From: Escherichia phage phiWec177
Reading direction: 5' to 3' (one strand)
Sequence record: LC739532.1
DNA: 64,000 nucleotides
Shown: positions 1-64,000 of the stretch, piece after piece
Position numbering within the stretch: position 1 is the stretch's first letter
How the letters are laid out: each line of letters opens with the position of its first letter
The notes under the pieces: generated by a model
What the model was told of the DNA's origin: nothing
Databases searched by the model: none
What the model saw: the letters and a program-made list of their open reading frames with translations, nothing else
Program-made: the position numbers and the translations under genes

Positions 1-2
1 AT

Positions 3-281
3 GGTGGTGGTGCATGGAGAACATCAAGGACATCTAGTGACGGTGCACACTCACACAGTTTTAGCGTTACATCTGGTGCATCTGGTAACCACAGCCACGT
101 AGTTGGCATTGGTGCTCACAGCCACACAGTCGGTATTGGTTCACATACACATAGTGGCTCTGTGGCAATTTCTTCTTCTGAGCATACACATAGTGGCAAT
201 ACGAATAGTGTTGGTGGAGGTCAGGCGGTTAATATTGAGCAGCCATCCTTCGTCCTGTATGTATGGCAGAGAACAGCTTAA
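3..281 (+). CDS. tail fibre protein, C-terminal fragment (5' end outside window)
   Basis: Frame-3 translation ends ...GAHSHSFSVTSGASGNHSHVVGIGAHSHTVGIGSHTHSG...QPSFVLYVWQRTA with stop at 279-281; same His-x-His repeats and C-terminal tail as the ORF at 328-2862. Track ORF 103-300 is in another frame. Confidence 0.6.
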   Translation, partial: GGGAWRTSRTSSDGAHSHSFSVTSGASGNHSHVVGIGAHSHTVGIGSHTHSGSVAISSSEHTHSGNTNSVGGGQAVNIEQPSFVLYVWQRTA

Positions 282-290
282 TTTCTTTAC

Positions 291-313
291 AGGGGTTTGA
301 AAGCCCCTTTTTA
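291..313 (+). terminator. rho-independent terminator-like hairpin
   Basis: AGGGG-loop-CCCCT hairpin followed by TTTTT between the two tail-fibre genes. Confidence 0.5.
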
Positions 314-327
314 GAGGAAAATTTATA

Positions 328-2862
328 ATGGCAGATTACAAGTTGAGTGAATTAAACTCAATCGATACAATCCGTTCAGATGACCTTCTTCATGTCAGAA
401 TTAAAAAGAGACCTGAAATGCTGGGTGATGAAGACCGTCGAATGACCTATCAAGACTTCTTAGCATCTTTTAAACTAGAAAGATTTGTTCAGATTGCTGG
501 TAGCAATATGACGGGTGACTTAGGGATTGTTAAGTTACTTTATGGTGGTAAGGCTGTATTCGACCCTACAGGCTCTTCTGAGATTACTGTTGGGGATGTT
601 TTAAAGACTTTTAAAATCAACGCAAATGGTCTTAAACTAACTATTGCAGATGCTTCAAGGTCAGCAACTGTTTATCATACTTTGAATAAACCAAGTCCTA
701 ATGAACTTGGCATGAGAACTAATGAAGAGAATGATGCAAGATATGCAAAGCTTGGTGCTAGAAACACATTTAACTCTCAGCAGACTATTGTAGTAAACGG
801 AGAGCAGCTAACGCTAATAAACCCTACCAGTGGGAGTGGTGCATTCTCTGCTATCGTAGGTAGAGATTCAAGCAACGAAAAAGTTTGGGCTATGGGAAAT
901 CTAATTAGTGGTAGCCGTGATTTCCTAATCGAGAGTAAACAAGGTTCAACCATCACTCTAGGCACAAGTGTCGAGATTAGTAAAACCCTTGCTGTCAATG
1001 GTCAAGTTCAACCTTCTGACTTCTCTAACTTAGATGCTAGATACTTTACTCAGACAGTTGCTAATCAGAGATTTGCACAGTTAGCTGCGGATAATACTTT
1101 CAGTGGTTTAAACACCTTCAGCAACTATGTTAGTGTTAGCTCTAATGCTGCTGCTATCATGCTAAAAAATAAAGCTGTTAATGAATCTTTGTTCATCCTA
1201 GCAAAAGACGTTGAAAACAATAAACTGTGGTATATTGGTAAAGGTGATGCAAATGATAATATCACATTTTATGATTACAAGGGTGGCACTTCTATTGTCT
1301 TAAACTCGTCTGGCGTAGCATTAAATAAGAATGTAAGAATCACTGGTCAAGTTCAACCTTCTGATTGGACTAACATTGACTCTAGATACATTCCGGCAGG
1401 GACTTTGAGTAATCTTGCTAAGATTGACACCAAAAATACCTTCACACAAGGTCAGGTTATTATGGTTGATGGTGAAGGTCTTAAATTACAAGGGGTGACT
1501 GATAGTGGTGGACTATTCTTACAAGGTTATGACTCATCAAATAACAAAAAATGGTTTATGGGACATAACGGATTTGGAAACTTCACTATCCGTGAAATGG
1601 CATTAGGAACCGAACTCTCCCTAAGAGCAAATAATATTCAGTTTAACAAAAGCATCACAATTACTGGTCAAGTTCAACCTTCTGATTGGACTAACATTGA
1701 TGACCGATACTATAACAAATCATCTGCTGATAATAGGTATCTGAGAGTCAGAAGTACTGACTTTAACAAGAATGCTGGTGGTAAATGGGCTAAGATTGCT
1801 ACTGTCAGCATGCCGCAGGGTACAGCAACAGCAGTGATTGAACTGTTTGGGGGGTCTGGTTTTAACTTTGGCTTAATTGACCAAGCCTGTAAAACAGAAA
1901 TTGTTCTTAGAACAGGGAGTGGTAATCCAAAAGGATTAAATGTTGTTGCATGGAAAAACTCACCAAATGGTGTTGTAGACCAAGTTGGTTATGTCAATAC
2001 ATCTGGTGATAATTATGACATTTATTGCAATGTTGGTGGTTATCAAAACGCTACGACAGCTAGGGTTCAGTCATCAGATAATGCAACAATCCAGTTGTTT
2101 GCGACACCAGAGACTTCTGATAGTTCTCCATCTGGCTATGTTGCTGGGACAATTGCTCACTATTATACTAGCATTTTGAAGCCAAGCCCTTCAGATATCG
2201 GTGCATACACTAAAGGTGAAACTGACCAGAAGATTGCACAGGCAATTAGTGACTCTACAGACCTTAACAAAATCTATCCAGTAGGTATTGTGACGTGGTT
2301 TAACAGTAATGTTAACCCTAATACAGCACTGCCTGGTCTAACTTGGACGTACCTTAACAATGGTGTTGGTAGGACTATTAGAATTGCAGCAGCAAATGGT
2401 TCAGATGTTGCTACAACAGGTGGTTCAGATTCTGTGGCGTTAGATGTTGGTAATTTACCTTCACACACTCATAGTTTCTCTGCTACCACTTCATCTTTTG
2501 ATTATGGTACGAAGGGAACTAACATTACGGGTGGTCACGCTCACTATGGTAGTGGTTCTACTAGCACAAATGGTGAGCATACTCACTACGTTGAGGCATG
2601 GAACGGTACTGGTACTGGTGGTAATAGGACTTCATCATATGCTGTATCATATAGGAATGGTGGGCATGAAACTTATGCGTCAGGGAACCACAGTCATACT
2701 TTCTCTTTTTGGACTAGCGGTGCTGGCGACCATTCCCACTCTGTAGGTATTGGTGCTCACAACCACACAGTCAGTGGTGACACTGGTGGTACAGGTTCTG
2801 GTTCAGCATTTAGTGTTACTAACCAGTTCTACAAGTTAATGGCTTGGGTAAGAACTGCTTAA
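328..2862 (+). CDS. tail fibre protein with internal repeats and His-rich C-terminal domain
   Basis: 844 aa; repeated ...ITGQVQPSD(W/F)(T/S)N(I/L)D.RY... units about 110 aa apart; C-terminal HTHSF / GGHAHYG / GEHTHYV / GNHSHTF / GDHSHSV / GAHNHTV run typical of metal-binding fibre tips; ATG at 328 preceded by a GAGG-type RBS. Confidence 0.75.
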
Positions 2863-2941
2863 TCCATTGTTGACTGATTGTTAAGATGGTGTTAATATTC
2901 TTTATGGGTATTCTCACCATCTTGGCTGATGAGGTGATTAA

Positions 2942-3136
2942 ATGCCTACAATCCTAGCAATTCTTCTAAAAAATCTAGGTAGCTTCTTCTGGAAACTCAT
3001 TTTATCCCTTCTAAGTGAATACATGATTGAGAAAGTGTTCTTTAAGCTTGCAAGATACCTTGCGAGTAAAACAGACACACCTATTGATGATGAGTTCGTA
3101 GATAACTTAGAAAAAGCTTTTAAGGGGGAGAAATAA
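2942..3136 (+). CDS. hypothetical small protein
   Basis: Track ORF co-oriented downstream of tail fibre; hydrophobic N-terminus. Confidence 0.3.
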   Translation: MPTILAILLKNLGSFFWKLILSLLSEYMIEKVFFKLARYLASKTDTPIDDEFVDNLEKAFKGEK

Positions 3137-3502
3137 ATGAAGTGGCTAGAGGAAGCTTTTAAAAATAATATTGGTGCAATTGTAGTTGGTATTTTTAGTG
3201 TTATTGGGATGTATACCACGATGCAAGTTTCAAGTGGTAAGCAAGAAGTGTCTGTCACAACAAAGTTACAGCAGCTAGATAATTATTCCAAAAGTAACTA
3301 TTCAGCTATTCGTGATTTACAGTCTGACATGAGACTGATTCAGCTAGGGATGGAGAACCAGAAAGTTCAGTTAGAGAATGTTAAGGGTGAAAACGCAAAA
3401 CTTACCAAAACTCTTGACAAATTCTCTGACAGTGTGAACAATCTGGCTCAATCAGTATCAGCCCTCCAAGCTATTACTGAGAAGAACACAAAAGAACACT
3501 GA
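3137..3502 (+). CDS. hypothetical membrane-anchored coiled-coil protein
   Basis: N-terminal hydrophobic segment IGAIVVGIFSVIGMY then heptad-rich sequence; RBS GGGGGAG upstream. Confidence 0.4.
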   Translation: MKWLEEAFKNNIGAIVVGIFSVIGMYTTMQVSSGKQEVSVTTKLQQLDNYSKSNYSAIRDLQSDMRLIQLGMENQKVQLENVKGENAKLTKTLDKFSDSVNNLAQSVSALQAITEKNTKEH

Positions 3503-3514
3503 AAATAAAATTTT

Positions 3515-3542
3515 AAGGCTCCTTTTTACGGGAGCCTTTTTT
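3515..3542. terminator. bidirectional terminator hairpin
   Basis: AAGGCTCC-loop-GGAGCCTT with T-run, between convergent genes (3137-3502 plus, thyA minus). Confidence 0.55.
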
Positions 3543-3546
3543 GTTT

Positions 3547-4446
3547 CTACTTACCTACTGACAAAGGTGCTTCAATCTTTCCTGCATGTTGGTAGTTGTT
3601 AATGCCACCAATAAAATCACTTGCAGTAAGGTGTTTTAGGTCACTTAGTGTGTTAAGCTGCACACCAATCTCAAAAGTAGGTGCATGGAACTCTTTATTG
3701 TTCATCAGTTCATAAACCTGCTTCATATGGTTCTGATAAATCTGAGTATCCCCAAAGACACCTATCAAGTATCGTGGAGTGTATCCAGTCATCTTGCAAA
3801 GAACTTCCAGAATAAAACCATAAGATGCAATGTTAAACGGAAGTCCTAAAAAGGTGTCTACAGAACGTTGATACCATTGTAAGTCAACTTCACCCTCGTT
3901 AGTGATATAAATCTGAAACAGAACATGACAAGGTGCTAAAGCCATTGAGTTTGCTGCAATATCTGCTGCATTCCAAGCATTAACAAGCATGTAACGGTCT
4001 GTGATATCACCCTTCATCTTCGTTACTAAGGTCTCTAACTGGTCTACAACACAACCATTATGACCTTCAAAGTTTCTCCACTGAACACCGTAGATTCTCC
4101 CGCCTGCATCTTCTAACCAATCTTGTTCAGAAGAATAATTAGAGCTTAACCAGCGTTTAAAATCATCTGACCAGATAGTCCAGCGTTCTCCATCATTTTC
4201 ACCCCAAGTACGGTAACGGAGTTCGCCAAGTTTATTCTCACCATTCAGGAACCATAAAGCTTCCCCAATAACTTGCCGTGTAAACACCTGTTTAGATGTT
4301 AAGAGTGGAAAACCAGTACGCATATCAAAGCGAAACTGTGGTGGAGCAAATGCAGAGATAACATCTCCAGTTCGTGTAGTACGCAGTTCACCAACGGATA
4401 AAACATGGTTCAGGATATTTTTGTAACTTGAATCTGCTTGTGACAT
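3547..4446 (-). CDS. thyA: thymidylate synthase
   Basis: 299 aa with ThyA-like sequence including PCH(V)LFQ(I)Y and GLPFN(I)ASY; reads uninterrupted. Confidence 0.9.
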   Translation of the reverse strand: MSQADSSYKNILNHVLSVGELRTTRTGDVISAFAPPQFRFDMRTGFPLLTSKQVFTRQVIGEALWFLNGENKLGELRYRTWGENDGERWTIWSDDFKRWLSSNYSSEQDWLEDAGGRIYGVQWRNFEGHNGCVVDQLETLVTKMKGDITDRYMLVNAWNAADIAANSMALAPCHVLFQIYITNEGEVDLQWYQRSVDTFLGLPFNIASYGFILEVLCKMTGYTPRYLIGVFGDTQIYQNHMKQVYELMNNKEFHAPTFEIGVQLNTLSDLKHLTASDFIGGINNYQHAGKIEAPLSVGK

Positions 4447-4447
4447 A

Positions 4448-4993
4448 TCAAAAGTGTCCTTTTACTTGTGGAACATAAATTTCAAAAGTTGCTTTACCAT
4501 CCTCTGATGGTTTTGACTGTACCTTTGTAAATACACGGTTATCATACAGCTTCTCAAAGAAGTTTTCAAAAGGTAAATGCACAGTGGCCTCTTCAGTAAC
4601 TTTATGGAAAACTGTATGGAAAACTACACCAGCATACGGTAAAGCATTGACAAGGACACCTGCACCACCAATTACAAAGACATCTTCATCAATAGAGCTA
4701 TCAAGATACTTCAAAAATGCTCCAAAGGATTCTTTGCTGGCCTTAGCATACATTACCTCATCTTTGCCAAAGTCTATGCCTAAGTATGGTACAGAGTTTG
4801 TTAAGATGAGGTTTGCACGTTCTGGTAAAGGTTTACTACCCAGAGTCTTGAAAGTCTCATTCCCCATCACTACTAAGTTGTTTTTAGTGAGTCTCTTAAA
4901 CTCTTGCATGTCCTGTTTATGTCGAGGCCACGGCATACCAGTTGGAGTACCAAATTCACCGTTTTCACCACTTGCAAATATTAGCTTAATCAT
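4448..4993 (-). CDS. frd: dihydrofolate reductase
   Basis: 181 aa; MIKLIFA...G.PW...D...F...T....VVMG..TF motif pattern of DHFR; immediately downstream of thyA. Confidence 0.85.
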   Translation of the reverse strand: MIKLIFASGENGEFGTPTGMPWPRHKQDMQEFKRLTKNNLVVMGNETFKTLGSKPLPERANLILTNSVPYLGIDFGKDEVMYAKASKESFGAFLKYLDSSIDEDVFVIGGAGVLVNALPYAGVVFHTVFHKVTEEATVHLPFENFFEKLYDNRVFTKVQSKPSEDGKATFEIYVPQVKGHF

Positions 4994-5250
4994 TTTGTAA
5001 ACCCTTTCTTAATGAACCAGTTGATGACACTCTTCACAACTTTACTACGATGGTAGATAAAATGTGGAGAGGGTTGGTATGAACCATAAGCCCAGAAAGC
5101 GATAATTTCATTACACCCTGTGCATCGGGTACTTTCTTCAGCAATATGACCGTTGACTATTTCACTTACCTCACCTTGTAAGTCTGTACACCCACAATGT
5201 GGACATCGGATAGGTGTTCCATCAGACTCATAGCAGTGTTCAATTTTCAT
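4990..5250 (-). CDS. hypothetical Cys-rich (zinc-ribbon-like) protein
   Basis: CPHCGC...CTGC pairs. Confidence 0.4.
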   Translation of the reverse strand: MKIEHCYESDGTPIRCPHCGCTDLQGEVSEIVNGHIAEESTRCTGCNEIIAFWAYGSYQPSPHFIYHRSKVVKSVINWFIKKGFTK

Positions 5251-5766
5251 CTATTTAACCTCAAAAACTGGCTCAAGAACCAATATAAAGTCTACACAGT
5301 CATCTTCTTCATCCAGAATACCATCAAAGTTCTTAGGAACGAAGTCGAAGAGGCTCATAACAAAACAGTCAGAAGTGACCCTGATAGTTCCTCCAATGTT
5401 CTCTACAGTTAACACTGTACGACTTTCTTTTACCTCCCTCAGAAGATTACCCACAAAGTCATCTAAGAAGTACTTCATCAATGACTTAAAACCTTTAGGG
5501 TAATCTGTACCAGAGTATGTTTCAATCTGAGGAACAAGCTTAACATTTATACTAGTCTTTGTTAAGAATGTATTAGAGAACATACTATCAGGTAACTTAC
5601 AAACAGTCTTTCCAGTACCTTCATGTTCAATCTCAACAAAACCAGCTTCGTCGCCACATGTAACTATTTTAAAAGATGCTTCATTCTCATACTGTGAAGC
5701 CATAAACTTTTTAAGCATCTCTTTAAGGAAATCTGCATGAGCATCTTGTAAGTAGATATCAATCAT
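5251..5766 (-). CDS. hypothetical protein
   Basis: Track ORF in co-directional operon; no motif recognised. Confidence 0.4.
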   Translation of the reverse strand: MIDIYLQDAHADFLKEMLKKFMASQYENEASFKIVTCGDEAGFVEIEHEGTGKTVCKLPDSMFSNTFLTKTSINVKLVPQIETYSGTDYPKGFKSLMKYFLDDFVGNLLREVKESRTVLTVENIGGTIRVTSDCFVMSLFDFVPKNFDGILDEEDDCVDFILVLEPVFEVK

Positions 5767-5779
5767 CGTTAATCACCTA

Positions 5780-6139
5780 TTATGGGAACAGACACTTAAT
5801 GTCATCGTTTTTGAAAACGAAACTTGTGTAGTTGTGACCATCAACATCTAGCCAAACAGCCTGAGCATCTACACCATCAAGATTTTGGTAAAGCTCTTTG
5901 ATGAAGTGGTCTTTTACAATCTGACTGCTAGTTGTTTCCAACTTAATGTTCGAGATTGCTGAACCTACAGCCATATAACCCATGACACGTTTCTTCTCAG
6001 TGTGCTTAATCTTACCATCTTTGTAAGCCATAATGAGATTGGAAAGAATCTTCACACCATAATACTTTTCAAGGTGAGTGGGTACGCCATAAAAGCCTAA
6101 TGCGAAGTTTTCAGAATGGATAATGTTTTCACGTTTCAT
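5780..6139 (-). CDS. hypothetical protein
   Basis: Track ORF in co-directional operon. Confidence 0.4.
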   Translation of the reverse strand: MKRENIIHSENFALGFYGVPTHLEKYYGVKILSNLIMAYKDGKIKHTEKKRVMGYMAVGSAISNIKLETTSSQIVKDHFIKELYQNLDGVDAQAVWLDVDGHNYTSFVFKNDDIKCLFP

Positions 6140-6140
6140 A

Positions 6141-6470
6141 TTAATCTGCCAACCTTAAATTAAAATTAACACCAAATTTTTCACATACTCCCAACATATA
6201 CTCAAGAGAGACATTCCCAGTGAGGTGGATTATGTTGGATACACGAGCCTGAGAGATACCACAAATTTTAGCGACTTGCTCTTGAGAAAGACCTCTGGAT
6301 TTAATCTCTCTCTTAAAACGATGTGCAACGAAGTCCCTCATTTCGTCTACATCCATTGGACAAATATAACTCTCCATTTCAGCCTCTCTGTCAGCCTCCC
6401 AATCATCTTGTGGGGCATAAGGGTCAAAAGCTTCATTCATCTTTCTTCTTCCGTTTGCGTGAAGTGTCAA
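6141..6470 (-). CDS. helix-turn-helix DNA-binding protein
   Basis: GLSQEQVAKICGISQARVSNIIH resembles an XRE/sigma-type HTH. Confidence 0.5.
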   Translation of the reverse strand: MTLHANGRRKMNEAFDPYAPQDDWEADREAEMESYICPMDVDEMRDFVAHRFKREIKSRGLSQEQVAKICGISQARVSNIIHLTGNVSLEYMLGVCEKFGVNFNLRLAD

Positions 6471-6645
6471 TCAATGAATCTATGTTTGTAGCCCTAACCT
6501 TTTCACGTTCATCATTAAGATAATCATCAAGAACCTTTTCAATCTGTGAATCATCTTGACAGATAACTGTAAAGACTGTAAAGCCGTCTGTATCGTCAAT
6601 TATCTTACCATAACCGCTTCTGGGATGTAACTTTTTAAGAGCCAT
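6433..6645 (-). CDS. hypothetical protein
   Basis: Track ORF; overlaps neighbour ends. Confidence 0.3.
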   Translation of the reverse strand: MALKKLHPRSGYGKIIDDTDGFTVFTVICQDDSQIEKVLDDYLNDEREKVRATNIDSLIDTSRKRKKKDE

Positions 6646-6646
6646 A

Positions 6647-7030
6647 TCAAATACCTGTGCAGCTTCTGTTTTCTAAGAAATACTCAACACCATACATAGC
6701 TTTTTGCATCAAATCTTCTTTAAACTGGATACGATGATTGAGCATAACCTGTACATCAATATCATCATGGTGTTTCTCTTTAATATTTGCAGATTGCAGG
6801 AAATACTCTGCAAGAACGCGATACTGGTAGTCAGTCACCTTATCAGTCATCTCTGTCAAAGATTCTTCAGAGATTGGTTTAAGTAACTCACCTTTAGATA
6901 GAGCAACACCTTTTACAATCTGGCAAGTATCTTCTGGAACACCTGACAAGTCCACATTTGGAAGTTCTGTTGCATTGACTGGTAAATTCATTGCCATAAC
7001 CATTGCAGCAGCTAATAAAATCTTTTTCAT
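6647..7030 (-). CDS. hypothetical secreted protein
   Basis: N-terminal signal-peptide-like MKKILLAAAMVMAMNLPVNA. Confidence 0.45.
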   Translation of the reverse strand: MKKILLAAAMVMAMNLPVNATELPNVDLSGVPEDTCQIVKGVALSKGELLKPISEESLTEMTDKVTDYQYRVLAEYFLQSANIKEKHHDDIDVQVMLNHRIQFKEDLMQKAMYGVEYFLENRSCTGI

Positions 7031-7312
7031 AATGACCTCAAAGTTATATTAAATTTTGTATTACATTGAGTATAAAAATAAGCTATAACACCTGACTTGT
7101 CAACAGACTTTATAGCTTATTTGGCAGATTTTTTATAAGGCTACTGCCATCCTTCCATACCAGACTACACCATGCCAGACCAGACTTCACATCACCTTAC
7201 CGTGCAATACATTACTTAAAACCCTCTTAGAAGACTCTTAAGTGATGCTGGTGAGTACCCGTTGGTTTATGCTGCTCAGCATACTCACCAAATTTTCTAT
7301 GTCAACAACTTT

Positions 7313-8413
7313 TTATTCGTAATCCCTAATAACTAGGCCAACAGGGAACTGTAAAGAACCCTTACGAGTCATCTTCTGGAACTGAACCGTTAAAGGCTTC
7401 CCGATAAACTCTTCAGGATGCTCAGCAAGATACTGTTTCTTCTCATGAGTAGTCTTCCATGAGACATCTACAAAGACGTTAGGAAGAGTCTCTACAACGA
7501 ACTTACCATGACCACGCTTATCGGTCTTTACACCAGTCACTTTAAACTCTTCAGTGTGCATCTTCTTGTGCTTAATCAAGAAGTATGAACGGTGACAACA
7601 CTCATAGAAGGAGTCTTCAGAGATTGAACGGTACATTGCACCTTCAAACTTAGCTTCAACCCACTTATCATGAGCTTCATCAAACTCTTCCCAAGAATTT
7701 ACACGGATAGTCTGTACAGGAACCACTCTACAGGTATCCCCAAGCTGAACGAGAGGTGAACTATCAATAACTTCACGACGCTCAGGCCAAGATTTTGAAT
7801 TGTCACAGATATCATACCAGTAGAATTTAAGAAGGTGACGGTCTGGATTGTCAGCATTCTTAATCATAGACACAATATCTTCTAAGTCCCAACCATGAGC
7901 ATAAATCTCTCCATCAAAGTCTTCAACTTGCGGATGTAATTTAAGCAACAAAAGTAAGTCTGGGATTAGTTCTGCTGGAACGTTGTAAACAGTATTCTCA
8001 CGAGAATAAGCTGTGAAACTAACTGAATCAGTATCTCTTGAAATTCTACAACGGACACCATCAAGTTTTGGTTGAGCATCAGCAGGGAACTTCAGATACT
8101 TTGCATGACTAACCTTTGCAGCATCATGAGCAAGCTGTACACCTACCTTCTCAGTATTCTGTGCAGATTCTTTTGTGTAAGCATAACCTTTACGGTCAAC
8201 TTGCTTTTTATACTTAGCAGCAACTTCAAAGAGAGCTTGCTGTTCAGCATTACGCTCATTCTTTTTACCGATGTTCTTCGGTTCTGCTGTATACTCTTCA
8301 AACATCATCTTGCCATTTTCTTTACCGTAGGTTGTAATAACTTTGTCACCTACAGCAACACATGACCAAACGTTGAAGGAACCATCTTTATTTTGTTTGT
8401 ACAGTGTTGTCAT
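7313..8413 (-). CDS. ATP-dependent DNA ligase
   Basis: 366 aa; KxDG adenylation motif (PKLDGVR) and size as in T7-type ligases. Confidence 0.85.
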   Translation of the reverse strand: MTTLYKQNKDGSFNVWSCVAVGDKVITTYGKENGKMMFEEYTAEPKNIGKKNERNAEQQALFEVAAKYKKQVDRKGYAYTKESAQNTEKVGVQLAHDAAKVSHAKYLKFPADAQPKLDGVRCRISRDTDSVSFTAYSRENTVYNVPAELIPDLLLLLKLHPQVEDFDGEIYAHGWDLEDIVSMIKNADNPDRHLLKFYWYDICDNSKSWPERREVIDSSPLVQLGDTCRVVPVQTIRVNSWEEFDEAHDKWVEAKFEGAMYRSISEDSFYECCHRSYFLIKHKKMHTEEFKVTGVKTDKRGHGKFVVETLPNVFVDVSWKTTHEKKQYLAEHPEEFIGKPLTVQFQKMTRKGSLQFPVGLVIRDYE

Positions 8414-8616
8414 TTTCTCTTACCACCAATCTCTACGTCGATAACTTGAACATCGCCAGCAACATCAAACTTATGAATGATGCTTTCCACAGTGTAAGTA
8501 CAACCATCAATGCGAACAAACTCACCTTCTCGTGGGACGATTGGGTTACGTTGAGCTACGGTTGTAGTGGAGTGAACAACATCATAACGATAGATATAGT
8601 TTACTAGGACTTCCAT
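8410..8616 (-). CDS. hypothetical protein
   Basis: Track ORF, overlapping stop/start with ligase. Confidence 0.35.
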   Translation of the reverse strand: MEVLVNYIYRYDVVHSTTTVAQRNPIVPREGEFVRIDGCTYTVESIIHKFDVAGDVQVIDVEIGGKRK

Positions 8617-8625
8617 CGTTTCCCC

Positions 8626-8859
8626 TTAAAAGGATAAGTCAATATTAATACGTTCACCCTTAAGGACTCCAGTACGGTCTTTTGCAATCTTCCCTTCAAC
8701 AATAAGAATGTGTGCAGACCTTAAAGTGTCACTGTTAAAGGCTTTTACGAACTTGCTAGGCATCACTACAATACACATCTCCTGAATCAACTCTGGAGTA
8801 TAGCAATTGTCGTGAAGTTGCTGAATAACGTCTGCAAGTGTCATTTTTGATGTCTCCAA
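8626..8859 (-). CDS. hypothetical protein
   Basis: Track ORF. Confidence 0.35.
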   Translation of the reverse strand: METSKMTLADVIQQLHDNCYTPELIQEMCIVVMPSKFVKAFNSDTLRSAHILIVEGKIAKDRTGVLKGERINIDLSF

Positions 8860-9050
8860 TACTCAATGTCAATAAGTTCTTGTGCAATGCTTTTCAGATT
8901 ACCTTTCAAGAAAACCTTCTCAGAACCAGAAAGAGATGAATTGTCAATTAACCTGTTCATTCTCTCAAACAACTTCTGCTTACGGTTCTTGATAGTTTCC
9001 TTTGAAGCACCTTTCATCATTGCTGCATGGGTTCTTCCACGATGGCTCAT
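8841..9050 (-). CDS. hypothetical basic protein
   Basis: Track ORF. Confidence 0.3.
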   Translation of the reverse strand: MSHRGRTHAAMMKGASKETIKNRKQKLFERMNRLIDNSSLSGSEKVFLKGNLKSIAQELIDIEYWRHQK

Positions 9051-9101
9051 AAGCCCTCCTATATAAGATACAGTATAAGGTACTCTTCCCTGAGCACCTT
9101 G

Positions 9102-9617
9102 TCAACTTAGTTTTGCAAACTCTCCGTGGAGTTTAATAGCAGCTTCACAGTAAGCTTTATGGGCTTCTTCTTCTGTTGTGTATGTCCCTATATGTATAGT
9201 CTTGCCATTATGGTTAATCTGGGCTTTCCACTTACCAGACTTACTTCTACTTGTACCTTTTAAGTTTTTTGATGTTCTAGGTTGTCTCCTATTAGACATG
9301 TTCTGTTCTTTTGTGGCCTCTCTTAGATTGTCCCAAGCGTTATTCAAACCATCTCCATCTTTGTGGTCAATTTGCTTATCAGGCCACTTGCCTGTCATCC
9401 AGAACCAAGCAATTCGGTGATTGCCTGTCCTGTATCCTAAAATCTGTGTGTGCATATACACACCAGACCTTGTGCGCTTAATTGCTCCGGCTTGGCTTCC
9501 AATAACCACCCTACTACTGTGTGGAGGTCTACCAATCCATGTTAAGACCCCTGTTTCGGGGTCATAATCTAACCAAGATTTTAACTGTTCATGTGTGAAT
9601 CCACAATCTCTCATCAA
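9102..9617 (-). CDS. HNH homing endonuclease (HNH plus AP2-like DNA-binding region)
   Basis: 171 aa; H..QIDHKDGDGLNNAWDNLREATKEQN HNH core; C-terminal GKWKAQI...GTYTTEEEAHKAY AP2-like; paralog of 32513-33004; overlaps polymerase stop by 4 nt. Confidence 0.75.
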   Translation of the reverse strand: MMRDCGFTHEQLKSWLDYDPETGVLTWIGRPPHSSRVVIGSQAGAIKRTRSGVYMHTQILGYRTGNHRIAWFWMTGKWPDKQIDHKDGDGLNNAWDNLREATKEQNMSNRRQPRTSKNLKGTSRSKSGKWKAQINHNGKTIHIGTYTTEEEAHKAYCEAAIKLHGEFAKLS

Positions 9618-10170
9618 TGTACCTCATACCACGACTTACCAACCTTTGCTGTACCAGTTACAAGTGTTTCTTTCCTCAAACCTAAGTTTTTTGAAGCTTG
9701 TCCATACATCCAGTCAGCAATTGCTTTCATATCCTGTGTCATACCCTCTGGACATTCCCAACTATTTTCATCGTGATATGCCAGAAGCAACCTTGCTCCG
9801 ATAGCTGGTTTTCGAGCATTCAGTTTTGTCAGGCCATCTTCACAGGCTTTTCTTGCTGCAAGGTTGATGGCCTCATTCTGAATCTGTGCTTCCGAACTCA
9901 TCAGGAGGTAGTTCAGTAGTTTATGTGGAGATTTGCACCATATCCATGCTCCAGCGACCCTGATATAACCACCTTTAGCAATTGAAGAATTCTTCCCAAA
10001 AACCTCTTCCAGAGCCTTTTTAGACGCCTTAAAATCGGCTTCTAAGCTATCAAGTAACTTCTTAATCTTTGGCAGACGCATATAGTAAGTTTGTTTAGTC
10101 AATGCACCTTCTTCCGTAGATGATGCCTTGATAGTTTTTGCAAACTTCTCGTCTCCAGCCCCGAACAATA
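9614..10170 (-). CDS. DNA polymerase (family A), exon 2
   Basis: Begins inside motif B (LFGAGDEK...) and contains motif C (LLLAYHDE); joins exon 1 to give ...KNGIYALLFGAGDEK. Confidence 0.8.
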
Positions 10171-10438
10171 CATCTGGTCAATACACTCGCAAGGTGTACC
10201 AGTTCTCTTATGAACTTCTCCGCATTTCTACGGAGTGTCGGACTATATCACGTAGTAGTAATACTACCGTTGCACTTGGGGATGGTCATTAGCTTACCAC
10301 CCTACTCTACTCAGTTCATACGTTAAGTATGCTTTTCGATAGTCTCTGAACGTTCCTCTTAAGAGGCTTCGCTGCTGATTACCATATCTTTACAGACTTA
10401 GGCTTCCAGCAATTCACAACGTTTTACATGCGCCACTG
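10171..10438 (-). mobile_element. group I self-splicing intron (ORF-less) in DNA polymerase
   Basis: Sense strand shows the P/Q/R/S core elements (AATTGCTGGAAG, AATCAGCAGCG, GTTCAGAGACTATC, TGATATAGTCC), an internal guide GCGCAT pairing with exon end ATGCGT with U:G at the splice site, and a 3' terminal G. Confidence 0.8.
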
Positions 10439-12581
10439 ACGCATAAATGCCATTTTTGCTCTTCTTACGACCTTTTGTAATCTCATGAAGAAGTTCCTCA
10501 TCCTGTGTCTCCCTACAACGAACAATATCTTCTTCCTTGTTCAGACCAAAGTAAATACTGTTAAGTGTATGCGCATCAGTACCTGTGTAGACTTCATACA
10601 AATCATTATCAGCATCGTAACGACAATATTTATCAGCCTCTGGATTTAGGTACTTATCAAGATGCTTGCAGTAGTATCGTCCATCATCCTGTTTAGTGAA
10701 CTCTACAAACTCTTTACCTTCAGTTACCGCTTTGGTGAAGTCTTTATCACCCATAAAGTTACACAGTAAAACAAGCTGTGCAGAGTTCTGGTCAACTGAA
10801 ACGATATTAGTCCCTTCCTCACAAATCCACACCTCCCTCATAGGCGCTCCATAGACAGCAGCACCAGATGGTACGTTTACAATACCATATTGTGTCATAC
10901 GTCCAGTTGAAGTGCCAAACACCATTGCACCAGCACTAAGGCGACCATCAGGACGAATCTGGTTCAACCAACCTTTTTCATCATCCTTTGAGTTCTCAAT
11001 AGTTCTGCGTCGGTGCATCAAAGTATAGTACTTAGCAATCTTCTGTCCAAGCTCACCTTCAATCGTATCATAAGATGACTCAGTAAGTTTTGGTGAAGTA
11101 CGGATTAAGCAAGGCTCAAGCAAATCTGTGTATTTCTTCACAGACCAGTTATGCTCAATGTACTGTACACCTTCATGCTCAACATAGCTCAAACCACACC
11201 GCTCAACCATTTCCTGCCACTTAGGATGCTTTGTAATCATCTTTTTATTGTCTTTGAAACGACAAACTTTGACAGGGCGACCGTCTGAGTCTTTCTTGTA
11301 GTTCCAGTCATCTGGAATCCAACCAACTGATTTCAAGTAGTCTTTAACAACTGCTACCTGAGTCATGCGAGAAACTTCGAACTCAATTGGTGTATATGGT
11401 GCATCAATCAAACCTGTGTAGCGACTTGACTCAAGTTCAAAGTGGTTAACAACGTGGCTGTTATAGTACTTCACAGTTTTGACTGTTTTTACTGGCTTCC
11501 AGTCTTTGCACTTCTTACCAATCTTTGCATTCAACTCATTGCAAATTGCACGAGCATCCTTCATTGCTACAAAACCTTCCTTGTACTCTTCACCAGTTAC
11601 AGAGTTGGTTGGTGTATAGCAATTTCTTTTTTCAATGTTAAAAATCTTTGTAGTTGGCTTACCAAATGGCTTGATTTCGTATGTCTGCATCTCACCGTTA
11701 CGCACCTGCTGACGATACTTTGTTTTAGGGTACTTGGTAATTCTTTTCAGTCCATCTGCATGACCAAATGTTTCAACATACTCATTCCAAGCTTTTGCAA
11801 ACTCTTCTCCAGTCACTTTACCTTTGGTCTTAATAGTTGGAGGTAGATGTGGTTCAACCTCTGAAGCAAGCTCATTAGTCAACTTGTCAAGTTCCTTTAC
11901 ATGGAACTCCATAAGCTCTTTATCAGCTTTCCAACCATTGATAGCTTGTTGACTCATCCAGAAAGATGTTTCTTTAGCTCGCATGTAAGTTTCATAAGTG
12001 TCTATACCACACTTCTTAAGCTTGAGATACTCGTTATCAAGTGCCCGTTTAGTTTTGGCGTTAATACGGATATCTTCTACAACACGAGTGAAGATTTCTG
12101 CATTCCACACACCCCAATGTTCAATCTCTGGCTTACGAACACCAACACGAGCACCCCATGCAGCCAAACCATGAGCACCTTTATAACCCTTTGGAGTTGG
12201 TCTATCCATCCACTGAACACGAGACTGGATAAGAGAATCCTGAAAGAAATTACTCCACGGCTTACATTTTGGATTATCAAAGTTCCATAAATCAGGTGCA
12301 ATGTGATTGAAGACCCACCAGTCATAACCGAGACCGTTATGGATGCAAAGACGTTTTGCCTTTAACGCAAATTCAACACCTTCACGTAAACCACCCTTAA
12401 TGTACTTGGTATACTTGTGACCGAGGATAGGCTCATCTGTAAAGACCCATACAGGTGGCTCTTCATCGTCAGATTTATAGTCTGCGAAAGCCATTACGTG
12501 CACTTTAGTGAACTCAAGGAGTAAACCATCAGTTTCTGTATCACCAACCAAATGTAAGTTCTTAAAATCTACGTTTTCCAT
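10439..12581 (-). CDS. DNA polymerase (family A), exon 1 (3'-5' exonuclease plus polymerase N-part)
   Basis: VGDTETDGL Exo I motif; motif A VSVDQNSAQLVLL; ends within motif B (...RKKSKNGIYA); track ORF reads through into intron to a stop at 10398. Confidence 0.85.
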
Positions 12582-12839
12582 TTTTTACTCCCTCTAAAAC
12601 CGTTAACTTCATACATTACTGCAAAAAATTATAAAAAGCAAGTTGACAATGTACTTGACAAGGTGTTAATCTTTGCGAAGTGGGTTTTTACTTAAAAGGT
12701 TACTTAACAGTTTAACTATACAGATACTTTAAAACTCTTAAAAGATTATTTAATAGCTTTTAAAAAGCTTTAAAGTATAACGTATAGAATACGTTAAGAT
12801 AAAAGATTAAAACTTAATAGCTACTTAAAAGAGGCTTAC

Positions 12840-13262
12840 ATGCAGAAAATGTTTGTTCACCCAGACATAGCTGACTTTGTTAGAGCTTTGCAGAAGTTGG
12901 AAGAACTTGACATTGCTGCTCAACGGGAATATGCTCACCATCACAGGAGAATGGTTGATATACAACATGAAATAGAGTTGTCTGAAGACTATGAAGATGA
13001 CTTAAAATGCTCTGTATTTGAGCATATGAAAGATGTTGCTACAGCGAGACGTAAAGCTAAAGACACAGTTGCTTTACTAGATTCTCTTAAAAAGAGGTTG
13101 CAAAGTGGTACAGACCTGTGTAATCTAGCATCACTGATTAACGATGTTGAAACTTCTTGGGATAGGCACTATTATCCACGTTCTGAAAAGACACTTGACT
13201 TTTCTTCATCCGAAAACTTAAAATGTTCTAGAAAGAAACTTAACCAACTGAGAGAGAAATAA
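12840..13262 (+). CDS. hypothetical protein
   Basis: Track ORF, first gene of plus-strand block. Confidence 0.4.
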   Translation: MQKMFVHPDIADFVRALQKLEELDIAAQREYAHHHRRMVDIQHEIELSEDYEDDLKCSVFEHMKDVATARRKAKDTVALLDSLKKRLQSGTDLCNLASLINDVETSWDRHYYPRSEKTLDFSSSENLKCSRKKLNQLREK

Positions 13263-13263
13263 T

Positions 13264-14064
13264 ATGAATATCGATGTAGAAAAGATGCTTGAAGAGAAAG
13301 GTGTTGATGAAGCATTCTTAATCAATGCCGTAGAAAGCATGGCTATGATTCTTCGTGGCAACAACTACACAGAACAGTTTATGCCTGCAAGCTATAACTT
13401 GCCTGAAGACAAGTCTGATAACGGTGCTTTTGCAGAACAGGTTAATATGATGTTGACAGACACTACACTTGCTCTGGCATCTATTGCGGTTGGTGTTGAT
13501 GCACTTGCTGAGTTCATTTTTTATGAAATGCAAAAGAATGACTATATCAGGATGTCAGACGAAGATAAGGAACTGTTGCTGACTAAGGACACTGATTTCA
13601 TTATTGATACACTTATCTCATCAACGAGTGCTGTTATGGCTGTTCTTGAGAAGCGTATGGAAGAGAAACTTTCACGATATGAAAAACTTGATTGGGGCGT
13701 AGAAGAATTAAACCCACGAATCAAAGAGATTATCCAGCAAACTAAAGAGTCTTTGGAAGAAGCTGTTGAAAATGACTCTGTAGCTGACATTGAACCACTT
13801 CAGGTGAAAGTTGCACTGATGATTCCAGCTATATCTACGATGATGAATATCGTTGCACTAATCCAACTGTCACAGATGATGGGTGTGAGTATTGAGTTCA
13901 TTGAGGAAATGACTGGTGGCGTTAGTATGCAAGCAATCAATGATGTTTTGGTGAACATTGGTGCTTCAATCATTGAAGAGAAACTACGCATTAACTTCGG
14001 TGATGATTTTGTGAAGCAAATCTCAGCTATGGCTGAAAAAGAGTCTGCTGAGCAACTGCACTAA
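13264..14064 (+). CDS. hypothetical protein
   Basis: Track ORF; RBS AGAGAGA upstream. Confidence 0.4.
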   Translation: MNIDVEKMLEEKGVDEAFLINAVESMAMILRGNNYTEQFMPASYNLPEDKSDNGAFAEQVNMMLTDTTLALASIAVGVDALAEFIFYEMQKNDYIRMSDEDKELLLTKDTDFIIDTLISSTSAVMAVLEKRMEEKLSRYEKLDWGVEELNPRIKEIIQQTKESLEEAVENDSVADIEPLQVKVALMIPAISTMMNIVALIQLSQMMGVSIEFIEEMTGGVSMQAINDVLVNIGASIIEEKLRINFGDDFVKQISAMAEKESAEQLH

Positions 14065-14125
14065 GTCTTTATAAATCTTACAAGCCTCCTTAGTTGGGGG
14101 CTTTTTAGTAATTAAGGGAGATAAA

Positions 14126-14869
14126 ATGAGTAATATTATCGCATTTACTGGAAAGGCACGTTCTGGAAAAGACACCTCATGTTCTATTGTGAAGAACATC
14201 TTAGAGGATGAGTATGGCTACAATGTTGCTGTAATGGCCTTTGCAGACAACCTTAAACTATCTGCATCAAAGATATTTGACTTGACTTGGAATGACCTGT
14301 ACGGTGAAACTAAAGAGACTCCACAGGTTTTTGACTTATCATACTCTGAACTGATGTTTAAAGTTACGGAAGCTATGGAGTTCACCTTCAGAGATGAACG
14401 TTACCATATGGACTTCAAGCTTATGTCAGAGTTAACCGGACGATTAATCATGGAGCTTAAGAAGGTTGCTAAACCGACTCTATTGACACGTCTGGGGTTT
14501 AGTAAAAAGTATAAATTCTCATCAAGACAAATTCAACAGGTTTGGGGTACTGAAGTTGTCCGTAAAGTAATGGGCGACAAGTTCTGGTCTAAAGACCTTG
14601 AAAAAAGAATGGTTAGATTCCATGAAATGTGCTCACTTAGAAACCAATATGGTTTTGTCTTAATCAGTGATTTAAGATTTGACTCTGAAGCTGAATGGCT
14701 GAGTAGATTTGCACACCAAACTATTGAAGTAAAAAGAGACAATGTGGACAAAGTTTCATCACATGTTTCAGAAAATGGGATTTCTACAAAATATGAGCGT
14801 GACATTATTCATAATAATGGTACTCTTGCAGACCTTGAGAACAAGCTAAGAGCCATCATTAAAGTTTAA
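14126..14869 (+). CDS. deoxynucleoside monophosphate kinase (P-loop)
   Basis: N-terminal IIAFTGKARSGKDT P-loop typical of phage dNMP kinases; RBS AAGGGAG. Confidence 0.6.
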   Translation: MSNIIAFTGKARSGKDTSCSIVKNILEDEYGYNVAVMAFADNLKLSASKIFDLTWNDLYGETKETPQVFDLSYSELMFKVTEAMEFTFRDERYHMDFKLMSELTGRLIMELKKVAKPTLLTRLGFSKKYKFSSRQIQQVWGTEVVRKVMGDKFWSKDLEKRMVRFHEMCSLRNQYGFVLISDLRFDSEAEWLSRFAHQTIEVKRDNVDKVSSHVSENGISTKYERDIIHNNGTLADLENKLRAIIKV

Positions 14870-14877
14870 AAGAGAGA

Positions 14878-15078
14878 ATGAAGATGAGAGTAAAAGACAA
14901 TTTTAAAGTTATTGACCACCGTTTAGTGGAACTCTCATCTCTTTCCAATGAGGTAATGATTGAACGTCTTAAGAGAGTTGAATCACGAAGGAAAGAGATT
15001 GCAGATGAAATTCATGAACTGGACAAGATTGAAAACGGATTGAAGGCAGAACTACAACGAAGAGGTGCTAATGTCTAA
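14878..15078 (+). CDS. hypothetical coiled-coil protein
   Basis: Track ORF. Confidence 0.3.
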   Translation: MKMRVKDNFKVIDHRLVELSSLSNEVMIERLKRVESRRKEIADEIHELDKIENGLKAELQRRGANV

Positions 15079-17056
15079 AGGTCGTAAATTGAAAGAGGCT
15101 GGTCAGTTTATTGGTCATTGTGCATGTCCACGTTGTGGTTCATCAGATGCTGGTTCAATCTATCATCATGACGATGATTCTTATTCGATGACTTGCTTTA
15201 GTTGTAACAAAGGTTTCCCAGAGTGGGATTTTGATAAAGGACAAATCGTGAGCACTTATTCTACTGGTTCAGACAATAAAAACCGTACTTTCCGTGGAAT
15301 GGATTTAGACGATGTGAAAGAAAACCTAGAAGCAATGGACTTGAAAGATAGGAAGATTCCTGCAAAAGTCCTTGAACGCTTAGGTATCAAGGTTGACATT
15401 GACAGTGATGGTGAAATTGACGCACATTTCTATCCAACTTACAAACGTAATGAAGATGGTAAGCTAGAACATGTTGGTTACCGTGTTCGTCACCGTTACC
15501 CAGAAGACCATCCAAAAGAGCACCTACGTGGTAAGCTAAAAGACTTTTCTGGTGGTGTTGGAGACATTAAAGGTGAACTGGCAATGTTCGGTTCATGGAT
15601 TGCTCCAGAAGGTGGTAACCGTCTATTCATCTGGGAAGGTGAGATGGAATGTGCGACAGCAATCTACATGACTTCTTTGGCGATTAAAGATAAGTCTCGT
15701 CGTAAGAATTACTGTCACGTATCTGTTCCGTCAGGTGCAAACATTAAGTCTATCAAAGACAACTATCAGTACATCACATCATTTGATGAGATTTACTTGT
15801 GCTTTGATAACGATGAAGCAGGTGCTAAAGCTACTAAAGAGGCTGCTGGTATCCTACCTATTGAGAAGGTTCGTTTATTCCAGTATCCAGAGGGTGTAAA
15901 AGACCTTAACGAATGGTGGACAAAGTTCTATAAAGAGAAAGATACAGTTCTGGAAGGATTTAAGCAGCGTATCTACAATGCACCTCGTTACTGTCCTGCT
16001 GGTATCAAGAACTTCGCAGATGGTTTTGAGGCAATGAAGAATCGTGGTCAGATTCCATTGATTCCTTTCCCAGAATCTTTCGGAGATTTGAACAGGCTGA
16101 CTTATGGCGGTTATGGTTTAGGTGAGATTACAACTCTGGCAGCACCATCTTCAGTGGGTAAATCTGCATACACTCGTGAAATGATTTACACTGCTTGGAA
16201 AGATACTGATTACAATATTGGTGTAATTCCTGTCGAAGATACATATGAAGAGTTGATGGAGATGCTCTGTGCAATCCACCTGAGCAAGCAGATTTCTGAG
16301 ATTCCTTATGACGAACGTGATTGGGATGAATTGAAGGAAGCACATGCAGAACTGTCTAAATGTCGTCGTATCCACATCGTTGACCATCAAGGTGCAATTG
16401 ACCAAGATAACCTGCTGGAATTTGTTGACTATCTTGTTAACAGTTTAGACTGTAAGATTATTATTCTTGACCCTATTACGTTGGCTCTGTCACGTTCAGA
16501 TACGGATGAAGAGGAAGTTTTGTCTGAGCTATTGCGCCGTTGCAAACGCTACCAGTATGCACAGGTGAACGTCTGTCACGTTCGTAAGAGTGCAGGTGGT
16601 CAGAAGGCTAACTCTGAAGGTGGAGATATCTCTGAAGAGGATATTAAAGGCTCTGGTGCGTATTTCCAGATTTCTATGAACAACATTCTGTTAATGCGTA
16701 ACAAGGTTGACCCAGACCCTGTTAAGAAAAACTTGACAAAAATCAAGTTAACTAAGTGTCGTCGTCATGGTAAGTCAACGGGTATTGCTGGTCATACTTG
16801 GTACAATCCAGATACAGGACGCCTCATCAAAGCATCTGGTTGTGGAGTTGACATTGATGGCGCAGCAGAAAATATTCGCCAACAGTTTGGTATTGGTGAA
16901 GCTGAAGACCATTACGATGACTCTTTGCCACATTATGAGGATGAAGTGTTTGACCGTGAGACTGGTGAAGTCTATACTGAAGAACAGCGTCAAAGCTCAA
17001 CGATTCCACCTGTATTAAGTGAGGATGCAGATGACTGCCCATTCGAAACTGAGTGA
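15065..17056 (+). CDS. bifunctional DNA primase-helicase (T7 gp4-like)
   Basis: N-terminal Cys4 zinc ribbon CPRCGSSD...CFSCNKGF, central TOPRIM-like region, C-terminal Walker A GLGEITTLAAPSSVGKS. Confidence 0.85.
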   Translation: MLMSKGRKLKEAGQFIGHCACPRCGSSDAGSIYHHDDDSYSMTCFSCNKGFPEWDFDKGQIVSTYSTGSDNKNRTFRGMDLDDVKENLEAMDLKDRKIPAKVLERLGIKVDIDSDGEIDAHFYPTYKRNEDGKLEHVGYRVRHRYPEDHPKEHLRGKLKDFSGGVGDIKGELAMFGSWIAPEGGNRLFIWEGEMECATAIYMTSLAIKDKSRRKNYCHVSVPSGANIKSIKDNYQYITSFDEIYLCFDNDEAGAKATKEAAGILPIEKVRLFQYPEGVKDLNEWWTKFYKEKDTVLEGFKQRIYNAPRYCPAGIKNFADGFEAMKNRGQIPLIPFPESFGDLNRLTYGGYGLGEITTLAAPSSVGKSAYTREMIYTAWKDTDYNIGVIPVEDTYEELMEMLCAIHLSKQISEIPYDERDWDELKEAHAELSKCRRIHIVDHQGAIDQDNLLEFVDYLVNSLDCKIIILDPITLALSRSDTDEEEVLSELLRRCKRYQYAQVNVCHVRKSAGGQKANSEGGDISEEDIKGSGAYFQISMNNILLMRNKVDPDPVKKNLTKIKLTKCRRHGKSTGIAGHTWYNPDTGRLIKASGCGVDIDGAAENIRQQFGIGEAEDHYDDSLPHYEDEVFDRETGEVYTEEQRQSSTIPPVLSEDADDCPFETE

Positions 17057-17308
17057 TAGTTATAAAAGAGAGGGGTTCACACCCTTCTTTGAAGAAAAAA
17101 GTTTAAATAAATTTCAGGAAGAGTGTTTGACAAAGATTGATAGGTTCTATAGAATGCTCCTTATGAAATGCGATGGAGAAGTTGAGATAAAAGAAGATTT
17201 CCACCAAAGCATGATTACAGTCATCGTTGCGCTGCCTCAGCATAATATTAGTTGGCTGTTTATAATTAAAGAAAATGTGTTTGAATATCAAGTATATCGG
17301 AGAATATC

Positions 17309-17458
17309 ATGAAACACTCTAAAGCATTTGAAAAAGTTTTTGGGGATTCCTTAAAAGCCACTGCTGGAAAACCAGCAAAATACTATGAAGAAAAACGTGT
17401 AAGAACTGGAAAAACTGCACGTAAAGCAGCTTCTAAAGATAAGCACAACTTCCAGTAA
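17309..17458 (+). CDS. hypothetical small basic protein
   Basis: 49-codon ORF MKHSKAFEKVF... below track cutoff; weak. Confidence 0.25.
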   Translation: MKHSKAFEKVFGDSLKATAGKPAKYYEEKRVRTGKTARKAASKDKHNFQ

Positions 17459-17465
17459 TTAGTAT

Positions 17466-17494
17466 TTGACAATAGAGTATCAACAAATTAGAAT
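17466..17494 (+). promoter_or_regulatory. sigma70-like promoter
   Basis: TTGACA-17 bp-TAGAAT upstream of 17531. Confidence 0.45.
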
Positions 17495-17530
17495 TGGTAC
17501 TCTTCATAAATTGAGATAGAGGTTTAAATA

Positions 17531-18397
17531 ATGTCTAAAGTTGTTAAAATGAAAGCTCCGGTAGAGAAATACAATGGTACTGAACGTCAAACTCTGCGTT
17601 ACCTGCTGAAAGATGTCTGGTTTTATTACCTGAACACTTCACCACGTCCGGGTAAAGGTAAATCTATTGACAAGAAATTCCCAGGAAAAGACTGCAACTA
17701 CAGTGTTTCAATTCTGGCAGAAGATGGTAACAAGCTCTTTAAAGAGTTTACTAAGTCTAAGAAGAACCCAGAAGGTTGGGATAAAGTTACTACTGAAGCA
17801 GTTGATGCAGATGACTTCGAAGAGAAGTTTGGCTGCAAACCACCATTTGAAGCAGACACTTACTACATCTTGAAAGTAAGTCGTGCAGCAGCTTATAAAG
17901 ATGGTGCTGTATGGACAGCTAAACAGTCATTCCCTGTTATGCTTATTGAAGAAGTAAATGGTAAGCGTGTAGCTGTTAAACAACCGATGAAGAAAATCAA
18001 AGCTCAAGCATCTGATAAACATGAAGATGATAAGAACTATGATGTAATTCATCCAGATATCGCAGTTGGTAACGGTTCTTTTGGTAGTGTGATTCTTTCT
18101 ACTCACTTCTACACTTTTGAGAACAATGTTCTGACAAAACCTATTCAGGAACAGTTTATCATTGATACTCTTGTACCTTACACTGGTGGTAACGGTGCTA
18201 ATGGTGAACCTGAACTGGATGAAGATGAACTGGCTATGCTTGGTCTTGATGGTGTTGAAGATAACGGTGAAATCACTGAAGAAGACGCAACAGACCACAA
18301 ACCTTCGAATGATTCTGATGATTCTGATGACGGTGATGATGAAGATTTGCCAGACCCAGATGACGAAGAAGATGAAGACTTCGATACAGAAGACTAA
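17531..18397 (+). CDS. single-stranded DNA-binding protein-like (acidic C-terminal tail)
   Basis: 288 aa; extremely acidic C-terminus DSDDSDDGDDEDLPDPDDEEDEDFDTED as in T7 gp2.5-type SSBs; sits between primase-helicase and flap endonuclease. Confidence 0.5.
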   Translation: MSKVVKMKAPVEKYNGTERQTLRYLLKDVWFYYLNTSPRPGKGKSIDKKFPGKDCNYSVSILAEDGNKLFKEFTKSKKNPEGWDKVTTEAVDADDFEEKFGCKPPFEADTYYILKVSRAAAYKDGAVWTAKQSFPVMLIEEVNGKRVAVKQPMKKIKAQASDKHEDDKNYDVIHPDIAVGNGSFGSVILSTHFYTFENNVLTKPIQEQFIIDTLVPYTGGNGANGEPELDEDELAMLGLDGVEDNGEITEEDATDHKPSNDSDDSDDGDDEDLPDPDDEEDEDFDTED

Positions 18398-18414
18398 TCT
18401 CTAAAAGTTACTTT

Positions 18415-18445
18415 AAAGCCCTGTACTCAGTATGGGGCTTTTTCA
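18415..18445 (+). terminator. terminator-like hairpin
   Basis: AAGCCC-loop-GGGGCTT then TTTT. Confidence 0.5.
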
Positions 18446-18459
18446 TATGGAGAGCCATA

Positions 18460-19500
18460 ATGGAGAAGTACACATTAACAAAACTTCCCGATTCAGTTAC
18501 ACATGTTTTTATTGACTCTGACAGTATTGCCTACAAAGGTGCTTGTGTAGTTGAGAAAGCAAAATATAAATATGTCAATAAACTCACAGCAGAAGAATCT
18601 GAGCCATTTGATAATGCGAAAGATGCTGCAAGATGGTTAGCAGACCAGAGAATCCTTGTGGAAGAACTTGGCCTGACATTTGATGAAGATGAATGGGAAA
18701 GACAGACTTGGAAAGAAGCTAAGAGTGAAAAAGAAGCTATCATGGCTACTCAACAGGTGCTTCAGGAATGGCTTAAGGTTGTTGGTAAAGAGAGAACTTG
18801 GGTAGGTTATTTAACAGAGAAAGGTGTGCATAAACACAAAGACATTAAAGGTCTTGAGCACCAATATCAAGGTAACCGTAAAGATGCTGTCACACCAACA
18901 CACTTAGTTGCTTGTCGTGAATATCTTCTGTCAAGACCAGAGTTCAAATTGATTCTTGATGGATTTGAAGCTGACTCTATCGTTATTGCTAAAGCTGAAA
19001 AGATGGGAAAAAAGGCTGCCTTAATGAGTATTGATAAAGACCTTCGCCAAGCTGAAGGGACTTACTGTATTGATATGACCTATGAAAAGTCACCTTTGAT
19101 TTTCATTGCTGATAACAACGTTGGTGAAATTTGGGATTGTCCAATAAAATCGACACCAAAAGCTAAGAAGACAGTTGGGGTAGGTTTTAAATTCCTTTGT
19201 TACCAAGCTGTGGCTGGTGATAATGCGGATAATTATTTTGGTTTAAAGGGTGTTGGTAAGGCTACTATAATGAAAGCCCTTGAAGGTAAAACCACTTACA
19301 AAGAGTGTCTTGATGCTATCTATGAACTTTATGCTAAGAAAGAGTCATACACTTATGTCTCGTGGGATGGTCAAACAATTACCAGAACACCTTTAGAGTT
19401 AATGCAGCAACACTTTTTCTTAGCTTATCAGGAAAGAAACAAGAAAGACGATTTTACTTTTAAGAAATATAATTGGGAGCCTTGTATGAATGAAGATTAA
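18460..19500 (+). CDS. 5'-3' exonuclease / flap endonuclease (FEN family)
   Basis: H3TH-like GDNADNYFGLKGVGKATIMKAL and N-terminal acidic nuclease residues (FIDSDS). Confidence 0.7.
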   Translation: MEKYTLTKLPDSVTHVFIDSDSIAYKGACVVEKAKYKYVNKLTAEESEPFDNAKDAARWLADQRILVEELGLTFDEDEWERQTWKEAKSEKEAIMATQQVLQEWLKVVGKERTWVGYLTEKGVHKHKDIKGLEHQYQGNRKDAVTPTHLVACREYLLSRPEFKLILDGFEADSIVIAKAEKMGKKAALMSIDKDLRQAEGTYCIDMTYEKSPLIFIADNNVGEIWDCPIKSTPKAKKTVGVGFKFLCYQAVAGDNADNYFGLKGVGKATIMKALEGKTTYKECLDAIYELYAKKESYTYVSWDGQTITRTPLELMQQHFFLAYQERNKKDDFTFKKYNWEPCMNED

Positions 19501-19987
19501 AGGATTTGGTAATTACCCTACCTATGGTCATTGGGTATCTTTATGTGGGGAAGTTGACCCCACTAAACATTTTGGCTTTATCTATTTAGTACACTGTAAG
19601 AAGACTGGACAATATTATATCGGAAGGAAACAGTTTAATAGCGTGACCAAAAGAAAAGTTGCTGGTAAGACTCGGAAGAAAATAGTCACTAAGGAAAGTG
19701 ATTGGATGACTTACGAGACTTCTTCTGAGTATATTAAAAAAGATATTGAGAGTTTTGGAAAAGAATTTTTTGACTTTTACATTATCCAAACCTACTACAC
19801 AAAAGGTGGCCTAGTTTATGGTGAAGCAAACCTTCAACATAAGTTCGATGTAATGACAAAAAGGATTGACTCGAAGCTCAGACTCTTCTACAATGCCAAT
19901 ATTGCAGCAATTAAGTTTATTACTAAAGAAACTTATGAAGATGCTGAAAAAAGAATCCATAAGGTAATGAAAGCAAATTGTGCTTGA
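19490..19987 (+). CDS. GIY-YIG nuclease domain protein
   Basis: FIYLVHCKKTGQYYIGRK matches GIY-(10 aa)-YIG spacing. Confidence 0.45.
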   Translation: MKIKGFGNYPTYGHWVSLCGEVDPTKHFGFIYLVHCKKTGQYYIGRKQFNSVTKRKVAGKTRKKIVTKESDWMTYETSSEYIKKDIESFGKEFFDFYIIQTYYTKGGLVYGEANLQHKFDVMTKRIDSKLRLFYNANIAAIKFITKETYEDAEKRIHKVMKANCA

Positions 19988-19993
19988 TAACTA

Positions 19994-20257
19994 TTGAGAG
20001 AGAATAAAATGTTTAACAAAAGTAAAGCTGTAAGTCATGTAGCAAAAGTTGACAGCAAGATTGAAGAACTTGAGCGCATTCTTGCAAATGCTAAAGAGTC
20101 AATAATTAAAGAAGTTGAAGCTGTTGAATCTCAAATGCAGCACCTAATGCTTAAACGTCAAGAGCTACGTGAACATCTAGAATATATTGAAACACGAGAG
20201 CTAAAGGTTAACAAATATTTTAAGGAGTCCGAATGTTTAACTCAAGAGAATCAGTAA
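19994..20257 (+). CDS. hypothetical coiled-coil protein
   Basis: Track ORF. Confidence 0.3.
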   Translation: MRENKMFNKSKAVSHVAKVDSKIEELERILANAKESIIKEVEAVESQMQHLMLKRQELREHLEYIETRELKVNKYFKESECLTQENQ

Positions 20258-20988
20258 AAAACTGGAACCTTCGTTGTGGAAACACTCAAAAGCAACCTTA
20301 CAGTGATGAGTATTGGGAATCTTTAAAATCTCAATCTCTGTGTATGCTTGAAGAAGCAAAAGAGCTTGTAAAAGCAATTGAAGAGAAAGACCCCATTGAG
20401 ACACTGGATGCTCAGGCAGATTTACAATATGTTCTTGACGGCTTGATTTACCTGTCACAACATGACCATAACGGTGCTATGAAAGCTGTTTGCCATAATA
20501 ATGACCTGAAGTACACAGATGACTATGAAGAAGCTTTAAAGCGTCTTGCAGACATTGAAAAGCGTACTGGTCAAGAGTGTATTATCAGAATGTCAGTAGT
20601 TGATGGTAAAGAGTGGTATGCAATTGTTCGTGCAGCAGATGGGAAGATTATGAAGCAATCGAATCTCCCTAAAGTACAGCTTGGTGAATACATTGTAGAA
20701 CTTGAAAGCCAAGAACTTTTTGTGGTAGTATCTGAGACATGCGTTATCTGCAAAGGTCTTGTAGGTAGCTTAAAGGATTTGGGTGTAGATGGTTTTGTAG
20801 AAGTTAATCCAATTACCTCTAAAGCAGATAAAGACTTCTGTAAAGAGAATGGACTATGGATTGCAGATATTGTCTACTATGATGGTGAGCAGTTCCATGT
20901 AACCTCATACCCGAAACTGAATTATGATGCTAATAACCTGAAGTGCTGGTTAAAAGGGGTTGGTTATAATGGATTCACAGAACATTAA
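20233..20988 (+). CDS. hypothetical protein with MazG-like N-terminal motif
   Basis: EEAKELVKAIEEKD...DAQADLQYVLDGL resembles the all-alpha NTP pyrophosphohydrolase E..E..E..D signature; weak. Confidence 0.35.
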   Translation: MFNSRESVKNWNLRCGNTQKQPYSDEYWESLKSQSLCMLEEAKELVKAIEEKDPIETLDAQADLQYVLDGLIYLSQHDHNGAMKAVCHNNDLKYTDDYEEALKRLADIEKRTGQECIIRMSVVDGKEWYAIVRAADGKIMKQSNLPKVQLGEYIVELESQELFVVVSETCVICKGLVGSLKDLGVDGFVEVNPITSKADKDFCKENGLWIADIVYYDGEQFHVTSYPKLNYDANNLKCWLKGVGYNGFTEH

Positions 20989-21292
20989 TAAAGAGGGTGT
21001 GGCTCAGAAGAGCCACTTCTCAAACTACAATATTTCTATGACGGTGTTTATGAATGACCCGTTACTTGAAAAGTATGGTGAGACTCCAGATACACTTCTG
21101 GACAATGAACAAGTTTTAAAAGCAGTCCTGTACAAATACGGGATTGATATTGAGAAAGAGTATTCCTTTGAAATCTGCCAACACAGAAATACTTTTGGGA
21201 AAGTTGTGATGGCCCCCCTCTTTATGGGTGTAGAAAGAACTGACGATGGTTGGTTGTATCTAAAAAGAAACTTGGAGAAATACCGTGTCTAA
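20960..21292 (+). CDS. hypothetical protein
   Basis: Track ORF. Confidence 0.3.
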   Translation: MVIMDSQNINKEGVAQKSHFSNYNISMTVFMNDPLLEKYGETPDTLLDNEQVLKAVLYKYGIDIEKEYSFEICQHRNTFGKVVMAPLFMGVERTDDGWLYLKRNLEKYRV

Positions 21293-21623
21293 AGCAAAAA
21301 AGCTATCTTATGATGACATTATCTCAGGTGCTAAATTAGGTGTTGACAGTATCGGACAAGATGTTAAGCACGGAGACACAGTTATGTACTGTGATGACCA
21401 AAGAGGCAGAAGTGCAATCTTGTTTGGAAGAATTGTTTGCAAGATGCGAGGCAATTACGTTGTTGCAGACATGGATGTGAATGTTACACAAAAACTTGAA
21501 ACACTTATGGATGATAATACATCATCATGGTTCTCCCTGAATTGTATGCACACTTCTTCAGTCACAAAAGTAAGTGATAAGTTTTACGATATGTGGCAGA
21601 ATGAGCAAATTTTCAAGATTTAA
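21285..21623 (+). CDS. hypothetical protein
   Basis: Track ORF. Confidence 0.35.
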   Translation: MSKAKKLSYDDIISGAKLGVDSIGQDVKHGDTVMYCDDQRGRSAILFGRIVCKMRGNYVVADMDVNVTQKLETLMDDNTSSWFSLNCMHTSSVTKVSDKFYDMWQNEQIFKI

Positions 21624-21627
21624 ACTA

Positions 21628-21651
21628 GGGAGCCTCTTCGGAGGCTCTTTT
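21628..21651 (+). terminator. rho-independent terminator
   Basis: GAGCCTC-TTCG-GAGGCTC then TTTTC. Confidence 0.6.
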
Positions 21652-21669
21652 CATCTGTAGGATTCAAAA

Positions 21670-23904
21670 ATGATTAAGACAATTAAAAAATCAAATGGTA
21701 CAGTAGTAAACTTTGACCCAGAAAGACTGAATAAGTGGGCATCATGGGCAGATAAGCGTGGAATTATCTGGTCAGAAGTCACTATGGAAGCTATGAAACG
21801 TGTCTATGAGGGTTGCACTACAAAAGAGATGCACCAAGCCATGATTGATGTTTGTGTTGATAAACAAACTCAAGAGTACTCAGATATGGCTGGACGGCTA
21901 CTTCTGGGGATTATCTACAAAGAAGCCTTTGGAGGCTTTACTAAGGTTCCTACGCTGATTACCTTCGTTAAAAATATGGAGAGAGCAGGACTTTGGGAGA
22001 AGATGGATTACTCACAGGAAGAGCTTGAATACCTGCAAGGTTACATCGTGCACTCAAAAGATATCTCTTACGGTTATGCAGTCTTGAAACAGTTCAGAGA
22101 CAAGTATGGTATCCGTGATATTAAAACGGGAAGACTTTTTGAGTCACCACAATTTATGTTTATGGGTATGGCTATGAAAGCCTTTGAGAAGCAACCAAAG
22201 CACCGTAGACTGCAAGATGTTATCAAGCTGTACACTTACCTATCTGACCTGAAGATTAACGCTCCTACACCTTATTTAAATGGTTTAAGAGCTACTAAAT
22301 CAGGTTATGCGTCATGCTGTTTGATTAAGGCAAATGATACTGCTGAATCACTTGGTATTGCTGCAAAGGTTGCTTATGATATGACTACAAAGCAAGCTGG
22401 TATTGGTATGCTGATGGAGACTCGCACTATTGGTGATGGTATCCGTCAAAATACTATTGAGCACATGGGTAAGCTACCTTATTACAAGCTTGTACGTTCA
22501 TCTGTAGAGGCAAATAAACAGAAGAGTCGTGGTGGTTCAGCTAATAACTTCTACACTGCTCTAGACCCGCAGATTGAAGATTTACTGCGTTTGAAGCACC
22601 CTACAACGGTTCCTTCTAAACGCATTAACGAGATGGACTACTCATTCGGCACAAACGATTATTTCTGGCAGTGTGTTCAGTATGATACAGATTGGTTGCT
22701 ATTCTCTTACAAAGATGCACCAAAACTCTATGACATGTTCTACACAGCATCTGCTGATGAGTTTGCTATGGCAGTTGGTCATGCAGTACATTCAGGTGTT
22801 AAACATAGACGAGTCAAGGCTCGTGAAATTGCTAAGCTGTTTATTCAACAGCGTTATGCTACAGGTCGTGTGTATCCATTCTTCACTAACAATGCGAACA
22901 CACATACACCATTTAAAGAACCATTGAAGATGTCAAATCTTTGTATGGAAGTTGTGTTGCCAGTGTATGGTTTTGAGAAAGAGACAGACCTTTACAGAGA
23001 TGATGCTGTGAAAGAGGATGGTGAGGTGGCTCTTTGCTTCCTAGCTAGTTTGGTTGCAGGGAGAATTTCAGAAGATGAATACGCTGACGTTGCTTATTAT
23101 GCTCTTGCAATGGTTGACTCCGTTATTGACCTTATGGATTATCCGTATCCGTCGATGCGTAACCATGTTCAGAAGCGTCGTTCTGTTGGGATTGGCCTTA
23201 CAAATGTGGCTCATTACCTTGCGAAGAACTACGTGAACTACTCTTCACGAGCAGGTAAAACGAAACTTCATGAACTTGCAGAGATGCACTCTTACTATCT
23301 GCATGAAGCCTCTCTGAGACTTGCTAAAGAGCGTGGTGTTCCAGAGTACATGAAGTTCACTAAGTACCCTGAAGGCTGGGTTCCTCCAAAGACAGCTAAC
23401 AAGAAGATTGATGAAAAGCATGATGCAAAACTACGATATGATTGGGATGACTTAGCACAACGTATCAAAGAAAATGGTGGAATCCGAAACTCTGTATTAG
23501 AAGCTTACATGCCTAATGAGAGTTCTTCACTAGCAACTAATACGACAAATGGCTTGTACCCAATTCGTGACTTTATTTTAACTAAAAAATCTGCAACTGG
23601 TAACGTACTGTTTATTGTTCCAGATTATGAAGAGTTGAAGTATGTCTATGAGATTGCTTGGGGTATTGACACCTTTGACCTGATTGATTGTTATGCAATT
23701 GTTCAAAAGTTCACTGGTCAAGCTATCTCTTCAGATTTCTATGTTGACTACGCAAAAGCTAAGAAGGTATCATTGGCTCAAGCTTTGAAGTACATGATTT
23801 ATGCCAACTCGGTAGGTATGAAAACCATGTACTACCTTAACAGCCGCATTGGTGTAGGTAAATCCGCACTGCAAGATGCTTATTGCGAGGGTTGTGGTGT
23901 TTAG
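21670..23904 (+). CDS. nrdA: ribonucleotide reductase class I large subunit
   Basis: 744 aa; N-terminal ATP-cone-like start; C-terminal ...CEGCGV as in NrdA. Confidence 0.9.
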   Translation: MIKTIKKSNGTVVNFDPERLNKWASWADKRGIIWSEVTMEAMKRVYEGCTTKEMHQAMIDVCVDKQTQEYSDMAGRLLLGIIYKEAFGGFTKVPTLITFVKNMERAGLWEKMDYSQEELEYLQGYIVHSKDISYGYAVLKQFRDKYGIRDIKTGRLFESPQFMFMGMAMKAFEKQPKHRRLQDVIKLYTYLSDLKINAPTPYLNGLRATKSGYASCCLIKANDTAESLGIAAKVAYDMTTKQAGIGMLMETRTIGDGIRQNTIEHMGKLPYYKLVRSSVEANKQKSRGGSANNFYTALDPQIEDLLRLKHPTTVPSKRINEMDYSFGTNDYFWQCVQYDTDWLLFSYKDAPKLYDMFYTASADEFAMAVGHAVHSGVKHRRVKAREIAKLFIQQRYATGRVYPFFTNNANTHTPFKEPLKMSNLCMEVVLPVYGFEKETDLYRDDAVKEDGEVALCFLASLVAGRISEDEYADVAYYALAMVDSVIDLMDYPYPSMRNHVQKRRSVGIGLTNVAHYLAKNYVNYSSRAGKTKLHELAEMHSYYLHEASLRLAKERGVPEYMKFTKYPEGWVPPKTANKKIDEKHDAKLRYDWDDLAQRIKENGGIRNSVLEAYMPNESSSLATNTTNGLYPIRDFILTKKSATGNVLFIVPDYEELKYVYEIAWGIDTFDLIDCYAIVQKFTGQAISSDFYVDYAKAKKVSLAQALKYMIYANSVGMKTMYYLNSRIGVGKSALQDAYCEGCGV

Positions 23905-24217
23905 TTTTAACAACTATGAGGGTCGTAAAAGACCCTCTAAAAATAACTTTGGAGAGACCATGAAAGATTTAATAGAAAAACATAAGCGACCTATATACTT
24001 GCTCCACAAGCCTCGGAAAACGATGTACTATGTGAGTAGCACAGACATGATGATAAAACAAAATGATGACTCATGGGTTGCTGGTATCTCTTACATCTCT
24101 ACAGCAGATTGTAAAATCTACGCAAGACCTTATGAGATGTTTAACAAAGAAAATTGGGAAGTTTTAGACAGAAAACAAGCCTTAGAAATGATAAAGAAAG
24201 GAGAAATCACATTATGA
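23876..24217 (+). CDS. hypothetical protein
   Basis: Track ORF between nrdA and nrdB; true start probably an internal Met near 23960. Confidence 0.3.
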   Translation: MLIARVVVFSFNNYEGRKRPSKNNFGETMKDLIEKHKRPIYLLHKPRKTMYYVSSTDMMIKQNDDSWVAGISYISTADCKIYARPYEMFNKENWEVLDRKQALEMIKKGEITL

Positions 24218-25287
24218 TTAACCAGCACCCAATCTTTTTAGGTGGTGAGAGAAAAACTTTTGACTCACTTAATAAACACTACCCAAAAATCTTTGAACTA
24301 TATAAGCAACAAAAAGCACAAGATTGGTCAGAAGATGAGTTCCCTTTTGAACAATCACGTCTTGATTTTGAGAGTGTTCCAGCATCTATGTCAGGTGTAA
24401 TGCTTGAGATTCTCAAGTGGCAATGGGAAGCAGATACTCAAGTTGCTAAGAGCTTGGCATTTGCCTTTGCACCCTTTATCTCTGATGACATCTATGCAAC
24501 TGCAATTATGAAGCAGTCTGAGATTGAAAACCTACATGCCCTTACTTACTCAGAGATTGTAAGGCAATGTATTAAAAACCCTGAAACAATCTTAGATGAG
24601 ATTAACCAGAATGTTGCTGTGCAAGACCGATTAAAAACTGTGAATCGTGTTCTTGAAGAATTACTGGATGAAGGGATAAATTACCGACTGAGTTATGTCC
24701 GTGATTCACTTCTGGACAAAGACCCTTTACACTTCCATAAAGTGATTCTAAAAGGTCTATTTGCAGTGACTGCACTTGAAGGTATATCTTTTATGGCATC
24801 CTTTGCATGTACTTTTGCACTTGATGCTCAAGATAAATTTCAGGGTATTGCTCAAGCTGTCCAGAAAATTATGCTTGACGAAATCCTTCACACTAAAATT
24901 GATATTGAAGTTTTAAAAGAAACTTTAAGAGATGATGAGTGGCAGAAAGCTTTTCAACAAATTCTTCCAGAGATTAAAGTAATCTTAGATGAAGTGGTTG
25001 AAAGTGAAGAGAAATGGTCGTATTATATCTTCTCCGAAGGACGTGCTGTAGTTGGGTTAAATACAAAGCTTCTTCATGAGTGGGTTTACTATAATGCTGC
25101 CCCACTGTATGACATGTTTGGCATTCCCAGAGATTTTGTAGCTCCTAAAGAACCACCTTTGAAGTATATGATTAAGAAGATGGAAATTGATAAAGAGCAG
25201 AATGCTAATCAGGAGCAACAGAACGGTGCGTATTTATTGAATACTGTTGTAGATGATTTGAATAGTGGATTTTTAGAGGTTCCTTAA
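24214..25287 (+). CDS. nrdB: ribonucleotide reductase class I small subunit
   Basis: Start moved to ATG 24214 (RBS AAAGGAGAAA); NrdB-like length and sequence; track ORF begins at 24154. Confidence 0.85.
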   Translation: MINQHPIFLGGERKTFDSLNKHYPKIFELYKQQKAQDWSEDEFPFEQSRLDFESVPASMSGVMLEILKWQWEADTQVAKSLAFAFAPFISDDIYATAIMKQSEIENLHALTYSEIVRQCIKNPETILDEINQNVAVQDRLKTVNRVLEELLDEGINYRLSYVRDSLLDKDPLHFHKVILKGLFAVTALEGISFMASFACTFALDAQDKFQGIAQAVQKIMLDEILHTKIDIEVLKETLRDDEWQKAFQQILPEIKVILDEVVESEEKWSYYIFSEGRAVVGLNTKLLHEWVYYNAAPLYDMFGIPRDFVAPKEPPLKYMIKKMEIDKEQNANQEQQNGAYLLNTVVDDLNSGFLEVP

Positions 25288-25529
25288 TGACTTATGTAAT
25301 TTACTCCAAAACTGGATGCCCTCAGTGTGAGACTGCAAAGAATTTTGCGAAAGCTCGTGGTATTGACCATGTTGTGAGAATGTTAGGGCAGGATTATGAA
25401 CTGCCAGACCTGATGGATATTGCACAGATGCCAGTTCGTCAGATGCCATTCATCATGAAAACTGACGGTCAAAACCTAAAACCTGTTGGAACGCTACAGA
25501 ATTTTATGACAGAGGTGAATAATGCTTAA
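25287..25529 (+). CDS. glutaredoxin-like protein (NrdH-type)
   Basis: 80 aa with CPQC redox motif. Confidence 0.7.
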   Translation: MTYVIYSKTGCPQCETAKNFAKARGIDHVVRMLGQDYELPDLMDIAQMPVRQMPFIMKTDGQNLKPVGTLQNFMTEVNNA

Positions 25530-25728
25530 ACGCCTTTGGGAAGGTTTGGTTGTTGATGCACCAGCTATTGTGATTGGTATGCTTGTTGTTAACCTATTTA
25601 CTGATTTTGAACAAGGTTCATTGTTTGGAGCCATGTTACTATGGGTTATCTTTGAAATATTAGAGATACAGCTAGGCATCACTGAAAAACTAAGAAAACT
25701 CGTTTCAAAGTTTTCTAAAAAGATTTAA
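25522..25728 (+). CDS. hypothetical small membrane protein
   Basis: Two hydrophobic segments. Confidence 0.35.
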   Translation: MLKRLWEGLVVDAPAIVIGMLVVNLFTDFEQGSLFGAMLLWVIFEILEIQLGITEKLRKLVSKFSKKI

Positions 25729-25735
25729 AATGAAA

Positions 25736-25759
25736 GGGTCTCTTCGGAGACCTTTTTAG
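25736..25759 (+). terminator. rho-independent terminator
   Basis: GGGTCTC-TTCG-GAGACC then TTTTT. Confidence 0.6.
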
Positions 25760-25776
25760 CATGTAAAGGGGCAATA

Positions 25777-26973
25777 ATGAACAAAGTACAGATTATTAAA
25801 AAGAATGGCTCACTTGAAGAACCTGATATCAAAAAAGTTTTAGCAGCAGTAACTAAGTCAGCTAACAGGGTTGGATATAAAGAACTCCCACCAGATGTTA
25901 CCCAAGCTCTTGAGTCAGCATTTATGAGGATTCTGGTAAAGTCCACTAAGCAGAATAATTTGCTGATTTCTGTAAATGATATTCACAGTATTGTTGAGGG
26001 TGCTTTGGCAGAAGTCAATCACGAGATTTATGAGTCTTACTCAACATATAGAAATTACCGTAAAGAAGTTGCTCAAAATTGGGATGAACTCTACCAGAAG
26101 ACCAAAGATACACTCTTCTTAGGCGACAGAGAGAATGCTAACTTTGACAGCAGTTTAATTTCTACAAAAGGTTCAATTATTCGTGGTTATCTGACTAAAG
26201 AAATCTTTAAGCAGTACCACTTAACACCAGAGGAACTTGAAGCCATTGAAAAAGGGTTTATCTACATCCATGACTTAAGAGACCTAATTTTTGGTGGTAT
26301 CAACTGTTGTCTGTTTGACATCGGTAAAGTACTGAAAGGTGGCTTTGAAATGTCTGGCATTGAATACTGTGAACCAAAGTCTGTGCTGTCGGCCTTACAG
26401 GTTATTGGTGACATAGTTCTTTCAGCAACTGCACAGCAATTTGGTGGTTTTACTTTAGCAGAGATTGATAAGGTACTTGTACCGTATGCTAAGAAGTCTC
26501 TACGCTATCATGCTGAGAAAGCAGCATCTTATGGTATTCCTAAAGAGCATTACCACAATTATGTCATGGAGCAGCTACAGATTGAACTGACTCAAGGTTT
26601 CCAGTCACTTGAAATGAAACTAAACACTGTACCTTGTAGTCGTGGGGATTTTGCATTTACAACTTTGACATTCGGGTTACTTGATTCAGATATGTCCAAT
26701 GAAGATAACCGACTGCAATATATGATTGCAAGTACTCTCCTAGATGTTCGTATGAATGGACAAGGTAAGAGCAAGAAACCTGTTGTATTCCCTAAACTGG
26801 TTTATATTTATGACCAGAAGAGACATAATGAGAATATCTGTCAATGCCACCTGTACAGTAAAGCTATTGAGTGTTGCTCTAAAGCAATGTATCCAGATTT
26901 CTTAAGTGTGTCTGGTCATGGGGCTGTAGCAGAGGCTTTTGAGCGTTCTGGCAAGGTTATTTCGCCGATGGGT
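25777..26973 (+). CDS. nrdD: anaerobic ribonucleotide reductase, exon 1
   Basis: ATP-cone start MNKVQIIKKNGSLE; exon ends ...KVISPMG immediately before in-frame TAA. Confidence 0.85.
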
Positions 26974-27715
26974 TAACAGGCTCTATAGCTCATCTAAAAC
27001 GTGCCTAAACAGGGAAACTCTACATATGTAGACAATCCTGTGCTAAATGATGTACGATGTAAGAAACTATACAACATAGGAGTCTTACATGCCAAACTAT
27101 CACGTCACTGAAGATGGAAAAGTCTTTAGGGAAAATGGTGTAGAGCTTACGCAGTGGAAATCCAACACTGGGTATATGAAAGTGAGGTTTTACGGTAAGA
27201 AGAATCGTGACATGTATGTCCACAGGTTAGTTGCTGAGAAGTATGTACCTAACCCAAATAATCTTCCAATTGTAAAACATAAGGACGATAACAAACTAAA
27301 TAACCACGCATCTAACTTAGAATGGGGTACTCATTCTGAGAATGCTAAAGAAGGTTATGAGAACGGATGCTACAAGTTCCAAAAGCGTTCATATGCCGTG
27401 AAAGCCACACACAAAGTGACAAAGGAAGTTATTGTTGCTAAGTCAATACGAGAGTTATCCAATATACTTGGACACAATCGCAAGACCATCTCTTCAATAT
27501 TGAAGGGTGTGAAAGAGCATAATAACTTTGAGTATGAGTTTGAATACATCTAAATGCCGAACGACTAACCGTGATGAATGTAGCGGTGTAGGGTCAAGCG
27601 ACTCGAAATGGTACGCTACTTAGAAATAAGTAGAAGATATAGTCTGGACTTACTGGCGACAGTAAGCAGCTTGAATAAAGCGGGGTAAGCTTAGCGAACT
27701 TACCTGAACAACAAG
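26974..27715 (+). mobile_element. group I intron in nrdD carrying an HNH homing endonuclease gene
   Basis: Exon 1 ends with U; internal guide GCTCATC near intron 5' end pairs with exon end GATGGGT; S-like element AGAAGATATAGTCTGG; intron ends with G before TGT of exon 2. Confidence 0.75.
27089..27553 (+). CDS. intron-encoded HNH homing endonuclease
   Basis: 154 aa; HKDDNKLNNHASNLEWGTHSEN HNH core. Confidence 0.75.
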   Translation: MPNYHVTEDGKVFRENGVELTQWKSNTGYMKVRFYGKKNRDMYVHRLVAEKYVPNPNNLPIVKHKDDNKLNNHASNLEWGTHSENAKEGYENGCYKFQKRSYAVKATHKVTKEVIVAKSIRELSNILGHNRKTISSILKGVKEHNNFEYEFEYI

Positions 27716-28663
27716 TGTAGAGCATTTTTATCACCATACTATAACGAATATGGTGAAGAGTTTTATGTAGGTCGTGCAAACATTGGTGCTGTATCTTTGA
27801 ACTTACCGATGATTTACCAGTATTCTAAAGAGAATGGTTTAGATTTCTGGAAAGAGCTTGATAAGTACCTAGAAATAATTCGCAGCTTCCACAAGAAACG
27901 CTACGAAATGATTGCTAATATGCCAGCAAGTTCTAACCCTCTTGCATTTACACAAGGTGGTCTGTATAAAGGAACTAAGAATCCTACTGACAGGGTTGGT
28001 TGGGATATTGTGAAGTCCTTCACAGCTTCTTTTGGGGTTACTGCGCTTGATGAGCTATCTGTTCTTGCTGAAGGTAAACGGCTTCATGAAGTTGGAAGCT
28101 GTAGTTTTACATACGATGTTCTGGCATACATTAACATGAAAACTGAAGAGTTTAAAAATGAAGACGGCTTCTTATATGCCGTCTATGGTACTCCAGCAGA
28201 ATCACTTTGCGGAACTCAGCTAAAACAGTTCAGAGATATGTTTGGCGTTATCAAAGGTGTTTCTGATAAGGAATACTTTACAAACAGTTTCCATATGAAT
28301 GTTGCAGCAGACATATCACCATTTGAGAAGCAGGACTTAGAAGAGCCATTCTTCCATATCTGTAGAGGTGGGAGAATCCAGTATGTCAGGGTAGCTAACC
28401 CAGAAAACTTAACAGCACTTAAAAGTTGTATTACCAGAGGGATGTTGAAAGGTTTTTATCAGGGGCTTAACTTTGACTTAGCAATCTGTGAACATTGTGG
28501 TAACAGACCAAAGGCTGATGTTGAAGAATGTGAGGTTTGCCATTCACATGATATCTCTGTGATTAACAGGGTGTGTGGGTATCTTGGATGGACTAAGATT
28601 AAAGGTGAATCCCGAATGAACGATGCAAAAATCGCTGAGATTCGTGATAGAGTCTCTATGTAA
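27716..28663 (+). CDS. nrdD: anaerobic ribonucleotide reductase, exon 2
   Basis: Continues CRAFLSPYYNEYGEE...; C-terminal glycyl-radical site RVCGYLG; track ORF starts at 27797. Confidence 0.85.
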   Translation, partial: CRAFLSPYYNEYGEEFYVGRANIGAVSLNLPMIYQYSKENGLDFWKELDKYLEIIRSFHKKRYEMIANMPASSNPLAFTQGGLYKGTKNPTDRVGWDIVKSFTASFGVTALDELSVLAEGKRLHEVGSCSFTYDVLAYINMKTEEFKNEDGFLYAVYGTPAESLCGTQLKQFRDMFGVIKGVSDKEYFTNSFHMNVAADISPFEKQDLEEPFFHICRGGRIQYVRVANPENLTALKSCITRGMLKGFYQGLNFDLAICEHCGNRPKADVEECEVCHSHDISVINRVCGYLGWTKIKGESRMNDAKIAEIRDRVSM

Positions 28664-28816
28664 AACTTGACAAGGTGATGTGGGTCTTGATAGGCTTACA
28701 TCACCTTTTTATTGGATGTTAGATATGACAGATAGTATTATTGGGTTGTTCATAGGTTCTGTCTTACTGGGGTTCTTTTTAGGACTCTCTTATTGTGAAT
28801 TGAGAGATAAGTTAAA

Positions 28817-29017
28817 ATGTTTAAGATATCAAAAGCGTTGATATACATACTCCACATTCTAATCTTCTTCTTTGGTGTTAGCGTTATGGTATGGGGTTTT
28901 TCAGACCCACAATGGAGTTTCTCATATCATGGTCAGATGGATTTATGGTCATGCTTCAAACCATTTTTAGGATTAGCTATAGCATTCAGTGCATTACCAA
29001 CTAAGGTGAAATTATGA
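28817..29017 (+). CDS. hypothetical small membrane protein
   Basis: Track ORF, hydrophobic. Confidence 0.3.
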   Translation: MFKISKALIYILHILIFFFGVSVMVWGFSDPQWSFSYHGQMDLWSCFKPFLGLAIAFSALPTKVKL

Positions 29018-29409
29018 TTAAGTTGAACCAAAAACAGTTAGAGTGGATTAAAGATTACGCCTCAGAGTGTGGCTCTTGTGAAAAGAACCACGTAAGATAC
29101 TCAACATTCCATACGACCTTCACATTGTATATCGGTGACAATGTTCTAAGTGATTCTGTAGAAGATGGTGTAGCATTGCCTAATGAATTGCTTGACAAAT
29201 TAGCTGTAGTCACTGGAACTTGGTCTGAAGAAGATGGGCATGAACTATCTAACGCTGTTGTCTTCTACACCCTTGAAAACATCATGAACCCAGAGTACAT
29301 TATGCTAATGACTTGCGCACAAGATTGTGTACCATTACAAAACTTCATTAAAGAACACTGTGAAGAATTTATTACTAAACAGGTTCCTTGTCAGGTAGTG
29401 TTTGAATGA
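29014..29409 (+). CDS. hypothetical protein
   Basis: Track ORF. Confidence 0.35.
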   Translation: MIKLNQKQLEWIKDYASECGSCEKNHVRYSTFHTTFTLYIGDNVLSDSVEDGVALPNELLDKLAVVTGTWSEEDGHELSNAVVFYTLENIMNPEYIMLMTCAQDCVPLQNFIKEHCEEFITKQVPCQVVFE

Positions 29410-29444
29410 GTAAAACAATTAAATAGTCTTGGTGAGGTAACTAG

Positions 29445-29930
29445 ATGAATTACATGGAGATTCGACCATTTGACACAGCTAATGGTGAAGGGGTTCGGGT
29501 AAGCCTCTTCGTAGCTGGCTGTAAACATCACTGTGAAGGCTGCTTTAACAGGGAGTCTTGGAAGTTTAATGCTGGTAAAGAGTTTACTTATGCAAACCTC
29601 TACGGCATCATTAAGTTAATGGATGATAAGGCCATTAGTGGGTTGTCAATACTTGGTGGAGAGCCTCTGGATGACAGAAACATTCAAGAGGTCACCAACA
29701 TATGCAAACGTATTAAAACTGTTTACCCAGAAAAATCTATATGGCTTTGGACAGGTTTTCAGTTACACGAAAAAATCCACCTAGATGTGATGAAATATGT
29801 TGACGTGGTGATTGATGGTAAGTATGATTCATCTAAACCAACAGTTAAACCGTATCGTGGTTCTGATAACCAAAACCTCTGGAGAAAAGAGTATGGGTGG
29901 CAAGGCGATTGTCAATGGCGAGCAGAATGA
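29445..29930 (+). CDS. nrdG: anaerobic ribonucleotide reductase activating protein (radical SAM)
   Basis: 161 aa with CKHHCEGC cluster (CxxxCxxC). Confidence 0.75.
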   Translation: MNYMEIRPFDTANGEGVRVSLFVAGCKHHCEGCFNRESWKFNAGKEFTYANLYGIIKLMDDKAISGLSILGGEPLDDRNIQEVTNICKRIKTVYPEKSIWLWTGFQLHEKIHLDVMKYVDVVIDGKYDSSKPTVKPYRGSDNQNLWRKEYGWQGDCQWRAE

Positions 29931-30168
29931 TTATTCTGGCAAGTGGACTTATGACATCAACAAGTTAGATGCCTGGATTATTTATACAAGAGAAAAATTT
30001 GGTGCACATTCATTATGTGCTCTTGCAACGATTGTAAAGAATGTCACCTTTGTCATACACGAGTCAGATAAATTTGGAGACTTCTACAGGATTCAAAACA
30101 TGAGAGAGGGTATCACTCCAATAGGAATCACTGAAGAAGAACTTCATAAGTTCTGTATTAAACTTTAA
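29893..30168 (+). CDS. hypothetical protein
   Basis: Internal Met of track ORF 29812-30168; overlaps nrdG end in another frame. Confidence 0.25.
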   Translation: MGGKAIVNGEQNDYSGKWTYDINKLDAWIIYTREKFGAHSLCALATIVKNVTFVIHESDKFGDFYRIQNMREGITPIGITEEELHKFCIKL

Positions 30169-30183
30169 TGAGAGAGACTAAAA

Positions 30184-30450
30184 ATGGGAATTTTAGGTAA
30201 TATGAAAGCTGGTTTCTTAGCTGCACTGGCAAAAGCAGCAGCAATTGTTTCTATGACTGGAAAGCAGGTCGGTGTAGATGCTTCAGCGGTTGCACAGGTT
30301 CTTACAAGCCAAATTGAACAGCAGCCTTACATCTATGTAGGCCGTGGCAAAGGTGGTAAGAAACAAGCCCACCGTCCGTCTGGTGCAGCAGCTATTAAAC
30401 GAGCAGCTAAGAAAGCTCGTAACCGTAAACGTAATAAGAAGGCTAAATAA
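30184..30450 (+). CDS. hypothetical protein with basic C-terminus
   Basis: Track ORF; C-terminal KRAAKKARNRKRNKKAK. Confidence 0.35.
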   Translation: MGILGNMKAGFLAALAKAAAIVSMTGKQVGVDASAVAQVLTSQIEQQPYIYVGRGKGGKKQAHRPSGAAAIKRAAKKARNRKRNKKAK

Positions 30451-30452
30451 TC

Positions 30453-30773
30453 ATGAGCAAAGTTTATAACACTCGTAAATTACAGATTTTCTTACTGTGC
30501 CAGTTTATGGCTAGAGAGCATAACTCCTACTATTGTGGTACAGGATTCATTAGTGATAATGATGGCTCATATCTCCCATTCAAAGAGGCTGTAAAACTCT
30601 TCAATGAAGAGAAAAGCTCTGAGAAAGATATTGAAAAGGTTAAATTAACCTATAGTAAGAAAGATAAGAAGATTATCTGCCTAGACAACTTTGTGAAAGT
30701 TACCAAAGAAACTAAAGAGTTAATGGAAGAAAGTGAAATTCCATTCACAAGAATCTTGAAAGTAGCTCAGTAA
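30453..30773 (+). CDS. hypothetical protein
   Basis: Track ORF. Confidence 0.35.
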   Translation: MSKVYNTRKLQIFLLCQFMAREHNSYYCGTGFISDNDGSYLPFKEAVKLFNEEKSSEKDIEKVKLTYSKKDKKIICLDNFVKVTKETKELMEESEIPFTRILKVAQ

Positions 30774-30785
30774 GCAGATACTATA

Positions 30786-30815
30786 AGGGAACTGTAAAGG
30801 TTCCCTTTTTATTTT
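30786..30815 (+). terminator. rho-independent terminator
   Basis: AGGGAAC-loop-GTTCCCT then TTTTT. Confidence 0.6.
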
Positions 30816-30824
30816 GGAGATAAT

Positions 30825-31340
30825 ATGTATCTGTCAAATCTGAAACGTTCTGCTGCAATGTCAGTGTTAAGACTCAGTTTTGAGGAACGTCAAGAGTTCA
30901 TTGACTCTCACCAATACGACCCTTCCAACTCCAATCACATGATTCTCTGGAATCGTGAGAGTACTCGTGAAAGAGCATTATTTCGATATTACCCACACTA
31001 TACCATAGACAACCTATATGAATGCTTTGTTGTGAAGAACACCATTACAGTACTCAATAAACTTTGCAGATACACAGGCAGTCAATCCTTCACATTAGGT
31101 CACCACAAACCTGTTACAAAAGGTGGTGAACATCACTGTGCAAACTGGTTTATCCAGACTAAACTTGATAACCAGAAGCAAGGGGATAGTCTTTTAAGTA
31201 CCCCTAAGATGACCTACGAAGAGCAAGAGAAATATATCAAAAATAATATGCCAGATGTGCTTGACAACCACTATACAGATTTGGCAATATCTCTCCTGTT
31301 GAAGTTCGAGACAGTTTATAGGGCAACTTACAATGGCTAA
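30825..31340 (+). CDS. HNH-like nuclease domain protein
   Basis: GHHKPVTKGGEHHCANW...N spacing resembles the HNH core. Confidence 0.45.
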   Translation: MYLSNLKRSAAMSVLRLSFEERQEFIDSHQYDPSNSNHMILWNRESTRERALFRYYPHYTIDNLYECFVVKNTITVLNKLCRYTGSQSFTLGHHKPVTKGGEHHCANWFIQTKLDNQKQGDSLLSTPKMTYEEQEKYIKNNMPDVLDNHYTDLAISLLLKFETVYRATYNG

Positions 31341-31611
31341 AGAAAAGTGGGAGATTTTACCATTAGTCAGTGAAGGAGGTAATGGTTGTGAAATGTACAT
31401 GATACGTGGTCATGTTCCAGAGCCAATTGCACTTGAGATGGTAAACAACTTTACAGATGGTTCTTACAAAGACTTAGGAGAGCCAACTATAAAGCAGCAA
31501 TGGGTAAAGCCTGTACCAGACAGCACAGGTAACTGTAGTGTACTTTATCACGTTGTAGACCCTGCAAAATGCAAATCTGCAATGGCAGTAACAAACGTAA
31601 CTTTTGATTGA
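31333..31611 (+). CDS. hypothetical protein
   Basis: Track ORF. Confidence 0.3.
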   Translation: MAKEKWEILPLVSEGGNGCEMYMIRGHVPEPIALEMVNNFTDGSYKDLGEPTIKQQWVKPVPDSTGNCSVLYHVVDPAKCKSAMAVTNVTFD

Positions 31612-32504
31612 GAGAGAAAACTATGAAAACATCTATCCGTGTTACAGTTCATTCACCAACTAAAGGGACTCATGAAGAAGAGTTTAACATCGTCCAATTC
31701 CCTTCTGGTGAGATTGGTGGACACTTTTCACCGGAGTTTGTTGATTTCACTGCTTATGCAGCATCATCTATCAACAATGTGATTATGATTGTAAAAGGTT
31801 ATGATAAGGACACATTGTTTGCTGTGGCACTTGCTAAAGAAGCAATTGATGATTTAATTCCTCATGATTATGCTTTAAAGACTGTCATCTTTTACTACTT
31901 ACCAAATGCACGATATGACCGTCACATGTTTAAAGGCGACGCAGCAGCTTTAAAGGTTTTTGCTAAACAGGTAAATGCAATGGGGTTTGGTGCAGTCTGT
32001 GCAGTTGACCCTCACAGTTACGTTCCAGATAACCTGTTTAACTGCTTCCAGAGTATTCCTCAAAAGGAGATTGCAGTCCACTACGCAAATGACCCACTGA
32101 TTGATTACTTAGTAGCCCCAGATGCAGGTGCTGCTAAGAAGATTGCAGAGACTGCTAAAGAGGTGGATAAACCATACATCACAATGTCTAAAGTGCGTAA
32201 CCTTAAGACTGGTGAAATTACTGGTATGCGAATCCTTGATGATGTTGATTTGACAGATAAAACCGTCATGATTCTGGATGATATCTGTGATGGTGGTCGA
32301 ACCTTCATAGAAGCAGCGAAACATCTTCGTGAAGCAGGTGCAAAACGTGTGGAACTATATGTAACACATGGTATCTTCTCTAAAGATGTTGAAAACCTTC
32401 TTGACAATGGTATCGACCATATTTACACTACAAACTCTTTAGGCGAAGCTAAAGACCGTGGCTTAACACATTACAGTCAAGTTACTGTAGCAAACCTTGA
32501 TTAG
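31608..32504 (+). CDS. prs: ribose-phosphate pyrophosphokinase-like enzyme (Prs/Adps-like)
   Basis: PRTase-type motif VMILDDICDGGRTF; likely true start ATG 31623 (MKTSIRV); ribose-phosphate versus ADP-ribose substrate cannot be told by eye. Confidence 0.75.
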   Translation: MREKTMKTSIRVTVHSPTKGTHEEEFNIVQFPSGEIGGHFSPEFVDFTAYAASSINNVIMIVKGYDKDTLFAVALAKEAIDDLIPHDYALKTVIFYYLPNARYDRHMFKGDAAALKVFAKQVNAMGFGAVCAVDPHSYVPDNLFNCFQSIPQKEIAVHYANDPLIDYLVAPDAGAAKKIAETAKEVDKPYITMSKVRNLKTGEITGMRILDDVDLTDKTVMILDDICDGGRTFIEAAKHLREAGAKRVELYVTHGIFSKDVENLLDNGIDHIYTTNSLGEAKDRGLTHYSQVTVANLD

Positions 32505-32512
32505 GTAACAGT

Positions 32513-33004
32513 ATGAATAAGGGTTATTTTGAAAAATACCTAATATATGAACCAGATACAGGTTTATTAATTTGGAGAGTAACCCTTTGCAGTACCGCTA
32601 TTGCTGGTAATGTGGCTGGCACAAGGTCTAAGAAGGGTTATATCCAAGTCCAGATAAATAAGAAGAGGTACTATGCACATAATATTGCATGGATTATGTC
32701 TGGAGGTGAGATACCAAGTGGATATGAGATAGACCACATAGACCTTGATAAAGCTAATAATAAGTTGGAGAATTTAAGACTTAGCACAAAGTCACAAAAT
32801 CAGAGGAATAGGGGTATACACAAGAATAATAAAACTGGTGTGAAGGGTGTAAGTTTTTGTAAACAAACAGGTCTTTACAAAGCAAGAGTCATGCTTTACC
32901 GTAAAGAATACTTTTGTGGAAGATTTAAAACGGTAGAAGAAGCAAAAGAAGCTGTAATTAAAAAGCGAATAGAACTTCATGGTGAGTTTGCAAGACATAA
33001 CTAA
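32513..33004 (+). CDS. HNH homing endonuclease (HNH plus AP2-like)
   Basis: 163 aa; EIDHIDLDKANNKLENLRLSTKSQN; C-terminal AP2-like; paralog of 9102-9617. Confidence 0.75.
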   Translation: MNKGYFEKYLIYEPDTGLLIWRVTLCSTAIAGNVAGTRSKKGYIQVQINKKRYYAHNIAWIMSGGEIPSGYEIDHIDLDKANNKLENLRLSTKSQNQRNRGIHKNNKTGVKGVSFCKQTGLYKARVMLYRKEYFCGRFKTVEEAKEAVIKKRIELHGEFARHN

Positions 33005-33019
33005 GAGAGAGATTAAAAG

Positions 33020-34801
33020 ATGACTAAATCACTTTATGCAGTACCAGCAGGTCTTAATGCAGATGCTTACAAGGCATCACATATATATCAGTATCCAGAT
33101 GCTACGCAATATCTTATGTTGAACCTGACACCACGTAGTGACAAATGGTTTAACAGCCCTTTAGCAATTGACGGTGTAGTGGCTTTTGGTATTCAACGTT
33201 TTGTTAAAGATTACTTGATAGACCACTGGAACGCCACTTTCTTTGAACGTGACAAAAAAGAAGCAATTGACGAAATCTTAGAAGTCATGAACGGTGTTCT
33301 AGGTAAAGATGCTATCGGTCGAGAGCATTGGGAAGCACTTCACGACTTAGGTTATCTACCAGTTGAAGTATACGCTGTAGAAGAAGGCACAGTTGTCCCT
33401 ATGCGTGCCCCAATGATTGTCTTCCAGAACACTATTTCAGGTTTCCATTGGGTAGCTGGGTATCTGGAAGATGCTTTCTCTGCTGAGATTTGGAAGGCTT
33501 GTACCATTGCAACTATTGCATTGCACTACAAACGTATCTGTAAGAAGTGGGCTGACCTTACTTGTGACAACGACTTGCATCTACCCTATCAGTGCCATGA
33601 CTTTGCTATGCGTGGTATGTCCGGCTTTACTGATGACGCATTTAACGCTGTAGGTCACTTAACCAGCTTTAAAGGAACTGATAGTTTCCCTGCTGTTTAT
33701 ACAGCTAAACGCATCTACGGTCAGTCCTACCCAATCTCTGATATTGGTAACTCTGTACCAGCCACTGAACACTCTGTAATGTGTGCAAACATTGCTTGGG
33801 AAGGTGGTAATGAGTTGATTGAAGAAGAAAGACGCTTTAAAGGTGAGTTACAAACCTTCCGTCGTTTCTTAACAGAAACTTACCCAACTGGTATTGCAAG
33901 TATTGTTTCAGATACTTACAACTTCTGGAGAACTGTGTCAGAAATCTTACCAGCACTCCGTAAAGAAATTATGGAACGTGATGGCAAACTGGTAATTCGC
34001 CCTGACTCTGGAGACCCTGTACATATTGTCACAGGTTATAAAGCAATTCACTTAGAGTGTGCTAAGAAGGCTTATTACGAGCACCTAAGCAAGCTAGAGG
34101 CAAGTGACACAATGCTGAACTCTGTCCTGAACATGAAGCTTGAAAACATCAATTATGGTATTGCTGGATGGCTACTGTCAGAAGGCTACGAAATGGTTGT
34201 TGACAGAGAAGACTTTGAAGTTGCTGATACAGTGCTGTTGAAAAATGCTTATATGGTTGGTTCTGCAAACGTTGTAACACGTCCTGTAGCGGAGATTGAT
34301 GGAGCTATCAAGACACTGTATAACATCTTTGGGGGAACTATTAACTCTAAAGGGTTTAAGGTACTGGATGAGCATATCGGCCTTATCTATGGTGACTCTA
34401 TCACGCTGGAACGTGCAAACGAAATCCTGAAGCGTCTGTATGAAATGGGTTTTGCAAGCTCTAACGTAGTGTTTGGCGTAGGCTCTTACACTTACCAGTA
34501 CATGACTCGTGACACCTTTGCATTTGCTGTTAAAGCAACTCTTGCAAGCATTGGTGGTAAAGAGATTATGCTTGCAAAAGACCCTAAAACAGATAGTGGT
34601 GTTAAGAAGTCTGCTTTTGGTGGTGTAGCACCTATGTGGGATGGTGATAAGTTGAAAGCTGTAGATGGCTATGGATTCCAGAGCTTTGCAGATGCACTTG
34701 ACCACCCAGCTTGTGCTTTACGTTTAGTCTTTAGTGACTCTGAGCAGTACGGTTACACATCTCTTGGTGATATTCGAAATAATATTGACAAGCAGCTTTA
34801 A
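33020..34801 (+). CDS. nadV: nicotinamide phosphoribosyltransferase family protein (NAMPT/NadV-like, possibly Namat)
   Basis: 593 aa with NAMPT-like stretches ADAYKASHIYQYP, HDFAMRGMSGF...SFKGTDS, IVSDTYNFW...IRPDSGDP. Confidence 0.85.
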   Translation: MTKSLYAVPAGLNADAYKASHIYQYPDATQYLMLNLTPRSDKWFNSPLAIDGVVAFGIQRFVKDYLIDHWNATFFERDKKEAIDEILEVMNGVLGKDAIGREHWEALHDLGYLPVEVYAVEEGTVVPMRAPMIVFQNTISGFHWVAGYLEDAFSAEIWKACTIATIALHYKRICKKWADLTCDNDLHLPYQCHDFAMRGMSGFTDDAFNAVGHLTSFKGTDSFPAVYTAKRIYGQSYPISDIGNSVPATEHSVMCANIAWEGGNELIEEERRFKGELQTFRRFLTETYPTGIASIVSDTYNFWRTVSEILPALRKEIMERDGKLVIRPDSGDPVHIVTGYKAIHLECAKKAYYEHLSKLEASDTMLNSVLNMKLENINYGIAGWLLSEGYEMVVDREDFEVADTVLLKNAYMVGSANVVTRPVAEIDGAIKTLYNIFGGTINSKGFKVLDEHIGLIYGDSITLERANEILKRLYEMGFASSNVVFGVGSYTYQYMTRDTFAFAVKATLASIGGKEIMLAKDPKTDSGVKKSAFGGVAPMWDGDKLKAVDGYGFQSFADALDHPACALRLVFSDSEQYGYTSLGDIRNNIDKQL

Positions 34802-34814
34802 AAGTATATGATAA

Positions 34815-34840
34815 GAGGCTCCTACGGGAGCCTTTTTAAT
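34815..34840 (+). terminator. rho-independent terminator
   Basis: GAGGCTCC-TACG-GGAGCCT then TTTTT. Confidence 0.6.
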
Positions 34841-34854
34841 TTCTGGAGAAAACT

Positions 34855-35190
34855 ATGAAAATCAAAGAGATGAATATCAACATTGTCTTAGAAGAACGTT
34901 GGGAGAACATTAAGAAACCTGAAAATGGTCATAAGTTCCTTAACAAAATTTTAGTAGCAGCTAAAGAAGAACTGACTGGCAAGATTGCAGCAGCAATCAC
35001 AATAAAAATATGTATAAAAGGTCTTCCACAACATCACCAATTTGCGCTTGACGAGTTTAAAGAAAGCTTCTACAATCCAAACAAACAGATGCTTGAAAGT
35101 AACTTTGCAGTATCTACAAGTATCGTCCATGACAGAAGCTTTATCCTTTACAAAAATATGAGAGGTGAGTCATGCAAGCATATTGGATAG
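34855..35190 (+). CDS. hypothetical protein
   Basis: Track ORF. Confidence 0.35.
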   Translation: MKIKEMNINIVLEERWENIKKPENGHKFLNKILVAAKEELTGKIAAAITIKICIKGLPQHHQFALDEFKESFYNPNKQMLESNFAVSTSIVHDRSFILYKNMRGESCKHIG

Positions 35191-35363
35191 AAATTTTACT
35201 GTCACTTAGTAGTGTAGCAGTTTTTGTTTACCTTCTTTGCAAGTACTATGCAGAGTACAAGAAGTGTGATTACTGCAATGGGAAGGGTATACAAGAGCAG
35301 GTTGTTGCCCTATGTGTGGTGGTTCTGGTAAAATGTTTAATAAGTAATTTAACAGTAAACTAA
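35172..35363 (+). CDS. hypothetical small membrane protein
   Basis: Hydrophobic segment plus CDYCNGKG. Confidence 0.3.
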   Translation: MQAYWIEILLSLSSVAVFVYLLCKYYAEYKKCDYCNGKGIQEQVVALCVVVLVKCLISNLTVN

Positions 35364-35375
35364 GAGGAAAGTATT

Positions 35376-37742
35376 ATGCGCATGGTAAATGACCACGCAG
35401 AAGTGATTAAGAGTTCAACTTCTTTGGAGACATCTCAAGCACAGATTACAATGACACCTGAAATGTTCAGCCTTTTGAGTTCTGGTGTATATACCTTTAA
35501 AGAAAGGGCAGTGATTCGTGAACTGTCATGTAACGCAGTAGATGCTCAGAAAGAAGCTGGAAAAGAGAATATCCCGTTCCATGTGCATTTACCTACTCGT
35601 TTTGAGCCTTACTTTGAAGTCCGTGATTTTGGAACTGGATTGACTCATGATAAAGTTATGAGTTTGTACCTAAACTACGGGGCTTCTACGAAGAATGACT
35701 CTAATGATTACATTGGTGCAATGGGTATCGGTTCAAAATCTCCATTTGCAATTGCTCAGTCATTCACAGTATCTAGCTATGTTGATGGTGTTGTTAATAA
35801 GTACTCTGTTTACCTTGAGAATGGTATCCCTCAAGTAACTAAGCTGACCACTAACCCAACAAAAGAACCTAATGGTTTAGCTGTACGTGTGGCAGTTGCT
35901 GACCACCGTATTTCAAAGTTCTTTGAAGAGGCTGGTCACGTATACTCATACTTTGCTGTAAAACCAGAAAGTAATATTGTATATGATGACGTGTTAGCAG
36001 ACATGAATGTCATTGCTCGTGAAGAAGGTGTTTATGACGCTATGATTCATAAGCAAAGCTGGCGTTCTAGTGGTAACAGGACAGAGTTTAATGTGGTGAT
36101 GGGTAATATTGCCTATCCAGTTAATATGGAAGCATTACTTGGTGATGATTTCTTCAAAGTCTTGCCAGAGTTTTTCCGTAGGAGCGTAGACCTTGTAAAC
36201 ATTTACATGCCTATTGGTTCAGTTGCTATTGCAGCTTCTCGTGAAGCATTGCAGATGAATGATACGACAAAAAATGTTATCATTGAGGCTACTAAAAAGA
36301 TAACTGAAGCCATTACAAAGGATGTTATCAAGAAAGTTAACAGCCAACCTACACTCATGGATGCTGCACAGGCTTATGCTGAGTTACGTTTGAACTCACG
36401 AGAGATGTTTAATGTTGTGTGTCCAAAGCTAGAGTGGGGAGGCGTTAAGCTTGATTCTCTGGAAGTAGAATTACTAAACATCCGTCGTGGGATTATCTAC
36501 GCAGAAGACGGCTCAGTCATTTATGAACGTGACGGTAAAGGTAATATCAAGGTTGATAGGAACGGGAACAATATCCCTAAAGTGGATTATCTTTATAATC
36601 CAGTTGCTTATGTCAAGTTCAACTCTTTAGAGAGTAAGATTCGTGCAACAGCACTTTCCTACACTCAAGAGGCAAGTATGTTCAATATCTTTGGTGCAAT
36701 GCGTAAAAGCCAAATTGAACAGTTTTTGTTCGTGATTAATGACCGTCGTAATAAAAATGGCACTGAGAAGACTGTAGGCCGCAATCAGATTCTGCGTGGT
36801 GCATGTCGAGATTACGCCAGTGAGTCAAGTCTGTTTCACAGATATAATGGTATTGTGTTTGTATTCTCGACTGAAAAAGAGCTAGATGACTTAATCAACC
36901 TACACAAACTTGATAAAAGCTTGTTAAAGATTGTGAAGATGTCTGATAAGGAACATCACTATCAGCGTAAAGAAGCTGTAAGAGGTGTTGTAAAACTCTG
37001 GAAAGCTGTTCCAGCAGAAGGTGTAGCCTCATACACAGAGGTGTCAGAAGACTTAGACACAATTGAAGAACCTCAGCTTTACATTAAGGCAGTTGGCGAC
37101 ACAGTTGATGGTGAATGTTTTTGCTCATCTCCAGAAGATGTAGCTAAGTCAGTTGCTAATGTTATAGGGAAGACAGTCTATGTTTTCCGAAAAGCAAATT
37201 GGAAAAAGATACCAGAAGACTGGATTGAAGTAGATGAGAAGCTCTTGAACGACAGCTTAACTGATGTTCATTGGATTAATCATAACAGGTATATGACACG
37301 CATCTGTATGCGTGGTGTCCTTAACCTTACAAGCTGTTGGATTATTACCAGAAACTTTACGTTCAATAACAGGAAGATTTCTGATGGTTATTGCTATTCA
37401 CGGGACACAAACAAAACTATCTTCCTAGAAGGTAATGAAGATGCTGTTGAGGCAATGTTCGGTAAAATCCAATACGTTGCTGCACAATTTGCATACACTT
37501 ACACTATTAGTGTGTTGCAAGATTTGAAAAGGTGTCTTGATAATGATACAAAGCTTTACAAGAAAATTAAGAAAGCTGGTGACCGTATGTTTATTAAGGT
37601 GACAAACTACTTCTCAAAAAGAAAACAAGAAAACTTCTTGCTTTCTCATTTAGATTGGAATAAAGTGTCACCCATCGAAGTGAGTAAGTTCTTGGGCTTT
37701 GATGTGAAGTGTGTTCCAGAAGGGACTACAATTTACGATTAA
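35376..37742 (+). CDS. rIIA: rIIA-like protein (N-terminal GHKL-type ATPase fold)
   Basis: 788 aa; AVIRELSCNAVDAQ, VRDFGTGL and GAMGIGSKSPF match GHKL ATPase N-box/G1/G2 as in T4 rIIA. Confidence 0.75.
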   Translation: MRMVNDHAEVIKSSTSLETSQAQITMTPEMFSLLSSGVYTFKERAVIRELSCNAVDAQKEAGKENIPFHVHLPTRFEPYFEVRDFGTGLTHDKVMSLYLNYGASTKNDSNDYIGAMGIGSKSPFAIAQSFTVSSYVDGVVNKYSVYLENGIPQVTKLTTNPTKEPNGLAVRVAVADHRISKFFEEAGHVYSYFAVKPESNIVYDDVLADMNVIAREEGVYDAMIHKQSWRSSGNRTEFNVVMGNIAYPVNMEALLGDDFFKVLPEFFRRSVDLVNIYMPIGSVAIAASREALQMNDTTKNVIIEATKKITEAITKDVIKKVNSQPTLMDAAQAYAELRLNSREMFNVVCPKLEWGGVKLDSLEVELLNIRRGIIYAEDGSVIYERDGKGNIKVDRNGNNIPKVDYLYNPVAYVKFNSLESKIRATALSYTQEASMFNIFGAMRKSQIEQFLFVINDRRNKNGTEKTVGRNQILRGACRDYASESSLFHRYNGIVFVFSTEKELDDLINLHKLDKSLLKIVKMSDKEHHYQRKEAVRGVVKLWKAVPAEGVASYTEVSEDLDTIEEPQLYIKAVGDTVDGECFCSSPEDVAKSVANVIGKTVYVFRKANWKKIPEDWIEVDEKLLNDSLTDVHWINHNRYMTRICMRGVLNLTSCWIITRNFTFNNRKISDGYCYSRDTNKTIFLEGNEDAVEAMFGKIQYVAAQFAYTYTISVLQDLKRCLDNDTKLYKKIKKAGDRMFIKVTNYFSKRKQENFLLSHLDWNKVSPIEVSKFLGFDVKCVPEGTTIYD

Positions 37743-37747
37743 AGTGT

Positions 37748-37777
37748 TTGACAAGGGGCTTCAAAGCCCCTTAGAAT
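37748..37777 (+). promoter_or_regulatory. sigma70-like promoter overlapping a hairpin
   Basis: TTGACA-18 bp-TAGAAT; spacer contains AGGGGCTT-CAAA-GCCCCTT hairpin. Confidence 0.4.
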
Positions 37778-37821
37778 ATCCTCACAAAATGATTTATTAA
37801 CTAACAAGAGAGAGTAATAAG

Positions 37822-38931
37822 ATGACTACTAAAACTAAATCACAGATTGACGCAGAAATTTACAAACTGGTTAAAGATGGCAAGCTGACTAAAACAGCTA
37901 TTGCACAGAGATTTAATACTTCAACCCGTTCAGTTGGTCGTGCTGTAGAGCGTCATGAAGCAACCTTAAAAGGAAATAAGAAGGTGACTTCTACACCAGC
38001 TACGAAGACTTTGAAGCAAGTTGCTAAGACCTTTAAAAAGAAAGCTGGCAAACCAGTTGAAAAGGTTGTTAAAGATGCTGTACAGAAAGCTCCGGTAAAT
38101 AAACTGCATGAAGCTATGCAGAAAGATGACAAGATTGAGTACATGATTACTGGTGACTCTGTAATTATGACTTACGGTTCAGAGTCTGAAATTGTTGAAT
38201 CTACTCATCCGAACTATCAAGAGATTGTAGTTCATGTTGTGAAAGGTGAGTTTAAGAAAGCCTTTGAACTGATGAACATTCGTAAGTCTATCGAAAACTT
38301 CACTCAGGGGGCTATCACAATCAAAGGTGACAAGCTATTCTACGGTGCTGTTGAGATGCGTTCTACTCTGGTTGACCGTATTCTTCACATGATGAAGACT
38401 GGTGATAAAGGTTTTGAACGACTTGTAATGTTCTTCGAAAAACTGATGGAAAACCCATCTAAAGATTCTGTAGAACAACTTTGGGGCTTCGTATCTCACC
38501 TTGATGTTGAAATTGATGAAGAAGGCTACATCATTGGTTGGAAGAAAGTATCCACTCGTGAAGGCAAGCTGGTTGACTCCCACACCTACAGAGTACCTAA
38601 TGATTTAGGTAATATTGTAGAAATGCCACGTTGGATGGTTGATAATAACCGTAACGTGACTTGCTCTCAGGGTCTTCATGTTGGTGCTTGGGATTATGTT
38701 CGTTGCTTCTCAGGTGATACAATTCTGAAGGTTCGTGTTCATCCACGAGATGTTGTATCTGTTCCAACTGATTACAACGATATGAAGATGCGCTCGTCTC
38801 GTTATGAAGTTGCAGCAATCGTTGATAATCAACGTAAAGTACTGAAAGCATGGGATGGCAAGACTGAAGCTTTTCATGTCATCGTTGGTACTGCTGGAGA
38901 ACTTATCTCTCAGCGTAAACGTGAAATCTAA
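37822..38931 (+). CDS. rIIB: rIIB-like protein
   Basis: Immediately downstream of rIIA-like gene; ...VHPRDVVSVPTDYNDMKMR... resembles rIIB as I recall it; not verified. Confidence 0.55.
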   Translation: MTTKTKSQIDAEIYKLVKDGKLTKTAIAQRFNTSTRSVGRAVERHEATLKGNKKVTSTPATKTLKQVAKTFKKKAGKPVEKVVKDAVQKAPVNKLHEAMQKDDKIEYMITGDSVIMTYGSESEIVESTHPNYQEIVVHVVKGEFKKAFELMNIRKSIENFTQGAITIKGDKLFYGAVEMRSTLVDRILHMMKTGDKGFERLVMFFEKLMENPSKDSVEQLWGFVSHLDVEIDEEGYIIGWKKVSTREGKLVDSHTYRVPNDLGNIVEMPRWMVDNNRNVTCSQGLHVGAWDYVRCFSGDTILKVRVHPRDVVSVPTDYNDMKMRSSRYEVAAIVDNQRKVLKAWDGKTEAFHVIVGTAGELISQRKREI

Positions 38932-38947
38932 TAAGTAATTTCTTAAA

Positions 38948-38973
38948 AGGCTGCTTCGGCGGCCTTTTTTATT
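38948..38973 (+). terminator. rho-independent terminator
   Basis: GGCTGC-TTCG-GCGGCC then TTTTTT. Confidence 0.55.
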
Positions 38974-39031
38974 TGTATTTTGTGCAGAGTGCTGTATAAT
39001 TGTTGTCACGATAAACTAAACAGGAGAACCA

Positions 39032-39580
39032 ATGAAGAAATTGATTCTAGGTTTGTGCTTAATGTTTACAGCACACTTATCTTATGCAGTTGACTGCCCA
39101 GAGCTATCAATTAGCCAAAAAGTAAACATGTTAAAAGCTTACCAGTATGGTGAGAATAACATGGGTAAAGGTTGGGGTATCACTCTAGCTGCTATAGCCT
39201 TACAAGAGTCAGAGTTAGGTCTGAAGGTAGAGAATAAAAAGACACATGATTATGGTATTTTCCAGAATCACTTGAAGACTGTTGTAAAGCGTAACAAAAT
39301 TAGTCCTAATGTGGCTAAAAAGAAACTCTTAAAAGACTTTGACTATGCTGCGAAGGAAACGCACAAAGAACTTGAGTTTTGGACAAAGGTGCATGGTCAG
39401 CCAAAGTCAAAGAAGATTTTACAAAAAGTTTTAGCATCATATAATGCTGGGTATTCGTACAGAATCCCTAAAGCTAAGAAATATTCTCAAGATGTCTATA
39501 ACAACATGAAAGTTATCGCTCAATGTGAATTTGCAACAAACATTTCTAAGGTAAATCATGAAAAAATTAAGAAAGTCTGA
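39032..39580 (+). CDS. secreted lytic transglycosylase-like protein
   Basis: Signal peptide MKKLILGLCLMFTAHLSYA; ...ALQESELG...GIFQ...SYNAGYS resembles the SLT-domain E-S / GLMQ / AYNxG pattern. Confidence 0.45.
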   Translation: MKKLILGLCLMFTAHLSYAVDCPELSISQKVNMLKAYQYGENNMGKGWGITLAAIALQESELGLKVENKKTHDYGIFQNHLKTVVKRNKISPNVAKKKLLKDFDYAAKETHKELEFWTKVHGQPKSKKILQKVLASYNAGYSYRIPKAKKYSQDVYNNMKVIAQCEFATNISKVNHEKIKKV

Positions 39581-40253
39581 TGAAGTACTGTGCCATGCTT
39601 ATGACTTGCATCCTCATGAGTTAGGTCTTGATTCTGACATATGGACTCCAGAACAGTGTAGGGATTTTGAAGACACCGCAAGAGAAGTTGTATGTTCACT
39701 CGAAGAGTTCCACACATCAGAGCCAATTGTGAATGTTGTAGATAAAGAGACTGGACAAACTATAGGTGTGAGTCGTGATAGCTTAGTCATAGTCAATAAA
39801 GACCTTGTAGAAAAAGGGAATCTCATCTTAGCAGATATTGATGGTGTTCTTACAAATTTTAATCACGAAGATTGCTCAACGGAATTGACCGACGGTTCAT
39901 TCTCGCAGTATACCAATCTTCTTGATTCTGTAAGAGCAAAGCCGACGTATGTTTTCAATATCATTGATGCAATTGCTAATCATGCTGCTGTTGGACTCTT
40001 GACAGCGAGAGGTGAATCTCAGAGAATACCTACTGAGATGTTTTTAAGGCATAACACAGAGCATGACTACATGCTTTTTATGCGTGGTTTTGGGACTAAC
40101 TCTATAAGTGCAGAAAGTTTGAAAGTGAGGATAATTCAGTCTTGCATTCTGCCTTACTTTAATATAGTATGTTTTATAGAAGACACAGAGAAGAATGTGC
40201 AGAAGGTGAACAGAATCCTTCCACACATTAAAACCATGTTAGTTAAACATTGA
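39558..40253 (+). CDS. HAD-family phosphatase-like protein (possible 5'-nucleotidase)
   Basis: LILADIDGVLTNF matches HAD motif I (DxDGxL). Confidence 0.45.
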   Translation: MKKLRKSDEVLCHAYDLHPHELGLDSDIWTPEQCRDFEDTAREVVCSLEEFHTSEPIVNVVDKETGQTIGVSRDSLVIVNKDLVEKGNLILADIDGVLTNFNHEDCSTELTDGSFSQYTNLLDSVRAKPTYVFNIIDAIANHAAVGLLTARGESQRIPTEMFLRHNTEHDYMLFMRGFGTNSISAESLKVRIIQSCILPYFNIVCFIEDTEKNVQKVNRILPHIKTMLVKH

Positions 40254-40263
40254 GAGAAAACTT

Positions 40264-40728
40264 ATGAACAATATCATTACGGTAGCACTGGACGTTACGG
40301 CAAACAAATCTGAAGTAGTTCGTAACATTATCAAGAGCAACTTTGAGGGTAAAATCTTCCGTGCTGTCAATGTAAAAGCAGACGGTAACATCCGAGAGTA
40401 TCGTGCTCTTTTGAATGTTAAGAAACACGTAAAAGGTTCTGGCTCAACGACAGCACATAAAGAAAATCTGATGACTATCTATGATATGGGTATGGCTTCA
40501 GAATTAGGTGCTGAAGGTATTGTTAAAGAAGGTGCTCCGTATCGCTCTTTCAATCTGGAAACTGCTCTTATGCTTTCCTTTACAAGTGGTTCTAAAACAA
40601 CTACTTATCTCTTTACTGATGCTGCAACGGTATCTGCTATTAAGGATAGCACTATCAAAGCTGGCGTAGTTGCTGCTGCAAAAGCTTCTTCGATGGCTGC
40701 GAATATCCTTGCTAAAGTCCTCGGTTAA
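40264..40728 (+). CDS. hypothetical protein
   Basis: Track ORF. Confidence 0.4.
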   Translation: MNNIITVALDVTANKSEVVRNIIKSNFEGKIFRAVNVKADGNIREYRALLNVKKHVKGSGSTTAHKENLMTIYDMGMASELGAEGIVKEGAPYRSFNLETALMLSFTSGSKTTTYLFTDAATVSAIKDSTIKAGVVAAAKASSMAANILAKVLG

Positions 40729-40738
40729 GGTTAAGATA

Positions 40739-40768
40739 CAGGCTCCTTCGGGAGCCTTTTTCATTTTA
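40739..40768 (+). terminator. rho-independent terminator
   Basis: CAGGCTCC-TTCG-GGAGCCT then TTTTT. Confidence 0.6.
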
Positions 40769-40780
40769 GGAGATTGTTAA

Positions 40781-41128
40781 ATGACATTTAAAGAGTTCTG
40801 TCAAGCTACTTTCATAATTGTTTTCTTAGTTGGTGCAGGTGTCTGGGGAGGATACTCTTACAGAGACTATCAAGTTGCTGAAACTGAGCTAAACAATCAA
40901 AAGCTCATAAGTGTTGCTAAAGATGCTTATCAGGAAGGATTAGTCACACTGAGCACCAATTACAAAAATGATTTGAAAGATGTGCTTGCTAAGAATAAGC
41001 ATACAAAAGAGGTACTAACATATGAAAAAACTAAGCCAGAGTTTTATAATGTTTGTGTTACTGATAACTATGTCAGGGTGTTCAACGAACAAAGTGAGCA
41101 GTACATTCAAAAACTCCCAAGTAAGTGA
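40781..41128 (+). CDS. hypothetical membrane-anchored protein
   Basis: N-terminal hydrophobic FIIVFLVGAGVWGG. Confidence 0.35.
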   Translation: MTFKEFCQATFIIVFLVGAGVWGGYSYRDYQVAETELNNQKLISVAKDAYQEGLVTLSTNYKNDLKDVLAKNKHTKEVLTYEKTKPEFYNVCVTDNYVRVFNEQSEQYIQKLPSK

Positions 41129-41291
41129 GAGTGATAAGTACACTCAAGAAGAATCACGGTATATCATCAAAGGTAACACAGGCAGTGATGTAGCAGCAGC
41201 CCTTGAGTCCTATCGTGACGGCTTTTACCAGTGCACAATCAAAGCTAACAACCTTATTGACATGATTTTATTAGGAAATAAACAGCAATGA
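41022..41291 (+). CDS. putative lipoprotein
   Basis: MKKLSQSFIMFVLLITMSGCSTN signal with lipobox-like MSGC; overlaps previous ORF in another frame. Confidence 0.45.
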   Translation: MKKLSQSFIMFVLLITMSGCSTNKVSSTFKNSQVSESDKYTQEESRYIIKGNTGSDVAAALESYRDGFYQCTIKANNLIDMILLGNKQQ

Positions 41292-41557
41292 CAGAGAATG
41301 AAGATACTTTTTACGTAGAAGGGTACTTACTGTTACCACGCCCAAAAGAAACTTATATGCGAATTGACTTCATACCAACCATTATGGATAATGTGATGTG
41401 TCATATCTTTATGCAGGGTGTCACAGCACAGCTTAAGCATGTTGGTAAAGACTGCAAAATAAAGGTTGACACTCATCCAGAAATCAAAGAGAATCACTAC
41501 ACATGGTTCTTACCAGATTCTAAAGAAATCTTAGCAGTTCTTAAAACGAGGAAGTAA
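41288..41557 (+). CDS. hypothetical protein
   Basis: Track ORF. Confidence 0.35.
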   Translation: MTENEDTFYVEGYLLLPRPKETYMRIDFIPTIMDNVMCHIFMQGVTAQLKHVGKDCKIKVDTHPEIKENHYTWFLPDSKEILAVLKTRK

Positions 41558-41559
41558 AT

Positions 41560-41889
41560 ATGCAGATTAATGGAAGAGACTTTGTAGCCGTTTACTACGA
41601 CGAGAAAGATAAAGAAGTTGGCGTAGCACAAGTATCTTATGGCAATGGTAAGTGGTTGTATGGGACAATCGCAGTAGTCGGAACAAGAAGTGATACAAAA
41701 ACTTTTAAAGACTGTGTTGACCTTCTTGAAGAATCCATCCATAATCATTGGTGTCTGATATGGATGACTGACAACGAAGTGATAGAACGCTTCAAAAAGA
41801 TTGGTATCAACATTGATAGCATTGAGCATGTTGACTTGTATGAGCTAACTGAGAAGGTAAACTATGAAAGTAATACTAGCCAGAGATAA
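41560..41889 (+). CDS. hypothetical protein
   Basis: Track ORF. Confidence 0.35.
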   Translation: MQINGRDFVAVYYDEKDKEVGVAQVSYGNGKWLYGTIAVVGTRSDTKTFKDCVDLLEESIHNHWCLIWMTDNEVIERFKKIGINIDSIEHVDLYELTEKVNYESNTSQR

Positions 41890-42097
41890 AAAGACCCGCA
41901 AGATTGTACGTTCAGCAGTATTCATAGGGAGAGATGAAGTCGTCCCGTTTGCAGGGGAAGATGTGCTAACTTATAAGAAGGGTTTAAAACGTAAATTCAG
42001 TGACCGTTTACGCGGCTTCATCTCTGAACCATTAGAAGATTTCAAAAGTCGCTGTGGCGAAGGCATCATCATCCAAGAGGCAATTATTCATGGCTGA
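41864..42097 (+). CDS. hypothetical protein
   Basis: Track ORF. Confidence 0.3.
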   Translation: MKVILARDKKTRKIVRSAVFIGRDEVVPFAGEDVLTYKKGLKRKFSDRLRGFISEPLEDFKSRCGEGIIIQEAIIHG

Positions 42098-42290
42098 CTT
42101 CTGCAAAGATTGTGCTATCGAAATGTTCGGACGTGATACAGGTGACTTAAAAGGTCTTATCACTGAAGATGACTTTAAAGCTGGCTATGCAATGCCAGTA
42201 ATCTGTGAAGGTTGTGGATGTATCTGGGTAGACCACGAAGGGCAACGTGTAAAGCCTTCAGAAGATAAAGAATCTTGGGAGAGATGTTAA
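42054..42290 (+). CDS. hypothetical Cys-rich protein
   Basis: CKDC ... CEGCGC pairs. Confidence 0.3.
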   Translation: MAKASSSKRQLFMADFCKDCAIEMFGRDTGDLKGLITEDDFKAGYAMPVICEGCGCIWVDHEGQRVKPSEDKESWERC

Positions 42291-43070
42291 ATGGGTATTG
42301 TAAAAGTTGTAAAAGGTAACTTACTAGCTGCCTTCAAAAACACAGACATTGAGTTAATTGCTCATGGTTGCAACTGTCGTAACCTCATGGGTGCTGGAAT
42401 CGCTCAAAAAATTGCTAAGATTTTCCCAAAAGCTGAAGAAGCTGACCGGAAGTTCCATAAAAAGTTTGGCTACAGTGCCCATGATATCGGATACCAGATG
42501 GCTGGTGAGGTGTCACATGCTCGAACGGAGTATGGTTACATTTTTAACCTATATACACAGTTGGATGTTGGGAAGTGTGCATCATACCGATACTTAGTGG
42601 AGTCACTAGAAAAACTCCGTAAATTTTGCTGGCTGCACAACATTCGTAAGATTGGTTTACCCATGATTGGGGCAGGTATAGGCGGTTTAGATGCACAAGC
42701 TGTGAAAAGCCTCATTAATAGTGTTATGTATAACGTTGATGTGTACCTATACGTCTATGATGAAGCAATGGCAAGTGTAGTTACCACTAAGTATGCTACC
42801 TCAGCACCACAATTCTATGATGGTGTCGTGCTAAGTGACGGGAAGACTAATCAAGTTACCCTCTATCAGCTTGTTGATGGCAAGGTTGAGGTTAGTTACC
42901 CTCTGGTTAGTGAGATGGGTATGTGTAACAGTGAAATGTTCCCAGTTGACCCGTTTGGAAGATATGAAGGTGTATTCTTTGATAACTACCCAGCAGCGTA
43001 CATCTACACAACAAATCAGGATGAAGTTCACTACTTGCTGTATTCTAAAAAGTTCAAATTCATAAGCTGA
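42291..43070 (+). CDS. macro domain protein (ADP-ribose binding/processing)
   Basis: VVKGNLLAAFKNTDIELIAHGCNCRNLMGAGIAQKI and later IGLPMIGAGIGGLD resemble macro-domain G-rich motifs. Confidence 0.6.
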   Translation: MGIVKVVKGNLLAAFKNTDIELIAHGCNCRNLMGAGIAQKIAKIFPKAEEADRKFHKKFGYSAHDIGYQMAGEVSHARTEYGYIFNLYTQLDVGKCASYRYLVESLEKLRKFCWLHNIRKIGLPMIGAGIGGLDAQAVKSLINSVMYNVDVYLYVYDEAMASVVTTKYATSAPQFYDGVVLSDGKTNQVTLYQLVDGKVEVSYPLVSEMGMCNSEMFPVDPFGRYEGVFFDNYPAAYIYTTNQDEVHYLLYSKKFKFIS

Positions 43071-43465
43071 TTAGTACTTCACAGTATCTACAAATCATCT
43101 AAGAAGGCTGCCTAACCCATTGAAAAATTTAAGGTAAGGCGGCCTTTTTCATTTTCAATTTGTGCAGGTATCTGGAGGGGTCTGTACAGATATCCCAAAA
43201 AATCTCATCGCCGGATAGAAAAATCATTTTCAAAACGTGCAGAGAAAAATCAGGTCGGGCAAGAAAAATCATTTTAGAATTGTGCAGGTAGGTGGGTGTA
43301 GGTGGGGATGTCGCCATTTCTCACAAGGCTACCACATCTAAAAAGAAAAGTCAACAGAAAAATTTGTAGCGGATTGAAAAATAATTCTTGATTGTAGTTC
43401 TGTTTTGTGGTAGTCGTGCGCGCCCGTTCCTCTCCCAAACTTACAAAAATATTTAATAAAAACTA

Positions 43466-43494
43466 TTGACACACAAAACAGGTTTACGTAATAT
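43466..43494 (+). promoter_or_regulatory. sigma70-like promoter
   Basis: TTGACA-17 bp-TAATAT upstream of the small-gene cassette. Confidence 0.5.
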
Positions 43495-43543
43495 TTGCAT
43501 CAGACGGGCAAGCAAGCCCACTCCCTAAACTGGAGATTCTAAA

Positions 43544-43750
43544 ATGTTATATCAACGCCAATTGATGATTGTAGACAATAACAAGACTAAAAAGCGCCGT
43601 TTCTTTATGCTTATTTGTGATGTATGGCAACGTATCTCAGAAAAGGATTTTGATAAATATGTTGATACATCAATCAGGTCAGATTGTTATTTGACAAATC
43701 ACACAAGACAGTTTACAAGACATACAGCAGTTTACTACTATGACGTTTAA
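43544..43750 (+). CDS. hypothetical small protein (cassette gene 1)
   Basis: Preceded by CCTAAACTGGAGATTCTAAAATG module. Confidence 0.45.
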   Translation: MLYQRQLMIVDNNKTKKRRFFMLICDVWQRISEKDFDKYVDTSIRSDCYLTNHTRQFTRHTAVYYYDV

Positions 43751-43761
43751 AAGGGCTTGAC

Positions 43762-43923
43762 AATGATTAAAGAAGGCAATGTAATAAGCTACAAAGATTT
43801 AGACGGATACCCAAAAATTGGGAAAGTTTTCTACCTTTACAAGTCAGTGATGGATAATGACTGCATAGCCCTAACAAATGGCGACAAGATAACCATGAAA
43901 GATTTTATAAAAATTATTTCATA
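43762..43923 (+). CDS. hypothetical small protein (cassette gene 2)
   Basis: 53-codon ORF MIKEGNVISYKDL... below track cutoff; fills gap before repeat A1. Confidence 0.3.
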
Positions 43924-44011
43924 AAGTGCTTTACATGGGGTTTAAAAAGGTAGTATCTTAAGCCCCAGATAAAGAGCTTTACCACTCAATCCTAAATTGG
44001 AGAACTTAAAA
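43922..44011 (+). repeat. intergenic module type A, copy 1
   Basis: Hairpin GGGGTTTAA...TTAAGCCCC then AGATAAAGAGCTTTACCACTCAATCCTAAATTGGAGAACTTAAAA before ATG. Confidence 0.7.
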
Positions 44012-44392
44012 ATGGCATACCGCGCACCGAAATTCATCAATAAAGAAAATTTTCGTAATGTATTAGAGAAGGCGCTTGATGAAAAATTTAACGGCAAAAT
44101 AATTGTTGTTCACTCGTTCAATTTTAAGTATGATATCAACGGGAATAAAATCAACCATTACACGGCAACCATGTTAGATGGTACTCTTTCAAGTGAAAAA
44201 ACAATTCTCCATGCACTTGCAGGACGTGGTAAAAACCTGATAAGATGCGATAAGAGACGTTATCAGGGTGGCGCATATGGTTATGATGATGCTGTTTATC
44301 ATCTTGAAAATATGGGCTATTCAGTGGAAAAAGCTGGAGTGTCTCAAATAATCGGCAGTGACGGCTATGTGACAATTTTCAAAATTAACTAA
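44012..44392 (+). CDS. hypothetical protein (cassette gene 3)
   Basis: ATG at 44012 after type A module; track ORF 43997 starts at upstream TTG. Confidence 0.45.
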   Translation: MAYRAPKFINKENFRNVLEKALDEKFNGKIIVVHSFNFKYDINGNKINHYTATMLDGTLSSEKTILHALAGRGKNLIRCDKRRYQGGAYGYDDAVYHLENMGYSVEKAGVSQIIGSDGYVTIFKIN

Positions 44393-44480
44393 TAAAGTAC
44401 TTTACAGGGGGCTTACAGTTCGATAAAGTAAGCCCCAGATAAAGAGCTTTACCACTCAATCCTAAACTGGAGTTTCAAAA
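44393..44480 (+). repeat. intergenic module type A, copy 2
   Basis: AAAGTACTTT palindrome, hairpin GGGGCTTAC...GTAAGCCCC, conserved AGATAAAGAGCTTTACCACTCAATCCTAAACTGGAG. Confidence 0.75.
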
Positions 44481-44777
44481 ATGAAACTATCAAATAAAGC
44501 CCGTGAAAATCTAAGCAAGTTACTTAACAAAATTGATTTTATTGAAACATCAAGGAATAGTCATGATGTTATGGAATGGTTACACGGCAAAATAAAAGGC
44601 CGTCGTGTAGTAATTTGCTTATGGAATAGTTGCAGGGAATATAAAAAACCTGTATTACAAGTCAATATCTACGATGATACTTTTAAAAGCCCTGTAAAGT
44701 CTAAAAGCGATTTATTAGAATCTTATGAGATAACTGTAAGTGGCAAAGTATCACGTAAAGAGGAAACACCGTGTTAA
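44481..44777 (+). CDS. hypothetical protein (cassette gene 4)
   Basis: Track ORF after module A2. Confidence 0.45.
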   Translation: MKLSNKARENLSKLLNKIDFIETSRNSHDVMEWLHGKIKGRRVVICLWNSCREYKKPVLQVNIYDDTFKSPVKSKSDLLESYEITVSGKVSRKEETPC

Positions 44778-45103
44778 TGACTGGTATCACTGCAATCATT
44801 GCCATTTTCGCGCTATATAAGGCATATAAAGCCTATAATCTAGCAAATAAGGCAATCACACAGCAGGTTAGCAATAACCTTGTAGAGAGCTTTCTAGGAC
44901 GCCTCAGTGATGAGCAAATAAAGCGGCTAGAGATGAGCTTCAGATATAAAGCGAAAACCTATCAGATAAGTGACATCTTCAAAGATGATTTTCAGTTAGT
45001 CGATGATTATAATTCACTGATAAATGCTTTGAATGTCAGTGACTTAAAAGATTATTACGTTGTAATTGTTCAAGAATTGAGCAAACGAAAAAATTCCTCT
45101 TGA
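44771..45103 (+). CDS. hypothetical membrane-anchored protein (cassette gene 5)
   Basis: N-terminal hydrophobic TGITAIIAIFALY. Confidence 0.4.
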   Translation: MLMTGITAIIAIFALYKAYKAYNLANKAITQQVSNNLVESFLGRLSDEQIKRLEMSFRYKAKTYQISDIFKDDFQLVDDYNSLINALNVSDLKDYYVVIVQELSKRKNSS

Positions 45104-45120
45104 TTTTGGTTTTTAAAACA

Positions 45121-45193
45121 AGTAAATTACTAATCAACGGTGAGGGAATGAACTTCCCCACTAAGTAAAGTCCTTAAACTAGGAGATTCAAAA
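45121..45193 (+). repeat. intergenic module type B, copy 1
   Basis: ATTACTAATCAACGG, hairpin GGGAATGAACTTCCC, then ACTAAGTAAAGTCCTTAAACTAGGAGATTCAAAAATG. Confidence 0.7.
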
Positions 45194-45466
45194 ATGTATA
45201 CTACTAACAACGGTCGCACTTTAAACGTAACCCTACGCCACTATGTGAACGGTGTAATGCACTTCGAGGATTTACAAGCCGAACAACACATTTTAGATTG
45301 GCAACTTGCAGGACTCCAAAAAACTGTTACAGGATACGGGAAAAAGATTCCAACTAGCTGGAAAGTATACTACGAAGGCCGTTTGCGCAGAATTTATCAA
45401 GATGTATACAGCAATAGCGCAACAAGTTACATCATGGTAAAAGGTAAAAAGCTGCATTTAGCATAA
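45194..45466 (+). CDS. hypothetical protein (cassette gene 6)
   Basis: Track ORF after module B1. Confidence 0.45.
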   Translation: MYTTNNGRTLNVTLRHYVNGVMHFEDLQAEQHILDWQLAGLQKTVTGYGKKIPTSWKVYYEGRLRRIYQDVYSNSATSYIMVKGKKLHLA

Positions 45467-45552
45467 AGTACTTTACAAGGGGCTTATAGTTCGATAAAGT
45501 AAGCCCCAGATAAAGAGCTTTACCACTCAATCCTAAACTGGAGAACTTAAAA
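45464..45552 (+). repeat. intergenic module type A, copy 3
   Basis: Near-identical to copy 2. Confidence 0.75.
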
Positions 45553-45957
45553 ATGGCTATTAATAACCGTGAATTATCAATTTTAAAAGCACGTTTGACC
45601 GTTAACCGGATTAATGTTATTACGTCATCAGCACCAGATGAAACATTGCACAGCATTATTGGGAAGATTCAAAGTATTATTTTAGACGTTGAAAACGTAA
45701 AAAGTTCATTGGCTGACGTTGCAGCAGGTATCACGCTAGACGGTGCGCAATATGAAATGATTGATATGCTAGGCAAATCTAAGGTAATGAATAGGGAGTT
45801 AGATTTGAAAATGTTTAGATTTGCTGTTAAAGTATGGCTATCCGTCGAGTATGACGCTAATTTTGCAATCGCTGATTTCTTTGCCACTTGGTTACAACGT
45901 AATTTGACAAATCACGATTTTCGTGATGTCTGTGATGCAATTTATGCAGAACTCTAA
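45553..45957 (+). CDS. hypothetical protein (cassette gene 7)
   Basis: Track ORF after module A3. Confidence 0.45.
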   Translation: MAINNRELSILKARLTVNRINVITSSAPDETLHSIIGKIQSIILDVENVKSSLADVAAGITLDGAQYEMIDMLGKSKVMNRELDLKMFRFAVKVWLSVEYDANFAIADFFATWLQRNLTNHDFRDVCDAIYAEL

Positions 45958-45966
45958 AAAATTTTG

Positions 45967-45995
45967 TTGACACTGATTTTTAGATAGGTTAAATT
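45967..45995 (+). promoter_or_regulatory. sigma70-like promoter
   Basis: TTGACA-17 bp-TAAATT just upstream of module B2. Confidence 0.45.
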
Positions 45996-46057
45996 ACACA
46001 TCAACGGGGAGGCGATAACCTCCCCACTAAATAAAGTCCTAAACTGGAGATTCTAAA
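45989..46057 (+). repeat. intergenic module type B, copy 2
   Basis: ATCAACGGGGAGGCGATAACCTCCCCACTAAATAAAGTCCTAAACTGGAGATTCTAAAATG. Confidence 0.75.
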
Positions 46058-46261
46058 ATGGCTATTATCAACGGCTTACACATTGAAACAACTCACATCA
46101 AAGATATTAAAGTTGGTGATATAGTTCTCTTTCACGGCGTAGAAAAAACTGTCACGGCGAAAGATATTACAGAAGAATCTTTCATGGGCCGGTCACTCTT
46201 CGGTGATTCTTATTGCTTAGGTTACCGTGCAGTTTTAAAAGTTGTCAAAAATAACAAATAA
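46058..46261 (+). CDS. hypothetical small protein (cassette gene 8)
   Basis: Track ORF after module B2. Confidence 0.45.
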   Translation: MAIINGLHIETTHIKDIKVGDIVLFHGVEKTVTAKDITEESFMGRSLFGDSYCLGYRAVLKVVKNNK

Positions 46262-46346
46262 AGTACTTTACAAGGGGCTTAAAAGTTGGTATCTTAAGCC
46301 CCAGATAAAGAGCTTTACCACTAAATCCTAAACTGGAGATTCAAAA
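46259..46346 (+). repeat. intergenic module type A, copy 4
   Basis: AAAGTACTTT, hairpin GGGGCTTAA...TTAAGCCCC, AGATAAAGAGCTTTACCACTAAATCCTAAACTGGAG. Confidence 0.75.
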
Positions 46347-46889
46347 ATGAAATGCTTTCATGGTACTACTCAAGAAAACTTTATCAACCTGATTAATAAC
46401 GGTGATAAACCATCGGGCGCATGGAATTGTTCGGATATGGACGGCAATTTTTACGTTTATCCAGAAAATAAAATCTATGGCGACGATGAGGAAGAGATAA
46501 CAGCCGAAGGTATCCAACAAGCTCTAGGCAATGCCACTATCACCGCAGCTTTTCAGATGAAGACTCAAAATATTGTTATCTTAGAACTCGATATTCCAGA
46601 GGATGAGCTAAACGATGATTATTCTTGTGATAATATGTCGAGTGTAGCAAGTTTTACAGAGTACTTTGATGTAAGTTGGATTAAAAAGGTTTACGTAACA
46701 GAATTTAATGCGATGTATTCGCCTTTTTGTCTTCCTTCACTGGATAACCCAAATATGAACTATCTTGATGAGTCTCTGGAGCTTCTCGCTAAAAGTGTTC
46801 AACAGTCGGACAGTATTCAGGTTTTTTGTGACATCATGGATACACTAACGGGAAACATCACAGAGAGAGACTTAAAGAGCTTTTTTTAA
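46347..46889 (+). CDS. hypothetical protein (cassette gene 9)
   Basis: 180 aa, acidic; no motif recognised. Confidence 0.45.
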   Translation: MKCFHGTTQENFINLINNGDKPSGAWNCSDMDGNFYVYPENKIYGDDEEEITAEGIQQALGNATITAAFQMKTQNIVILELDIPEDELNDDYSCDNMSSVASFTEYFDVSWIKKVYVTEFNAMYSPFCLPSLDNPNMNYLDESLELLAKSVQQSDSIQVFCDIMDTLTGNITERDLKSFF

Positions 46890-46919
46890 AACCTATACAA
46901 TCACCTTATAAACACTAAT

Positions 46920-46942
46920 CAGCCCCTTACAGGGGCTTTTAG
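46920..46942 (+). terminator. rho-independent terminator
   Basis: AGCCCCT-TAC-AGGGGCT then TTT. Confidence 0.55.
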
Positions 46943-46954
46943 AGGGCTTAAATC

Positions 46955-47188
46955 ATGCTAACAACCGTTTATCTCATCCTCTCAATTTGTAATGGCCATT
47001 CATGCGATTTTAAAGGGCTTGAGGAGTTTACAGGGAGTAAAGAGAATGCTGTTCAAGTTTGCCAGATAGCAAGGCAAGACTATCCCGCAAGTGATGATAT
47101 ACAATGTTACTTTAAGACAGAAGATGACGAAGGAATCTATTTCGACAGTGTTGATGGACAATATGAGATTATCATTGAAAAAGACTAG
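46955..47188 (+). CDS. hypothetical small protein (cassette gene 10)
   Basis: Hydrophobic N-terminus with Cys; possible exported protein. Confidence 0.4.
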   Translation: MLTTVYLILSICNGHSCDFKGLEEFTGSKENAVQVCQIARQDYPASDDIQCYFKTEDDEGIYFDSVDGQYEIIIEKD

Positions 47189-47204
47189 ACAAGCCTGATA
47201 AAAA

Positions 47205-47279
47205 TCTGTAAATTGTCAATCAACGGGGGGGGGGAATGACCTTCCCCACTAAATAAAGTCCTAAACTGGAGATTCTAAA
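47205..47279 (+). repeat. intergenic module type B, copy 3
   Basis: AATCTGTAAATTGTCAATCAACGGGGGGGGGAATGACCTTCCCCACTAAATAAAGTCCTAAACTGGAGATTCTAAA. Confidence 0.75.
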
Positions 47280-47528
47280 ATGTATACTAAAACGCAACTT
47301 AAAAGCATGGTTAACAATGGTTTAATGGATGAAGTCTACAAAGAATGTAGACGCTATGGAAAAATCATGGATAAGTCTAGTTATGAGTATACTCACACAA
47401 TAGATTTCAAAACTAATGAAAAACAAACTGACTTTATCACTGTAATAGTTATTGAATATAAACACTTGCTGTGGACTTTTGAGCTAGTAAAAGGTGAGTG
47501 TATAGAAATCGAATACAAAGACGCTTAA
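47280..47528 (+). CDS. hypothetical small protein (cassette gene 11)
   Basis: Track ORF after module B3. Confidence 0.45.
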   Translation: MYTKTQLKSMVNNGLMDEVYKECRRYGKIMDKSSYEYTHTIDFKTNEKQTDFITVIVIEYKHLLWTFELVKGECIEIEYKDA

Positions 47529-47607
47529 AAGTACTTTACAGGGGGCTTAAAAGTTGATATCTTAAGCCCCCAGATAAAGAGCTTTCCTAAACTGGAGATT
47601 CAAAAAG
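47526..47607 (+). repeat. intergenic module type A, copy 5 (shortened)
   Basis: AAAGTACTTT, hairpin GGGGGCTTAA...TTAAGCCCCC, AGATAAAGAGCTTTCCTAAACTGGAG. Confidence 0.7.
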
Positions 47608-47754
47608 ATGACACATACTATTGAGACAGTTTTTAACAACCCTGTATTCTCAGAGATGATTTTCTCATTTGTCATGATGTTACTAGTAAAAACCATGAAA
47701 AAAGCAGAAAAACTGCATTTAAAGAAAAAATCTATTGTAAACCGTCTTAAGTAA
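47608..47754 (+). CDS. hypothetical small membrane protein (cassette gene 12)
   Basis: 48-codon ORF MTHTIETVFNNPVFSEMIFSFVMMLLVKTMKK... below track cutoff. Confidence 0.35.
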   Translation: MTHTIETVFNNPVFSEMIFSFVMMLLVKTMKKAEKLHLKKKSIVNRLK

Positions 47755-47800
47755 AGATAAAGTATCTAGCAATCTCACTTCCTAAACTGGAGAATCTAAA

Positions 47801-48142
47801 ATGGCTTATGTAACCGTAATTACCGATAAAGAGAATTCATCTTGGTCAACTCAGGTTAGTGACAAGATGTCACCTATGCAGTGCCTAAAATACTTTGAAC
47901 AGTGGAATAGAGGTGAGGATACAAGCCCCTTTCAAGTGATGCAGATTATCCATACAGATAACGAAGGGAATAAAACGACTTTAAATAGTGAGTACTACGC
48001 AAGCCGTTTTGAAACGAGAAGTAGAACAATGAAGCTTCTACGTGAATCCGGTTATGCTCATATTGCCGCTCTAATCTGGGATGACCTGCTAAAAAGTCAG
48101 CGTATCAGCTATGTAAAACCTGAAAAAATATTCATCAGTTAA
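47801..48142 (+). CDS. hypothetical protein (cassette gene 13)
   Basis: Preceded by short CCTAAACTGGAGAATCTAAAATG module. Confidence 0.45.
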   Translation: MAYVTVITDKENSSWSTQVSDKMSPMQCLKYFEQWNRGEDTSPFQVMQIIHTDNEGNKTTLNSEYYASRFETRSRTMKLLRESGYAHIAALIWDDLLKSQRISYVKPEKIFIS

Positions 48143-48291
48143 TCAATAACTTACAAAAAACTTTTAAAAAAGTGTTGACAATACCCCTTGACATTGGTAA
48201 CTTTGTTCGAGGGGGTTTATCTAAAAGGGATTCACTTAAAAGATTCTTTATAGATAAGCTTAAAAATTGCTTGCATTCAACTATCAAAACA

Positions 48292-48361
48292 AGTAAATTA
48301 CTAATCAACGGGGAGGCAATAACATCCCCACTAAATAAAGTCCTAAACTGGAGATTCTAAA
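48292..48361 (+). repeat. intergenic module type B, copy 4
   Basis: ATTACTAATCAACGGGGAGGCAATAACATCCCCACTAAATAAAGTCCTAAACTGGAGATTCTAAA. Confidence 0.75.
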
Positions 48362-48892
48362 ATGAACAAATTTCAAGCTATCAACCACATTCGTTCAAAT
48401 AGTGTCATGTCTAAGCCTGTTAAAGACACATATGAGTTCCGTTGTAATGGGGTACACTTTGCAACCATCACTAAATCAGAAAACGGGGCTTATTACGTTC
48501 ATCGTCGTAATGTTTATACCGTTGTAGTCTCTCACTTTATGCAAGCTGTAGCAGAGTTATTACCGTTATTCTTAGAGATTTACTTAGATGAGTGTAAAAA
48601 CGTTCACAACCACGTTAAAAACCTTTTAAACGGTTATAAAATGGCTTATGAGCGTTCTATCAAGTCCTTAAACAAGTTCTATAAAGCCCCTGCAAATACT
48701 GTTTCAATGGCTTACAGTGTAAGCGGTGAGTTGGTTAGTCTCTTCGAAGTGGAAGAAATCGAACTATATAACTCACGCCCTAGCGGTTACTCTAAGACAC
48801 TGGGAGAGGGCTTATCTTTCAATATCAAGAACTTAGAGAAAACTTTAAAAGATATTGAAAAAGATATTGACGAGACAATCAAAAATCTGTAA
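48362..48892 (+). CDS. hypothetical protein (cassette gene 14)
   Basis: 176 aa; its 3' end is part of repeat module B5. Confidence 0.45.
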   Translation: MNKFQAINHIRSNSVMSKPVKDTYEFRCNGVHFATITKSENGAYYVHRRNVYTVVVSHFMQAVAELLPLFLEIYLDECKNVHNHVKNLLNGYKMAYERSIKSLNKFYKAPANTVSMAYSVSGELVSLFEVEEIELYNSRPSGYSKTLGEGLSFNIKNLEKTLKDIEKDIDETIKNL

Positions 48893-48959
48893 ATTGTCAA
48901 TCAACGGGGAGGGAATGACCTTCCCCACTAAATAAAGTCCTAAACTGGAGATTCTAAAA
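48876..48959 (+). repeat. intergenic module type B, copy 5
   Basis: Near-identical to copy 3, including upstream AAAATCTGTAAATTGTCAATCAACGG. Confidence 0.75.
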
Positions 48960-49207
48960 TGGCAACTATCCGCGCCACTGTTAACGAATTTGGTTTTTAC
49001 TCTCTGGATGTTAAATTTGACCTTGTAGGCACTGACAACGCCTTTGAAATGGTGAAAGGTCTTATCAGTCAGACCATCAAGGACTATAACCCCTCTAATG
49101 AGTTCTGGAAAGAAACAAAACAGGAAGTTCTTAAAGATGGTTACACTTTTCACTATTGGGGTGAAAAAATCGTCTCCCTGTACTACGACAAAGAAGGCAC
49201 TAACTAA
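48960..49207 (+). CDS. hypothetical small protein (cassette gene 15)
   Basis: Track ORF after module B5; last plus-strand gene before the noncoding region. Confidence 0.45.
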
Positions 49208-49245
49208 ACACCGCAGCGGGGCTAAATAGCCCCAGATACCTGAAC

Positions 49246-49270
49246 AGCCCCTATTTAAAGGGGCTTTTTT
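49246..49270 (+). terminator. rho-independent terminator
   Basis: AGCCCCT-ATTTAA-AGGGGCT then TTTTTT; preceded by second hairpin CGGGGCTAAATAGCCCCAG. Confidence 0.6.
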
Positions 49271-49446
49271 ACGTCTATTGAATTCTTATACAATCCCTTT
49301 CCCTCACCTTCCTAGAATCTTATCAGACCTTAAAAGCAATAACTCTATAGTCTACTCTATAACCTCTTATCAAATCAACTAAGTGGCATTGTTACCAATC
49401 CCTTAAATATAAGCCCATAACCCGAAAGGGAAGGGCAATCCCTTAA

Positions 49447-49526
49447 ACGCTCTATAACGCTCTATAACGCTCTATAACGCTCTATAACGCTCTATAACGC
49501 TCTATAACGCTCTATAACGCTCTATA
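49447..49526. repeat. tandem repeat, 8 copies of 10-bp unit ACGCTCTATA
   Basis: Perfect head-to-tail copies read directly. Confidence 0.9.
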
Positions 49527-49715
49527 ACGCTCTATAACAGCCTTATCAACCTAACTTAAGCAATCATATTAACCCACTCTAAAAAGCCCTTTATAGAGCT
49601 TCTCAGAGCCTTAAAAGAATCTTATAAGGGTGTAAGCTTTATCGTCTCGTTAGTATTCTTGTGAATATCTAAAAAGGACTTGTTAGTGTCTTAAAAGTAT
49701 GTTATAGGGGCTATG

Positions 49716-49800
49716 AAGTTACGTAAAAGTAGCTTAAAAGTAGCTTAAAAGTTACGTAAATGCTAGCCCCCTTAACATTTTCTTAACAATTTCTTAACAA
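49716..49800. repeat. nested direct repeats (GTTACGTAAAA / GTAGCTTAAAA x2 / CTTAACAATTT x3)
   Basis: AGTTACGTAAAAGTAGCTTAAAAGTAGCTTAAAAGTTACGTAAA then CTTAACATTTTCTTAACAATTTCTTAACAA. Confidence 0.8.
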
Positions 49801-49826
49801 TCCCTACATAGTTATACTTTTAAGGC

Positions 49827-59735: not shown

Positions 59736-59812
59736 CTCTGTTTAGCTCAGCTTGGTAGAGCGTTCCGTTTGGGGCGGTAAGGCCGGAGGTTCAAGTCCTC
59801 CAACAGAGACCA
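59736..59812 (+). tRNA. tRNA-Pro (anticodon TGG), tentative
   Basis: Acceptor CTCTGTT/AACAGAG, D-arm GCTC..GAGC, loop TTTGGGG, T-arm GGAGG-TTCAAGT-CCTCC, CCA encoded. Confidence 0.7.
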
Positions 59813-59819
59813 AATTAAT

Positions 59820-59894
59820 GTCGTAGAAGGCAAATGGTTAGCCACCTGACCTTCAATCAGTTGCTCGCGGGTTCGAATCCCGTCTACGACTCCA
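59820..59894 (+). tRNA. tRNA (anticodon TTC, Glu?) tentative
   Basis: Acceptor GTCGTAG/CTACGAC, T-arm GCGGG-TTCGAAT-CCCGT, CCA; anticodon loop CCTTCAA. Confidence 0.6.
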
Positions 59895-59977
59895 AATTTG
59901 ACAGAAGACCAAGTACAGCAAACAACTTTACTTTTCGCGCATAGAAAACTTAAAATTTTGGTCTGGTCATAAAAGTT

Positions 59978-60054
59978 CGCGGGTATAGAGAAAGGGCGTC
60001 TCACATGTCTCATTAGCATGGTATCGGCAGGTTCGACTCCTGCACCCGCCTCCA
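59978..60054 (+). tRNA. tRNA (anticodon CAT; Met or Ile2)
   Basis: Anticodon arm CATGT-CTCATTA-GCATG, T-arm GCAGG-TTCGACT-CCTGC, CCA. Confidence 0.65.
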
Positions 60055-60138
60055 AATTTACAGAAGACCGTTTACAGCAACATTTATTAAATTTTTAGCG
60101 GAAAAAATTGAAAGATACGGTCTGGTAATACTAAACAT

Positions 60139-60214
60139 GGTTAGGAAGCACATAAGGTATGTGCGGTCGCCTGTTAAGCGAATGGCACAGGGTTCGAATC
60201 CCTGACTAACCGCA
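60139..60214 (+). tRNA. tRNA-Asn (anticodon GTT), tentative
   Basis: D-arm GCAC..GTGC, anticodon loop CTGTTAA, T-arm CAGGG-TTCGAAT-CCCTG; 3' end lacks full CCA. Confidence 0.6.
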
Positions 60215-60223
60215 AAATTAAAT

Positions 60224-60311
60224 GTGTCGTTATCCCGTAGATGGTAGCGGTGGGGACTGTAAATCCCTTGTCATTGAGACTCGGTAGGTTCGACTCCTAC
60301 ACGGCACACCA
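60224..60311 (+). tRNA. tRNA-Tyr (anticodon GTA), class II
   Basis: Acceptor GTGTCGT/ACGGCAC, anticodon arm GGGGA-CTGTAAA-TCCCT, long variable arm, T-arm GTAGG-TTCGACT-CCTAC, CCA. Confidence 0.7.
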
Positions 60312-60333
60312 ACACTTAGCGAGATACTTAGTT

Positions 60334-60762
60334 ATGAGAGATGAAGTATACAAATCACAACTTGGTATGAGTTTGGGAACTGCACAAAACAGACTAGTAA
60401 AAGATTTGCTATTCGATTTTATATGTAAGACAAATCAAAATAGATGTTTTCAGTGCGGAAAAGAAATGACTAGGGATGATTTCTCTATCGAGCATAAGAT
60501 TCCGTGGAGACATAGTGAGAATGCAAAAGAGCTTTTCTTTTCACTAGATAATATTTCTTATAGTCATCTTAAATGTAACATGAAAGCAGCAAGACCAGCA
60601 CAGATAAGTGAAAGAAAACATAAAACAATTAAACACGGAACTGCGTATAGCTATTTTAAAGGCTGTAGATGCGATGAGTGTAGGCTGGCTAAGAATGCTG
60701 AGAGTAGAAGAAACTATAGTCCAGAAAGACGTAGGAAGAAGTATCTAAGAAATGGTACATGA
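60334..60762 (+). CDS. HNH endonuclease inside the tRNA array
   Basis: Start at internal Met (MRDEVYK...) of track ORF 60241-60762, whose N-terminal part overlaps tRNA-Tyr; CFQCGKEM...SIEHKIPW...N...HLKCN HNH pattern. Confidence 0.7.
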   Translation: MRDEVYKSQLGMSLGTAQNRLVKDLLFDFICKTNQNRCFQCGKEMTRDDFSIEHKIPWRHSENAKELFFSLDNISYSHLKCNMKAARPAQISERKHKTIKHGTAYSYFKGCRCDECRLAKNAESRRNYSPERRRKKYLRNGT

Positions 60763-60766
60763 ATTT

Positions 60767-60842
60767 GGGGTATTAGTTTAGACGGGTAAAATACGGGATT
60801 GTCTCTCCTGAGCCGCGAGTTCGATTCTCGCATACCTCGCCA
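60767..60842 (+). tRNA. tRNA-Asp (anticodon GTC), tentative
   Basis: Acceptor GGGGTAT/ATACCTC, anticodon arm CGGGA-TTGTCTC-TCCTG, T-arm GCGAG-TTCGATT-CTCGC, CCA. Confidence 0.6.
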
Positions 60843-61270
60843 ATTTTGAGAGGGCTATTTAGCCCCTCCCTTAAAGAGTTCTTACGAGTATTCTTTAAAG
60901 GAGCAGAAGACCAAATTCAGCAAGTTACTTAAAATTTCAAGCCAATTTAATTTTGAAAAATTTAAAACTTGGTCTGGCTCAACAAATTTACAGAAGACCG
61001 TTTACAGCAAAACTTAAACAATCTATTTCTCGGTAAAGAAAAGGCGAAGGTTCGATTCCTTCACTCGGCAGATGTCGAGTTGGTGTAATGGTAGCACTTA
61101 AGATGATAAACAACGGTCTGGTAATTATCTTTGTAGATAAGTTATTAAGCTTACCTGTGAGTATGCGACCACAAAGGGTGAAAGGGTAAATTCTAGATTT
61201 AAACCCAAAAAGGCACATCGCTACAGACCTTAAGCAAGTCTGGGTAGCTTATCTACAAAGATAATTTAAT

Positions 61271-61346
61271 GGAAGTGTAGCAGAATGGTGATGCGGCAGA
61301 CTTTTAATCTGACAGGCGATGGGTTCGAATCCCTCCACTTCTACCA
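61271..61346 (+). tRNA. tRNA-Lys (anticodon TTT)
   Basis: Anticodon loop CTTTTAA, T-loop TTCGAAT, acceptor GGAAGTG/CACTTCT, CCA; T-stem only 3 clear pairs. Confidence 0.6.
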
Positions 61347-61351
61347 AAAAT

Positions 61352-61428
61352 GGTTCAGTCGCAGATAAGGTAATGCAAGGGTCTCATAAGCCCTATGAAT
61401 GTGGGTTCGATTCCCATCTGAACCTCCA
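61352..61428 (+). tRNA. tRNA (anticodon CAT; Met/fMet or Ile2)
   Basis: Acceptor GGTTCAG/CTGAACC, anticodon loop CTCATAA, T-arm GTGGG-TTCGATT-CCCAT, CCA. Confidence 0.7.
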
Positions 61429-61430
61429 AT

Positions 61431-61506
61431 GCTGTGAAAGCACATATGGATGTGCATTCGGCTGATAACCGAAAGGCAGAAGGTTCAAATCCTTCTCACA
61501 GTACCA
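61431..61506 (+). tRNA. tRNA-Ile (anticodon GAT)
   Basis: Acceptor GCTGTGA/TCACAGT, D-arm GCAC..GTGC, anticodon arm TTCGG-CTGATAA-CCGAA, T-arm GAAGG-TTCAAAT-CCTTC, CCA. Confidence 0.75.
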
Positions 61507-61521
61507 ATTTCAATAAAGTTG

Positions 61522-61550
61522 TTGACATTGAGATGTGACTACTTTATAGT
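61522..61550 (+). promoter_or_regulatory. sigma70-like promoter inside tRNA array
   Basis: TTGACA-17 bp-TATAGT. Confidence 0.5.
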
Positions 61551-61754
61551 AACCTTAGTTTTCGTTGCGTAGCGTCTATTTTGCAAATTTAAAATAAATG
61601 CAAACGACAATGTTTTTCTGGCAGTAGCTTGATAGGCTAAACACCAGTGAGGTCTTCCAATCCCTCATCAAAGAATTTGGCGTACTCGCCCACGGTATGA
61701 TTAATAAGGTGGGCATCTTTAAGGGCTTTCTAAGAGAGTCTTTAAAGATAATTA

Positions 61755-61836
61755 CGGGGCGTATCTCAGCTGTCTTCTAAACAGCCGTTAACCGAGTAAG
61801 TGGAGTATGCGGGTTCGAGTCCTGCCGCCTCGACCA
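61755..61836 (+). tRNA. non-canonical tRNA-like element (Arg TCT-like anticodon arm, no clear D-arm)
   Basis: Acceptor CGGGGCG/CGCCTCG, perfect arm GCTGT-CTTCTAA-ACAGC, T-arm GCGGG-TTCGAGT-CCTGC, CCA; only 7 nt between acceptor and anticodon arm, 23 nt before T-arm. Confidence 0.4.
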
Positions 61837-61979
61837 ATTTAGTTAGCAGATTACTTAGACGACCTAAGCGGGTCTTCCTGTAGGGAGGTGGTCTGTATCT
61901 CATGTTTTCAAGAACATGTAAATAATCTGAGAAGGGGCTTTACAGTGTTGAGATAATACGGTAAGCTTCGAATTATAGT

Positions 61980-62062
61980 ATGGGACGATGTTAAGACTCT
62001 AAGGCATGAGCAACGGCCTCCAAAACCGTTTCAAAGGGGTTCAACTCCTCCGTCCCATGCCA
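61980..62062 (+). tRNA. non-canonical tRNA-like element (anticodon undetermined)
   Basis: Acceptor ATGGGAC/GTCCCAT with CCA, T-loop TTCAACT; internal stem AACGG-CCTCCAAAA-CCGTT has a 9-nt loop. Confidence 0.4.
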
Positions 62063-62075
62063 AAGTCTTATTAGG

Positions 62076-62165
62076 GGTAGGTAGCGGCTAATGGTAGCCA
62101 AACTGTCTTGAAAACAGTTGCCACTGTAGAGATACGGTGAGGGTTCGACTCCTTTACTTACCGCC
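62076..62165 (+). tRNA. tRNA-Ser (anticodon TGA), class II
   Basis: 3-bp D-stem, anticodon arm ACTGT-CTTGAAA-ACAGT, about 20-nt variable arm, T-arm GAGGG-TTCGACT-CCTTT; CC only at 3' end. Confidence 0.65.
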
Positions 62166-62423
62166 TAATAAGATTTAATTCCCGCGCTCGTCTAACAAGC
62201 TCGGTTTTTACTCGTGTATTGGCGTACACGGCACGACTATAAAGCACCTAGTAGGTGTCGCGGAGAAGAGATAGTATCAAGCTCTCCAAAGGTTCTAGTC
62301 ACCGGATTAAACAAGACTATGCAAAGACCTTTTTAGGTCTTTTTAGAGGGCTTCTAAGGTTATTACAGCTTGTTGTGGAACCTTGTTGCTTAGGTTCTTA
62401 GAAGTTCTCTAAAAAGGTTTAAT

Positions 62424-62501
62424 GGGAGATTGACGGTAATTGGTAAACCTACCATCCTTAGAAGTTGGTGTTTGAGGGTTCGAATCCCTTGTCTCCCACC
62501 A
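62424..62501 (+). tRNA. tRNA (anticodon TAG?, Leu-like but short variable arm), tentative
   Basis: Acceptor GGGAGAT/GTCTCCC, T-arm GAGGG-TTCGAAT-CCCTT, CCA; anticodon arm has one mismatch. Confidence 0.5.
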
Positions 62502-62508
62502 AATTAAT

Positions 62509-62584
62509 GCAGGTGTAGCAAAATGGTTATGCGGCTGACTCTTAATCAGTAAGACGATGGGTTCAATTCCCTCCACCTGTACCA
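62509..62584 (+). tRNA. tRNA-Lys (anticodon CTT), paralog of 61271-61346
   Basis: Anticodon loop CTCTTAA, acceptor GCAGGTG/CACCTGT, CCA; same weak T-stem as the TTT copy. Confidence 0.6.
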
Positions 62585-62590
62585 AACAAT

Positions 62591-62666
62591 GGGGTCATAG
62601 TTTATATGGTTAAAATTCGAGTTTTGCAAACTTGGGAACTGAGTTCAATTCTCAGTGACTCCACCA
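62591..62666 (+). tRNA. tRNA-Ala (anticodon TGC)
   Basis: Acceptor GGGGTCA/TGACTCC, anticodon arm CGAGT-TTTGCAA-ACTTG, T-arm CTGAG-TTCAATT-CTCAG, CCA. Confidence 0.7.
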
Positions 62667-62672
62667 ATTAGT

Positions 62673-62747
62673 GCATCCATAGTTTAAACGGGAAAATTAC
62701 AGTCTTCCAAACTGAGGTTGAGGGTTCGATTCCCTCTGGATGCTCCA
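62673..62747 (+). tRNA. tRNA-Gly (anticodon TCC)
   Basis: Acceptor GCATCCA/TGGATGC perfect, anticodon loop CTTCCAA, T-arm GAGGG-TTCGATT-CCCTC, CCA. Confidence 0.75.
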
Positions 62748-62753
62748 AATAAT

Positions 62754-62830
62754 GCTGCTTTCGTATAATTGGCTATTACACATCCCTTGTAAGGATGGAG
62801 ATGCGGGTTCAAGTCCTGTGAGCAGCACCA
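62754..62830 (+). tRNA. tRNA-Thr (anticodon TGT)
   Basis: Anticodon arm CATCC-CTTGTAA-GGATG perfect, acceptor GCTGCTT/GAGCAGC, CCA. Confidence 0.75.
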
Positions 62831-62925
62831 ATTCAGAGGTCAAGTGAAAGACCGCTGGTGTCAACTGAAGACCGTAACAAATTCCACGGAGTTGAGTTAG
62901 CGGCACAACTTCAGACCTCTTTCAC

Positions 62926-63000
62926 ACTCGCTTAGTTTATATGGTAAAACATCACCCTTACAAGATGAAGAAAAAGGTTCAAGTCCTTTAGTGAGTACCA
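62926..63000 (+). tRNA. tRNA-Val (anticodon TAC), tentative
   Basis: T-arm AAAGG-TTCAAGT-CCTTT perfect, acceptor ACTCGCT/AGTGAGT, anticodon loop CTTACAA, CCA. Confidence 0.6.
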
Positions 63001-63001
63001 T

Positions 63002-63079
63002 GTTCCAGTATCCCAATTGGCAGAGGATGCAAGCTCAAACCTTGTATTAGTGACGGTTCGAATCCGTCTTGGAACACCA
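63002..63079 (+). tRNA. tRNA (anticodon CAA?), tentative
   Basis: T-arm GACGG-TTCGAAT-CCGTC perfect, acceptor GTTCCAG/TTGGAAC, anticodon arm GCAAG-CTCAAAC-CTTGT, CCA; short variable arm is unusual for Leu. Confidence 0.55.
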
Positions 63080-63084
63080 ATTTT

Positions 63085-63160
63085 GCAGGATTAGTTCAAA
63101 TGGATAGAGCAACAGTCTACGAAGCTGTTAATAGGGGTTCGAATCCCTTATCCTGCGCCA
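63085..63160 (+). tRNA. tRNA-Arg (anticodon ACG)
   Basis: Acceptor GCAGGAT/ATCCTGC perfect, anticodon arm ACAGT-CTACGAA-GCTGT, T-loop TTCGAAT, CCA. Confidence 0.75.
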
Positions 63161-63177
63161 GATAAAAAGGTGATACT

Positions 63178-63420
63178 ATGCAAACATTAACAGTAGTTGA
63201 ACATGAAAACCCCAATAGTATTGAGTTTGTAAGGGTTCCCACTATAGATACCCACATTTTCTTGAAAGTCGGATGGGAATGCGACCCAATAAAAGTAGGG
63301 AAATTTCTTGGTCATTACTTTGGTGGAAGACAATTTAAAAGTATCAATTTTGAGACAGTGTTACCAGAAAACTCAGAAACAGATAATAATACTTACCTCC
63401 TTACGAGGATTAGACAATGA
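63178..63420 (+). CDS. hypothetical protein
   Basis: Track ORF immediately after last tRNA; RBS AAAAAGG. Confidence 0.35.
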   Translation: MQTLTVVEHENPNSIEFVRVPTIDTHIFLKVGWECDPIKVGKFLGHYFGGRQFKSINFETVLPENSETDNNTYLLTRIRQ

Positions 63421-63974
63421 GATACTTAAAATATGCTTCATGGATTTTCCTAGCTTTACTAGAACCATTTGCAGCAGCCCTAGCAGTCATCTTAGCACCT
63501 TTCGTAGTTCCATTCTACAGTGAGAAGAAAGGACATCTACCTTTTGGATTCAGATGGATGGAGACCTATGACAACCCGATTGATGGTGATGAAGGTCACG
63601 TTAAAAGATGGGCTAAGATTAGAAAGATTGGTAAGCTGGGTGTCTACATGCAGAGAGTTGGATGGCTCTGGAGAAACAAAGCTTATAACTTCTCTTACCA
63701 TGTATTAGGAAGAGATGTAAAAGATGTTACTAAGTGGAAAGGTAATATCAACGTAAGTTCTAACCCTGAAGATAATCAGACTGGTTATCTCCTAATGTGG
63801 AACAGTAATGCTTGGGGATTATTCGCTTTTATCCCATCAATTAAAGTCTTTGGTAAACAGTTTTACTGGAGAATTTATATTGGATGGAAACTAAAAAGTG
63901 TTGTCCCAGAAGAAAGAGCATTCTCAAGGGAAAGAGTTATGTTGGCATTCTTTATTCATCCACTGAGAAAGTAA
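63417..63974 (+). CDS. hypothetical membrane protein
   Basis: N-terminal hydrophobic WIFLALLEPFAAALAVILAPFVVPF and second hydrophobic segment near C-terminus. Confidence 0.4.
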   Translation: MRYLKYASWIFLALLEPFAAALAVILAPFVVPFYSEKKGHLPFGFRWMETYDNPIDGDEGHVKRWAKIRKIGKLGVYMQRVGWLWRNKAYNFSYHVLGRDVKDVTKWKGNINVSSNPEDNQTGYLLMWNSNAWGLFAFIPSIKVFGKQFYWRIYIGWKLKSVVPEERAFSRERVMLAFFIHPLRK

Positions 63975-64000
63975 AGATTTAAAGGGGATTAGTTTACAAG

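Follow-up and report, generated by a model that had tools for sequence, protein, structure and literature searches.

A Felix O1-like Escherichia phage with a probable ORF-less group I intron in the O-helix codons of its family A DNA polymerase gene

Group I introns in phage family A DNA polymerase genes have been described in SPO1, SP82, Bastille and Pf-WMP3, where they encode the endonucleases I-HmuI, I-HmuII, I-BasI and I-PfoP3I (PMC3428280). These introns are of IA2-type, self-splicing and experimentally characterised, and have spread between divergent phages of Gram-positive bacteria and cyanobacteria; they interrupt the gene at site 674 (676 in phiL7) and carry nicking HNH endonucleases (PMC3428280). 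Another IA2-type intron, which carries an HNH endonuclease, is inserted in a highly conserved catalytic motif at site 881 (E. coli numbering) of an enterobacterial-phage family A polymerase gene. Mobility can also be provided by a gene outside the intron. In T4, the nrdB intron has a defunct I-TevIII, and experiments showed that mobE, a free-standing HNH gene beside it, mobilises it in trans (PMC2790892); the ORF-less intron of cyanophage psbA and the free-standing F-CphI take part in collaborative homing, in which the endonuclease cuts the intron-less site (Zeng et al. 2009, in PMC3984707).

The window analysed here, a 64,000-nt stretch of Escherichia phage phiWec177 (LC739532.1), matches Escherichia phage phiWec172 (Felixounavirus) with 100% identity. 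Positions 10171-10438 of its minus strand are very probably a 268-nt group I intron, ORF-less, IA2-like and without P2, which by its sequence is expected to be catalytic. Like the SPO1, SP82, Bastille and Pf-WMP3 introns, it lies in a phage family A polymerase gene and belongs to a family apparently spread between divergent alleles, but its site is ~764. It resembles the site-881 intron in its IA2-like architecture, in its insertion into a highly conserved catalytic motif and in the P6a position of its relatives' ORF; in contrast, that ORF belongs in the Felix O1-type relatives to Endonuclease_7 (PF02945), and the window copy, known from sequence, has none. The features of the locus are as follows.

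10439-12581, minus strand: DNA polymerase exon 1, from ATG at 12581 to the end AUGCGU, 714 codons and one further base, the first of a Leu codon (ORF list; SP116 junction)
10398-10400, minus strand: in-frame UAA, 13 codons into the intron, at which translation of unspliced RNA would stop, leaving a shortened product of 727 aa
10171-10438, minus strand: probable group I intron, 268 nt (Rfam RF00028; exact 268-nt insertion relative to SP116; structure model)
10171, minus strand: G as last intron base, marking the 3′ splice site (base read at the boundary)
9614-10170, minus strand: DNA polymerase exon 2, starting UA UUG UUC... and ending with the stop TGA at 9616-9614 (ORFs; partial Pfam DNA_pol_A match; T7 and Taq alignments)
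9102-9614, minus strand: free-standing HNH_3 and AP2 endonuclease gene, type A (Pfam; overlap; presence/absence survey)

A preliminary description of this DNA had claimed a 268-nt ORF-less group I intron at these positions and had proposed a covariance scan as the check. When the whole 64-kb window was scanned with the RF00028 model, 10171-10438 was matched with 63.8 bits (E=7.4e-14, model positions 1-253), above the gathering score of 50. Comparison with the intron-less Salmonella phage SP116 gave the same length, as the alignment stops at 10441 and restarts at 10168, leaving 4 nt in SP116 against 272 nt in the window, a net insertion of 268 nt. The intron starts with CAGTGGCGCATG... and ends with ...CCAGATG (10438-10171), and exon 1 before it ends with ATGCGT, whose last base is 10439. 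Within the 268 nt the sense strand has no ORF that reaches 40 aa, so the endonuclease of its own by which a mobile group I intron is recognised is absent. At the level of sequence, the claim was borne out in each of its parts.

The split of motif B between two minus-strand ORFs, which had also been claimed, is seen in the ORF list: the upstream ORF (10398-12581) ends with ...KNGIYASVAHVKRCELLEA*, and the downstream ORF (9614-10168) starts with (L)FGAGDEK. When the intron is removed, a single open frame of 899 aa is obtained, a family A polymerase reading ...KNGIYALLFGAGDEK..., and the residues at the junction are those of the uninterrupted SP116 protein. The predicted spliced junction is ...TTTATGCGT/TATTGTTCGG..., with NGIYALLFGAGDEK as the residues spanning it in the 899-aa product. 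Motif B is restored as had been predicted, since the spliced product aligns across the junction with motif B of T7 DNA polymerase (TRDNAKTFIYGFLYGAGDEK vs GRKKSKNGIYALLFGAGDEK). phmmer matched Taq polymerase (motif A region, and motif C with HDE) and T7 polymerase residues 517-621 (motif B) with E~3e-5, and motifs A, B (the O-helix) and C were all found in the spliced product. Exon 2 by itself scored 25.8 bits with Pfam DNA_pol_A, under the cut-off of 34.3. The interruption splits, behind its first base, the Leu codon that corresponds to T7 F528 and E. coli Pol I L764, within the O-helix.

Many GenBank records annotate two polymerase CDSs at this locus, and the mechanical downstream ORF has a start of its own at TTG 10168, as would be expected if two separate polypeptides (727 aa and ~184 aa) assembled without RNA splicing. 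We consider this very improbable, and rejected it for the following reasons. TTG 10168 is just the second Leu codon of LLFG, an AUG made from the last three bases of the intron would be out of frame, and the start of the second CDS differs between annotated records, so that neither an in-frame start nor a consistent start site is available. The break would also fall within the O-helix, between two key aromatic residues, while close relatives have the same residues in one uninterrupted protein. Furthermore, by its RF00028 match the intervening RNA appears to be a bona fide group I ribozyme.

The preliminary description had reported the P/Q/R/S core elements, a guide GCGCAT pairing with the exon end ATGCGT with U:G at the splice site, and a terminal G. 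All of these were present, and we extended them to a model from P1 to P10, in which 79 of 79 pairs are canonical, with the following elements.

10428-10444, minus strand: P1, exon AUGCGU (10444-10439) with guide GCGCAU (10433-10428), U.G at the 5′ splice site, loop CAGUG (manual model)
10373-10421, minus strand: 5′ strand of P3 (10421-10415) and the P4-P5-P5a domain (10411-10373) with a GUAA loop (folding, model, helix comparison)
10350-10372, minus strand: P6/P6a hairpin, CCUC-UUAA-GAGG (model; genus comparison)
10340-10346, minus strand: 5′ strand of P7, GAGACUA with a bulged A, in a pseudoknot with P3 (Rfam, model, helix comparison)
10280-10331, minus strand: P7.1 (10331-10317) and P7.2 (10302-10280), hairpins at the periphery of a kind typical for subgroup IA (folding, model, comparison)
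10240-10274, minus strand: 3′ strand of P3 (10274-10268), P8 hairpin (10267-10252), J8/7 and 3′ strand of P7 (10245-10240) (Rfam, model, comparison)
10175-10235, minus strand: P9 with a GAAA tetraloop (10235-10218), P9.1 (10215-10202) and P9.2 (10201-10175) (folding, model, comparison)
10166-10170, minus strand: exon 2 partner of P10, UAUUG, pairing with intron CAGUG (10438-10434) (manual model; exon conservation)

P3, P4, P5, P7.1, P7.2, P8, P9 and P9.1 were also returned by unconstrained folding; the folding z-score for the whole intron was only -2.1. GUUCAGAGACUA (J6/7-P7) and GAUAUAGUC (J8/7-P7'), the sequences of the guanosine-binding site, fit the Rfam consensus with high posterior probability. 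P1 and P10 were taken from the manual model and exon conservation, because the Rfam alignment places P1 wrongly into the exon, and P10 is short (5 bp, 2 of them G.U). P7.1, P7.2, P9.1 and P9.2 are present, P2 is absent, and where relatives have an ORF it sits in the P6a loop; as subgroup IA2 was assigned from this architecture rather than by a formal classifier, we use the term "IA2-like".

Outside the genus, the closest introns were those of the N4-like phage vB_EcoP-ZQ2, in an RNA polymerase gene, and of Vibrio phage 11895-B1 and Acinetobacter phage Herod, in terminase genes. They share the core with the window intron (J3/4-P4, J6/7-P7 and J8/7 sequences and a GAAA-capped P9) but differ in host gene and phage family, and the ZQ2 intron, with 72.8% identity over 78% of the window intron, has an HNH_3+AP2 ORF downstream of P9. 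Part of the core was shared as well by the polymerase intron of the crAss-like cr3_1, which has another context and a GIY-YIG ORF. Since a MAFFT alignment with such distant relatives misaligned P7.1-P8 and the 3′ strand of P3, covariation was compared helix by helix, the helices being located between conserved anchors in a register of our own rather than by automatic alignment. All core helices were retained with changes on both sides in the ZQ2, 11895-B1 and Herod introns, and P6a and P8 were retained in the same manner within the genus. The outer pair of P7 changes from G-C to A-U in Herod, which supports the pairing.

In the proposed mechanism, the pre-mRNA would fold so that the guide CAGUG-GCGCAU pairs with both exon ends, forming P1 and P10. 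Free guanosine bound in P7 would then attack after the exon-terminal U (10439), the released exon 1 would attack after the terminal G (10171), and the joining of ...AUGCGU to UAUUG... would allow the 899-aa polymerase to be translated. Splicing would have to occur, since a viable isolate such as this phage cannot do without its polymerase. The same point speaks against a decayed, non-splicing relic, which the small and compact form of the intron and its lack of an endonuclease ORF might suggest, and so do the catalytic-core elements, all of which are intact and conserved. Nor does an assembly artefact agree with the identical sequence in two independent records, phiWec172 and phiWec174, and near-identical 268-nt copies in 10 or more further isolates, which come from several countries. 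Relic or artefact, we give this explanation hardly any credence, and a splicing-competent intron remains the preferred reading.

Among phages of the genus, the site was found in several states: empty, with the 268-nt ORF-less intron, with a 311-nt intron containing an ORF remnant, and with an intron of ~800 nt whose P6a loop holds a gene of the endonuclease VII family, at a point corresponding to that between 10362 and 10359 of the window. The long forms encode a 160-aa protein matching PF02945 (Endonuclease_7, E=6e-20). The exon bases of P1 did not vary among the 23 intron-containing loci examined. The 11 exon bases paired to the guide, and UAUUG as the P10 partner, were fixed in the intron-containing alleles and different in 25 of 25 intron-less alleles. 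Intron identity was 96-100% between loci whose neighbouring exon DNA was only 65-77% identical, and the ORF-containing intron was found in four exon 2 allele classes, the 268-nt form in essentially one. This distribution indicates that the intron family moved laterally among Felix O1-like polymerase alleles, some members carrying a putative endonuclease VII-family homing endonuclease in P6a. The window's copy, endonuclease-free and in a single exon 2 lineage, was most likely passively inherited.

The preliminary description had further pointed to an HNH gene overlapping the polymerase stop. This overlap was confirmed: the stop TGA (9616-9614) and the likely HNH start ATG (9614-9612) overlap as TGATG, and the TTG at 9617, from which the ORF is listed as 9102-9617 on the minus strand, is merely a mechanical ORF start. 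The HNH_3+AP2 gene occurs in seven divergent types in the same slot and is an independent, neighbouring and mobile presence/absence cassette, with at most a doubtful part in the intron system. It lies 557 nt downstream of the insertion site, the adjacency found in collaborative and trans-homing pairs. The arrangement is like that of T4 nrdB and mobE, where a self-immobile intron adjoins a free-standing HNH gene dependent on upstream expression signals, the HNH start here overlapping the polymerase stop. Trans-homing is proven in T4, whereas our population data are compatible with it without calling for it.

It had been suggested that the arrangement is compatible with collaboration between intron and endonuclease. 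As an addition to the main explanation that concerns mobility only, the adjacent HNH-AP2 endonuclease might maintain or spread the ORF-less intron, either by co-conversion that follows a cut close to the 3′ end of the polymerase gene (trans-homing) or by cleavage of the insertion site (collaborative homing), for both of which experimental precedents exist (PMC2790892; reviewed in PMC3984707). In the same intron-ranked list, an HNH gene of type A, B or C was downstream of 10 of 10 non-duplicate ORF-less or remnant introns, compared to 4 of 10 ORF-containing introns (Fisher p=0.011). This association, which first looked significant (p=0.008, p=0.011), is confounded by lineage, because exon 2 allele e2.0, in which 9 of 10 268-nt introns are found, carries an HNH gene in 13 of 13 loci, 4 of them intron-less; we retain it as a lead only. 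Presence of the HNH gene did not follow presence of the intron (12 of 16 loci with intron, 13 of 22 without, p=0.49). Moreover, the same empty site, GCA CTG CTG TTC GGT, is found both beside an HNH gene of type A (L007, L022) and at loci that lack such a gene (L013, L014). This speaks against the insertion site as the target of the HNH enzyme and sets the locus apart from psbA and F-CphI. The adjacency of a free-standing endonuclease gene to an ORF-less intron stands, collaboration is only weakly supported, and we regard action of the HNH enzyme in trans as unlikely. A natural snapshot, at the scale of a population, of the entire homing cycle at a new O-helix site, in which the ORF-less intron at 764 would persist through co-conversion with the swappable HNH-AP2 cassette and the endonuclease VII form would spread itself, is similarly doubtful.

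The intron is genuine but of an ordinary sort among phage elements; GenBank annotators have already marked it in relatives, and it leaves the current understanding of group I introns unchanged. Site ~764 in the O-helix (Pol I codon) is not among the published sites of polymerase introns (674, 676 and 881), and would be a fourth beside these three for family A polymerase genes, just as an endonuclease VII-family homing enzyme would join the known enzymes of such introns, most of which are HNH. Hundreds of close relatives hold empty, ORF-less, remnant, frameshifted and intact-ORF states beside a polymorphic HNH cassette, so that intron gain, the loss of endonucleases and possible trans-homing can conveniently be studied at this natural locus, in phages that serve Salmonella and E. 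coli biocontrol. For annotation, the consequence is one joined 899-aa CDS for the polymerase gene, which in phiWec172 and most relatives is given as two proteins or as hypothetical proteins. An exact look-up of the predicted spliced proteins of Meda and the window found neither; Meda has a joined CDS, whose junction may differ. In the literature searched, no description of a Felix O1-type polymerase intron was found, and the Felix O1 genome paper reports that the type phage has no introns (PMC3185647). Other mentions were of "homing endonucleases inserted into genes" and of "two introns" listed as ncRNA in SPJ41.

The polymerase gene is divided in the way that the preliminary description had proposed. 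The ORF list gave two minus-strand reading frames followed by a third:

12581-10398, minus strand: 5′ part of the polymerase ORF, 727 aa, ending ...KNGIYASVAHVKRCELLEA and a stop
10168-9614, minus strand: 3′ part of the polymerase ORF (mechanical call), 184 aa, beginning (L)FGAGDEK
9617-9102, minus strand: ORF after the polymerase, 171 aa

An Rfam scan of the whole window, the covariance-model check that the preliminary description had suggested, matched RF00028 (group I intron) at 10501-10218 on the minus strand with 63.8 bits, above the gathering score of 50 (E=7.4e-14), and this was the sole above-threshold non-tRNA match in the window. In the intron-less Salmonella phage SP116, the polymerase is a single uninterrupted CDS. 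Its alignment with the window runs to 10441 and resumes at 10168, leaving 4 nt in SP116 and 272 nt in the window, which therefore has exactly 268 extra bases, the length originally claimed. Exon 1 ends with ...TTTATGCGT at 10439, the intron (10438-10171) starts with CAGTGGCGCATG... and finishes with ...CCAGATG, and exon 2 starts with TATTGTTCGG. Joining the exons yields an 899-codon open frame containing ...GRKKSKNGIYALLFGAGDEKF..., with residues there the same as in SP116, so that splicing would restore a continuous polymerase as anticipated. A search of the intron for sense ORFs of at least 40 aa found none, as expected of an ORF-less intron.

An explicit secondary-structure model was written by hand and then checked pair by pair, and all 79 of its pairs were canonical. 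A contiguous guide sequence, CAGUG-GCGCAU, lies at the 5′ end of the intron and forms P1 (AUGCGU/GCGCAU, with U.G at the splice site) and P10 (CAGUG with UAUUG of exon 2). P2 is absent from the modelled intron, which continues with P3 (7 bp), P4, P5, P5a (GUAA loop), P6, P6a (UUAA loop), P7 with a bulged A and crossing P3 as the usual pseudoknot, P7.1, P7.2, P8, P9 (GAAA loop), P9.1, P9.2 and a terminal G. The model agreed with the earlier claims on the guide pairing, the U.G pair and the terminal G; as all checks on the description held, every element of it was correct. Unconstrained folding of the intron alone recovered P3, P4, P5/P5a, P7.1, P7.2, P8, P9 and P9.1, with a modest folding energy z-score of -2.1 for the whole intron.

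Within the genus, P6a is closed by C-G in the 268-nt form and by U-A in long forms, P8 has one pair that is either U-A or C-G, and in P7.2 one G-C pair becomes G.U. Three related cores exceeded the Rfam threshold: one in the RNA polymerase gene of N4-like phage vB_EcoP-ZQ2 (91.8 bits) and two in terminase genes, those of Vibrio phage 11895-B1 (82.3 bits) and of Acinetobacter phage Herod (78.8 bits). These were compared on a manual helix register, because automatic alignment was unreliable in the variable hairpins. All core helices are kept, with both-sided changes at many pairs (P3, P5, P5a, P6, P6a, P7, P7.2, P8 and P9), and the P9 GAAA loop is common to all three. These cores adjoin or contain HNH or other endonuclease ORFs. 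In unrelated phages, then, related cores are found in further essential genes. By BLAST, the polymerase loci of crAss-like cr3_1, which has a GIY-YIG ORF, and Flavobacterium phage Fpv20 match the core in part only; neither locus gave an above-threshold Rfam match. P7.1 together with P7.2 and an ORF located in P6a is the architecture of the IA2 introns of PhiI, W31 and Pf-WMP3 (PMC3428280). The window's intron is like these in having P7.1 and P7.2, and in the P6a position of its relatives' ORF, and on resemblance only it may be assigned to subgroup IA2.

The spliced C-terminal region aligned with T7 DNA polymerase residues 517-621 (TRDNAKTFIYGFLYGAGDEK vs GRKKSKNGIYALLFGAGDEK), and also, near motifs A and C, with Taq polymerase. 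The codon that matches T7 F528 is interrupted by the intron after its first base. T7 Y526 and Y530 are established counterparts of E. coli Pol I F762 and Y766, which puts the site at Pol I L764, midway along the O-helix (motif B). In the literature, group I introns of family A polymerase genes lie at 674 (SPO1, SP82, Bastille, Pf-WMP3), 676 (phiL7) and 881 (PhiI, W31) (PMC3428280); the window's site is a further one. We consider it highly improbable that the polymerase is instead two separate polypeptides made without splicing, since the break falls inside the O-helix and the same protein is uninterrupted in close relatives. Moreover, the supposed second start is merely the second Leu codon, is placed differently by different annotators, and the AUG at the intron end is out of frame.

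A set of 48 polymerase loci from IMG/VR and GenBank, including a few duplicates of the same phage, was classified.

Table. States of the intron site.
Empty, 0 nt: 25 loci, SP116 among them
ORF-less, 268 nt: window, L27, Meda, SPJ41, REP7, REP10, others
ORF remnant, 311 nt: Salmonella phage Mushroom (locus L062, 1501-1811)
Frameshifted ORF, 780 nt: VpaE1
Intact ORF, 801-805 nt: GEC_vB_B1, JH2, LinBro, BPS15Q2, others

Intron ends are the same across all forms. Intact forms carry a 160-aa ORF in the P6a loop (Pfam Endonuclease_7, PF02945, E=6e-20); in VpaE1 it is frameshifted by a 22-nt deletion, and Mushroom has lost the whole ORF through a deletion between two imperfect flanking direct repeats, GACTCCTAAAACAAA and GACTACCTAAGCAAA. 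For the type phage Felix O1, the genome paper reports no introns (PMC3185647). An artefact or a dead relic is a very improbable source of the interruption, given near-identical copies in many independent isolates and an intact core.

Intron copies are 96-100% identical even where the exon DNA 30-300 nt from them is only 65-77% identical between the loci, and the 30 nt adjoining them are 83-93% identical. The guide pairs with 11 exon bases (ATGCGT|TATTG), and these are common to all intron-containing alleles. All 25 empty alleles depart from them, mostly as GCA/GCC-CTG/CTA-YTR with no U at position -1, the closest (L020) differing by one base. Around the site, the window and SP116 show 9 silent differences within 22 nt; elsewhere the gene is ~95% identical between them. 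This exon pattern may reflect short co-conversion tracts together with selection for P1/P10 pairing. The ORF-containing form occurs with four exon 2 allele classes and the 268-nt form, one recombinant excepted, with a single class (e2.0), a spread consistent with active homing in the ORF-containing form and passive inheritance in the 268-nt form. Since the 268-nt form has a short P6a hairpin closed by C-G, resembling that of ORF-less relatives in other genes (Herod GAAGCCUCUUAUUAGAGGAAC), this form may never have held the ORF; the 311-nt form, from its sequence, clearly appears to have lost one.

Compared with loci L001-L080, the polymerase gene (window ~9614-10740) is strongly mosaic. Identity is ~85-98% among most genus members 300-1000 nt upstream of the site, at least 11 allele classes occur in the 300 nt before it and at least 15 in exon 2 (92% identity cut-off), and classes are 65-80% identical to each other. 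This suggests repeated gene conversion around two endonuclease-associated sites.

The ORF at 9102-9614 encodes an HNH_3 + AP2 protein, and its likely ATG (9614-9612, with GAGG 7 nt upstream) overlaps the polymerase stop as TGATG. In relatives this slot is empty or holds one of seven HNH_3+AP2-type genes with mutual identity of 39-91%, and the gene is an independent, free-standing mobile cassette. In T4, trans-homing of the nrdB intron with mobE via co-conversion has been demonstrated (PMC2790892), and by analogy HNH-AP2 could mobilize the ORF-less intron, which we regard as possible but unlikely. Within the same intron-ranked list, HNH genes (types A, B and C) stood beside 10/10 ORF-less or remnant introns and 4/10 ORF-containing ones (p=0.011); however, this association is confounded, because all 13 e2.0 loci carry an HNH gene, 4 of them without the intron. 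Intron presence overall showed no association with the gene (12/16 vs 13/22 loci, p=0.49). Cutting of the insertion site by the HNH enzyme is argued against by identical empty sites occurring with HNH type A (L007, L022) and without an HNH gene (L013, L014). The overlap first reported was confirmed; the intron/endonuclease collaboration with which it was said to be compatible is unlikely. A paralogous HNH_3-AP2-type gene (window ~32513-32995, plus strand) is 30-38% identical to the polymerase-adjacent types.

Phage polymerase group I introns have been known since SPO1, and in coliphages since PhiI and W31 (PMC3428280, PMC3984707). Our literature search found no paper describing this intron in Felix O1-like phages. 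The Meda record joins its polymerase CDS from two pieces, the intron being noticed at annotation level; the SPJ41 paper gives "two introns" among ncRNAs, and the BASEL collection paper annotated intron boundaries through comparison. The window's intron is therefore of a well-known kind and itself uncharacterised, mildly new in where it is inserted, in its relatives' endonuclease family and in its rich natural polymorphism.

The 3.7 kb around the intron matches Escherichia phages phiWec172 and phiWec174 (LC739530, LC739531) at 100% identity and >200 Felix O1-like phages (Felixounavirus) of Salmonella, Escherichia, Shigella and Citrobacter at 90-96%; the phiWec records label the polymerase-locus genes as hypothetical proteins. 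The polymerase region is present in 259 GenBank records, 96 of which contain no less than 80% of the intron within a single stretch. Two records named "Campylobacter phage A132 / A126" (MG065664 / MG065668) contain Felix O1-like polymerase and nrdD regions (~95-99% identity to the window), and their labels are probably mislabelling or contamination. At 59736-63157 (plus strand), 17 tRNA genes form a cluster of the sort typical of Felix O1-like phages; the gene at 62076-62163 is long and also gave a weak tRNA-Sec-like match, and chance probably accounts for a tmRNA-like match of 16 bits at 61564-61753.

A second group I intron (26974-27715, 742 nt) was observed in the anaerobic ribonucleotide reductase gene nrdD (25777-28663, plus strand), a locus named only as "split nrdD" in the literature (PMC4837284). 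It contains a 154-aa HNH ORF (27089-27553), and because this ORF splits the core, Rfam matched the 3′ half only (27486-27666, 33.1 bits, below threshold). Its removal by splicing would bring ...SPMG and CRAFLSPYYNEYGEEF... together, and the site in relatives is full, ORF-less (~426 nt shorter) or intron-less (~742 nt shorter).

Follow-up and report, generated by a model that had tools for sequence, protein, structure and literature searches.

The nrdD gene of Escherichia phage phiWec177 very probably carries a T4 td-type mobile group I intron (subgroup IA2, without P2), whose insertion point separates the Gly codon of the SPMG-CR loop from its Cys codon. This reading is based on the colinearity of the two gene pieces, on a covarying RNA fold, on the family of the intron-encoded endonuclease, on the presence/absence polymorphism of the insert among related phages, and on an exon tract that is linked to it. 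The window, i.e. the whole stretch of 64,000 nucleotides that was analysed (record LC739532.1), belongs to a Felixounavirus (Felix O1-like), and at the nrdD locus it is 100% identical to Escherichia phage phiWec172. All features described here lie on the plus strand unless otherwise stated. In other words, we appear to see a textbook mobile group I intron, placed at the most conserved codons of a gene with an essential function.

Exon 1 (25777-26973, 399 codons) encodes the ATP-cone and, of the NrdD barrel, the N-terminal half. Its open reading frame (25777-26976) gives a protein ending in ...VISPMG, with the final codon GGT at 26971-26973 and an in-frame TAA at 26974-26976, which is how the initial annotation had read the exon end (...ISPMG at a U, then an in-frame TAA). 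The intron covers 26974-27715 (742 nt), opens with this in-frame UAA and closes with a 3'-terminal guanosine, G27715; the insert length, the closing G and the resumption of the gene at the next base had all been proposed correctly. Exon 2 (27716-28663, 315 codons) starts with TGT AGA GCA ... (CRAFLSPYYNEYGEE), its protein begins CRAFLSPYY, and it supplies the glycyl-radical domain as well as the Zn-Cys cluster at the C-terminus.

The two pieces are colinear on the Pfam NRDD profile (562 positions), exon 1 matching ATP-cone and NRDD positions 1-250 and exon 2 matching positions 264-560 and Gly_radical. In-silico excision of the 742 nt gives a 714-aa NrdD (ca. 80 kDa), the same length as the intact NrdD of wV8, to which the spliced product is 98% identical in a single tblastn segment; the protein of exon 1 alone shows 98% amino-acid identity to wV8 residues 1-399. 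The same agreement is seen at the nucleotide level, i.e. the wV8 nrdD of 2145 nt equals the 1197 + 948 nt of the two exons. The homologs are one continuous gene and not two independent ones. The intron-less alleles are uninterrupted at the junction (...CCGATGGGT followed by TGC/TGT...) and the edges of the insert agree with them to the base, while the predicted junction of the ligated exons reads ...CCGAUGGGU followed by UGUAGAGCA.... The junction falls between the Gly and Cys codons; the PDB NrdD chains 9d3x and T4 1h78 align over SPMG-CR without a gap, and the Cys of exon 2 is aligned with Cys290 of T4 NrdD. An intein was ruled out, as UAA comes right after the last codon of exon 1 and 742 is not divisible by 3, and a frameshift reading of the split gene was rejected. 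Downstream of nrdD there is a terminator-like hairpin with a T-run (28672-28707), and the equivalent site of wV8 is annotated as a Rho-independent terminator. A scan of the region for sigma-70 promoters gave nothing beyond the expectation from shuffles.

The edges of the insert coincide with the two helices by which a group I intron is predicted to hold its exons. The exon strand of P1, GAUGGGU (26967-26973), pairs at all 7 of 7 positions with GCUCAUC (26988-26994), the second part of the internal guide (26981-26994), and the splice-site wobble is U26973.G26988; the pairing of exactly these two motifs had been noticed in the initial annotation. Position -6 of the P1 exon strand covaries with the guide: the pair is G:C here, whereas Vequintavirus and phi92 have C:G and a Vibrio phage has U:G. 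The first part of the guide, CUCUAUA (26981-26987), lies directly 5' of the P1 strand and forms P10 with UGUAGAG of exon 2, again with 7 of 7 bases paired. P10 covaries as well (UGCC/GGCA in the Vibrio phage, UGUAG/CUAUA in Vequintavirus and phi92). This helix was judged by hand, and its low score in the structure count below is due to misalignment by MAFFT, which also affected the P1 and P2 helices of td and of the sequences L030 and L041.

The catalytic core is divided into two halves. The 5' half (27000-27054) consists of the 5' strand of P3 (27000-27005), P4 (27009-27014 with 27036-27041), P5 (27019-27023 with 27028-27032) and the 5' strands of P6 (27042-27043) and P6a (27049-27054). The 3' half (27545-27704) begins with the 3' strand of P6a (27545-27550), which is made of the last endonuclease codons, and continues with the 3' strand of P6 (27556-27557), P7 (27563-27567 with 27640-27644), P7.1 (ACCG with CGGU, 27568-27571 with 27584-27587), P7.2 (GGGUC with GACUC, 27591-27595 with 27600-27604), the 3' strand of P3 (27610-27615), P8 (27616-27633), P9 (27649-27666), P9.1 (27669-27681) and P9.2 (27684-27704). 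The S-like element that had been suspected near the 3' end is found at 27634-27644 (AAGATATAGTC). P7.1 and P7.2 between P7 and the 3' strand of P3 are a mark of subgroup IA2 (the T4 td/nrdB/sunY type). The sequence thus supports assignment of the intron to group I, subgroup IA2, as a td-like member without P2 and with a predicted fold that is complete from P1 and P10 to P9.2.

The fold was counted on 11 relatives. In this set 95.7% of the cells are paired, a percentage biased toward the window sequence because the structure was drawn from it, and changes on both sides are seen in 35 of the 77 pairs, a count that is less affected. The covariation score is 0.391 as compared to 0.148 in shuffles (0 of 500 shuffles as high), and pairing falls to 31-42% when the 3' partners are shifted by 1-3 columns. 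Pairing is 100% in each of P3, P4, P6, P6a, P7 and P8, including the P3/P7 pseudoknot, and in P5 the same is true of the four outer pairs, with the single innermost pair poorly aligned. Compensatory changes were found in P3 (4 of 6 pairs), P4 (2), P5 (2), P6a (5) and P8 (6), whereas P7 and P6 are invariant among the compared relatives. P7.1 and P7.2 are each ca. 97% paired and have compensatory changes, and covariation is also present in P9, P9.1 and P9.2.

At the gathering threshold, Rfam reports in the whole window only another group I intron, on the minus strand (10218-10501). The nrdD intron itself matches RF00028 with 33.1 bits (E = 1.6e-6 in a 901-nt search; 27486-27666, i.e. in the 3' half of the insert), below the gathering score of 50, and a second partial match (27009-27092) has 16.1 bits. 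The full intron remains under the threshold because the 465-nt ORF in P6a splits the model: the natural 316-nt ORF-less allele of phage REP5, 98% identical to the intron core of the window, scores 53.6 bits. The original proposal of a group I intron is supported, given that the full covarying fold is homologous to that of the T4 td intron and that the ORF-less derivative passes the Rfam threshold.

A different view of the locus would be that a free-standing homing endonuclease gene has split nrdD, and that the halves are translated separately and assemble without RNA splicing. Most GenBank records do present two separate nrdD CDSs and an HNH gene, and a precedent exists in nrdA/mobE of Aeromonas phage Aeh1 (PMC3653736). 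We nevertheless regard this as exceedingly improbable, as a complete covarying group I core lies on both sides of the ORF, the break is inside the conserved SPMG-CR loop, and the insert edges are those of P1 and P10. In addition, a C-terminal fragment with the Cys aligned to T4 Cys290 would have no start codon and no ribosome-binding site. The frame of exon 2 has an in-frame TAG at 27692, 7 codons upstream of the exon, no start codon was found between this TAG and the Cys codon at 27716, and the frame runs 27 codons downstream from the Cys before it reaches its earliest start-like codon. Splicing of the intron would therefore be needed for NrdD function.

It could also be argued that the ribozyme has lost efficient splicing and that nrdD is a pseudogene in this phage, as nrdD is dispensable during aerobic laboratory growth. 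Such decay is highly unlikely. Every core helix is intact in the window copy, both exons are open and show 98% amino-acid identity to the intact wV8 NrdD over the full length, and ca. 60 ORF-containing and ca. 35 ORF-less records retain the arrangement, with 92-100% nucleotide identity.

A mobile td-type intron is also in accordance with the ORF that it carries. The putative HNH homing endonuclease gene (27089-27553, 154 aa) is located in the P6a loop, inside the intron as first described, and its product matches Pfam HNH_3 with 41.2 bits (cut-off 24.8). It is similar to I-HmuI (PDB 1u3e; E = 3e-9, residues 3-152 of 154, ca. 30% identity) and to phrog_59 (E = 2e-42), and the residues H64, N76 and N85 of the HNH motif correspond to the catalytic His and to both Asn residues of I-HmuI. 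By these sequence matches the protein is classed as a full-length HNH endonuclease of the I-HmuI type, which supports its earlier designation as an HNH homing endonuclease. On the other hand, the Asp that precedes the catalytic His of I-HmuI is aligned with a Lys, so endonuclease activity should not be taken for granted. Vequintavirus (48% identity) and Vibrio phages (40%) have orthologs at the identical site of their nrdD genes.

The start of this gene is covered by a hairpin (27057-27090) that takes in the Shine-Dalgarno sequence AGGAG (27078-27082) as well as the AU of the start codon AUG. Its stability is moderately better than that of shuffles (-9.8 kcal/mol, z = -2.5), and the counterpart in Vequintavirus is more stable (-12.4 kcal/mol, z = -3.9), whereas in the Vibrio homolog such a hairpin was looked for and is absent. 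By analogy with T4 I-TevI and I-TevII, as well as with I-TevIII, which is carried by T4 nrdB (PMC2988022), the hairpin may take part in translational control of the endonuclease.

Three allele classes occur in Felixounaviruses: without intron (ca. 60%; among them wV8 and KhF1), with an ORF-less intron (ca. 14%; among them REP5 and EC6) and with the full intron (ca. 24%). The ORF-less allele is an in-frame deletion of 426 nt that leaves the mini-ORF MPNNFEYEFEYI. All sampled intron-containing alleles have in common a mostly synonymous tract at the beginning of exon 2 (27716-27772, +1 to ca. +57), which is shorter on one IMG/VR contig (L054). In this tract the identity between intron-containing and intron-less alleles is 76%, while it is 96% and 92% within the two classes, and outside the tract, within +/-300 nt, the two classes are 93-96% identical to each other. 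The sharp boundary of the tract, together with a between-class identity that elsewhere equals the within-class identity, suggests that the intron and its flank moved among recombining backgrounds. From the sequence, the ca. 55-bp tract fits homing with co-conversion.

It may still be that the intron splices and the HNH protein is inactive, i.e. that the element is inherited vertically and decays, and that the polymorphism reflects loss and not ongoing homing. The common ORF-less deletion derivatives, the Lys beside the catalytic His, and a C-terminus shortened by a GAA-to-UAA change in comparison to the Vequintavirus and Vibrio orthologs (ending in ...EMPND-stop) would agree with this. Nevertheless the ORF is intact with 93-100% amino-acid identity in many isolates from different continents, the His and both Asn of the motif are conserved with respect to I-HmuI, and the bounded tract points to movement of intron and flank. 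We consider loss of activity unlikely, though it deserves consideration.

If the td-type intron is mobile and active, the following course of events is expected. A single pre-mRNA would be made from nrdD, and ribosomes translating exon 1 would halt at the UAA with which the intron begins. In the folded RNA the guide would bring both exons together via P1 and P10; with P7 as its binding site, an exogenous guanosine would attack 3' of U26973, the freed 3'-OH of exon 1 would attack 3' of G27715, and the ligated mRNA would be translated to the 714-aa NrdD. The I-HmuI-like endonuclease would be made from the P6a loop, its ribosome-binding site being sequestered in the hairpin. In mixed infection it may nick or cut intron-less nrdD alleles close to the insertion site, and repair on intron-containing genomes would copy in the intron and ca. 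55 bp of exon 2. Splicing in vivo, as well as the activity and the cut site of the endonuclease, are predicted here from the features described above.

A more far-reaching reading has three parts which, taken jointly, we judge to have a little less than an even chance. First, the 154-aa protein would be a strand-specific nickase in the style of I-HmuI, with its recognition site within the first ca. 55 bp of exon 2; I-HmuI and I-BasI themselves nick only one of the strands and recognise mostly 3'-exon sequence. Second, the exon-2 tract, in which a C-to-U change at +3 completes P10, would be both a co-conversion footprint and a record of the recognition site. Third, one intron/endonuclease pair would have spread among no fewer than four unrelated phage lineages (Felixounavirus, Vequintavirus, phi92-like phages and Vibrio phages), with the invariant Cys-loop codons as its target. 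The same nrdD site holds related pairs in Vequintavirus and Vibrio phages, and in phi92 an intron without the ORF, which also speaks for the mobility of the element; in Aeromonas phage phiA009 and in roughly half of the IMG/VR pattern matches the related cores lie in other genes, and these were left out of the site analysis. Should all three parts be true, the stages of the homing cycle (empty, invaded and endonuclease-deleted) would be present within one genus, for two separate introns.

The element as such is already known. Near-identical copies are annotated in many related phages, and a nrdD split with a homing endonuclease has been published for Felix-like phages (PMC4837284, citing Moreno Switt 2013). 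The record of Bas63 has a joined nrdD CDS with the endonuclease gene inside, and in the BASEL paper comparative genomics was used to set intron boundaries. A literature search for a Felixounavirus group I intron found nothing, and for any Felixounavirus no paper was found that describes the ribozyme structure or tests splicing. The founding genome paper of the genus reportedly mentions no introns. In the phiWec172 record all three ORFs are hypothetical proteins, and phiWec172 and most Felixounavirus records list nrdD either as a pair of truncated genes or as hypothetical proteins, where one 714-aa enzyme, made after splicing, would be the correct product. With empty, ORF-containing and ORF-deleted alleles side by side and an intron-linked tract, Felixounavirus nrdD is a handy natural system for homing and co-conversion, and one that opens no new question.

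The closest copies are those of the Felixounaviruses FSL SP-010/012, UAB_Phi87, Mushroom, Bas63 JohannRWettstein and others, with 92-100% nucleotide identity over the full 2887 nt and no difference of substance. Outside the genus, phi92 ('spliced variant'), Vequintavirus (241Ecol014PP, A13b) and Vibrio phages F95/F89 have an intron at the same insertion point, before the Cys of (S/Y)MG-CRS. These introns share the td-like core and its P7.1 loop UGAUGAAUGUAG, with a core identity of ca. 70-75%, and their P1 guide is likewise GCUCAUG/C. In Vequintavirus and Vibrio phages P6a contains a related I-HmuI-like HNH ORF that ends inside the core, is 40-48% identical and has a C-terminus five residues longer than the Felixounavirus ORF, whereas phi92 and several IMG/VR copies have the intron without an ORF. 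Unlike in Felixounavirus, nrdD of Vequintavirus and Vibrio phages has further introns upstream.

The closest experimentally characterised ribozyme is the T4 td intron, with ca. 71% identity (T4/RB3 td) over the 3' 160 nt and the same IA2 layout, i.e. P7.1, P7.2, P9.1, P9.2 and a P6a-loop ORF whose end overlaps the core. It differs in being located in the thymidylate synthase gene, in having a P2 hairpin, and in its endonuclease I-TevI, which is of the GIY-YIG and not of the HNH family. The T4 nrdD (sunY) intron shares the host gene and belongs to the same general class, mobile group I introns of type IA in RNR genes of phages, but it is inserted at about residue 180 of T4 NrdD, ca. 110 codons upstream of the Cys290 site, and it encodes the GIY-YIG endonuclease I-TevII and not an HNH protein. 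Orthology with this intron is ruled out by the insertion site and the endonuclease family.

With respect to the endonuclease, the known counterparts are I-HmuI and I-BasI, intron-encoded HNH enzymes from the DNA polymerase genes of the Bacillus phages SPO1 and Bastille, and the I-BasI genes are among the tblastn matches of the 154-aa ORF. The similarity to I-HmuI (1u3e) spans the N-terminal beta domain, the HNH motif and the C-terminal helix-turn-helix region, though the identity is as low as given above and both the host gene and the host phylum differ. Finally, in nrdA/mobE of Aeh1, too, an HNH endonuclease gene physically divides a gene for an RNR (PMC3653736). There, however, a ribozyme is missing and the halves are translated independently, whereas the nrdD described here has a full ribozyme and a C-terminal half that lacks a Cys-including start codon.

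The initial annotation described a gene for the anaerobic (class III) ribonucleotide reductase, nrdD, split by a group I intron that encodes an HNH homing endonuclease. Each of its features was found where it had been placed, and the interpretation is correct, being borne out by a covarying core and by the exact colinearity of the exons. The ORF 25777-26976 ends in ...VISPMG, the last sense codon of exon 1 (25777-26973) being GGT (26971-26973), followed by an in-frame TAA. The insert (26974-27715) spans 742 nt, with G as its last nucleotide, and exon 2 (27716-28663) resumes with the codons TGT AGA GCA..., translated as CRAFLSPYYNEYGEE. The exons fall colinearly on the Pfam NRDD profile (positions 1-250 and 264-560 of 562), with an ATP-cone domain in exon 1 and a glycyl-radical domain in exon 2. 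Solved NrdD structures (9d3x and T4 1h78) align without gaps over SPMG|CR. Fusion of nucleotides 26973 and 27716 yields a product of 714 aa, and the uninterrupted nrdD of phage wV8, whose 2145 nt are exactly 1197 + 948 nt, aligns with this product as one tblastn segment at 98% identity. In the intron-less alleles the sequence ...CCGATGGGT|TGC... is continuous, i.e. gap-free at the predicted junction. The Cys at the start of exon 2 is residue 290 in T4 NrdD numbering, the thiyl-radical residue of the class III enzyme. In the frame of exon 2 there is a TAG at 27692 and no start codon from there to 27716, the earliest start-like codon lying 27 codons past the Cys codon; without splicing, therefore, no polypeptide could include the Cys290 equivalent.

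The 2887-nt region is identical (100%) to that of Escherichia phage phiWec172 (LC739530.1), in whose record all three ORFs are merely labelled hypothetical proteins, and dozens of Felix O1-like phages (genus Felixounavirus) share 92-97% identity with the region. The majority of the other records show an HNH homing endonuclease between two annotated ribonucleotide reductase fragments, and that of Bas63 has joined exons with the endonuclease gene in between; the BASEL paper used comparative genomics to set intron boundaries. PMC4837284, citing Moreno Switt 2013, already describes a split nrdD with a homing endonuclease in Felix-like phages. The nrdD intron belongs to a well-known class, is ordinary within it and has been annotated before; our literature search found no paper on the structure of the Felixounavirus nrdD ribozyme or testing its splicing. 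We note that MG065677.1 and MG065664.1 ("Campylobacter phage A13b/A132") and GU169904.1 ("Staphylococcus phage SA1") contain coliphage sequence, Vequintavirus-like or Felixounavirus-like, and their host labels look unreliable; MG065677.1 carries an UNVERIFIED flag, with Vequintavirus given as its lineage. The window also carries 16 tRNA genes clustered at 59736-63157 (plus strand), which is typical for Felix O1-like phages.

The group I model search recommended in the initial annotation gave a divided answer: the window copy was missed at the Rfam gathering threshold, whereas the natural ORF-less allele of REP5 (316 nt, 98% identical to the window across the shared intron sequence) reached 53.6 bits against the RF00028 threshold of 50. 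A permissive scan of the window found two collinear sub-threshold RF00028 fragments with the ORF between them, one covering P4-P6 (16.1 bits) and the other P6' to P9 (33.1 bits, E = 1.6e-6). By blastn, the 3' 160 nt of the intron are about 71% identical to the T4/RB3 td intron, and further related introns occur in Vequintavirus, phi92, Vibrio, Aeromonas and Pseudomonas phages. Cores with an identical P7.1 loop (UGAUGAAUGUAG) were also seen in non-nrdD genes at nine phage or IMG/VR loci (L008, L025, L030, L041, L044, L046, L047, L053 and L055). In Aeromonas phage phiA009 (L008, 800-2160) two such cores apparently follow one another within a gene labelled hypothetical, and one is adjoined by an HNH ORF.

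The fold was drawn on the window sequence (P1, P10, P3, P4, P5, P6, P6a, P7, P7.1, P7.2, P8, P9, P9.1, P9.2) and counted on an alignment of 11 cores, namely two Felixounavirus variants, Vibrio F95, four Vequintavirus-type copies, phi92, RB3 td and two IMG/VR introns from another gene. Standard pairs fill 95.7% of the cells, a figure inflated because the structure was derived from one aligned sequence, which does not inflate the compensatory counts: both-sided changes occur in 35 of the 77 pairs. The covariation score was 0.391 vs 0.148 in shuffles, none of which (0/500) reached it, and sliding the 3' partners by 1-3 columns lowered pairing to 31-42% and left only 4-11 compensatory pairs. Checked by hand, P1 joins the 5'-exon terminus GAUGGGU to GCUCAUC (7/7 pairs, U.G at the splice site), and exon position -6 covaries with its guide partner, i.e. 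G:C in the window, C:G in Vequintavirus and phi92, and U:G in the Vibrio phage. P10, also by hand, pairs CUCUAUA, which abuts the P1 guide, with UGUAGAG of exon 2 (7/7 pairs), its equivalent in the Vibrio phage being UGCC with GGCA. P2 is absent from the fold, which together with the presence of P7.1 and P7.2 indicates a td-like intron of subgroup IA2.

The 154-aa ORF at 27089-27553 matches Pfam HNH_3, in accordance with the initial annotation. Over its whole length (residues 3-152), the 154-aa protein aligns with I-HmuI, the HNH endonuclease from the DNA polymerase intron of SPO1 (PDB 1u3e, E = 3e-9), and it also matches phrog_59 (E = 2e-42). Its HNH motif retains the His and both Asn of I-HmuI, and Lys takes the place of the I-HmuI Asp preceding the motif His. 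Its nearest relatives outside Felixounavirus, in Vequintavirus (48% identity) and Vibrio phages (40%), lie in introns at the identical nrdD site. The ORF is within the P6a loop, its final codons (UAC AUC) supplying the 3' strand of P6a. The reading frame continues to ...EMPND* in the Vequintavirus and Vibrio orthologs, with the UAA stop within P7, whereas in the window a GAA-to-UAA change places the stop five codons earlier, MPND* still being in frame. AGGAG and part of the AUG lie within a hairpin at 27057-27090 (-9.8 kcal/mol, z = -2.5); this hairpin is stronger in the Vequintavirus counterpart and missing in the Vibrio one, and its resemblance to the way the RBS is sequestered in I-TevI, II and III (PMC2988022) is only suggestive. 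Taken as a whole, the nrdD insert is very probably a group I intron that splices and carries the gene of an I-HmuI-like homing endonuclease, splicing and endonuclease activity being what we infer.

A 600-nt spliced-junction query matched 246 phage records, and a sample of 60 rows contained three allele classes: intron-less (600 nt in one piece; wV8, KhF1, VpaE1, ekra), ORF-less intron (span 916 nt, i.e. a 316-nt insert; REP5, EC6, momo) and full intron with ORF (span 1342 nt, i.e. a 742-nt insert; window, SP-010, Bas63). The combined searches gave rough totals of ~60, ~35 and ~150 records for full intron, ORF-less intron and empty site, respectively. The ORF-less allele has a clean in-frame deletion of 426 nt within the ORF, leaving MPNNFEYEFEYI, and is therefore derived from the full element rather than ancestral to it.

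The exon flanks (+/-300 nt) of seven intron-containing and seven intron-less alleles were compared. Identity between the classes was 93% at -290 to -1 (91% within the intron-containing and 96% within the intron-less class), 76% at +1 to +57 (96% and 92%) and 96% at +58 to +290 (95% and 96%). The substitutions in the +1 to +57 tract (27716-27772) are almost all synonymous and include the P10-completing U at +3. Such a tract is what homing accompanied by one-sided co-conversion of exon 2 is expected to leave. In the IMG/VR contig L054 the intron is accompanied by a shorter tract, intron-type to about +21 and intron-less type beyond, and such differing end-points suggest variable co-conversion tract lengths. 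In practical terms, the locus offers an annotation correction and neatly illustrates the homing cycle in nature.

A second, ORF-less group I intron is found on the minus strand at about 10172-10501 (RF00028 match 10218-10501, 63.8 bits, E = 7e-14). The gene it interrupts encodes the family-A DNA polymerase, whose two parts are the minus-strand ORFs 10398-12581 and 9614-10168; the break appears to fall within motif B (...KSKNGIYA / LFGAGDEKFAK...). This intron is polymorphic in Felixounaviruses: it is absent in SP116, HY02 and FO1a, ORF-less in the window, and extended by about 540 nt, with an endonuclease annotated, in SP-107, FM4b and Sl26. A 2023 paper lists "two introns" for one Felixounavirus; the original Felix O1 paper reported none, which is consistent with empty sites in Felix O1-type genomes, such as the DNA polymerase site of FO1a. 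Directly downstream of DNA polymerase exon 2 is a 171-aa ORF (9102-9617, minus strand), whose product, judged from an HNH-like motif (HKDGDGLNN) and an AP2-like C-terminal region recognized by eye, is probably a free-standing homing endonuclease.

The Gly|Cys site of nrdD is also occupied by an intron in Vequintavirus and Vibrio phages and likewise in phi92, whose record carries a "spliced variant" annotation. In Vibrio phage F95 (L002, 1-3700) and Escherichia phage 241Ecol014PP (L009, 233-3162) nrdD is in three or more pieces, with an extra insert upstream of the Gly|Cys intron that in F95 has a 309-aa HNH ORF. The T4 nrdD intron, in contrast, is a different element, located near residue 180 of T4 NrdD instead of the Gly|Cys site and encoding the GIY-YIG enzyme I-TevII. 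I-HmuI and I-BasI read 3'-exon sequence, and the exon-2 tract would fit a predicted enzyme that does the same.

Follow-up and report, generated by a model that had tools for sequence, protein, structure and literature searches.

A locus in Escherichia phage phiWec177 (LC739532.1) is very probably a NARP1 counter-defence operon interrupted by a selfish HNH homing endonuclease gene. The analyzed stretch of 64,000 nucleotides (hereafter the window), to which Escherichia phage phiWec172 (Felixounavirus) is 100% identical, carries three co-oriented ORFs, all on the + strand, at 31608-32504 (298 aa), 32513-33004 (163 aa) and 33020-34801 (593 aa), for a Prs-like protein (Adps), an HNH protein and a NAMPT-like protein (Namat). 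The coordinates of these ORFs and of a macro-domain ORF at 42291-43070 in the initial annotation match exactly those found here, and the domain matches of all four proteins are well above chance level. In the proposed mechanism, a host SIR2-HerA, type I Thoeris, DSR1/2 or SEFIR system would split NAD+ into ADP-ribose and nicotinamide, Adps would pyrophosphorylate ADP-ribose with ATP to ADPR-PP, and Namat would swap the pyrophosphate of ADPR-PP for nicotinamide, regenerating NAD+ directly and allowing phage replication to be completed. Orthology, motifs, fold, the anatomy of the insertion and its distribution in the population were computed here. For the chemistry and for the counter-defence effect we rely on the work of others on orthologs and homologs, and by analogy we infer that the window enzymes act like those characterized proteins. 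The locus is functional-looking, but the NARP1 pathway is already described, with the Bas63 lineage as its founding example (published 2024).

The transcription unit is likely bounded upstream at 30756..30807 (+), where a promoter-like site (TTGAAA-17-TACTAT) precedes a terminator-like hairpin, both recognized by consensus matches only. Downstream comes orf171 (30825..31340, +; PHROG 3500; ortholog bas63_0077), which contains a weak, degenerate HNH-like motif and whose 3′ end overlaps the start of orf92 (31333..31611, +; PHROG 4726; ortholog bas63_0078), located directly 5′ of Adps. The end of the unit is marked at 34785..34836 (+), where consensus and folding reveal a strong terminator hairpin right after the Namat stop, overlapped by a promoter-like sequence (TTGACA-16-TATGAT, 11/12); a run of T follows the 10-bp stem of the hairpin, and its folding energy (dG -17.7 kcal/mol) was equaled by 0/200 shuffles. 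Adps and Namat would be co-transcribed with the two small upstream ORFs from the promoter at ~30.76 kb to the terminator at 34.81-34.84 kb. Namat starts 516 nt past the Adps stop with one ORF in between, within the NARP1 limit that places a Namat homolog ≤10 genes from Adps.

The Prs-like protein matched PF00156/PF14572 (1e-11/4.5e-10) and PHROG 619 (6e-97). The initial annotation placed its gene at 31608-32504; those ORF coordinates hold, but the ATG at 31623 (Adps, 31623..32504, +; 293 aa) is a more likely start than the TTG of the longest ORF at 31608, because it is preceded by the RBS-like motif GAGAGAGAAAACT and agrees with the Bas63 annotation. The same motif lies 5′ of Namat. In the 293-aa numbering, Adps contains RYDR at 97, DPH at 129, the catalytic Lys190 (SKVRN) and DD at 219-220, and in alignment Lys190 falls on the Lys in the flexible loop of Prs (K162 in SPbetaL1 Adps, K197 in B. 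subtilis Prs). The residues expected of a NARP1 Adps are all kept, namely the catalytic Lys, the DD that binds ribose and the DxH His. Adps shares 78% identity with Bas63_0079 and 38% with the Adps encoded in the NARP1-AP operon of Vibrio phage Wyman. None of the NCBIfam Prs equivalog cutoffs was reached (best 103.7 vs 296 bits), and the Pfam matches cover the C-terminal PRT domains only, the Prs N-terminal domain giving no Pfam match. These scores and the lack of an N-terminal Pfam match do not fit a cellular Prs. Judged from sequence, by its identities, PHROG 619 and the missed Prs cutoffs, the protein would belong to the phage Adps clade and not to cellular Prs. The profile comparison of Prs versus Adps for which the initial annotation had called came out in this sense, with all Prs equivalog cutoffs missed and Adps orthology found.

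The NAMPT-like protein (33020..34801, +) is 97% identical to Bas63_0080 and matched PF04095 (8e-35), PHROG 448 (5.5e-201) and NF006629 (1.4e-140); the Prs-like plus NAMPT-like architecture noticed earlier is borne out by the domain matches of both proteins and by orthology to Bas63 79-80. The catalytic core (D15, Y17, F195, R198, D221, H251, R327, D329 and G458-D459) is invariant across 30 homologs, with the counterparts D13, Y15, F189, R192, D215, the catalytic His, R306, D308 and G360-D361 in SPbetaL1 Namat. The SCH clamp G488-S-Y490-T-Y-Q-Y494-M-T-R-D498 (GSYTYQYMTRD) places the aromatic residues Y490 and Y494 at both adenine-stacking positions; the motif recurs in SPbetaL1 Namat (GSFTYQYNTRD) and is absent from the true Nampts compared, HdNadV of H. 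ducreyi (GAQTYQRNTRD) and the Xcc enzyme (GGALLQKVDRD). In the SCL, the other loop of this selectivity clamp, stacking falls either to an Arg in third position or to the residue that follows Lys/Tyr; the window Namat, with S40-D41-K42-W43, has the latter form and is identical here to Bas63, for which stacking by the fourth residue has been published. The predicted structure (pLDDT 92) had a Namat crystal structure as its best Foldseek match (E 2e-54), followed by weaker matches to HdNadV (1.5e-47) and human NAMPT (~1e-38), and comparison with the SPbetaL1 Namat structures 9W5W/9W5X gave a phmmer E of 8.6e-128 and a Foldseek TM of 0.95. Two insertions are lineage-specific, one at ~258-277 (~14 aa) and one at ~340-427, the latter forming an extra alpha/beta subdomain of ~70-85 aa that is confidently folded in the model. 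The adenine clamp and the Adps partner do not fit a bona fide Nampt or NadV (NARP2-type). No Nmnat is annotated among Bas63 genes 1-111.

NARP1 was defined in Felixounavirus Bas63 with the genes bas63_0079-0080, deletion of which renders the phage sensitive to SIR2-HerA, with no NAD+ recovery (Osterman et al. 2024, bioRxiv 10.1101/2024.02.11.579819). ADPR-PP (m/z 720.010) was seen only with wild-type Bas63 plus the defence system, and the effect was independent of host pncC and nadR; the Bas63 enzymes themselves failed to purify, and the in vitro chemistry was that of SPbetaL1 and other distant homologs (10.1101/2024.02.11.579819). Formation of ADPR-PP from ADPR and ATP, and of NAD+ from ADPR-PP and nicotinamide, has been demonstrated for the SPbetaL1, DyoEdafos, Gary and P. 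foliorum homologs. The pair has also been read as a classical salvage pathway, in which the Prs-like protein would convert R5P to PRPP, the NAMPT-like protein would form NMN from PRPP and nicotinamide, and host NadR/PncC would finish NAD+. The Pfam, NCBIfam and GenBank annotations and the Felix O1 genome paper all agree with it, and the Prs-like protein just passes the generic Prs subfamily model TIGR01251 (123.6 vs 113-bit cutoff). It is nevertheless highly improbable: the 97%/78% identical Bas63 orthologs still protect when pncC and nadR are both deleted from the host, and ADPR-PP accumulates; SPbetaL1 Adps gave no product in a Prs-type control reaction; the scores fall far short of all Prs equivalog cutoffs; and the adenine clamp, absent from true Nampts, is present in the window protein. 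Because Namat can also turn PRPP into NMN in vitro as a side activity, some classical salvage may still occur. NARP1 (Adps plus Namat), raised by the initial annotation as the modern reading, is supported by the Bas63 orthology and the Namat clamp; its remark that the chemistry cannot be read from the sequence is contradicted by the 97%/78% orthology to Bas63 79-80 in the same synteny and, again, by the Namat-specific clamp.

The gene between Adps and Namat (32513..33004, +) encodes a free-standing HNH homing endonuclease with an intact HNH_3 domain (PF13392, 5.6e-19, full model 1-46/46), an AP2-like DNA-binding tail (3.8e-4), a PHROG 99 match (3.8e-68) and a PADLOC HEase assignment. Its ORF begins 8 nt past the Adps stop (TAGGTAACAGTATG) and has start and stop codons of its own, with an intact gene on either side, so that the gene does sit in the spacer of the pair that it had been said to interrupt but breaks neither coding sequence. 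It was found, one copy each, in 61 records vs ~250 records with the locus. All HNH-minus genomes inspected (6/6) have a hairpin spacer and the HNH-plus genomes (2/2) have the ORF in its place, and these eight junctions define the insertion as a precise replacement of the conserved intergenic hairpin. The gene would have entered a 45-47-nt Adps-Namat spacer, displacing the hairpin. Genomes with the gene tend to share one Namat 5′ haplotype (odds ratio 23, p = 1.5e-5, computed over non-independent genomes), and because of this non-independence the association could be plain linkage by descent. The gene is probably translated by coupling to Adps. As the insertion removed the conserved hairpin, the Adps:Namat expression ratio may differ from that of Bas63.

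A working pathway accessory at this position has precedents, as Adpp (Vibrio phage Gary) and RyDEP (mycobacteriophage DyoEdafos) occupy exactly the Adps-Namat gap, and the tight packing of the HNH ORF and its probable coupling to Adps suit such a role. However, the protein has the classic make-up of a homing endonuclease (HNH_3 plus AP2-like), a paralog (38% identity) lies elsewhere in the genome at 9111-9584 of the window, several such genes occupy variable sites in Felix O1-type phages, and ~3/4 of related genomes do not have the gene, among them Bas63 with its working NARP1; an accessory function is accordingly extremely improbable. From its domains and distribution, the 163-aa HNH gene reads as a selfish free-standing homing endonuclease outside the NAD+ pathway, and we infer that the enzyme is actively homing.

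The macro-domain protein gene (42291..43070, +; 259 aa) matched PF01661 (1.1e-6) and PHROG 335 (6.5e-85) and encodes a macro core (~1-165) with a beta-rich C-terminal extension (~176-259). It lies in a separate transcription unit, 7.5 kb downstream of Namat and past rIIA, rIIB and >10 more ORFs. The window carries the rare one of two alleles at the same position, which share 41% identity between flanks that are 92% identical; an arms race, or exchange of cassettes at the node, could account for this divergence. Further adaptations of the lineage could be the beta-rich C-terminal domain, which is Felix-specific, and the ~85-aa subdomain that Namat carries as an insertion. The suspicion in the initial annotation that this protein might be functionally related gained ground with the finding of Adpp homology (28% identity to Gary Adpp, E 2e-13, over the whole macro domain), which makes a link to NARP1 plausible and the protein a candidate Adpp-like ADPR-1″-phosphate phosphatase.

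The catalytic residues of TARG1 are K84, which has an equivalent Lys in DarG, and Asp125. Both are absent from the macro protein, K84 being replaced by the invariant Gln90 (NLYTQ) and D125 by Gly131 in single-sequence and profile alignments alike, and Adpp likewise has Gln and Gly at these positions. The replacement of the catalytic Lys and Asp does not fit a TARG1/DarG-type glycohydrolase.

It is possible, though doubtful, that the macro protein is the third enzyme of a dispersed NARP1-AP, converting ADPR-1″-phosphate from aRES (RES-type NAD+ phosphorylases) into ADP-ribose for Adps. The alignment to the biochemically validated Gary Adpp and the Gln/Gly pair shared with it point this way, as do a common macro subclass, with TARG1/OARD1 as the best sequence match for both proteins, the presence of Poa1p among the top fold matches with the lowest rmsd (Foldseek E 1.5e-9, 2.2 Å), and conservation of the gene at the same position in Bas63 and ~256 Felix-like records. 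On the other hand, the gene lies more than a dozen ORFs from the pair in another transcription unit, farther off than the published NARP1-AP definition allows, by which a macro gene is in the NARP1 operon or ≤2 genes away; the C-terminal domain is missing from Adpp, and Poa1p, TARG1 and DarG are not separable by fold and profile searches. The published NARP1-AP table contains no enterobacterial phages. The macro family occurs in 2,821 phage records vs 1,399 with Adps, and T4-like phages, which carry the family member Tk.4, are not known to carry NARP1; the family being commoner than Adps and including these phages, its general role therefore cannot depend on NARP1. With equally restrained confidence, the protein may instead strip ADP-ribose from macromolecules, undoing the work of host ADP-ribosyltransferase defences (e.g. 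DarT-modified DNA), or act on other ADPR esters, unrelated to NARP1. DarG gave the best NCBIfam and PADLOC matches (8.5e-15 and 7.8e-16) and its macrodomain the top Foldseek match, the family is widespread in phages without NARP1, and macro domains handle many 1″/2″-linked ADPR substrates; yet the DarG model scored 54.8 bits, far under its 250-bit cutoff, and Gln and Gly stand in for the TARG1/DarG catalytic Lys and the TARG1 Asp. A three-enzyme NARP1-AP dispersed over the genome of Felix O1-like phages, with the macro protein dephosphorylating RES-made ADPR-1″-phosphate, is a tentative proposal and on the unlikely side. If true, NARP1 would also counter aRES, and the macro gene, 7.5 kb off, would have been missed by operon-based surveys.

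Among known systems, the HNH gene resembles free-standing homing endonuclease genes known from T-even phages, for example the seg genes and mobE, which lies between nrdA and nrdB. In both cases a self-contained endonuclease ORF lies in a short spacer between conserved, functionally linked genes, is present or absent among close relatives and is flanked by divergent sequence beside the insertion; the HNH_3/AP2-type enzyme of the window differs in being a predicted endonuclease. KVP40 (Vibrio phage) NARP2, or NadV-NatV salvage, similarly uses a NAMPT-family enzyme to restore NAD+ in infection, but with PRPP and an Nmnat partner and without Adps, whereas the window enzyme shows a Namat-type clamp and is paired with Adps. 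The NARP1-AP operons (Adps-Adpp-Namat) of Vibrio phages Gary/Wyman (bioRxiv 10.64898/2026.01.28.702374) have homologs in the window (Adps 38%, macro 28%, Namat 38%) and likewise a third gene between Adps and Namat; in those phages, however, it is a macro phosphatase and here an HNH endonuclease, the window macro gene, for a candidate phosphatase, lying 7.5 kb downstream with an extra C-terminal domain. SPbetaL1 NARP1 (9W5W/9W5X, NAR 2026, PMC12774641) shares the fold (TM 0.95), the catalytic residues, the GSxTYQYxTRD clamp and an Adps gene 5′ of the Namat gene, but its Namat is only ~37-38% identical over the structural alignment, is without the ~340-427 subdomain and the ~258-277 insertion, and has an SCL Arg in place of Lys-Trp. 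Bas63 (JohannRWettstein) differs in lacking the HNH gene, its 45-nt spacer being a GC hairpin followed by AUUUUG, in the other haplotype of the Adps 5′ half (strongly diverged, 58-79% DNA identity) and of the first ~100 nt of Namat, in an extra small gene, 0081, behind Namat, and in a macro gene only 41% identical to that of the window. With Bas63 the window nonetheless shares the genus, the synteny nrdG...79-80...rIIA-rIIB, the RBS motifs and the downstream terminator, an Adps of 78% identity with a near-identical C-terminal catalytic half, and a Namat of 97% identity and equal length (593 aa) with both lineage-specific insertions.

The window's putative gene for Adps (ADP-ribose pyrophosphokinase, of the Prs-type phosphoribosyltransferase fold; 31608-32504, 298 aa) matched PHROG 619 (6e-97), and that for Namat (nicotinamide ADPR-transferase, NAMPT family; 33020-34801, 593 aa) matched PHROG 448 (5.5e-201). 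Between them lies a gene for an HNH_3 endonuclease that bears an AP2-like tail (32513-33004, 163 aa; 5.6e-19), and family scans identified a macro-domain protein further downstream (42291-43070, 259 aa). These coordinates, proposed in the initial annotation, were reproduced exactly by the ORF list, all on the plus strand, and the family scans agreed beyond doubt with its domain calls (Prs-like, HNH, NAMPT-like and macro). NrdG (29445-29930) and rIIA/rIIB (35376-38931) are the neighbours of the gene pair. Since GAGAGAGAAAACT-ATG at 31610-31625 is similar to GAGAGAGATTAAAAG-ATG ahead of Namat, and the equivalent ATG is the annotated Adps start in Escherichia phage Bas63, translation of Adps most likely starts at 31623 to give a product of 293 aa. 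The 4.4-kb locus is 100% identical in phiWec172 and phiWec174; identity is 90-96% to ~200 Felix O1-like phages that infect Escherichia, Salmonella, Shigella and Citrobacter. Elsewhere in the window, 17 tRNA genes are clustered at 59736-63160 on the plus strand, as is typical for Felix O1-like phages.

NARP1, the phage pathway that rebuilds NAD+ through Adps and Namat, was discovered in the Felixounavirus Bas63 (JohannRWettstein, MZ501086) (10.1101/2024.02.11.579819). Bas63 without genes 79-80 is sensitive to SIR2-HerA and its NAD+ recovery is prevented, a phenotype independent of PncC and NadR, by which the host turns NMN into NAD, and ADPR-pyrophosphate (ADPR-PP) was seen only with wild-type Bas63 and the defence system (10.1101/2024.02.11.579819). 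In vitro, the SPbetaL1 homologs convert ADPR and ATP to ADPR-PP (Adps) and ADPR-PP and nicotinamide to NAD+ (Namat) (10.1101/2024.02.11.579819). Genes 79 and 80 of Bas63 encode 293 and 593 aa, their synteny is that seen in the window, and ungapped identity to their products is 78% for the window's Adps and 97% for its Namat. The pair is orthologous to the founding NARP1 example, beyond family resemblance, and the NARP1-type reading first offered for it proved correct in substance. NARP1 having been found in the very same genus, we class the predicted pathway as already known. A PADLOC scan gave only weak PRT-domain matches for Adps (ShosT, PsyrT) and no match for Namat; the NAD-ADPr survey of Iyer and Aravind read the NAMPT homolog as NadV salvage, leaving the Prs-like partner unmentioned.

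The initial annotation held that the sequence does not say which chemistry applies. Structures of SPbetaL1 Namat (9W5W/9W5X, 2026) revealed an adenine-binding selectivity clamp for ADPR-PP, consisting of a helix (SCH) with the motif GS-X-phi-X-phi-X-phi-TRD, aromatic at positions 3 and 7, and a loop that gives a stacking residue (PMC12774641). The window's Namat possesses this helix motif (GSYTYQYMTRD, with Y490 and Y494; GSFTYQYNTRD in SPbetaL1 Namat), whereas the corresponding position reads GAQTYQRNTRD in H. ducreyi NadV, the closest solved true Nampt, and GGALLQKVDRD in the Xanthomonas Nampt. Its loop, S40-D41-K42-W43, is identical to that of Bas63, and the catalytic core is wholly conserved (D15, Y17, F195, R198, D221, H251, R327, D329 and G458-D459). 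The best structural match of its AlphaFold2 model (pLDDT 92, pTM 0.91) was the Namat crystal structure (TM 0.95, E 2e-54), followed by H. ducreyi NadV (1.5e-47) and mammalian NAMPT (~1e-38). As for Adps, its profile scores fall far short of all NCBIfam Prs equivalog cutoffs, and Pfam found no N-terminal domain of the Prs type; the DPH and DD motifs are kept, and its flexible-loop lysine K190 is the counterpart of K162 in SPbetaL1 Adps and K197 in B. subtilis Prs. Contrary to the earlier caveat, the sequence does discriminate the chemistry of the pair.

This assignment bears on existing records. In phiWec172, Adps is labelled 'nadR: ribose-phosphate pyrophosphokinase' and Namat 'hypothetical protein', and ~250 public Felix O1-like genomes, the window included, still carry the labels 'ribose-phosphate pyrophosphokinase' and 'nicotinamide phosphoribosyltransferase', which need correction to the anti-defence enzymes Adps and Namat. 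The re-annotation matters for the choice of therapeutic or biocontrol Felixounaviruses against hosts with NAD+-depleting defences. A Namat-type clamp (GSF/YTYQYNTRD) is also borne by chromosomal homologs of ~496 aa (P0101, P0104 and similar) from Klebsiella, Cronobacter, Erwinia, Kosakonia and Phytobacter, which are annotated as nicotinate phosphoribosyltransferase and which, given this motif, probably represent bacterial Namat, not Nampt.

Felix-type Namat is ~100 aa longer than SPbetaL1 Namat owing to insertions of ~14 aa (~258-277) and ~70-85 aa (~340-427), the latter region being predicted to form a compact alpha/beta subdomain (pLDDT 93-96 in the AlphaFold2 model). Among 30 homologs the insertion length ranges from 12 to 50 aa at the first site and from 18 to 101 aa at the second, while clamp and core stay constant, and we interpret both insertions as lineage-specific elaborations at known variable sites. 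The structural paper modelled Bas63 Namat and is silent on both (PMC12774641). When the Namat insertion and the C-terminal extension of the macro protein were searched alone against Pfam, no match was obtained, the sole hit being DUF4528 at E 0.056.

Consensus predictions alone place promoter-like plus terminator-like modules at 30756-30807, the upstream end, and at 34785-34836 (10-bp stem, dG -17.7 kcal/mol; 0 of 200 shuffles folded as well), where they would bracket a unit of orf171-orf92-Adps-HNH-Namat. Insertions cluster directly upstream of Adps in relatives: Seyj1-1 has four additional ORFs there and S19cd a DNA methylase. Directly after Namat, Bas63 carries bas63_0081 (114 aa, L002:6009-6353), which is absent from the window (~34849); with this extra gene at one end and the ORFs and methylase at the other, the NARP1 operon is bordered by indel hot spots. 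The upstream orf171 (30825-31340; PHROG 3500, function unknown) matches HNH-like phrog_2214 weakly (2.8e-4) and holds an HH...N...H-like stretch, suggesting a possible degenerate HNH protein.

The junctions around the HNH gene between Adps and Namat were analysed by anchoring on coding coordinates. In six HNH-minus phages (Bas63, LF82P3, Seyj1-1, S19cd, EC106 and Mordin) Adps and Namat are 45-47 nt apart, and the spacer holds a conserved hairpin (GGGGCTT..AAGCCCC) ahead of ATTTTG; stem and loop differ among phages with pairing preserved, and the Bas63 hairpin folds with a dG of -11.5 kcal/mol (z -2.25). The HNH ORF of the window and of Felix O1 replaces everything between the Adps stop codon and the end of the hairpin, starting 8 nt past the stop and leaving the Namat RBS untouched. 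An accessory of NARP1 at exactly that position would have precedents in Adpp, the ADPR-1''-phosphate phosphatase of Vibrio phage Gary, and in RyDEP of DyoEdafos; we rejected such a role for the HNH gene because of its homing-endonuclease domain content and its patchy distribution (61 phage records, one copy each, against ~250 records with the locus). A second HNH gene at 9111-9584 on the minus strand is a paralog with 38% protein identity, and the Felix O1 genome paper counted six HNH genes.

DNA identity between the window and Bas63 is 96-98% in the flanks, 58-79% in the 5' half of the Adps gene and, for Namat, 77% over its first 100 nt. Identity in this Namat 5' patch has a bimodal distribution: of 252 records, 96 are at least 90% identical and 156 are at 60-90%. 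When 60 records, sampled at even spacing, were cross-tabulated against the complete HNH-plus list, the HNH gene was found in 13 of 23 genomes with the window's haplotype and in 2 of 37 others (odds ratio 23, Fisher p = 1.5e-5, the genomes being non-independent), and in none of the 34 sampled genomes at or below 85.5% identity. A homing endonuclease gene, with immunity of its target site and co-conversion around it, would leave this association; plain linkage by descent would do so too, and active homing of the HNH enzyme is therefore an inference. The modest point we retain is that a homing endonuclease colonised the Adps-Namat spacer in about a quarter of Felix O1-like phages, removing a conserved mid-operon hairpin, for which we found no report in the literature searched.

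The macro gene had also been proposed to be functionally related to the pair. Defences of the RES type (aRES) cleave NAD+ to ADPR-1''-phosphate, a product unusable by Adps, and 15% of NARP1 operons include the Poa1p-like macro phosphatase Adpp, which restores the pathway; this combination was named NARP1-AP, in a survey confined to within two genes of NARP1 (10.64898/2026.01.28.702374). No phage of Escherichia, Salmonella, Shigella, Citrobacter or Klebsiella appears in the NARP1-AP table, and the supplements of the aRES preprint, consulted for any earlier report of the macro link, contained no Felixounaviruses. The validated Gary Adpp aligned with the window's macro protein over the whole macro domain (28% identity, E 2e-13), as it did with the Bas63 ortholog, and TARG1/OARD1 was the best sequence match both of the window's protein and of Adpp (via the Wyman ortholog). 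Fold and profile left DarG, TARG1 and Poa1p unseparated as guides to its chemistry: Foldseek scored them nearly equally against the model (pLDDT 93; E 4e-10 to 1.5e-9, within four-fold), the lowest rmsd was to Poa1p (2.2 A), and a profile search ranked TARG1 first, DarG second and Poa1p third. Only the catalytic positions were informative. TARG1 Lys84 aligns with the family-invariant Gln90 (NLYTQ) and Asp125 with Gly131, making a TARG1/DarG-type mechanism unlikely, and Adpp displays the same pattern (NVYGQ, GCGLAGG).

Against a dedicated link count the position of the gene, 7.5 kb from the pair in a different transcription unit; the wider spread of its family (2,821 phage records, versus 1,399 for Adps), which includes T4-like phages (Tk.4) not known to carry NARP1; and the extra ~85-aa beta-rich C-terminal domain of the Felix-type protein (~176-259), confidently modelled and without a Pfam match. 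This extension occurs in the Felix-like subgroup only and is absent from short (~155 aa) phage macro proteins, Adpp included. DNA homology with Bas63 ends 143 nt into the macro gene and returns just after it (window 42433-43128); the two alleles are 41% identical in protein between flanks ~92% identical, and the window's allele is present at 95% identity or more in 12 phage records only, none falling between 60% and 95%, a pattern suggestive of cassette replacement or strong diversifying selection. Downstream of the macro gene, small ORFs are separated by four copies of an intergenic repeat of ~111 nt (43906-44016, 44376-44486, 45447-45557 and 46242-46352; 60-87% identity to the reference copy); Bas63 has many copies of it in the equivalent region, and the repeat may be an early-region promoter/terminator module.

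We consider an Adpp-like role of the macro protein possible, while leaning against it. An Adpp-like macro gene outside the operon and genus-wide was not found in the literature searched. Compared with the operonic NARP1-AP of Vibrio phages, a dispersed NARP1-AP is a possibility in these phages and, if functional, would broaden the set of host defences that NARP1 is known to counter there.

Follow-up and report, generated by a model that had tools for sequence, protein, structure and literature searches.

The 64-kb window, i.e. the whole stretch of DNA that was analysed, comes from a Felixounavirus (Felix-O1-type phage), and a reading frame at 42291..43070 on its + strand raises the question of what a macro-domain protein contributes to such a phage. 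The first-pass annotation had placed a 259-aa macro-domain protein here and had offered two alternative roles, reversal of ADP-ribosylation or supply of ADP-ribose to a NAD module; these are the two roles that have since been shown for phage homologues, namely Tk.4/AdfM and Adpp. A literature search found no direct experiments on any Felixounavirus macro protein, and the question was approached here by computational means.

The ORF at 42291–43070 is a genuine gene under purifying selection. It is complete, with 259 codons and the stop codon included, as seen in the ORF list and in the match of residues 1–258 to phrog_335 ("phosphatase"; E = 6.5e-85). A Shine-Dalgarno sequence, GGGAGAG, can be read at 42277..42283 (+), 7 nt 5' of the ATG, and the stop codon TAA of the upstream ORF (42288–42290) directly abuts this ATG, which suggests translational coupling. 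The gene is 100% identical to its counterpart in phiWec172. Within its allele class, dN/dS is 0.076–0.086, which is the level of the adjoining genes, and purifying selection is seen on both the macro domain and the C-terminal domain.

Sequence, profile and predicted fold all bear out the macro-domain identification. PF01661 matched residues 25–140 with 29 bits, above the gathering threshold of 22 (E = 1.1e-6), and the alignment spans positions 2–116 of the 118 in the profile. When a family profile was compared with the PDB, matches were obtained to TARG1 (E = 5.9e-17), DarG (2e-15) and Poa1p (1.5e-11). In the AF2 model of the protein (pLDDT 92.2, pTM 0.84), residues 1–157 are predicted to adopt the three-layer alpha/beta/alpha macro fold, with Foldseek TM scores, normalised by target length, of 0.87 to TARG1, 0.84 to DarG and 0.77 to Poa1p (probability 1.00 each). 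The profile search and the structure prediction, both proposed as checks in the first-pass annotation, came out in its favour. Together with class HMMs, these comparisons place residues 1–157 (42291..42761, +) in the Poa1p/TARG1/DarG clade of macro domains and, within it, probably in the Tk.4 class. One GenBank record labels the gene "high-affinity ADP-ribose binding module".

The Gly-rich motifs that had drawn attention to the protein are real and conserved: M33-G-A-G-I-A38 and P124-M-I-G-A-G-I-G-G132 consist mostly of positions that are either invariant or conserved to 90% or more in an alignment of 32 homologues. The first loop, G34-A-G-I-A38 (42390..42404, +), aligns with MGAGIA of TARG1, the ADP-ribose diphosphate-binding loop of macro domains; the second is encoded by 42660..42686 (+) and was located by alignment. 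Two further motifs would form the active site. In H25-G-C-N28-C29 (42363..42377, +), H25, G26 and N28 are invariant in the 32 homologues. H25 is equivalent to H24 of Adpp and H23 of Poa1p, and N28 aligns by BLASTP with N23 of the AdfM of phage PhiKZ. H24A is an inactivating mutation in Adpp (the primers are given in the supplement of the aRES paper), an H23A crystal structure of Poa1p is among the Foldseek PDB entries, and an N23A mutant of PhiKZ AdfM has been described (PMC13309987). The other motif, N86-L-Y-T-Q90, is followed by a short 8-residue loop, L91–S98 (together 42546..42584, +; from HMMER alignments to TARG1 and the loop comparison), and N86, L87 and Q90 are invariant in the same set. 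Q90 stands at the position of the catalytic lysine (K84 in TARG1, K80 in DarG), which PhiKZ AdfM keeps in its "PTK" motif, and G131 stands at the position of TARG1 D125 and Poa1p F152. Both the catalytic Lys and the catalytic Asp of TARG1/DarG are therefore absent from the aligned window protein. The invariance of H25, N28, N86 and Q90 across homologues that are otherwise 30–50% identical is more readily explained by a conserved active site than by binding alone.

Beyond a linker helix at residues 158–164, the protein carries a second domain that the first-pass annotation did not mention and that takes up 95 of the 259 residues. Residues 165–259 (42783..43067, +) are confidently predicted to fold as a beta-rich domain of six strands and a terminal helix. 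No structural or sequence relative was found outside the Ounavirinae: the sole hit of the fold search against BFVD was a macro protein of a Felixounavirus (E = 0.0098), and the profile search over 1.84e9 proteins returned Ounavirinae macro proteins and their fragments. A further group of multi-stretch hits was set aside as spurious repeat matches; the two of these that were inspected are WD40-repeat proteins, matched in 7–16 short stretches. The pI of the domain ranges from 4.7 to 9.3 across alleles, so its charge is uninformative about nucleic-acid binding, and this spread argues against a conserved DNA-binding surface. Homology to the C-terminal domain of DarG was also rejected, the NCBIfam and PADLOC DarG models aligning with the macro part only. 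The domain is constrained inside the allele class and very different between alleles.

This last property belongs to a larger pattern, in that the macro gene is an exchangeable, recombining cassette. Matches to FO1a by blastn cover 41000–42433, a 43-nt stretch at 43128–43170, and then the sequence from 43224 onwards. Similarity to Felix-O1-type phages is lost over most of 42434..43223 (+), which we take as the allele-specific segment, while the flanks are ~86–95% identical, with 74% just downstream. The window allele was found by megablast in 12 records, and ten phages carry it; other Felixounavirus alleles are ~41% identical to it, between flanks that are 93–97% identical. Positive selection was not seen (dN/dS ~0.08 within the allele class), and the locus owes its diversity to the swapping of old alleles rather than to rapid substitution. 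Cassette patterns of this kind are common among host–phage conflict genes. Together, the orphan C-terminal domain and the abruptness of the allelic replacement point to this locus as one where host and phage are probably still in conflict.

The proposed link to NAD metabolism requires a look at the wider genome. NARP1, the NAD+ reconstitution pair Adps/Namat, was discovered and defined in the Felixounavirus Bas63, and Pfam and NCBIfam locate it in the window at 31608..34801 (+), with Adps at 31608–32504, an inserted HNH endonuclease at 32513–33004 and Namat at 33020–34801. The first-pass annotation was thus right about the presence of the module, less so about its nearness, as the module lies 7.5 kb and ~13 genes upstream of the macro gene. 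Three terminator-like hairpins stand between the two (34813–34836, 38945–68 and 40740–57, all +), the first of which closes the NARP1 unit. As far as such signals can tell, the macro gene is transcriptionally separate from NARP1. It is flanked by short phage ORFs that match no Pfam family, and no darT is adjacent. Apart from 50–57 kb, the annotation of the related Si3 genome was consulted as well and contains no ADP-ribosyltransferase. Control of a phage transferase in the style of T4 Alt/Mod was rejected, as no transferase appeared in that annotation or in Pfam scans of the neighbouring genes. Clearance of by-products of tRNA splicing or repair, in the style of yeast Poa1p, was considered unlikely since neither an RNA ligase nor Tpt1/KptA is annotated in the same part of Si3, where only a HAD/PNKP-like gene was seen.

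Two characterised phage proteins, one for each of the proposed roles, provide the main points of comparison. Tk.4/AdfM protects phage T4 against DarTG2, and its knockout sensitises T4, the DNA de-ADP-ribosylase activity itself being deduced from genetics (HIDEN-SEQ preprint, 10.1101/2025.11.20.689424). Adpp, encoded by KNV71_gp137 of Vibrio phage Gary, converts ADPR-1''-P to ADPR for use by NARP1, and 15% of NARP1 operons contain an embedded Poa1p-like macro of this kind (10.64898/2026.01.28.702374). The window protein shares with Tk.4 the HGCNC, NLYTQ and P-x-IGAGIG motifs (33% identity over 159 residues), and each is encoded by an early or accessory phage gene outside any NARP1 operon. Unlike the window protein, Tk.4 is a single domain of 155 aa lacking the extra 95-residue C-terminal domain, its residue at the position of TARG1 D125 is Lys, compared with Gly in the window protein, and NARP1 was not seen in T4. 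With Adpp and Poa1p (PDB 6LFQ), on the other hand, the window protein has in common the Poa1p-like subfamily, the H-x-C-N-C motif with its essential His and the lack of a TARG1-type lysine, and with Adpp also the presence of NARP1 in the same genome. Adpp differs in having no such C-terminal domain and in being defined within two genes of NARP1.

The catalytic loop tips the balance between these relatives. Between the equivalents of Q90 and Y99 (QLDVGKCASY in the window protein) there are 8 residues, as in T4 Tk.4, TARG1 and all Ounavirinae and macro-only relatives but one (P0028, with 11). In 11/11 representatives of the NARP1-linked macros, among them the proven Adpp, the loop after Q/S has 12–15 residues and an aromatic at Q+3, which the window protein lacks; in Poa1p it has ~15. 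Loop length with the aromatic at Q+3 is a discriminator that we derived empirically and did not take from the literature. Motif counts over the whole of Table S1 (LYGQ 75, VYGQ 30, AYTQ 11 and LYTQ 2) agree with the loop classes, the NARP1-linked macros mostly having YGQ where the window protein has YTQ. The class HMMs gave a similar picture: the window protein scored 146.3 bits with the Tk.4-class model and 104.1 with the Adpp-class model, 42 bits lower, the first model being biased toward the window protein since its macro-only members had been gathered with that protein as query. Tk.4, left out of its own model, gave nearly the same scores (144.8 and 103.9 bits). By loop length and HMM class, the window macro domain appears to group with Tk.4 and not with Adpp. 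Combined, loop length and HMM class would also offer a simple and testable way to divide the thousands of phage macro proteins now labelled "phosphatase" between two functional classes. A neighbour-joining tree (100 bootstraps) was left out of the assignment because, although the Ounavirinae clade had 98% support, deeper nodes had only 0–21%.

On this basis, we lean toward the reversal of ADP-ribosylation: undoing a modification imposed by the host would most likely be the role, ahead of feeding the NAD-rebuilding pathway of the phage. Our leading explanation, which we hold tentatively and somewhat short of an even chance, is a two-domain counter-defence enzyme that joins a macro domain of the Tk.4/AdfM class to a lineage-restricted domain. 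The ADP-ribose moiety would be held in the cleft between the two Gly-rich loops, and whatever is attached at C1'' of the distal ribose would be hydrolysed off, with the H25/N28/N86/Q90 constellation used in place of the Lys/Asp dyad of TARG1/DarG. Judging from the nearest characterised relative, the likeliest substrate would be a macromolecular adduct made by an ADP-ribosyltransferase of host defence. The first candidate is the thymidine-linked ADP-ribose that DarT2 places on phage single-stranded DNA, and ADP-ribosylated RNA or protein may serve as alternatives. Once the adduct is hydrolysed, replication would resume, and the NARP1 pair could recycle the ADP-ribose set free, an incidental benefit in this scheme. 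The C-terminal domain may serve as an adaptor, either directing the enzyme to a variable partner or making contact with one. The established macro domain, the motifs shared with Tk.4, the DarTG2 sensitivity of the Tk.4 knockout, the short loop, the class HMM, the transcriptional separation, the cassette exchange and the purifying selection on both domains all speak for a counter-defence enzyme. So does the distribution of the class. Macro genes were found in 995 Escherichia-phage records versus Namat in 191, i.e. the Tk.4 class resides mostly in phages seemingly without NARP1, and it would therefore have a role independent of NARP1. Moreover, on phage contigs of ~100 kb, a Tad2-like gene (Thoeris anti-defence) is found two genes away from macro-only relatives. 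If the protein is of the AdfM type, natural resistance of Felixounaviruses to DarTG2 is predicted, and the anti-DarT macro family would be extended to a two-domain form.

Comparison with enzymes of proven activity is less favourable to a counter-defence enzyme. The biochemically proven AdfM, PhiKZ gp104, shares the catalytic-site Asn with the window protein (N28 = N23) and keeps the DarG-type lysine; it reached 132.9 bits on the PADLOC DarG model, versus 56.5 for the window protein, in which this lysine, needed by DarG and TARG1, is replaced by Q90. DarG (PDB 5M31, 5M3I) superposes well and is likewise built from a macro and a C-terminal domain. However, the NCBIfam DarG equivalog NF048014 gave 54.8 bits, below its cut-off of 250, and covered positions 2–165 of 338 only, the PADLOC model aligned over positions 2–151 of 329 only, and the window protein has no cognate DarT. 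TARG1/OARD1 (PDB 4J5S) is the best PDB profile match and has the 8-residue loop and the first-motif His, whereas K84 and D125 correspond to Q90 and G131, and it is a single-domain eukaryotic protein. By motif, the closest eukaryotic relative with an assigned function is Poa1p, a small-molecule phosphatase.

The strongest of the alternatives is one that we consider unlikely overall: the protein could be an unlinked Adpp that supplies NARP1-AP in trans with its ADPR-1''-phosphate phosphatase. In this scheme, aRES, a RES-domain defence of the host, splits NAD+ by phosphorolysis into nicotinamide and ADPR-1''-P, and the latter cannot serve Adps as a substrate. The macro protein would take off the 1''-phosphate, and the phage Adps and Namat would then rebuild NAD+. 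The window phage carries the founding NARP1 type, the Gary enzyme performs the required reaction, and H25, whose equivalent is essential in Adpp, is invariant. The survey behind the figure of 15% covered only two genes around NARP1, and its table contained no Escherichia or Salmonella phage, so Felixounavirus would have been missed. In addition, the gene order Namat-rIIA-rIIB-...-macro is kept in three divergent Ounavirinae-like lineages (L010–L012), although this may simply follow from a genome layout conserved throughout the subfamily. By BLAST, the window macro is slightly closer to the NARP1-linked macro of the Pakpunavirus JG004 (36% identity, 86 bits) than to Tk.4 (77 bits), whereas identity to the Gary Adpp itself is only 26%. 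Whether a 1''-phosphate or a 1''-base is removed, the type of reaction at C1'' is the same, and one enzyme could conceivably do both. The short loop without the aromatic, the lower Adpp-class score and the distance from NARP1 across three hairpins count against an unlinked Adpp. Furthermore, a metabolite phosphatase has no obvious need for a fast-diverging extra domain or for allele exchange. If the protein nevertheless acted in this way, the published share of NARP1 phages that can beat aRES, which relies on operon adjacency, would be a substantial underestimate.

A further reading, to which we give a small chance, takes the C-terminal domain as its starting point. The protein would be a modular, cassette-exchanged factor whose C-terminal domain recognises or blocks a variable host defence protein and whose macro domain removes the ADP-ribose product of that protein; it may also clear ADPR-1''-P. 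Such an arrangement would be a phage analogue of the "enzyme plus stoichiometric inhibitor" logic of DarG, achieved with an unrelated domain. If ADPR-1''-P is cleared as well, the founding NARP1 lineage, i.e. Felixounavirus with several hundred sequenced phages, would already withstand aRES by means of a third, unlinked component overlooked in surveys based on operons. NARP1 was first identified in Felixounaviruses, which, as phages of E. coli and Salmonella, are relevant to therapy.

It is doubtful that the substrate is instead some other soluble ADP-ribose derivative, from host immunity or from NARP1 chemistry, whose hydrolysis to ADPR would silence a signal, salvage a substrate or do both. 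The Tad2-like gene near the macro-only relatives is consistent with this, as is RyDEP, an unrelated phage enzyme that turns cADPR signals into ADPR used by NARP1. Moreover, ADPR-cyclic-phosphate, a by-product of ADPR-PP, accumulates during Bas63 infection. Cleavage of a cADPR isomer, however, has been shown for no member of the class, no cyclic phosphodiesterase partner was found in the Si3 annotation (50–57 kb left out), and evasion of Thoeris leaves the DarTG2 phenotype of T4 Tk.4 unexplained. What speaks for such a substrate is contextual throughout.

The protein might, finally, not be an enzyme at all. Phage sponges for NAD-derived signals are known, namely Tad1 and Tad2, though sponges that act by stoichiometry tend to be small proteins expressed at high levels. 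A non-catalytic sponge or sensor, which would sequester ADPR or molecules derived from it, or dock on ADP-ribosylated targets with the C-terminal domain as effector or blocker, would suit the missing TARG1/DarG dyad and the GenBank label, yet we regard it as very improbable given the four invariant putative active-site residues and the activity of relatives in the class that also lack the lysine, i.e. Adpp, a proven enzyme, and Tk.4, with its knockout phenotype.

The 259-aa protein combines a Poa1p-like macro domain (residues 1-157), on balance of the Tk.4 class, with an orphan C-terminal domain (CTD, residues 165-259); its gene shows cassette-like polymorphism and shares the genome with NARP1, the NAD+ reconstitution module, without operon linkage. 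Two characterised functions in the family were known before, and the labels "phosphatase" and "Macro domain, Poa1p-like" are already attached to the gene in GenBank. The ORF list has the gene at 42291..43070 on the + strand, where the first-pass annotation had placed it. A Shine-Dalgarno sequence (GGGAGAG) is found 7 nt upstream of the ATG, which comes straight after the TAA ending the small ORF before it (both read from the sequence); this suggests translational coupling in a series of short + strand genes. In comparison with the two closest alleles whose DNA was compared (phages Si3 and VpaE1_ev035), dN/dS is 0.076-0.086, a range shared by rIIB, the HAD/PNKP-like gene and orf134. Taken by domain, the macro part gave 0.065-0.073, and the C-terminal part 0.10-0.12 in two allele pairs and 0 in the third. 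This is a real gene, constrained in both halves.

The proposal of a macro domain was upheld by the profile searches and structure prediction suggested with it. The protein matches Pfam PF01661 at 29 bits (curated threshold 22), and PHROG 335 ("phosphatase") covers its whole length (E 6.5e-85). In the PDB, a profile of 32 homologues matched TARG1/OARD1 (E 5.9e-17), the DarG macrodomains of M. tuberculosis (2e-15) and T. aquaticus (1.7e-14), and yeast Poa1p (1.5e-11). The AlphaFold2 model built on the same alignment (pLDDT 92.2, pTM 0.84) has a macro fold that superposes on DarG, TARG1 and Poa1p with TM 0.84, 0.87 and 0.77, respectively. The predicted Gly-rich motifs correspond to M33-GAGIA38 and P124-MIGAGIGG132, both conserved among the 32 homologues.

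Fifteen residues are invariant across these homologues, including G9, H25, G26, N28, N86, L87, Q90, P124, G127, G129, I130 and G132. H25 is equivalent to H24 of Adpp, the ADPR-1''-phosphate phosphatase of Vibrio phage Gary, and to H23 of Poa1p, while N28 aligns with N23 of the anti-DarT factor macrodomain (AdfM) of PhiKZ. Unlike TARG1, the window protein lacks the catalytic dyad (K84 replaced by Q90, D125 by G131); PhiKZ AdfM keeps the DarG-type lysine ("PTK"). On the PADLOC DarG model PhiKZ AdfM reached 132.9 bits, the window protein 56.5, Gary Adpp 44.6 and T4 Tk.4 36, and the NCBIfam DarG equivalog scored the window protein at 54.8 bits against a cut-off of 250, in an alignment limited to the macro part. 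The missing dyad and the DarG model scores rule out membership of the DarG/TARG1 type. The protein falls into the Poa1p-like group, together with T4 Tk.4 and Adpp.

Within that group, pairwise scores of the window macro domain were ambiguous, at 86 bits with the JG004 macro (NARP1-linked), 77 with T4 Tk.4 and 53 with Gary Adpp, and the sole group resolved in a neighbour-joining tree was the Ounavirinae clade (98%). A simple rule, new here, does tell the Adpp type from the Tk.4 type by loop length and HMM class. The loop runs from the conserved Q to the next conserved Tyr and is the counterpart of the TARG1 K84 catalytic loop, beside C1''. It is 8 residues long in the window protein, T4 Tk.4, TARG1, every Ounavirinae homologue and every macro-only relative except one (P0028, 11). 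In the 11 representative NARP1-linked macros, Gary Adpp among them, it is always 12-15 residues long and carries an aromatic at Q+3; the Poa1p loop is long too. Before the loop, the sequences in the whole of Table S1 of the NARP1 survey show YGQ 105 times, AYTQ 11 times and LYTQ just twice. Two HMMs were also built, from the NARP1-linked set (Adpp class) and the macro-only set (Tk.4 class). The window macro domain scored 104.1 bits on the former vs 146.3 on the latter, whose set had been gathered by searching with the window protein; for T4 Tk.4, excluded from its own model, the scores were 103.9 vs 144.8. Leave-one-out controls mostly put 30-90 bits between the classes, with phiAbaA1 as an outlier (1 bit). 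As an independent check, the EmilieFrey macro, which adjoins PRT-like and HAD-like genes, was long-loop and Adpp-class (169.5 vs 121), and the Kuttervirus SFP10 macro, without such linkage, was short-loop. On balance, these comparisons place the window domain in the Tk.4 class, an assignment made here for the first time. The EmilieFrey/Bas61 run of HAD-like, "phosphoribosyltransferase" and macrodomain genes (402-1968 of its contig) could be a different ADPR-handling module; its macro protein is 244 aa with a ~90-aa N-terminal extension, and its PRT-like protein has no BLAST similarity to Adps.

The window enzyme would hydrolyse a C1''-linked substituent of ADP-ribose through H25, N28, N86 and Q90. 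Our preferred, still tentative, reading is that it acts like AdfM and takes off ADP-ribose that the host has placed on phage DNA or on another macromolecule. T4 tk.4, named adfM, was shown genetically to be needed for T4 resistance to DarTG2 (10.1101/2025.11.20.689424), and PhiKZ gp104, also named AdfM, was shown biochemically to strip DarT2-made ADP-ribose from DNA (Morgan et al., PMC13309987). Among Escherichia-phage records, the macro is found in 995 and Namat in 191; the Tk.4 class is therefore common in coliphages seemingly without NARP1, and so has a NARP1-independent role.

A rather unlikely alternative is that the protein is an unlinked Adpp, completing NARP1-AP (NARP1 plus Adpp) against the RES-domain defence aRES. 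aRES turns NAD+ into ADPR-1''-phosphate, which NARP1 cannot use; Adpp, a Poa1p-like macro protein present in 15% of NARP1 operons, takes off the 1''-phosphate, and its H24A substitution abolished the effect (Osterman et al., 10.64898/2026.01.28.702374). That survey covered genes within two genes of NARP1, and its Table S1 is without Escherichia or Salmonella phages (10.64898/2026.01.28.702374); the Felixounavirus macro protein therefore fell outside its consideration, and our literature search found no paper on it. The window is from a Felixounavirus (99.6% identical to Escherichia phage phiWec172), and the "Prs-like/NAMPT-like pair" of the first-pass annotation is indeed present as Adps (31608-32504, +) and Namat (33020-34801, +), orthologous to the founding NARP1 operon discovered in Felixounavirus Bas63 (10.1101/2024.02.11.579819). 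The pair is in the same genome, but "near" holds only loosely, as the macro gene lies outside the operon, 7.5 kb and ~13 genes downstream. Between them are rIIA, rIIB, spanins, several small ORFs and three terminator-like hairpins (34813-36, 38945-68 and 40740-57, +). Three Ounavirinae-like contigs of far greater divergence keep the order Namat-rIIA-rIIB-...-HAD/PNKP-like-...-macro+CTD. The annotation of the related Si3 genome outside 50-57 kb lists no ADP-ribosyltransferase, RNA ligase or Tpt1, and the small ORFs neighbouring the macro gene have no Pfam match. The AdfM-like and unlinked-Adpp readings are not mutually exclusive, because both reactions cleave at C1''.

A second candidate phosphatase of the region is the 231-aa HAD-type protein (39558-40253, +; DxDG motif ADIDGVL), with orthologues in all three divergent contigs (L010, L011 and L012) and a syntenic place between NARP1 and the macro gene that is kept across Ounavirinae; it is a "polynucleotide kinase" in the Si3 annotation, and its orthologues are weak HAD_PNKP Pfam matches. 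An HNH_3/AP2 homing endonuclease (32513-33004, +) separates Adps from Namat, as in Si3; in one divergent contig (L012) the HNH gene comes after Namat.

Hydrolysis of other soluble ADPR derivatives, with Thoeris cADPR isomers and ADPR-PP by-products as candidates, is improbable, even though ADPR-cyclic-phosphate builds up in Bas63 infection and relatives adjoin Tad2-like genes. The nearest macro-only relatives, on three metagenomic phage contigs, two of ~100 kb (L007 11606-12073, L008 2389-2856 and L009 11621-12028), are two genes upstream of a Tad2-like gene (PF11195, Thoeris anti-defence), with rIIA/rIIB-like genes beyond. A non-catalytic binder is hardly credible; the invariant active-site residues are retained in all alleles. 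Stated generally, an ADP-ribose-derivative hydrolase acting in counter-defence is very likely. In the divergent contig L010, an ocr homologue (PF08684, anti-restriction; 14715-15056) is ~4 kb downstream of the macro+CTD gene, a position consistent with an early anti-defence region.

The lineage in which NARP1 was founded also has a sharp allelic cassette, again a new finding. Across >200 Felixounavirus records, Namat identity is 95-99%. Only 12 records (10 phages of E. coli and Salmonella hosts) have a macro protein at least 95% identical; in the other ~244, identity is ~41%. The major allele class is diverse too (64-93%). Relative to phage FO1a, identity is 97% for the gene directly upstream, 40.8% for the macro gene and 93-97% for genes further downstream; at the nucleotide level, similarity extends ~140 nt into the macro gene and resumes past its stop. 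Si3 has flanking genes 99.5-99.7% identical to FO1a and a macro allele of the window type, direct evidence that recombination exchanges the cassette. Identity between alleles falls from 60% in residues 1-50 to ~47% in residues 51-160 and 20-27% in the CTD. The small ORFs on either side, orf77 (41864-42097, +) and orf68 (43544-43750, +), are likewise hypervariable among Felixounaviruses: orf77 shares 77% identity with FO1a and 32% with Si3 and VpaE1, and orf68 is 55-58% identical. As identity in the genes around them is 93-99%, the macro gene belongs to a small variable island.

The CTD, likewise a new finding, is a lineage-restricted orphan domain. It folds confidently both by itself (pLDDT 88.4, pTM 0.80) and within the full-length model, as six predicted strands and a terminal helix. 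The sole match in a BFVD fold search was a Felixounavirus macro protein, and a profile search of 1.84 billion representatives returned Ounavirinae macro proteins and their fragments, otherwise only spurious WD40-repeat matches. Only P173 and G178 are invariant, and net charge varies (pI 4.7 to 9.3); the domain may act as an adaptor or partner-binder. Homology to the DarG C-terminal domain is rejected, as the NCBIfam and PADLOC DarG models align with the macro part alone.

Two repeated intergenic elements lie downstream of the macro gene. The first, ~111 nt in 4-5 copies (43906-44016, 44376-44486, 45447-45557, 46242-46352 and 47528-47570), carries a promoter-like CTTTACA...17 nt...box that overlaps a GGGGCTTA...TAAGCCCC hairpin and stands ahead of one small early gene after another; no copy is directly upstream of the macro gene. 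The second, 63-71 nt in 5 copies (45115-45177, 45981-46060, 47203-47282, 48286-48364 and 48882-48961), has a GGGGAGG...CCTCCCC hairpin followed by a conserved ACTAAATAAAGTCCTAAACTGGAGATTCTAAAATG in which the RBS and start codon lie. A Group I catalytic intron (10218-10501, -; Rfam RF00028, 63.8 bits vs gathering score 50) lies between DNA-polymerase ORFs 9614-10168 and 10398-12581 on the - strand; the Si3 polymerase is two separate CDS in RefSeq. The gene at 19490-19987 (+) encodes a 165-aa SegE-like GIY-YIG endonuclease (PF19835, 97.7 bits), and its apparent counterpart in Si3, gp061, paired with it on size and gene order alone, is labelled "NAD synthetase" in RefSeq, probably a misannotation. 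A 471-aa DUF2828/DUF7788 protein (58155-59570), "RNA-binding protein" in Si3, precedes an array of 16 tRNA genes (59736-63157, +; Rfam RF00005).

Follow-up and report, generated by a model that had tools for sequence, protein, structure and literature searches.

Among described systems, the iterons of pSC101, R6K, F, P1 and the lambda origin are among the closest to the element reported here: their sites, each ~20 bp long, share one direction and a bipartite conserved core and form a single array together with an A+T block and promoters, and in plasmids the sites are contiguous (~22 bp). T7-like replication systems start at sites made of a promoter plus A+T-rich sequence, and use of iterons is not known from T7-type replication systems. 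The primary origin of T7 is an intergenic region early in the genome with tandem promoters and an A+T-rich stretch, its repeated element being the T7 RNA polymerase promoter. Further points of reference are the DnaA box, with the consensus TTWTNCACA, and non-coding modules that recur within early regions of phage genomes, such as the promoter/stem-loop cassettes (PeSL) of T4-type phages and DR_1 to DR_9 of phage wV8, each of which stands before a gene.

The window analysed here is a stretch of 64,000 nucleotides from Escherichia phage phiWec177 (LC739532.1), a Felix O1-like phage of the genus Felixounavirus within the subfamily Ounavirinae. Salmonella typing and biocontrol both make use of Felix O1 and its relatives, which are also candidates for therapy and are now subject to genome-wide engineering. 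The replication genes are T7-like and comprise a primase-helicase with Toprim plus DnaB_C domains and a DNA polymerase. An intron, along with additional ORFs, apparently interrupts the polymerase gene: an Rfam group I intron match at 10218-10501 on the minus strand (63.8 bits, E = 7e-14) has ORFs nearby at 9102-9617, 9614-10168 and 10398-12581 and adjoins a 727-aa ORF, apparently a partial DNA polymerase (909 aa in Bas63). A cluster of 17 tRNA genes occupies 59736-63160 on the plus strand.

The repeats lie between a phosphatase/macro-domain gene (42291-43070, plus strand; PHROG 'phosphatase') and a 68-codon ORF at 43544, the first of a run of small genes without known function; this is the border between the rII/lysis/phosphatase operon and a cassette of small genes occupying the final ~6 kb of the genome. 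The phosphatase gene in the window has ~41% protein identity to the version found in most Felixounaviruses and is followed by a different terminator sequence; the variant is an allele replacement, and its end coincides exactly with the conserved array. A preliminary description of the DNA had reported three spaced CATTTT/GTGCAG copies upstream of the cassette. All three are present, as same-direction copies of CATTTT-N5-YGTGCAG on the plus strand starting at 43150, 43225 and 43270 (Table 1). The 3' block had been given as TGTGCAG in every copy, which holds for copies 1 and 3, copy 2 reading CGTGCAG. The sequence said to precede two of the copies is AGAAAAAT, before copies 2 and 3. The repeats were also described as sitting between a terminator-like hairpin and a TTGACA-17-TAATAT promoter, and both elements were recovered in our analysis.

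Table 1. Features of the array region and of the possible additional site, in window coordinates
Feature	Position	Strand	Sequence and sub-elements	Remarks
Terminator (Rho-independent) of lysis/phosphatase operon	43101..43149	+	-23.3 kcal/mol, z = -4.7, then T run	Compensatory pair changes in relatives; annotated terminator in wV8 and ASO1B
Repeat 1	43145..43170	+	TTTTT-CATTTT-CAATT-TGTGCAGG-TA; CATTTT 43150-55, TGTGCAGG 43161-68	Best profile match, 28.5 bits
Stretch without repeat in window and BPS17L1	43171..43216		One more repeat, GAGAAAATTCATTTTCAAACTGTGCAGGTA, here in most relatives	From alignment, copy numbers and spacings
Window repeat 2	43217..43244	+	AGAAAAAT-CATTTT-CAAAA-CGTGCAG-AG; AGAAAAAT 43217-24, CATTTT 43225-30, CGTGCAG 43236-42	Ortholog of repeat 3 of four-copy phages
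Window repeat 3	43262..43290	+	AGAAAAAT-CATTTT-AGAAT-TGTGCAGG-TA; AGAAAAAT 43262-69, CATTTT 43270-75, TGTGCAGG 43281-88	Ortholog of repeat 4 of four-copy phages
55-nt spacer, G-rich allele	43291..43345			Directly after last repeat
Possible leftward sigma-70 promoter facing array	43326..43354	-	TTGACT, 17 nt, (TGg)TAGCCT	Read from sequence; unflagged by consensus scan
Near-invariant 48-bp block	43346..43393		75% A+T; AAAAGTCAACAGAAAAATTTGTAGCGGATTGAAAAATAATTCTTGATT	Entropy 0.11 bits (30 sequences); unique in window
Rightward early promoter of right-terminal small-gene cassette	43466..43494	+	TTGACA-17-TAATAT; TTGACA 43466-71, TAATAT 43489-94	Hexamers conserved in alignment
Possible degenerate fifth copy	38970..39000	+	TATTTG-TATTT-TGTGCAG; promoter -10 TATAAT at 38995-39000	Directly after rIIB terminator

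A motif search showed that the copies are confined to this one place and do not occur at chance frequency. When CATTTT-N5-YGTGCAG was searched on both strands of the 64 kb with at most one mismatch, these 3 were the only matches, against 0.32 expected, and none of 100 shuffled sequences reached 3. The remaining 23.5 kb of the ~86-kb genome, read from phage phiWec172, contained zero copies of the motif, and a profile built from 50 units found no further significant match in the window genome or in 61 kb of Erwinia phage phiEa21-4. The preceding element AGAAAAAT occurs six times in the window, four of these inside 147 bp at the array.

Over positions 42000-45000 the window is 99.5% identical to Escherichia phage phiWec172, with 100% identity in the intergenic region, and a homologous region was found in ~255 phage records. 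We aligned ten phages from the genera Felixounavirus, Mooglevirus and Suspvirus, all three of which have the same layout; most of the ten carry four copies, the window and BPS17L1 being without the second. Among 30 distinct homologous sequences, assembled with loci from a viral contig collection included, 22 carry four copies and the remaining 8 carry three, with start-to-start spacings of 73-77, 39-41 and 45 bp. The repeats are real: with its three copies, the window shows one copy-number variant of a non-coding array in which three or four sites of 22-30 bp share one direction, and which the four genera of Felix O1-like phages preserve with little change in the same position.

The consensus unit reads AAGRG-WWWWT-TCATTTY-MRAWYY-GTGCAG-GTA. 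Among 112 copies extracted by a pattern that itself fixes CATTT and GTGCA, the T at position -1 and the G at position 6 of GTGCAG are present in 98-99%. Mean entropy is 0.02 bits in CATTT plus GTGCAG, 0.52 bits between the blocks and between the units, and 0.86 bits in the spacer that follows the array (30 sequences). TCATTT is preceded by five A/T bases that are rich in A or else rich in T, suggesting that an A·T tract matters and not the particular bases. Flanking sequences of the four genera are 60-80% identical or cannot be aligned, and the two blocks are near-invariant in every copy.

The fourth genus is Kolesnikvirus, whose members infect Erwinia and carry four copies ending in GTGCATAG. 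Phage phiEa21-4 shares the layout after its own phosphatase gene and terminator: four units of the form GGNNNN-TTTTT-CATTTT-N5-TGTGCATAG at 37/37/39-bp spacing are followed by a C-rich tract and a TTGACT-17-TATATT promoter. BLAST comparison of Kolesnikvirus with the other genera returned the array as the only similar stretch. The array is therefore common to the subfamily's four genera. When the viral contig collection was scanned for the exact pattern, the scan found multi-copy loci only in contigs of 50-94 kb from this subfamily; a scan with the Kolesnikvirus-type motif was uninformative, with chance single matches among the matches listed. The array is the most strongly conserved non-coding element found in the region, and it is not described in the papers on Felix O1, wV8, UAB_Phi87 and Pr103Blw, in the comparative Felixounavirus paper or in the PhageMaP paper. 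Since it occurs once per genome and in all four genera, it is a well-defined element that can be addressed at low cost by footprinting, pull-down, deletion and mapping of the origin.

Several GenBank records carry short 'hypothetical proteins' over the array: genes 96 and 97 of Bas63 (L005, 594-909) and ORFs at 904-1131 in L004, 594-782 in L008, 609-902 in L009 and 2902-3066 in L002. The annotated ORFs are mostly on the minus strand, in wV8 on the plus strand. Protein coding was rejected, as the frame, start and length of the minus-strand ORFs vary from phage to phage and the motif is read as YLH.. or as LPAQF; the annotations are very likely spurious. The PhageMaP screen of Bas63, the only source of functional data, scored barcode insertions in 'gene 96' at +0.24 to +0.98 in all conditions retrieved (bioRxiv 10.1101/2024.10.10.617714), which is similar to non-essential neighbours. 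This 'gene' is the annotated minus-strand ORF overlying repeats 1-3, and the scores cover these repeats; repeat 4, the spacer and the block lie in 'gene 97'. The neutral insertions imply that, on laboratory strains, each of repeats 1-3 is individually dispensable. Given four copies and possible back-up origins, they weaken, rather than remove, the case for an essential cis-acting role.

The T run of the terminator (43145-49) doubles as the 5' T-tract of repeat 1. The spacer occurs as two alleles that cannot be aligned with each other, G-rich in the window and Bas63 and C-rich in Felix O1, at roughly equal frequency among the 30 phages; its length is 55 nt for both alleles in Felixounavirus, the C-rich allele having 49-51 nt in Mooglevirus and Suspvirus. 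Sequence comparison gave no support to the idea that the alleles are mutual inversions. As predicted RNA, the C-rich allele would give a C-rich, G-poor rightward transcript and the G-rich allele a C-rich leftward one. Beyond the spacer, 55 bp from the array end, lies the A+T-rich block, which is invariant across relatives and has predicted imperfect inverted arms, AGTCAACAG and TTCTTGATT. The left arm on the minus strand is also the -35 hexamer of the candidate leftward promoter and is invariant in the alignment. At the matching place phiEa21-4 has TTGACG-18-TATACT, a 10/12 match, and Hena2 keeps both hexamers while part of its spacer is changed. The region would have promoters on both flanks, the leftward one being read from the sequence.

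The order of promoter, repeats and hairpin on the minus strand, clearest in phiEa21-4 and kept in Hena2, raises the question of whether the array is transcribed as a leftward non-coding RNA of repeated modules, running from a promoter near 43350 to the hairpin and acting as a sponge or as a type III antitoxin mimic like pseudo-ToxI in PhiTE. The ranges reported for type III antitoxins include periods of 37-45 nt and three or four copies (PMC3401426), the array locally resembles ToxI (GTGCAG..TAGAAATTCA), dispensability on laboratory strains would suit an anti-defence function, and plasmids carrying ToxI are common in E. coli and Salmonella. However, folds of the array on either strand did not differ significantly from shuffled sequences (z = -1.4 and -0.9), compensatory changes in relatives were confined to the terminator, and Rfam returned only terminator-like matches at the array. 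The leftward -10 hexamer would be a poor one in the C-rich allele (TAAGAG). Similarity to ToxI, whose sequence was verified against pECA1039, was not significant over six tests (p = 0.03 to 0.9), and type III antitoxins consist of near-identical tandem units of 31-62 nt, whereas the array units are only 72-88% alike and are interrupted by the 73-77 bp gap. A motif-pair scan and BLAST of bacterial genomes, E. coli genomes and plasmids found no relevant related array; tandem motif pairs in bacteria matched in unrelated taxa, and the sole enterobacterial match, in Pantoea and the only one inspected, was a protein-coding repeat. The array thus differs from ToxI and pseudo-ToxI in having no pseudoknot, covariation or near-identical units and in the bacterial counterpart, of which none was found. 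A mimic of ToxI or pseudo-ToxI was rejected on these grounds, and we regard the RNA reading as a whole as unlikely.

The position between a terminator and promoters also invites a role in transcription control at the operon border, in which a regulator bound to the array would block read-through or modulate the flanking promoters and would use a single further site at the promoter after rIIB. The preliminary description had noted TTTTGTGCAGAG near 38960; the sequence exists, at 38978-89, and by itself is a match at chance level. The looser pattern ATTT-N7-GTGCA occurs four times in the window, against 1.0 expected, the match at 38971-86 being the only one outside the array. In a promoter whose -10 hexamer is a perfect TATAAT, it covers approximately positions -37 to -20, and Mooglevirus HP1 keeps the bipartite motif here while the five bases in between are changed. 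Yet the profile of 50 units did not accept this match as a full unit, and phiEa21-4 has no copy at the equivalent solitary site; we therefore treat it as a doubtful fifth copy.

The array itself is less suggestive of an operator. Operators overlap or abut promoters, whereas 175 bp separate the last copy from the -35 hexamer at 43466 and the copies span 175-320 bp upstream of it; only the doubtful copy near 38971 overlaps a promoter. Copies are absent from the other cassette promoters and have no dyad symmetry such as a helix-turn-helix (HTH) dimer would lead one to expect. The units themselves were not flagged as tandem sigma-70 promoters (-35 and -10 at 16-18 bp) on either strand of the window or Felix O1; in phiEa21-4 only, two units score as minus-strand sigma-70 promoters. 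In favour of transcription control, these phages do encode a regulator, the only one of the HTH class found in our scan: an XRE-type protein (HTH_3, E = 3e-9) at 6141-6467 on the minus strand, present in Felixounavirus, Mooglevirus and Suspvirus and essential in Bas63 as gene 35, with a PhageMaP score of about -1.2. It gave no tblastn match in the array-bearing Erwinia Kolesnikviruses, and was rejected as the array-binding protein because the two distributions differ. Transcription control at the operon boundary is a possible role short of probable, almost as likely as the origin role discussed below, given the position after a terminator and the doubtful copy that overlaps a promoter.

Resemblances between the units and their surroundings could also mean that the array is a functionless relic, what remains of duplicated terminator tails and leaders, a type of sequence that shuffles small genes in the early cassette. 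The 5' half of the unit is like a terminator tail, GCCTTTTTCATTTTAG being found also at 40754, and AAAGAGCTTT is common to the units and the promoter/stem-loop modules of the cassette; the copy number varies between three and four, and insertions are tolerated. A relic would hardly be expected, on the other hand, to keep two blocks near-invariant across four genera despite divergent flanks, or to hold its position and spacer length fixed, and we consider this explanation quite improbable. The modules in question fall into two families, located in the intergenic stretches of window 43925-48958 before small early genes and all ending in the leader CCTAAACTGGAG; they correspond to DR_1 to DR_9 annotated in wV8 and resemble T4-type cassettes.

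Location relative to the genome end suggests yet another function, as a signal for DNA entry or packaging. The injection-stop region of T5, which delimits the first-step-transfer DNA, is non-coding and repeat-rich, and the array would in a similar way delimit, on its inner side, the ~6.8 kb at the right end. All genes from the array to the right end belong to the terminal early cassette, are small, have no known function and are driven by sigma-70 promoters, and the array of phiEa21-4 is followed, after ~7 kb, by a gap of 1.2 kb that contains no genes. The terminal repeats of Felix O1-like phages are short and exact, with 608 bp as experimentally determined in UAB_Phi87 (PMC4837284) and 581 bp by PhageTerm in Pr103Blw (PMC8303462). 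Mapping the annotated Pr103Blw repeat onto the window (89% identity) located the direct terminal repeat at 49766-50379, which puts the array 6.2 kb inside the right end; at this distance the array was rejected as a terminal repeat or genome boundary. About two dozen short repeats like CTTGTTAAG, CTGTTAAG and TTCTTAACA were seen within the terminal repeat, a family distinct from that of the array. Such a family would be a more natural packaging signal, there are no reports of two-step DNA entry in Felix O1-like phages, and insertions in the array are neutral, so that an entry or packaging signal is the explanation to which we give least credence.

We therefore return to the repeats as protein sites. 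They are asymmetric, share one orientation, combine two invariant blocks with a drifting middle, occur once per genome and keep a fixed distance to the A+T block, all of which fits sites for a protein. In our judgement the chance that this DNA array binds protein, the most likely explanation for it, is about even; the repeats would then be sites for one sequence-specific DNA-binding protein. Each site would span ~22-30 bp, with an A/T tract, TCATTTY, five or six variable bases and YGTGCAG(GTA). With starts ~12 bp apart, the invariant blocks would lie on one face of the helix, and a single protein that has two reading heads may contact both, as iteron-binding initiators do, a geometry deduced from the block spacing. 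Three or four such sites, the length-fixed spacer and the A+T block could then assemble into one nucleoprotein complex at the operon/cassette border. Here the suggestion 'operator or iteron' made in the preliminary description holds at the level of the class, in that the repeats behave like protein-binding sites, while neither specific form is established.

Which protein would bind is a separate matter. A domain scan of the array-flanking ORFs and some larger ones found no known DNA-binding or Rep family in the genes that flank the array. The consensus sequences of IHF, Fis, CRP, Fur, PhoP and the marbox, compared by eye, gave at most leads, and none fits all units. The best-fitting of them is presumably the marbox, with its second element one base out of register. 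A bolder proposal is that a host protein conserved across Enterobacterales, either DnaA-like or a Rob/MarA-like monomer reaching into two adjacent grooves, binds the array and fires a phage origin or halts DNA entry at the 6-7 kb 'first-transfer' edge. A slowly evolving host partner would explain why the half-sites are near-invariant when the phage proteins have strongly diverged. If this were true, Felix O1-like phages would be a second example of T5-style staged infection, although the chances of it appear slim.

As to the role of a protein-bound array, we tentatively prefer a replication origin, either of the iteron type or activated by transcription from the flanking promoters, a possibility that should still be taken as well short of probable. 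It is attractive because the replication genes are T7-like, because such systems start at promoters with A+T-rich sequence, and because promoters flank the block. For practical purposes, care is advised around the array when deletions or insertion sites are designed. The array provides a precise target in this phage group, and its kind can be named: a conserved, putatively protein-binding direct-repeat array.

Comparison with the described systems places the array as follows. Like the promoter/stem-loop modules of T4-type phages and wV8, it consists of repeated non-coding units in an early region, but those modules have clear -35/-10 hexamers plus a stem-loop and each stand before a gene, neither of which is true of the array units. 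DnaA boxes are also a poor match to Felix-type phages. The window units (ACCTGCACA or TCTGCACG) have three mismatches to the consensus, and a cluster of DnaA boxes was rejected; Felix-type units all read ACCTGCACA, a 6/9 match, and the invariant CATTT lies outside the DnaA box, whereas in Kolesnikvirus, as in phiEa21-4, the 3' block read on the opposite strand (CTATGCACA or TTATGCACG) agrees at 8/9. With the primary origin of T7 the array shares the intergenic position, the promoters, the A+T-rich stretch, T7-like replication proteins and a dispensability that back-up origins would allow; it differs in that its repeated units are not convincing promoters in the window or Felix O1. Compared with iterons, which as a rule come as at least three same-direction repeats of ~17-22 bp, the array offers a 22-bp core on the plus strand, present three times in the window and four times in most relatives. 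Plasmid iterons are regularly spaced at about two helical turns, whereas the array units are 37-77 bp apart, irregular and out of helical phase; insertions are tolerated, and no cognate initiator of the Rep type was found among the array-flanking and some larger ORFs scanned. Operators of dimeric repressors in turn call for a co-occurring regulator, and the sole HTH regulator found has no match in the array-bearing Erwinia phages. With their asymmetry and ~22-bp core, the units resemble iterons more closely than dimeric-repressor operators, and an iteron-like set of sites for a single protein is most likely the best reading of the array.
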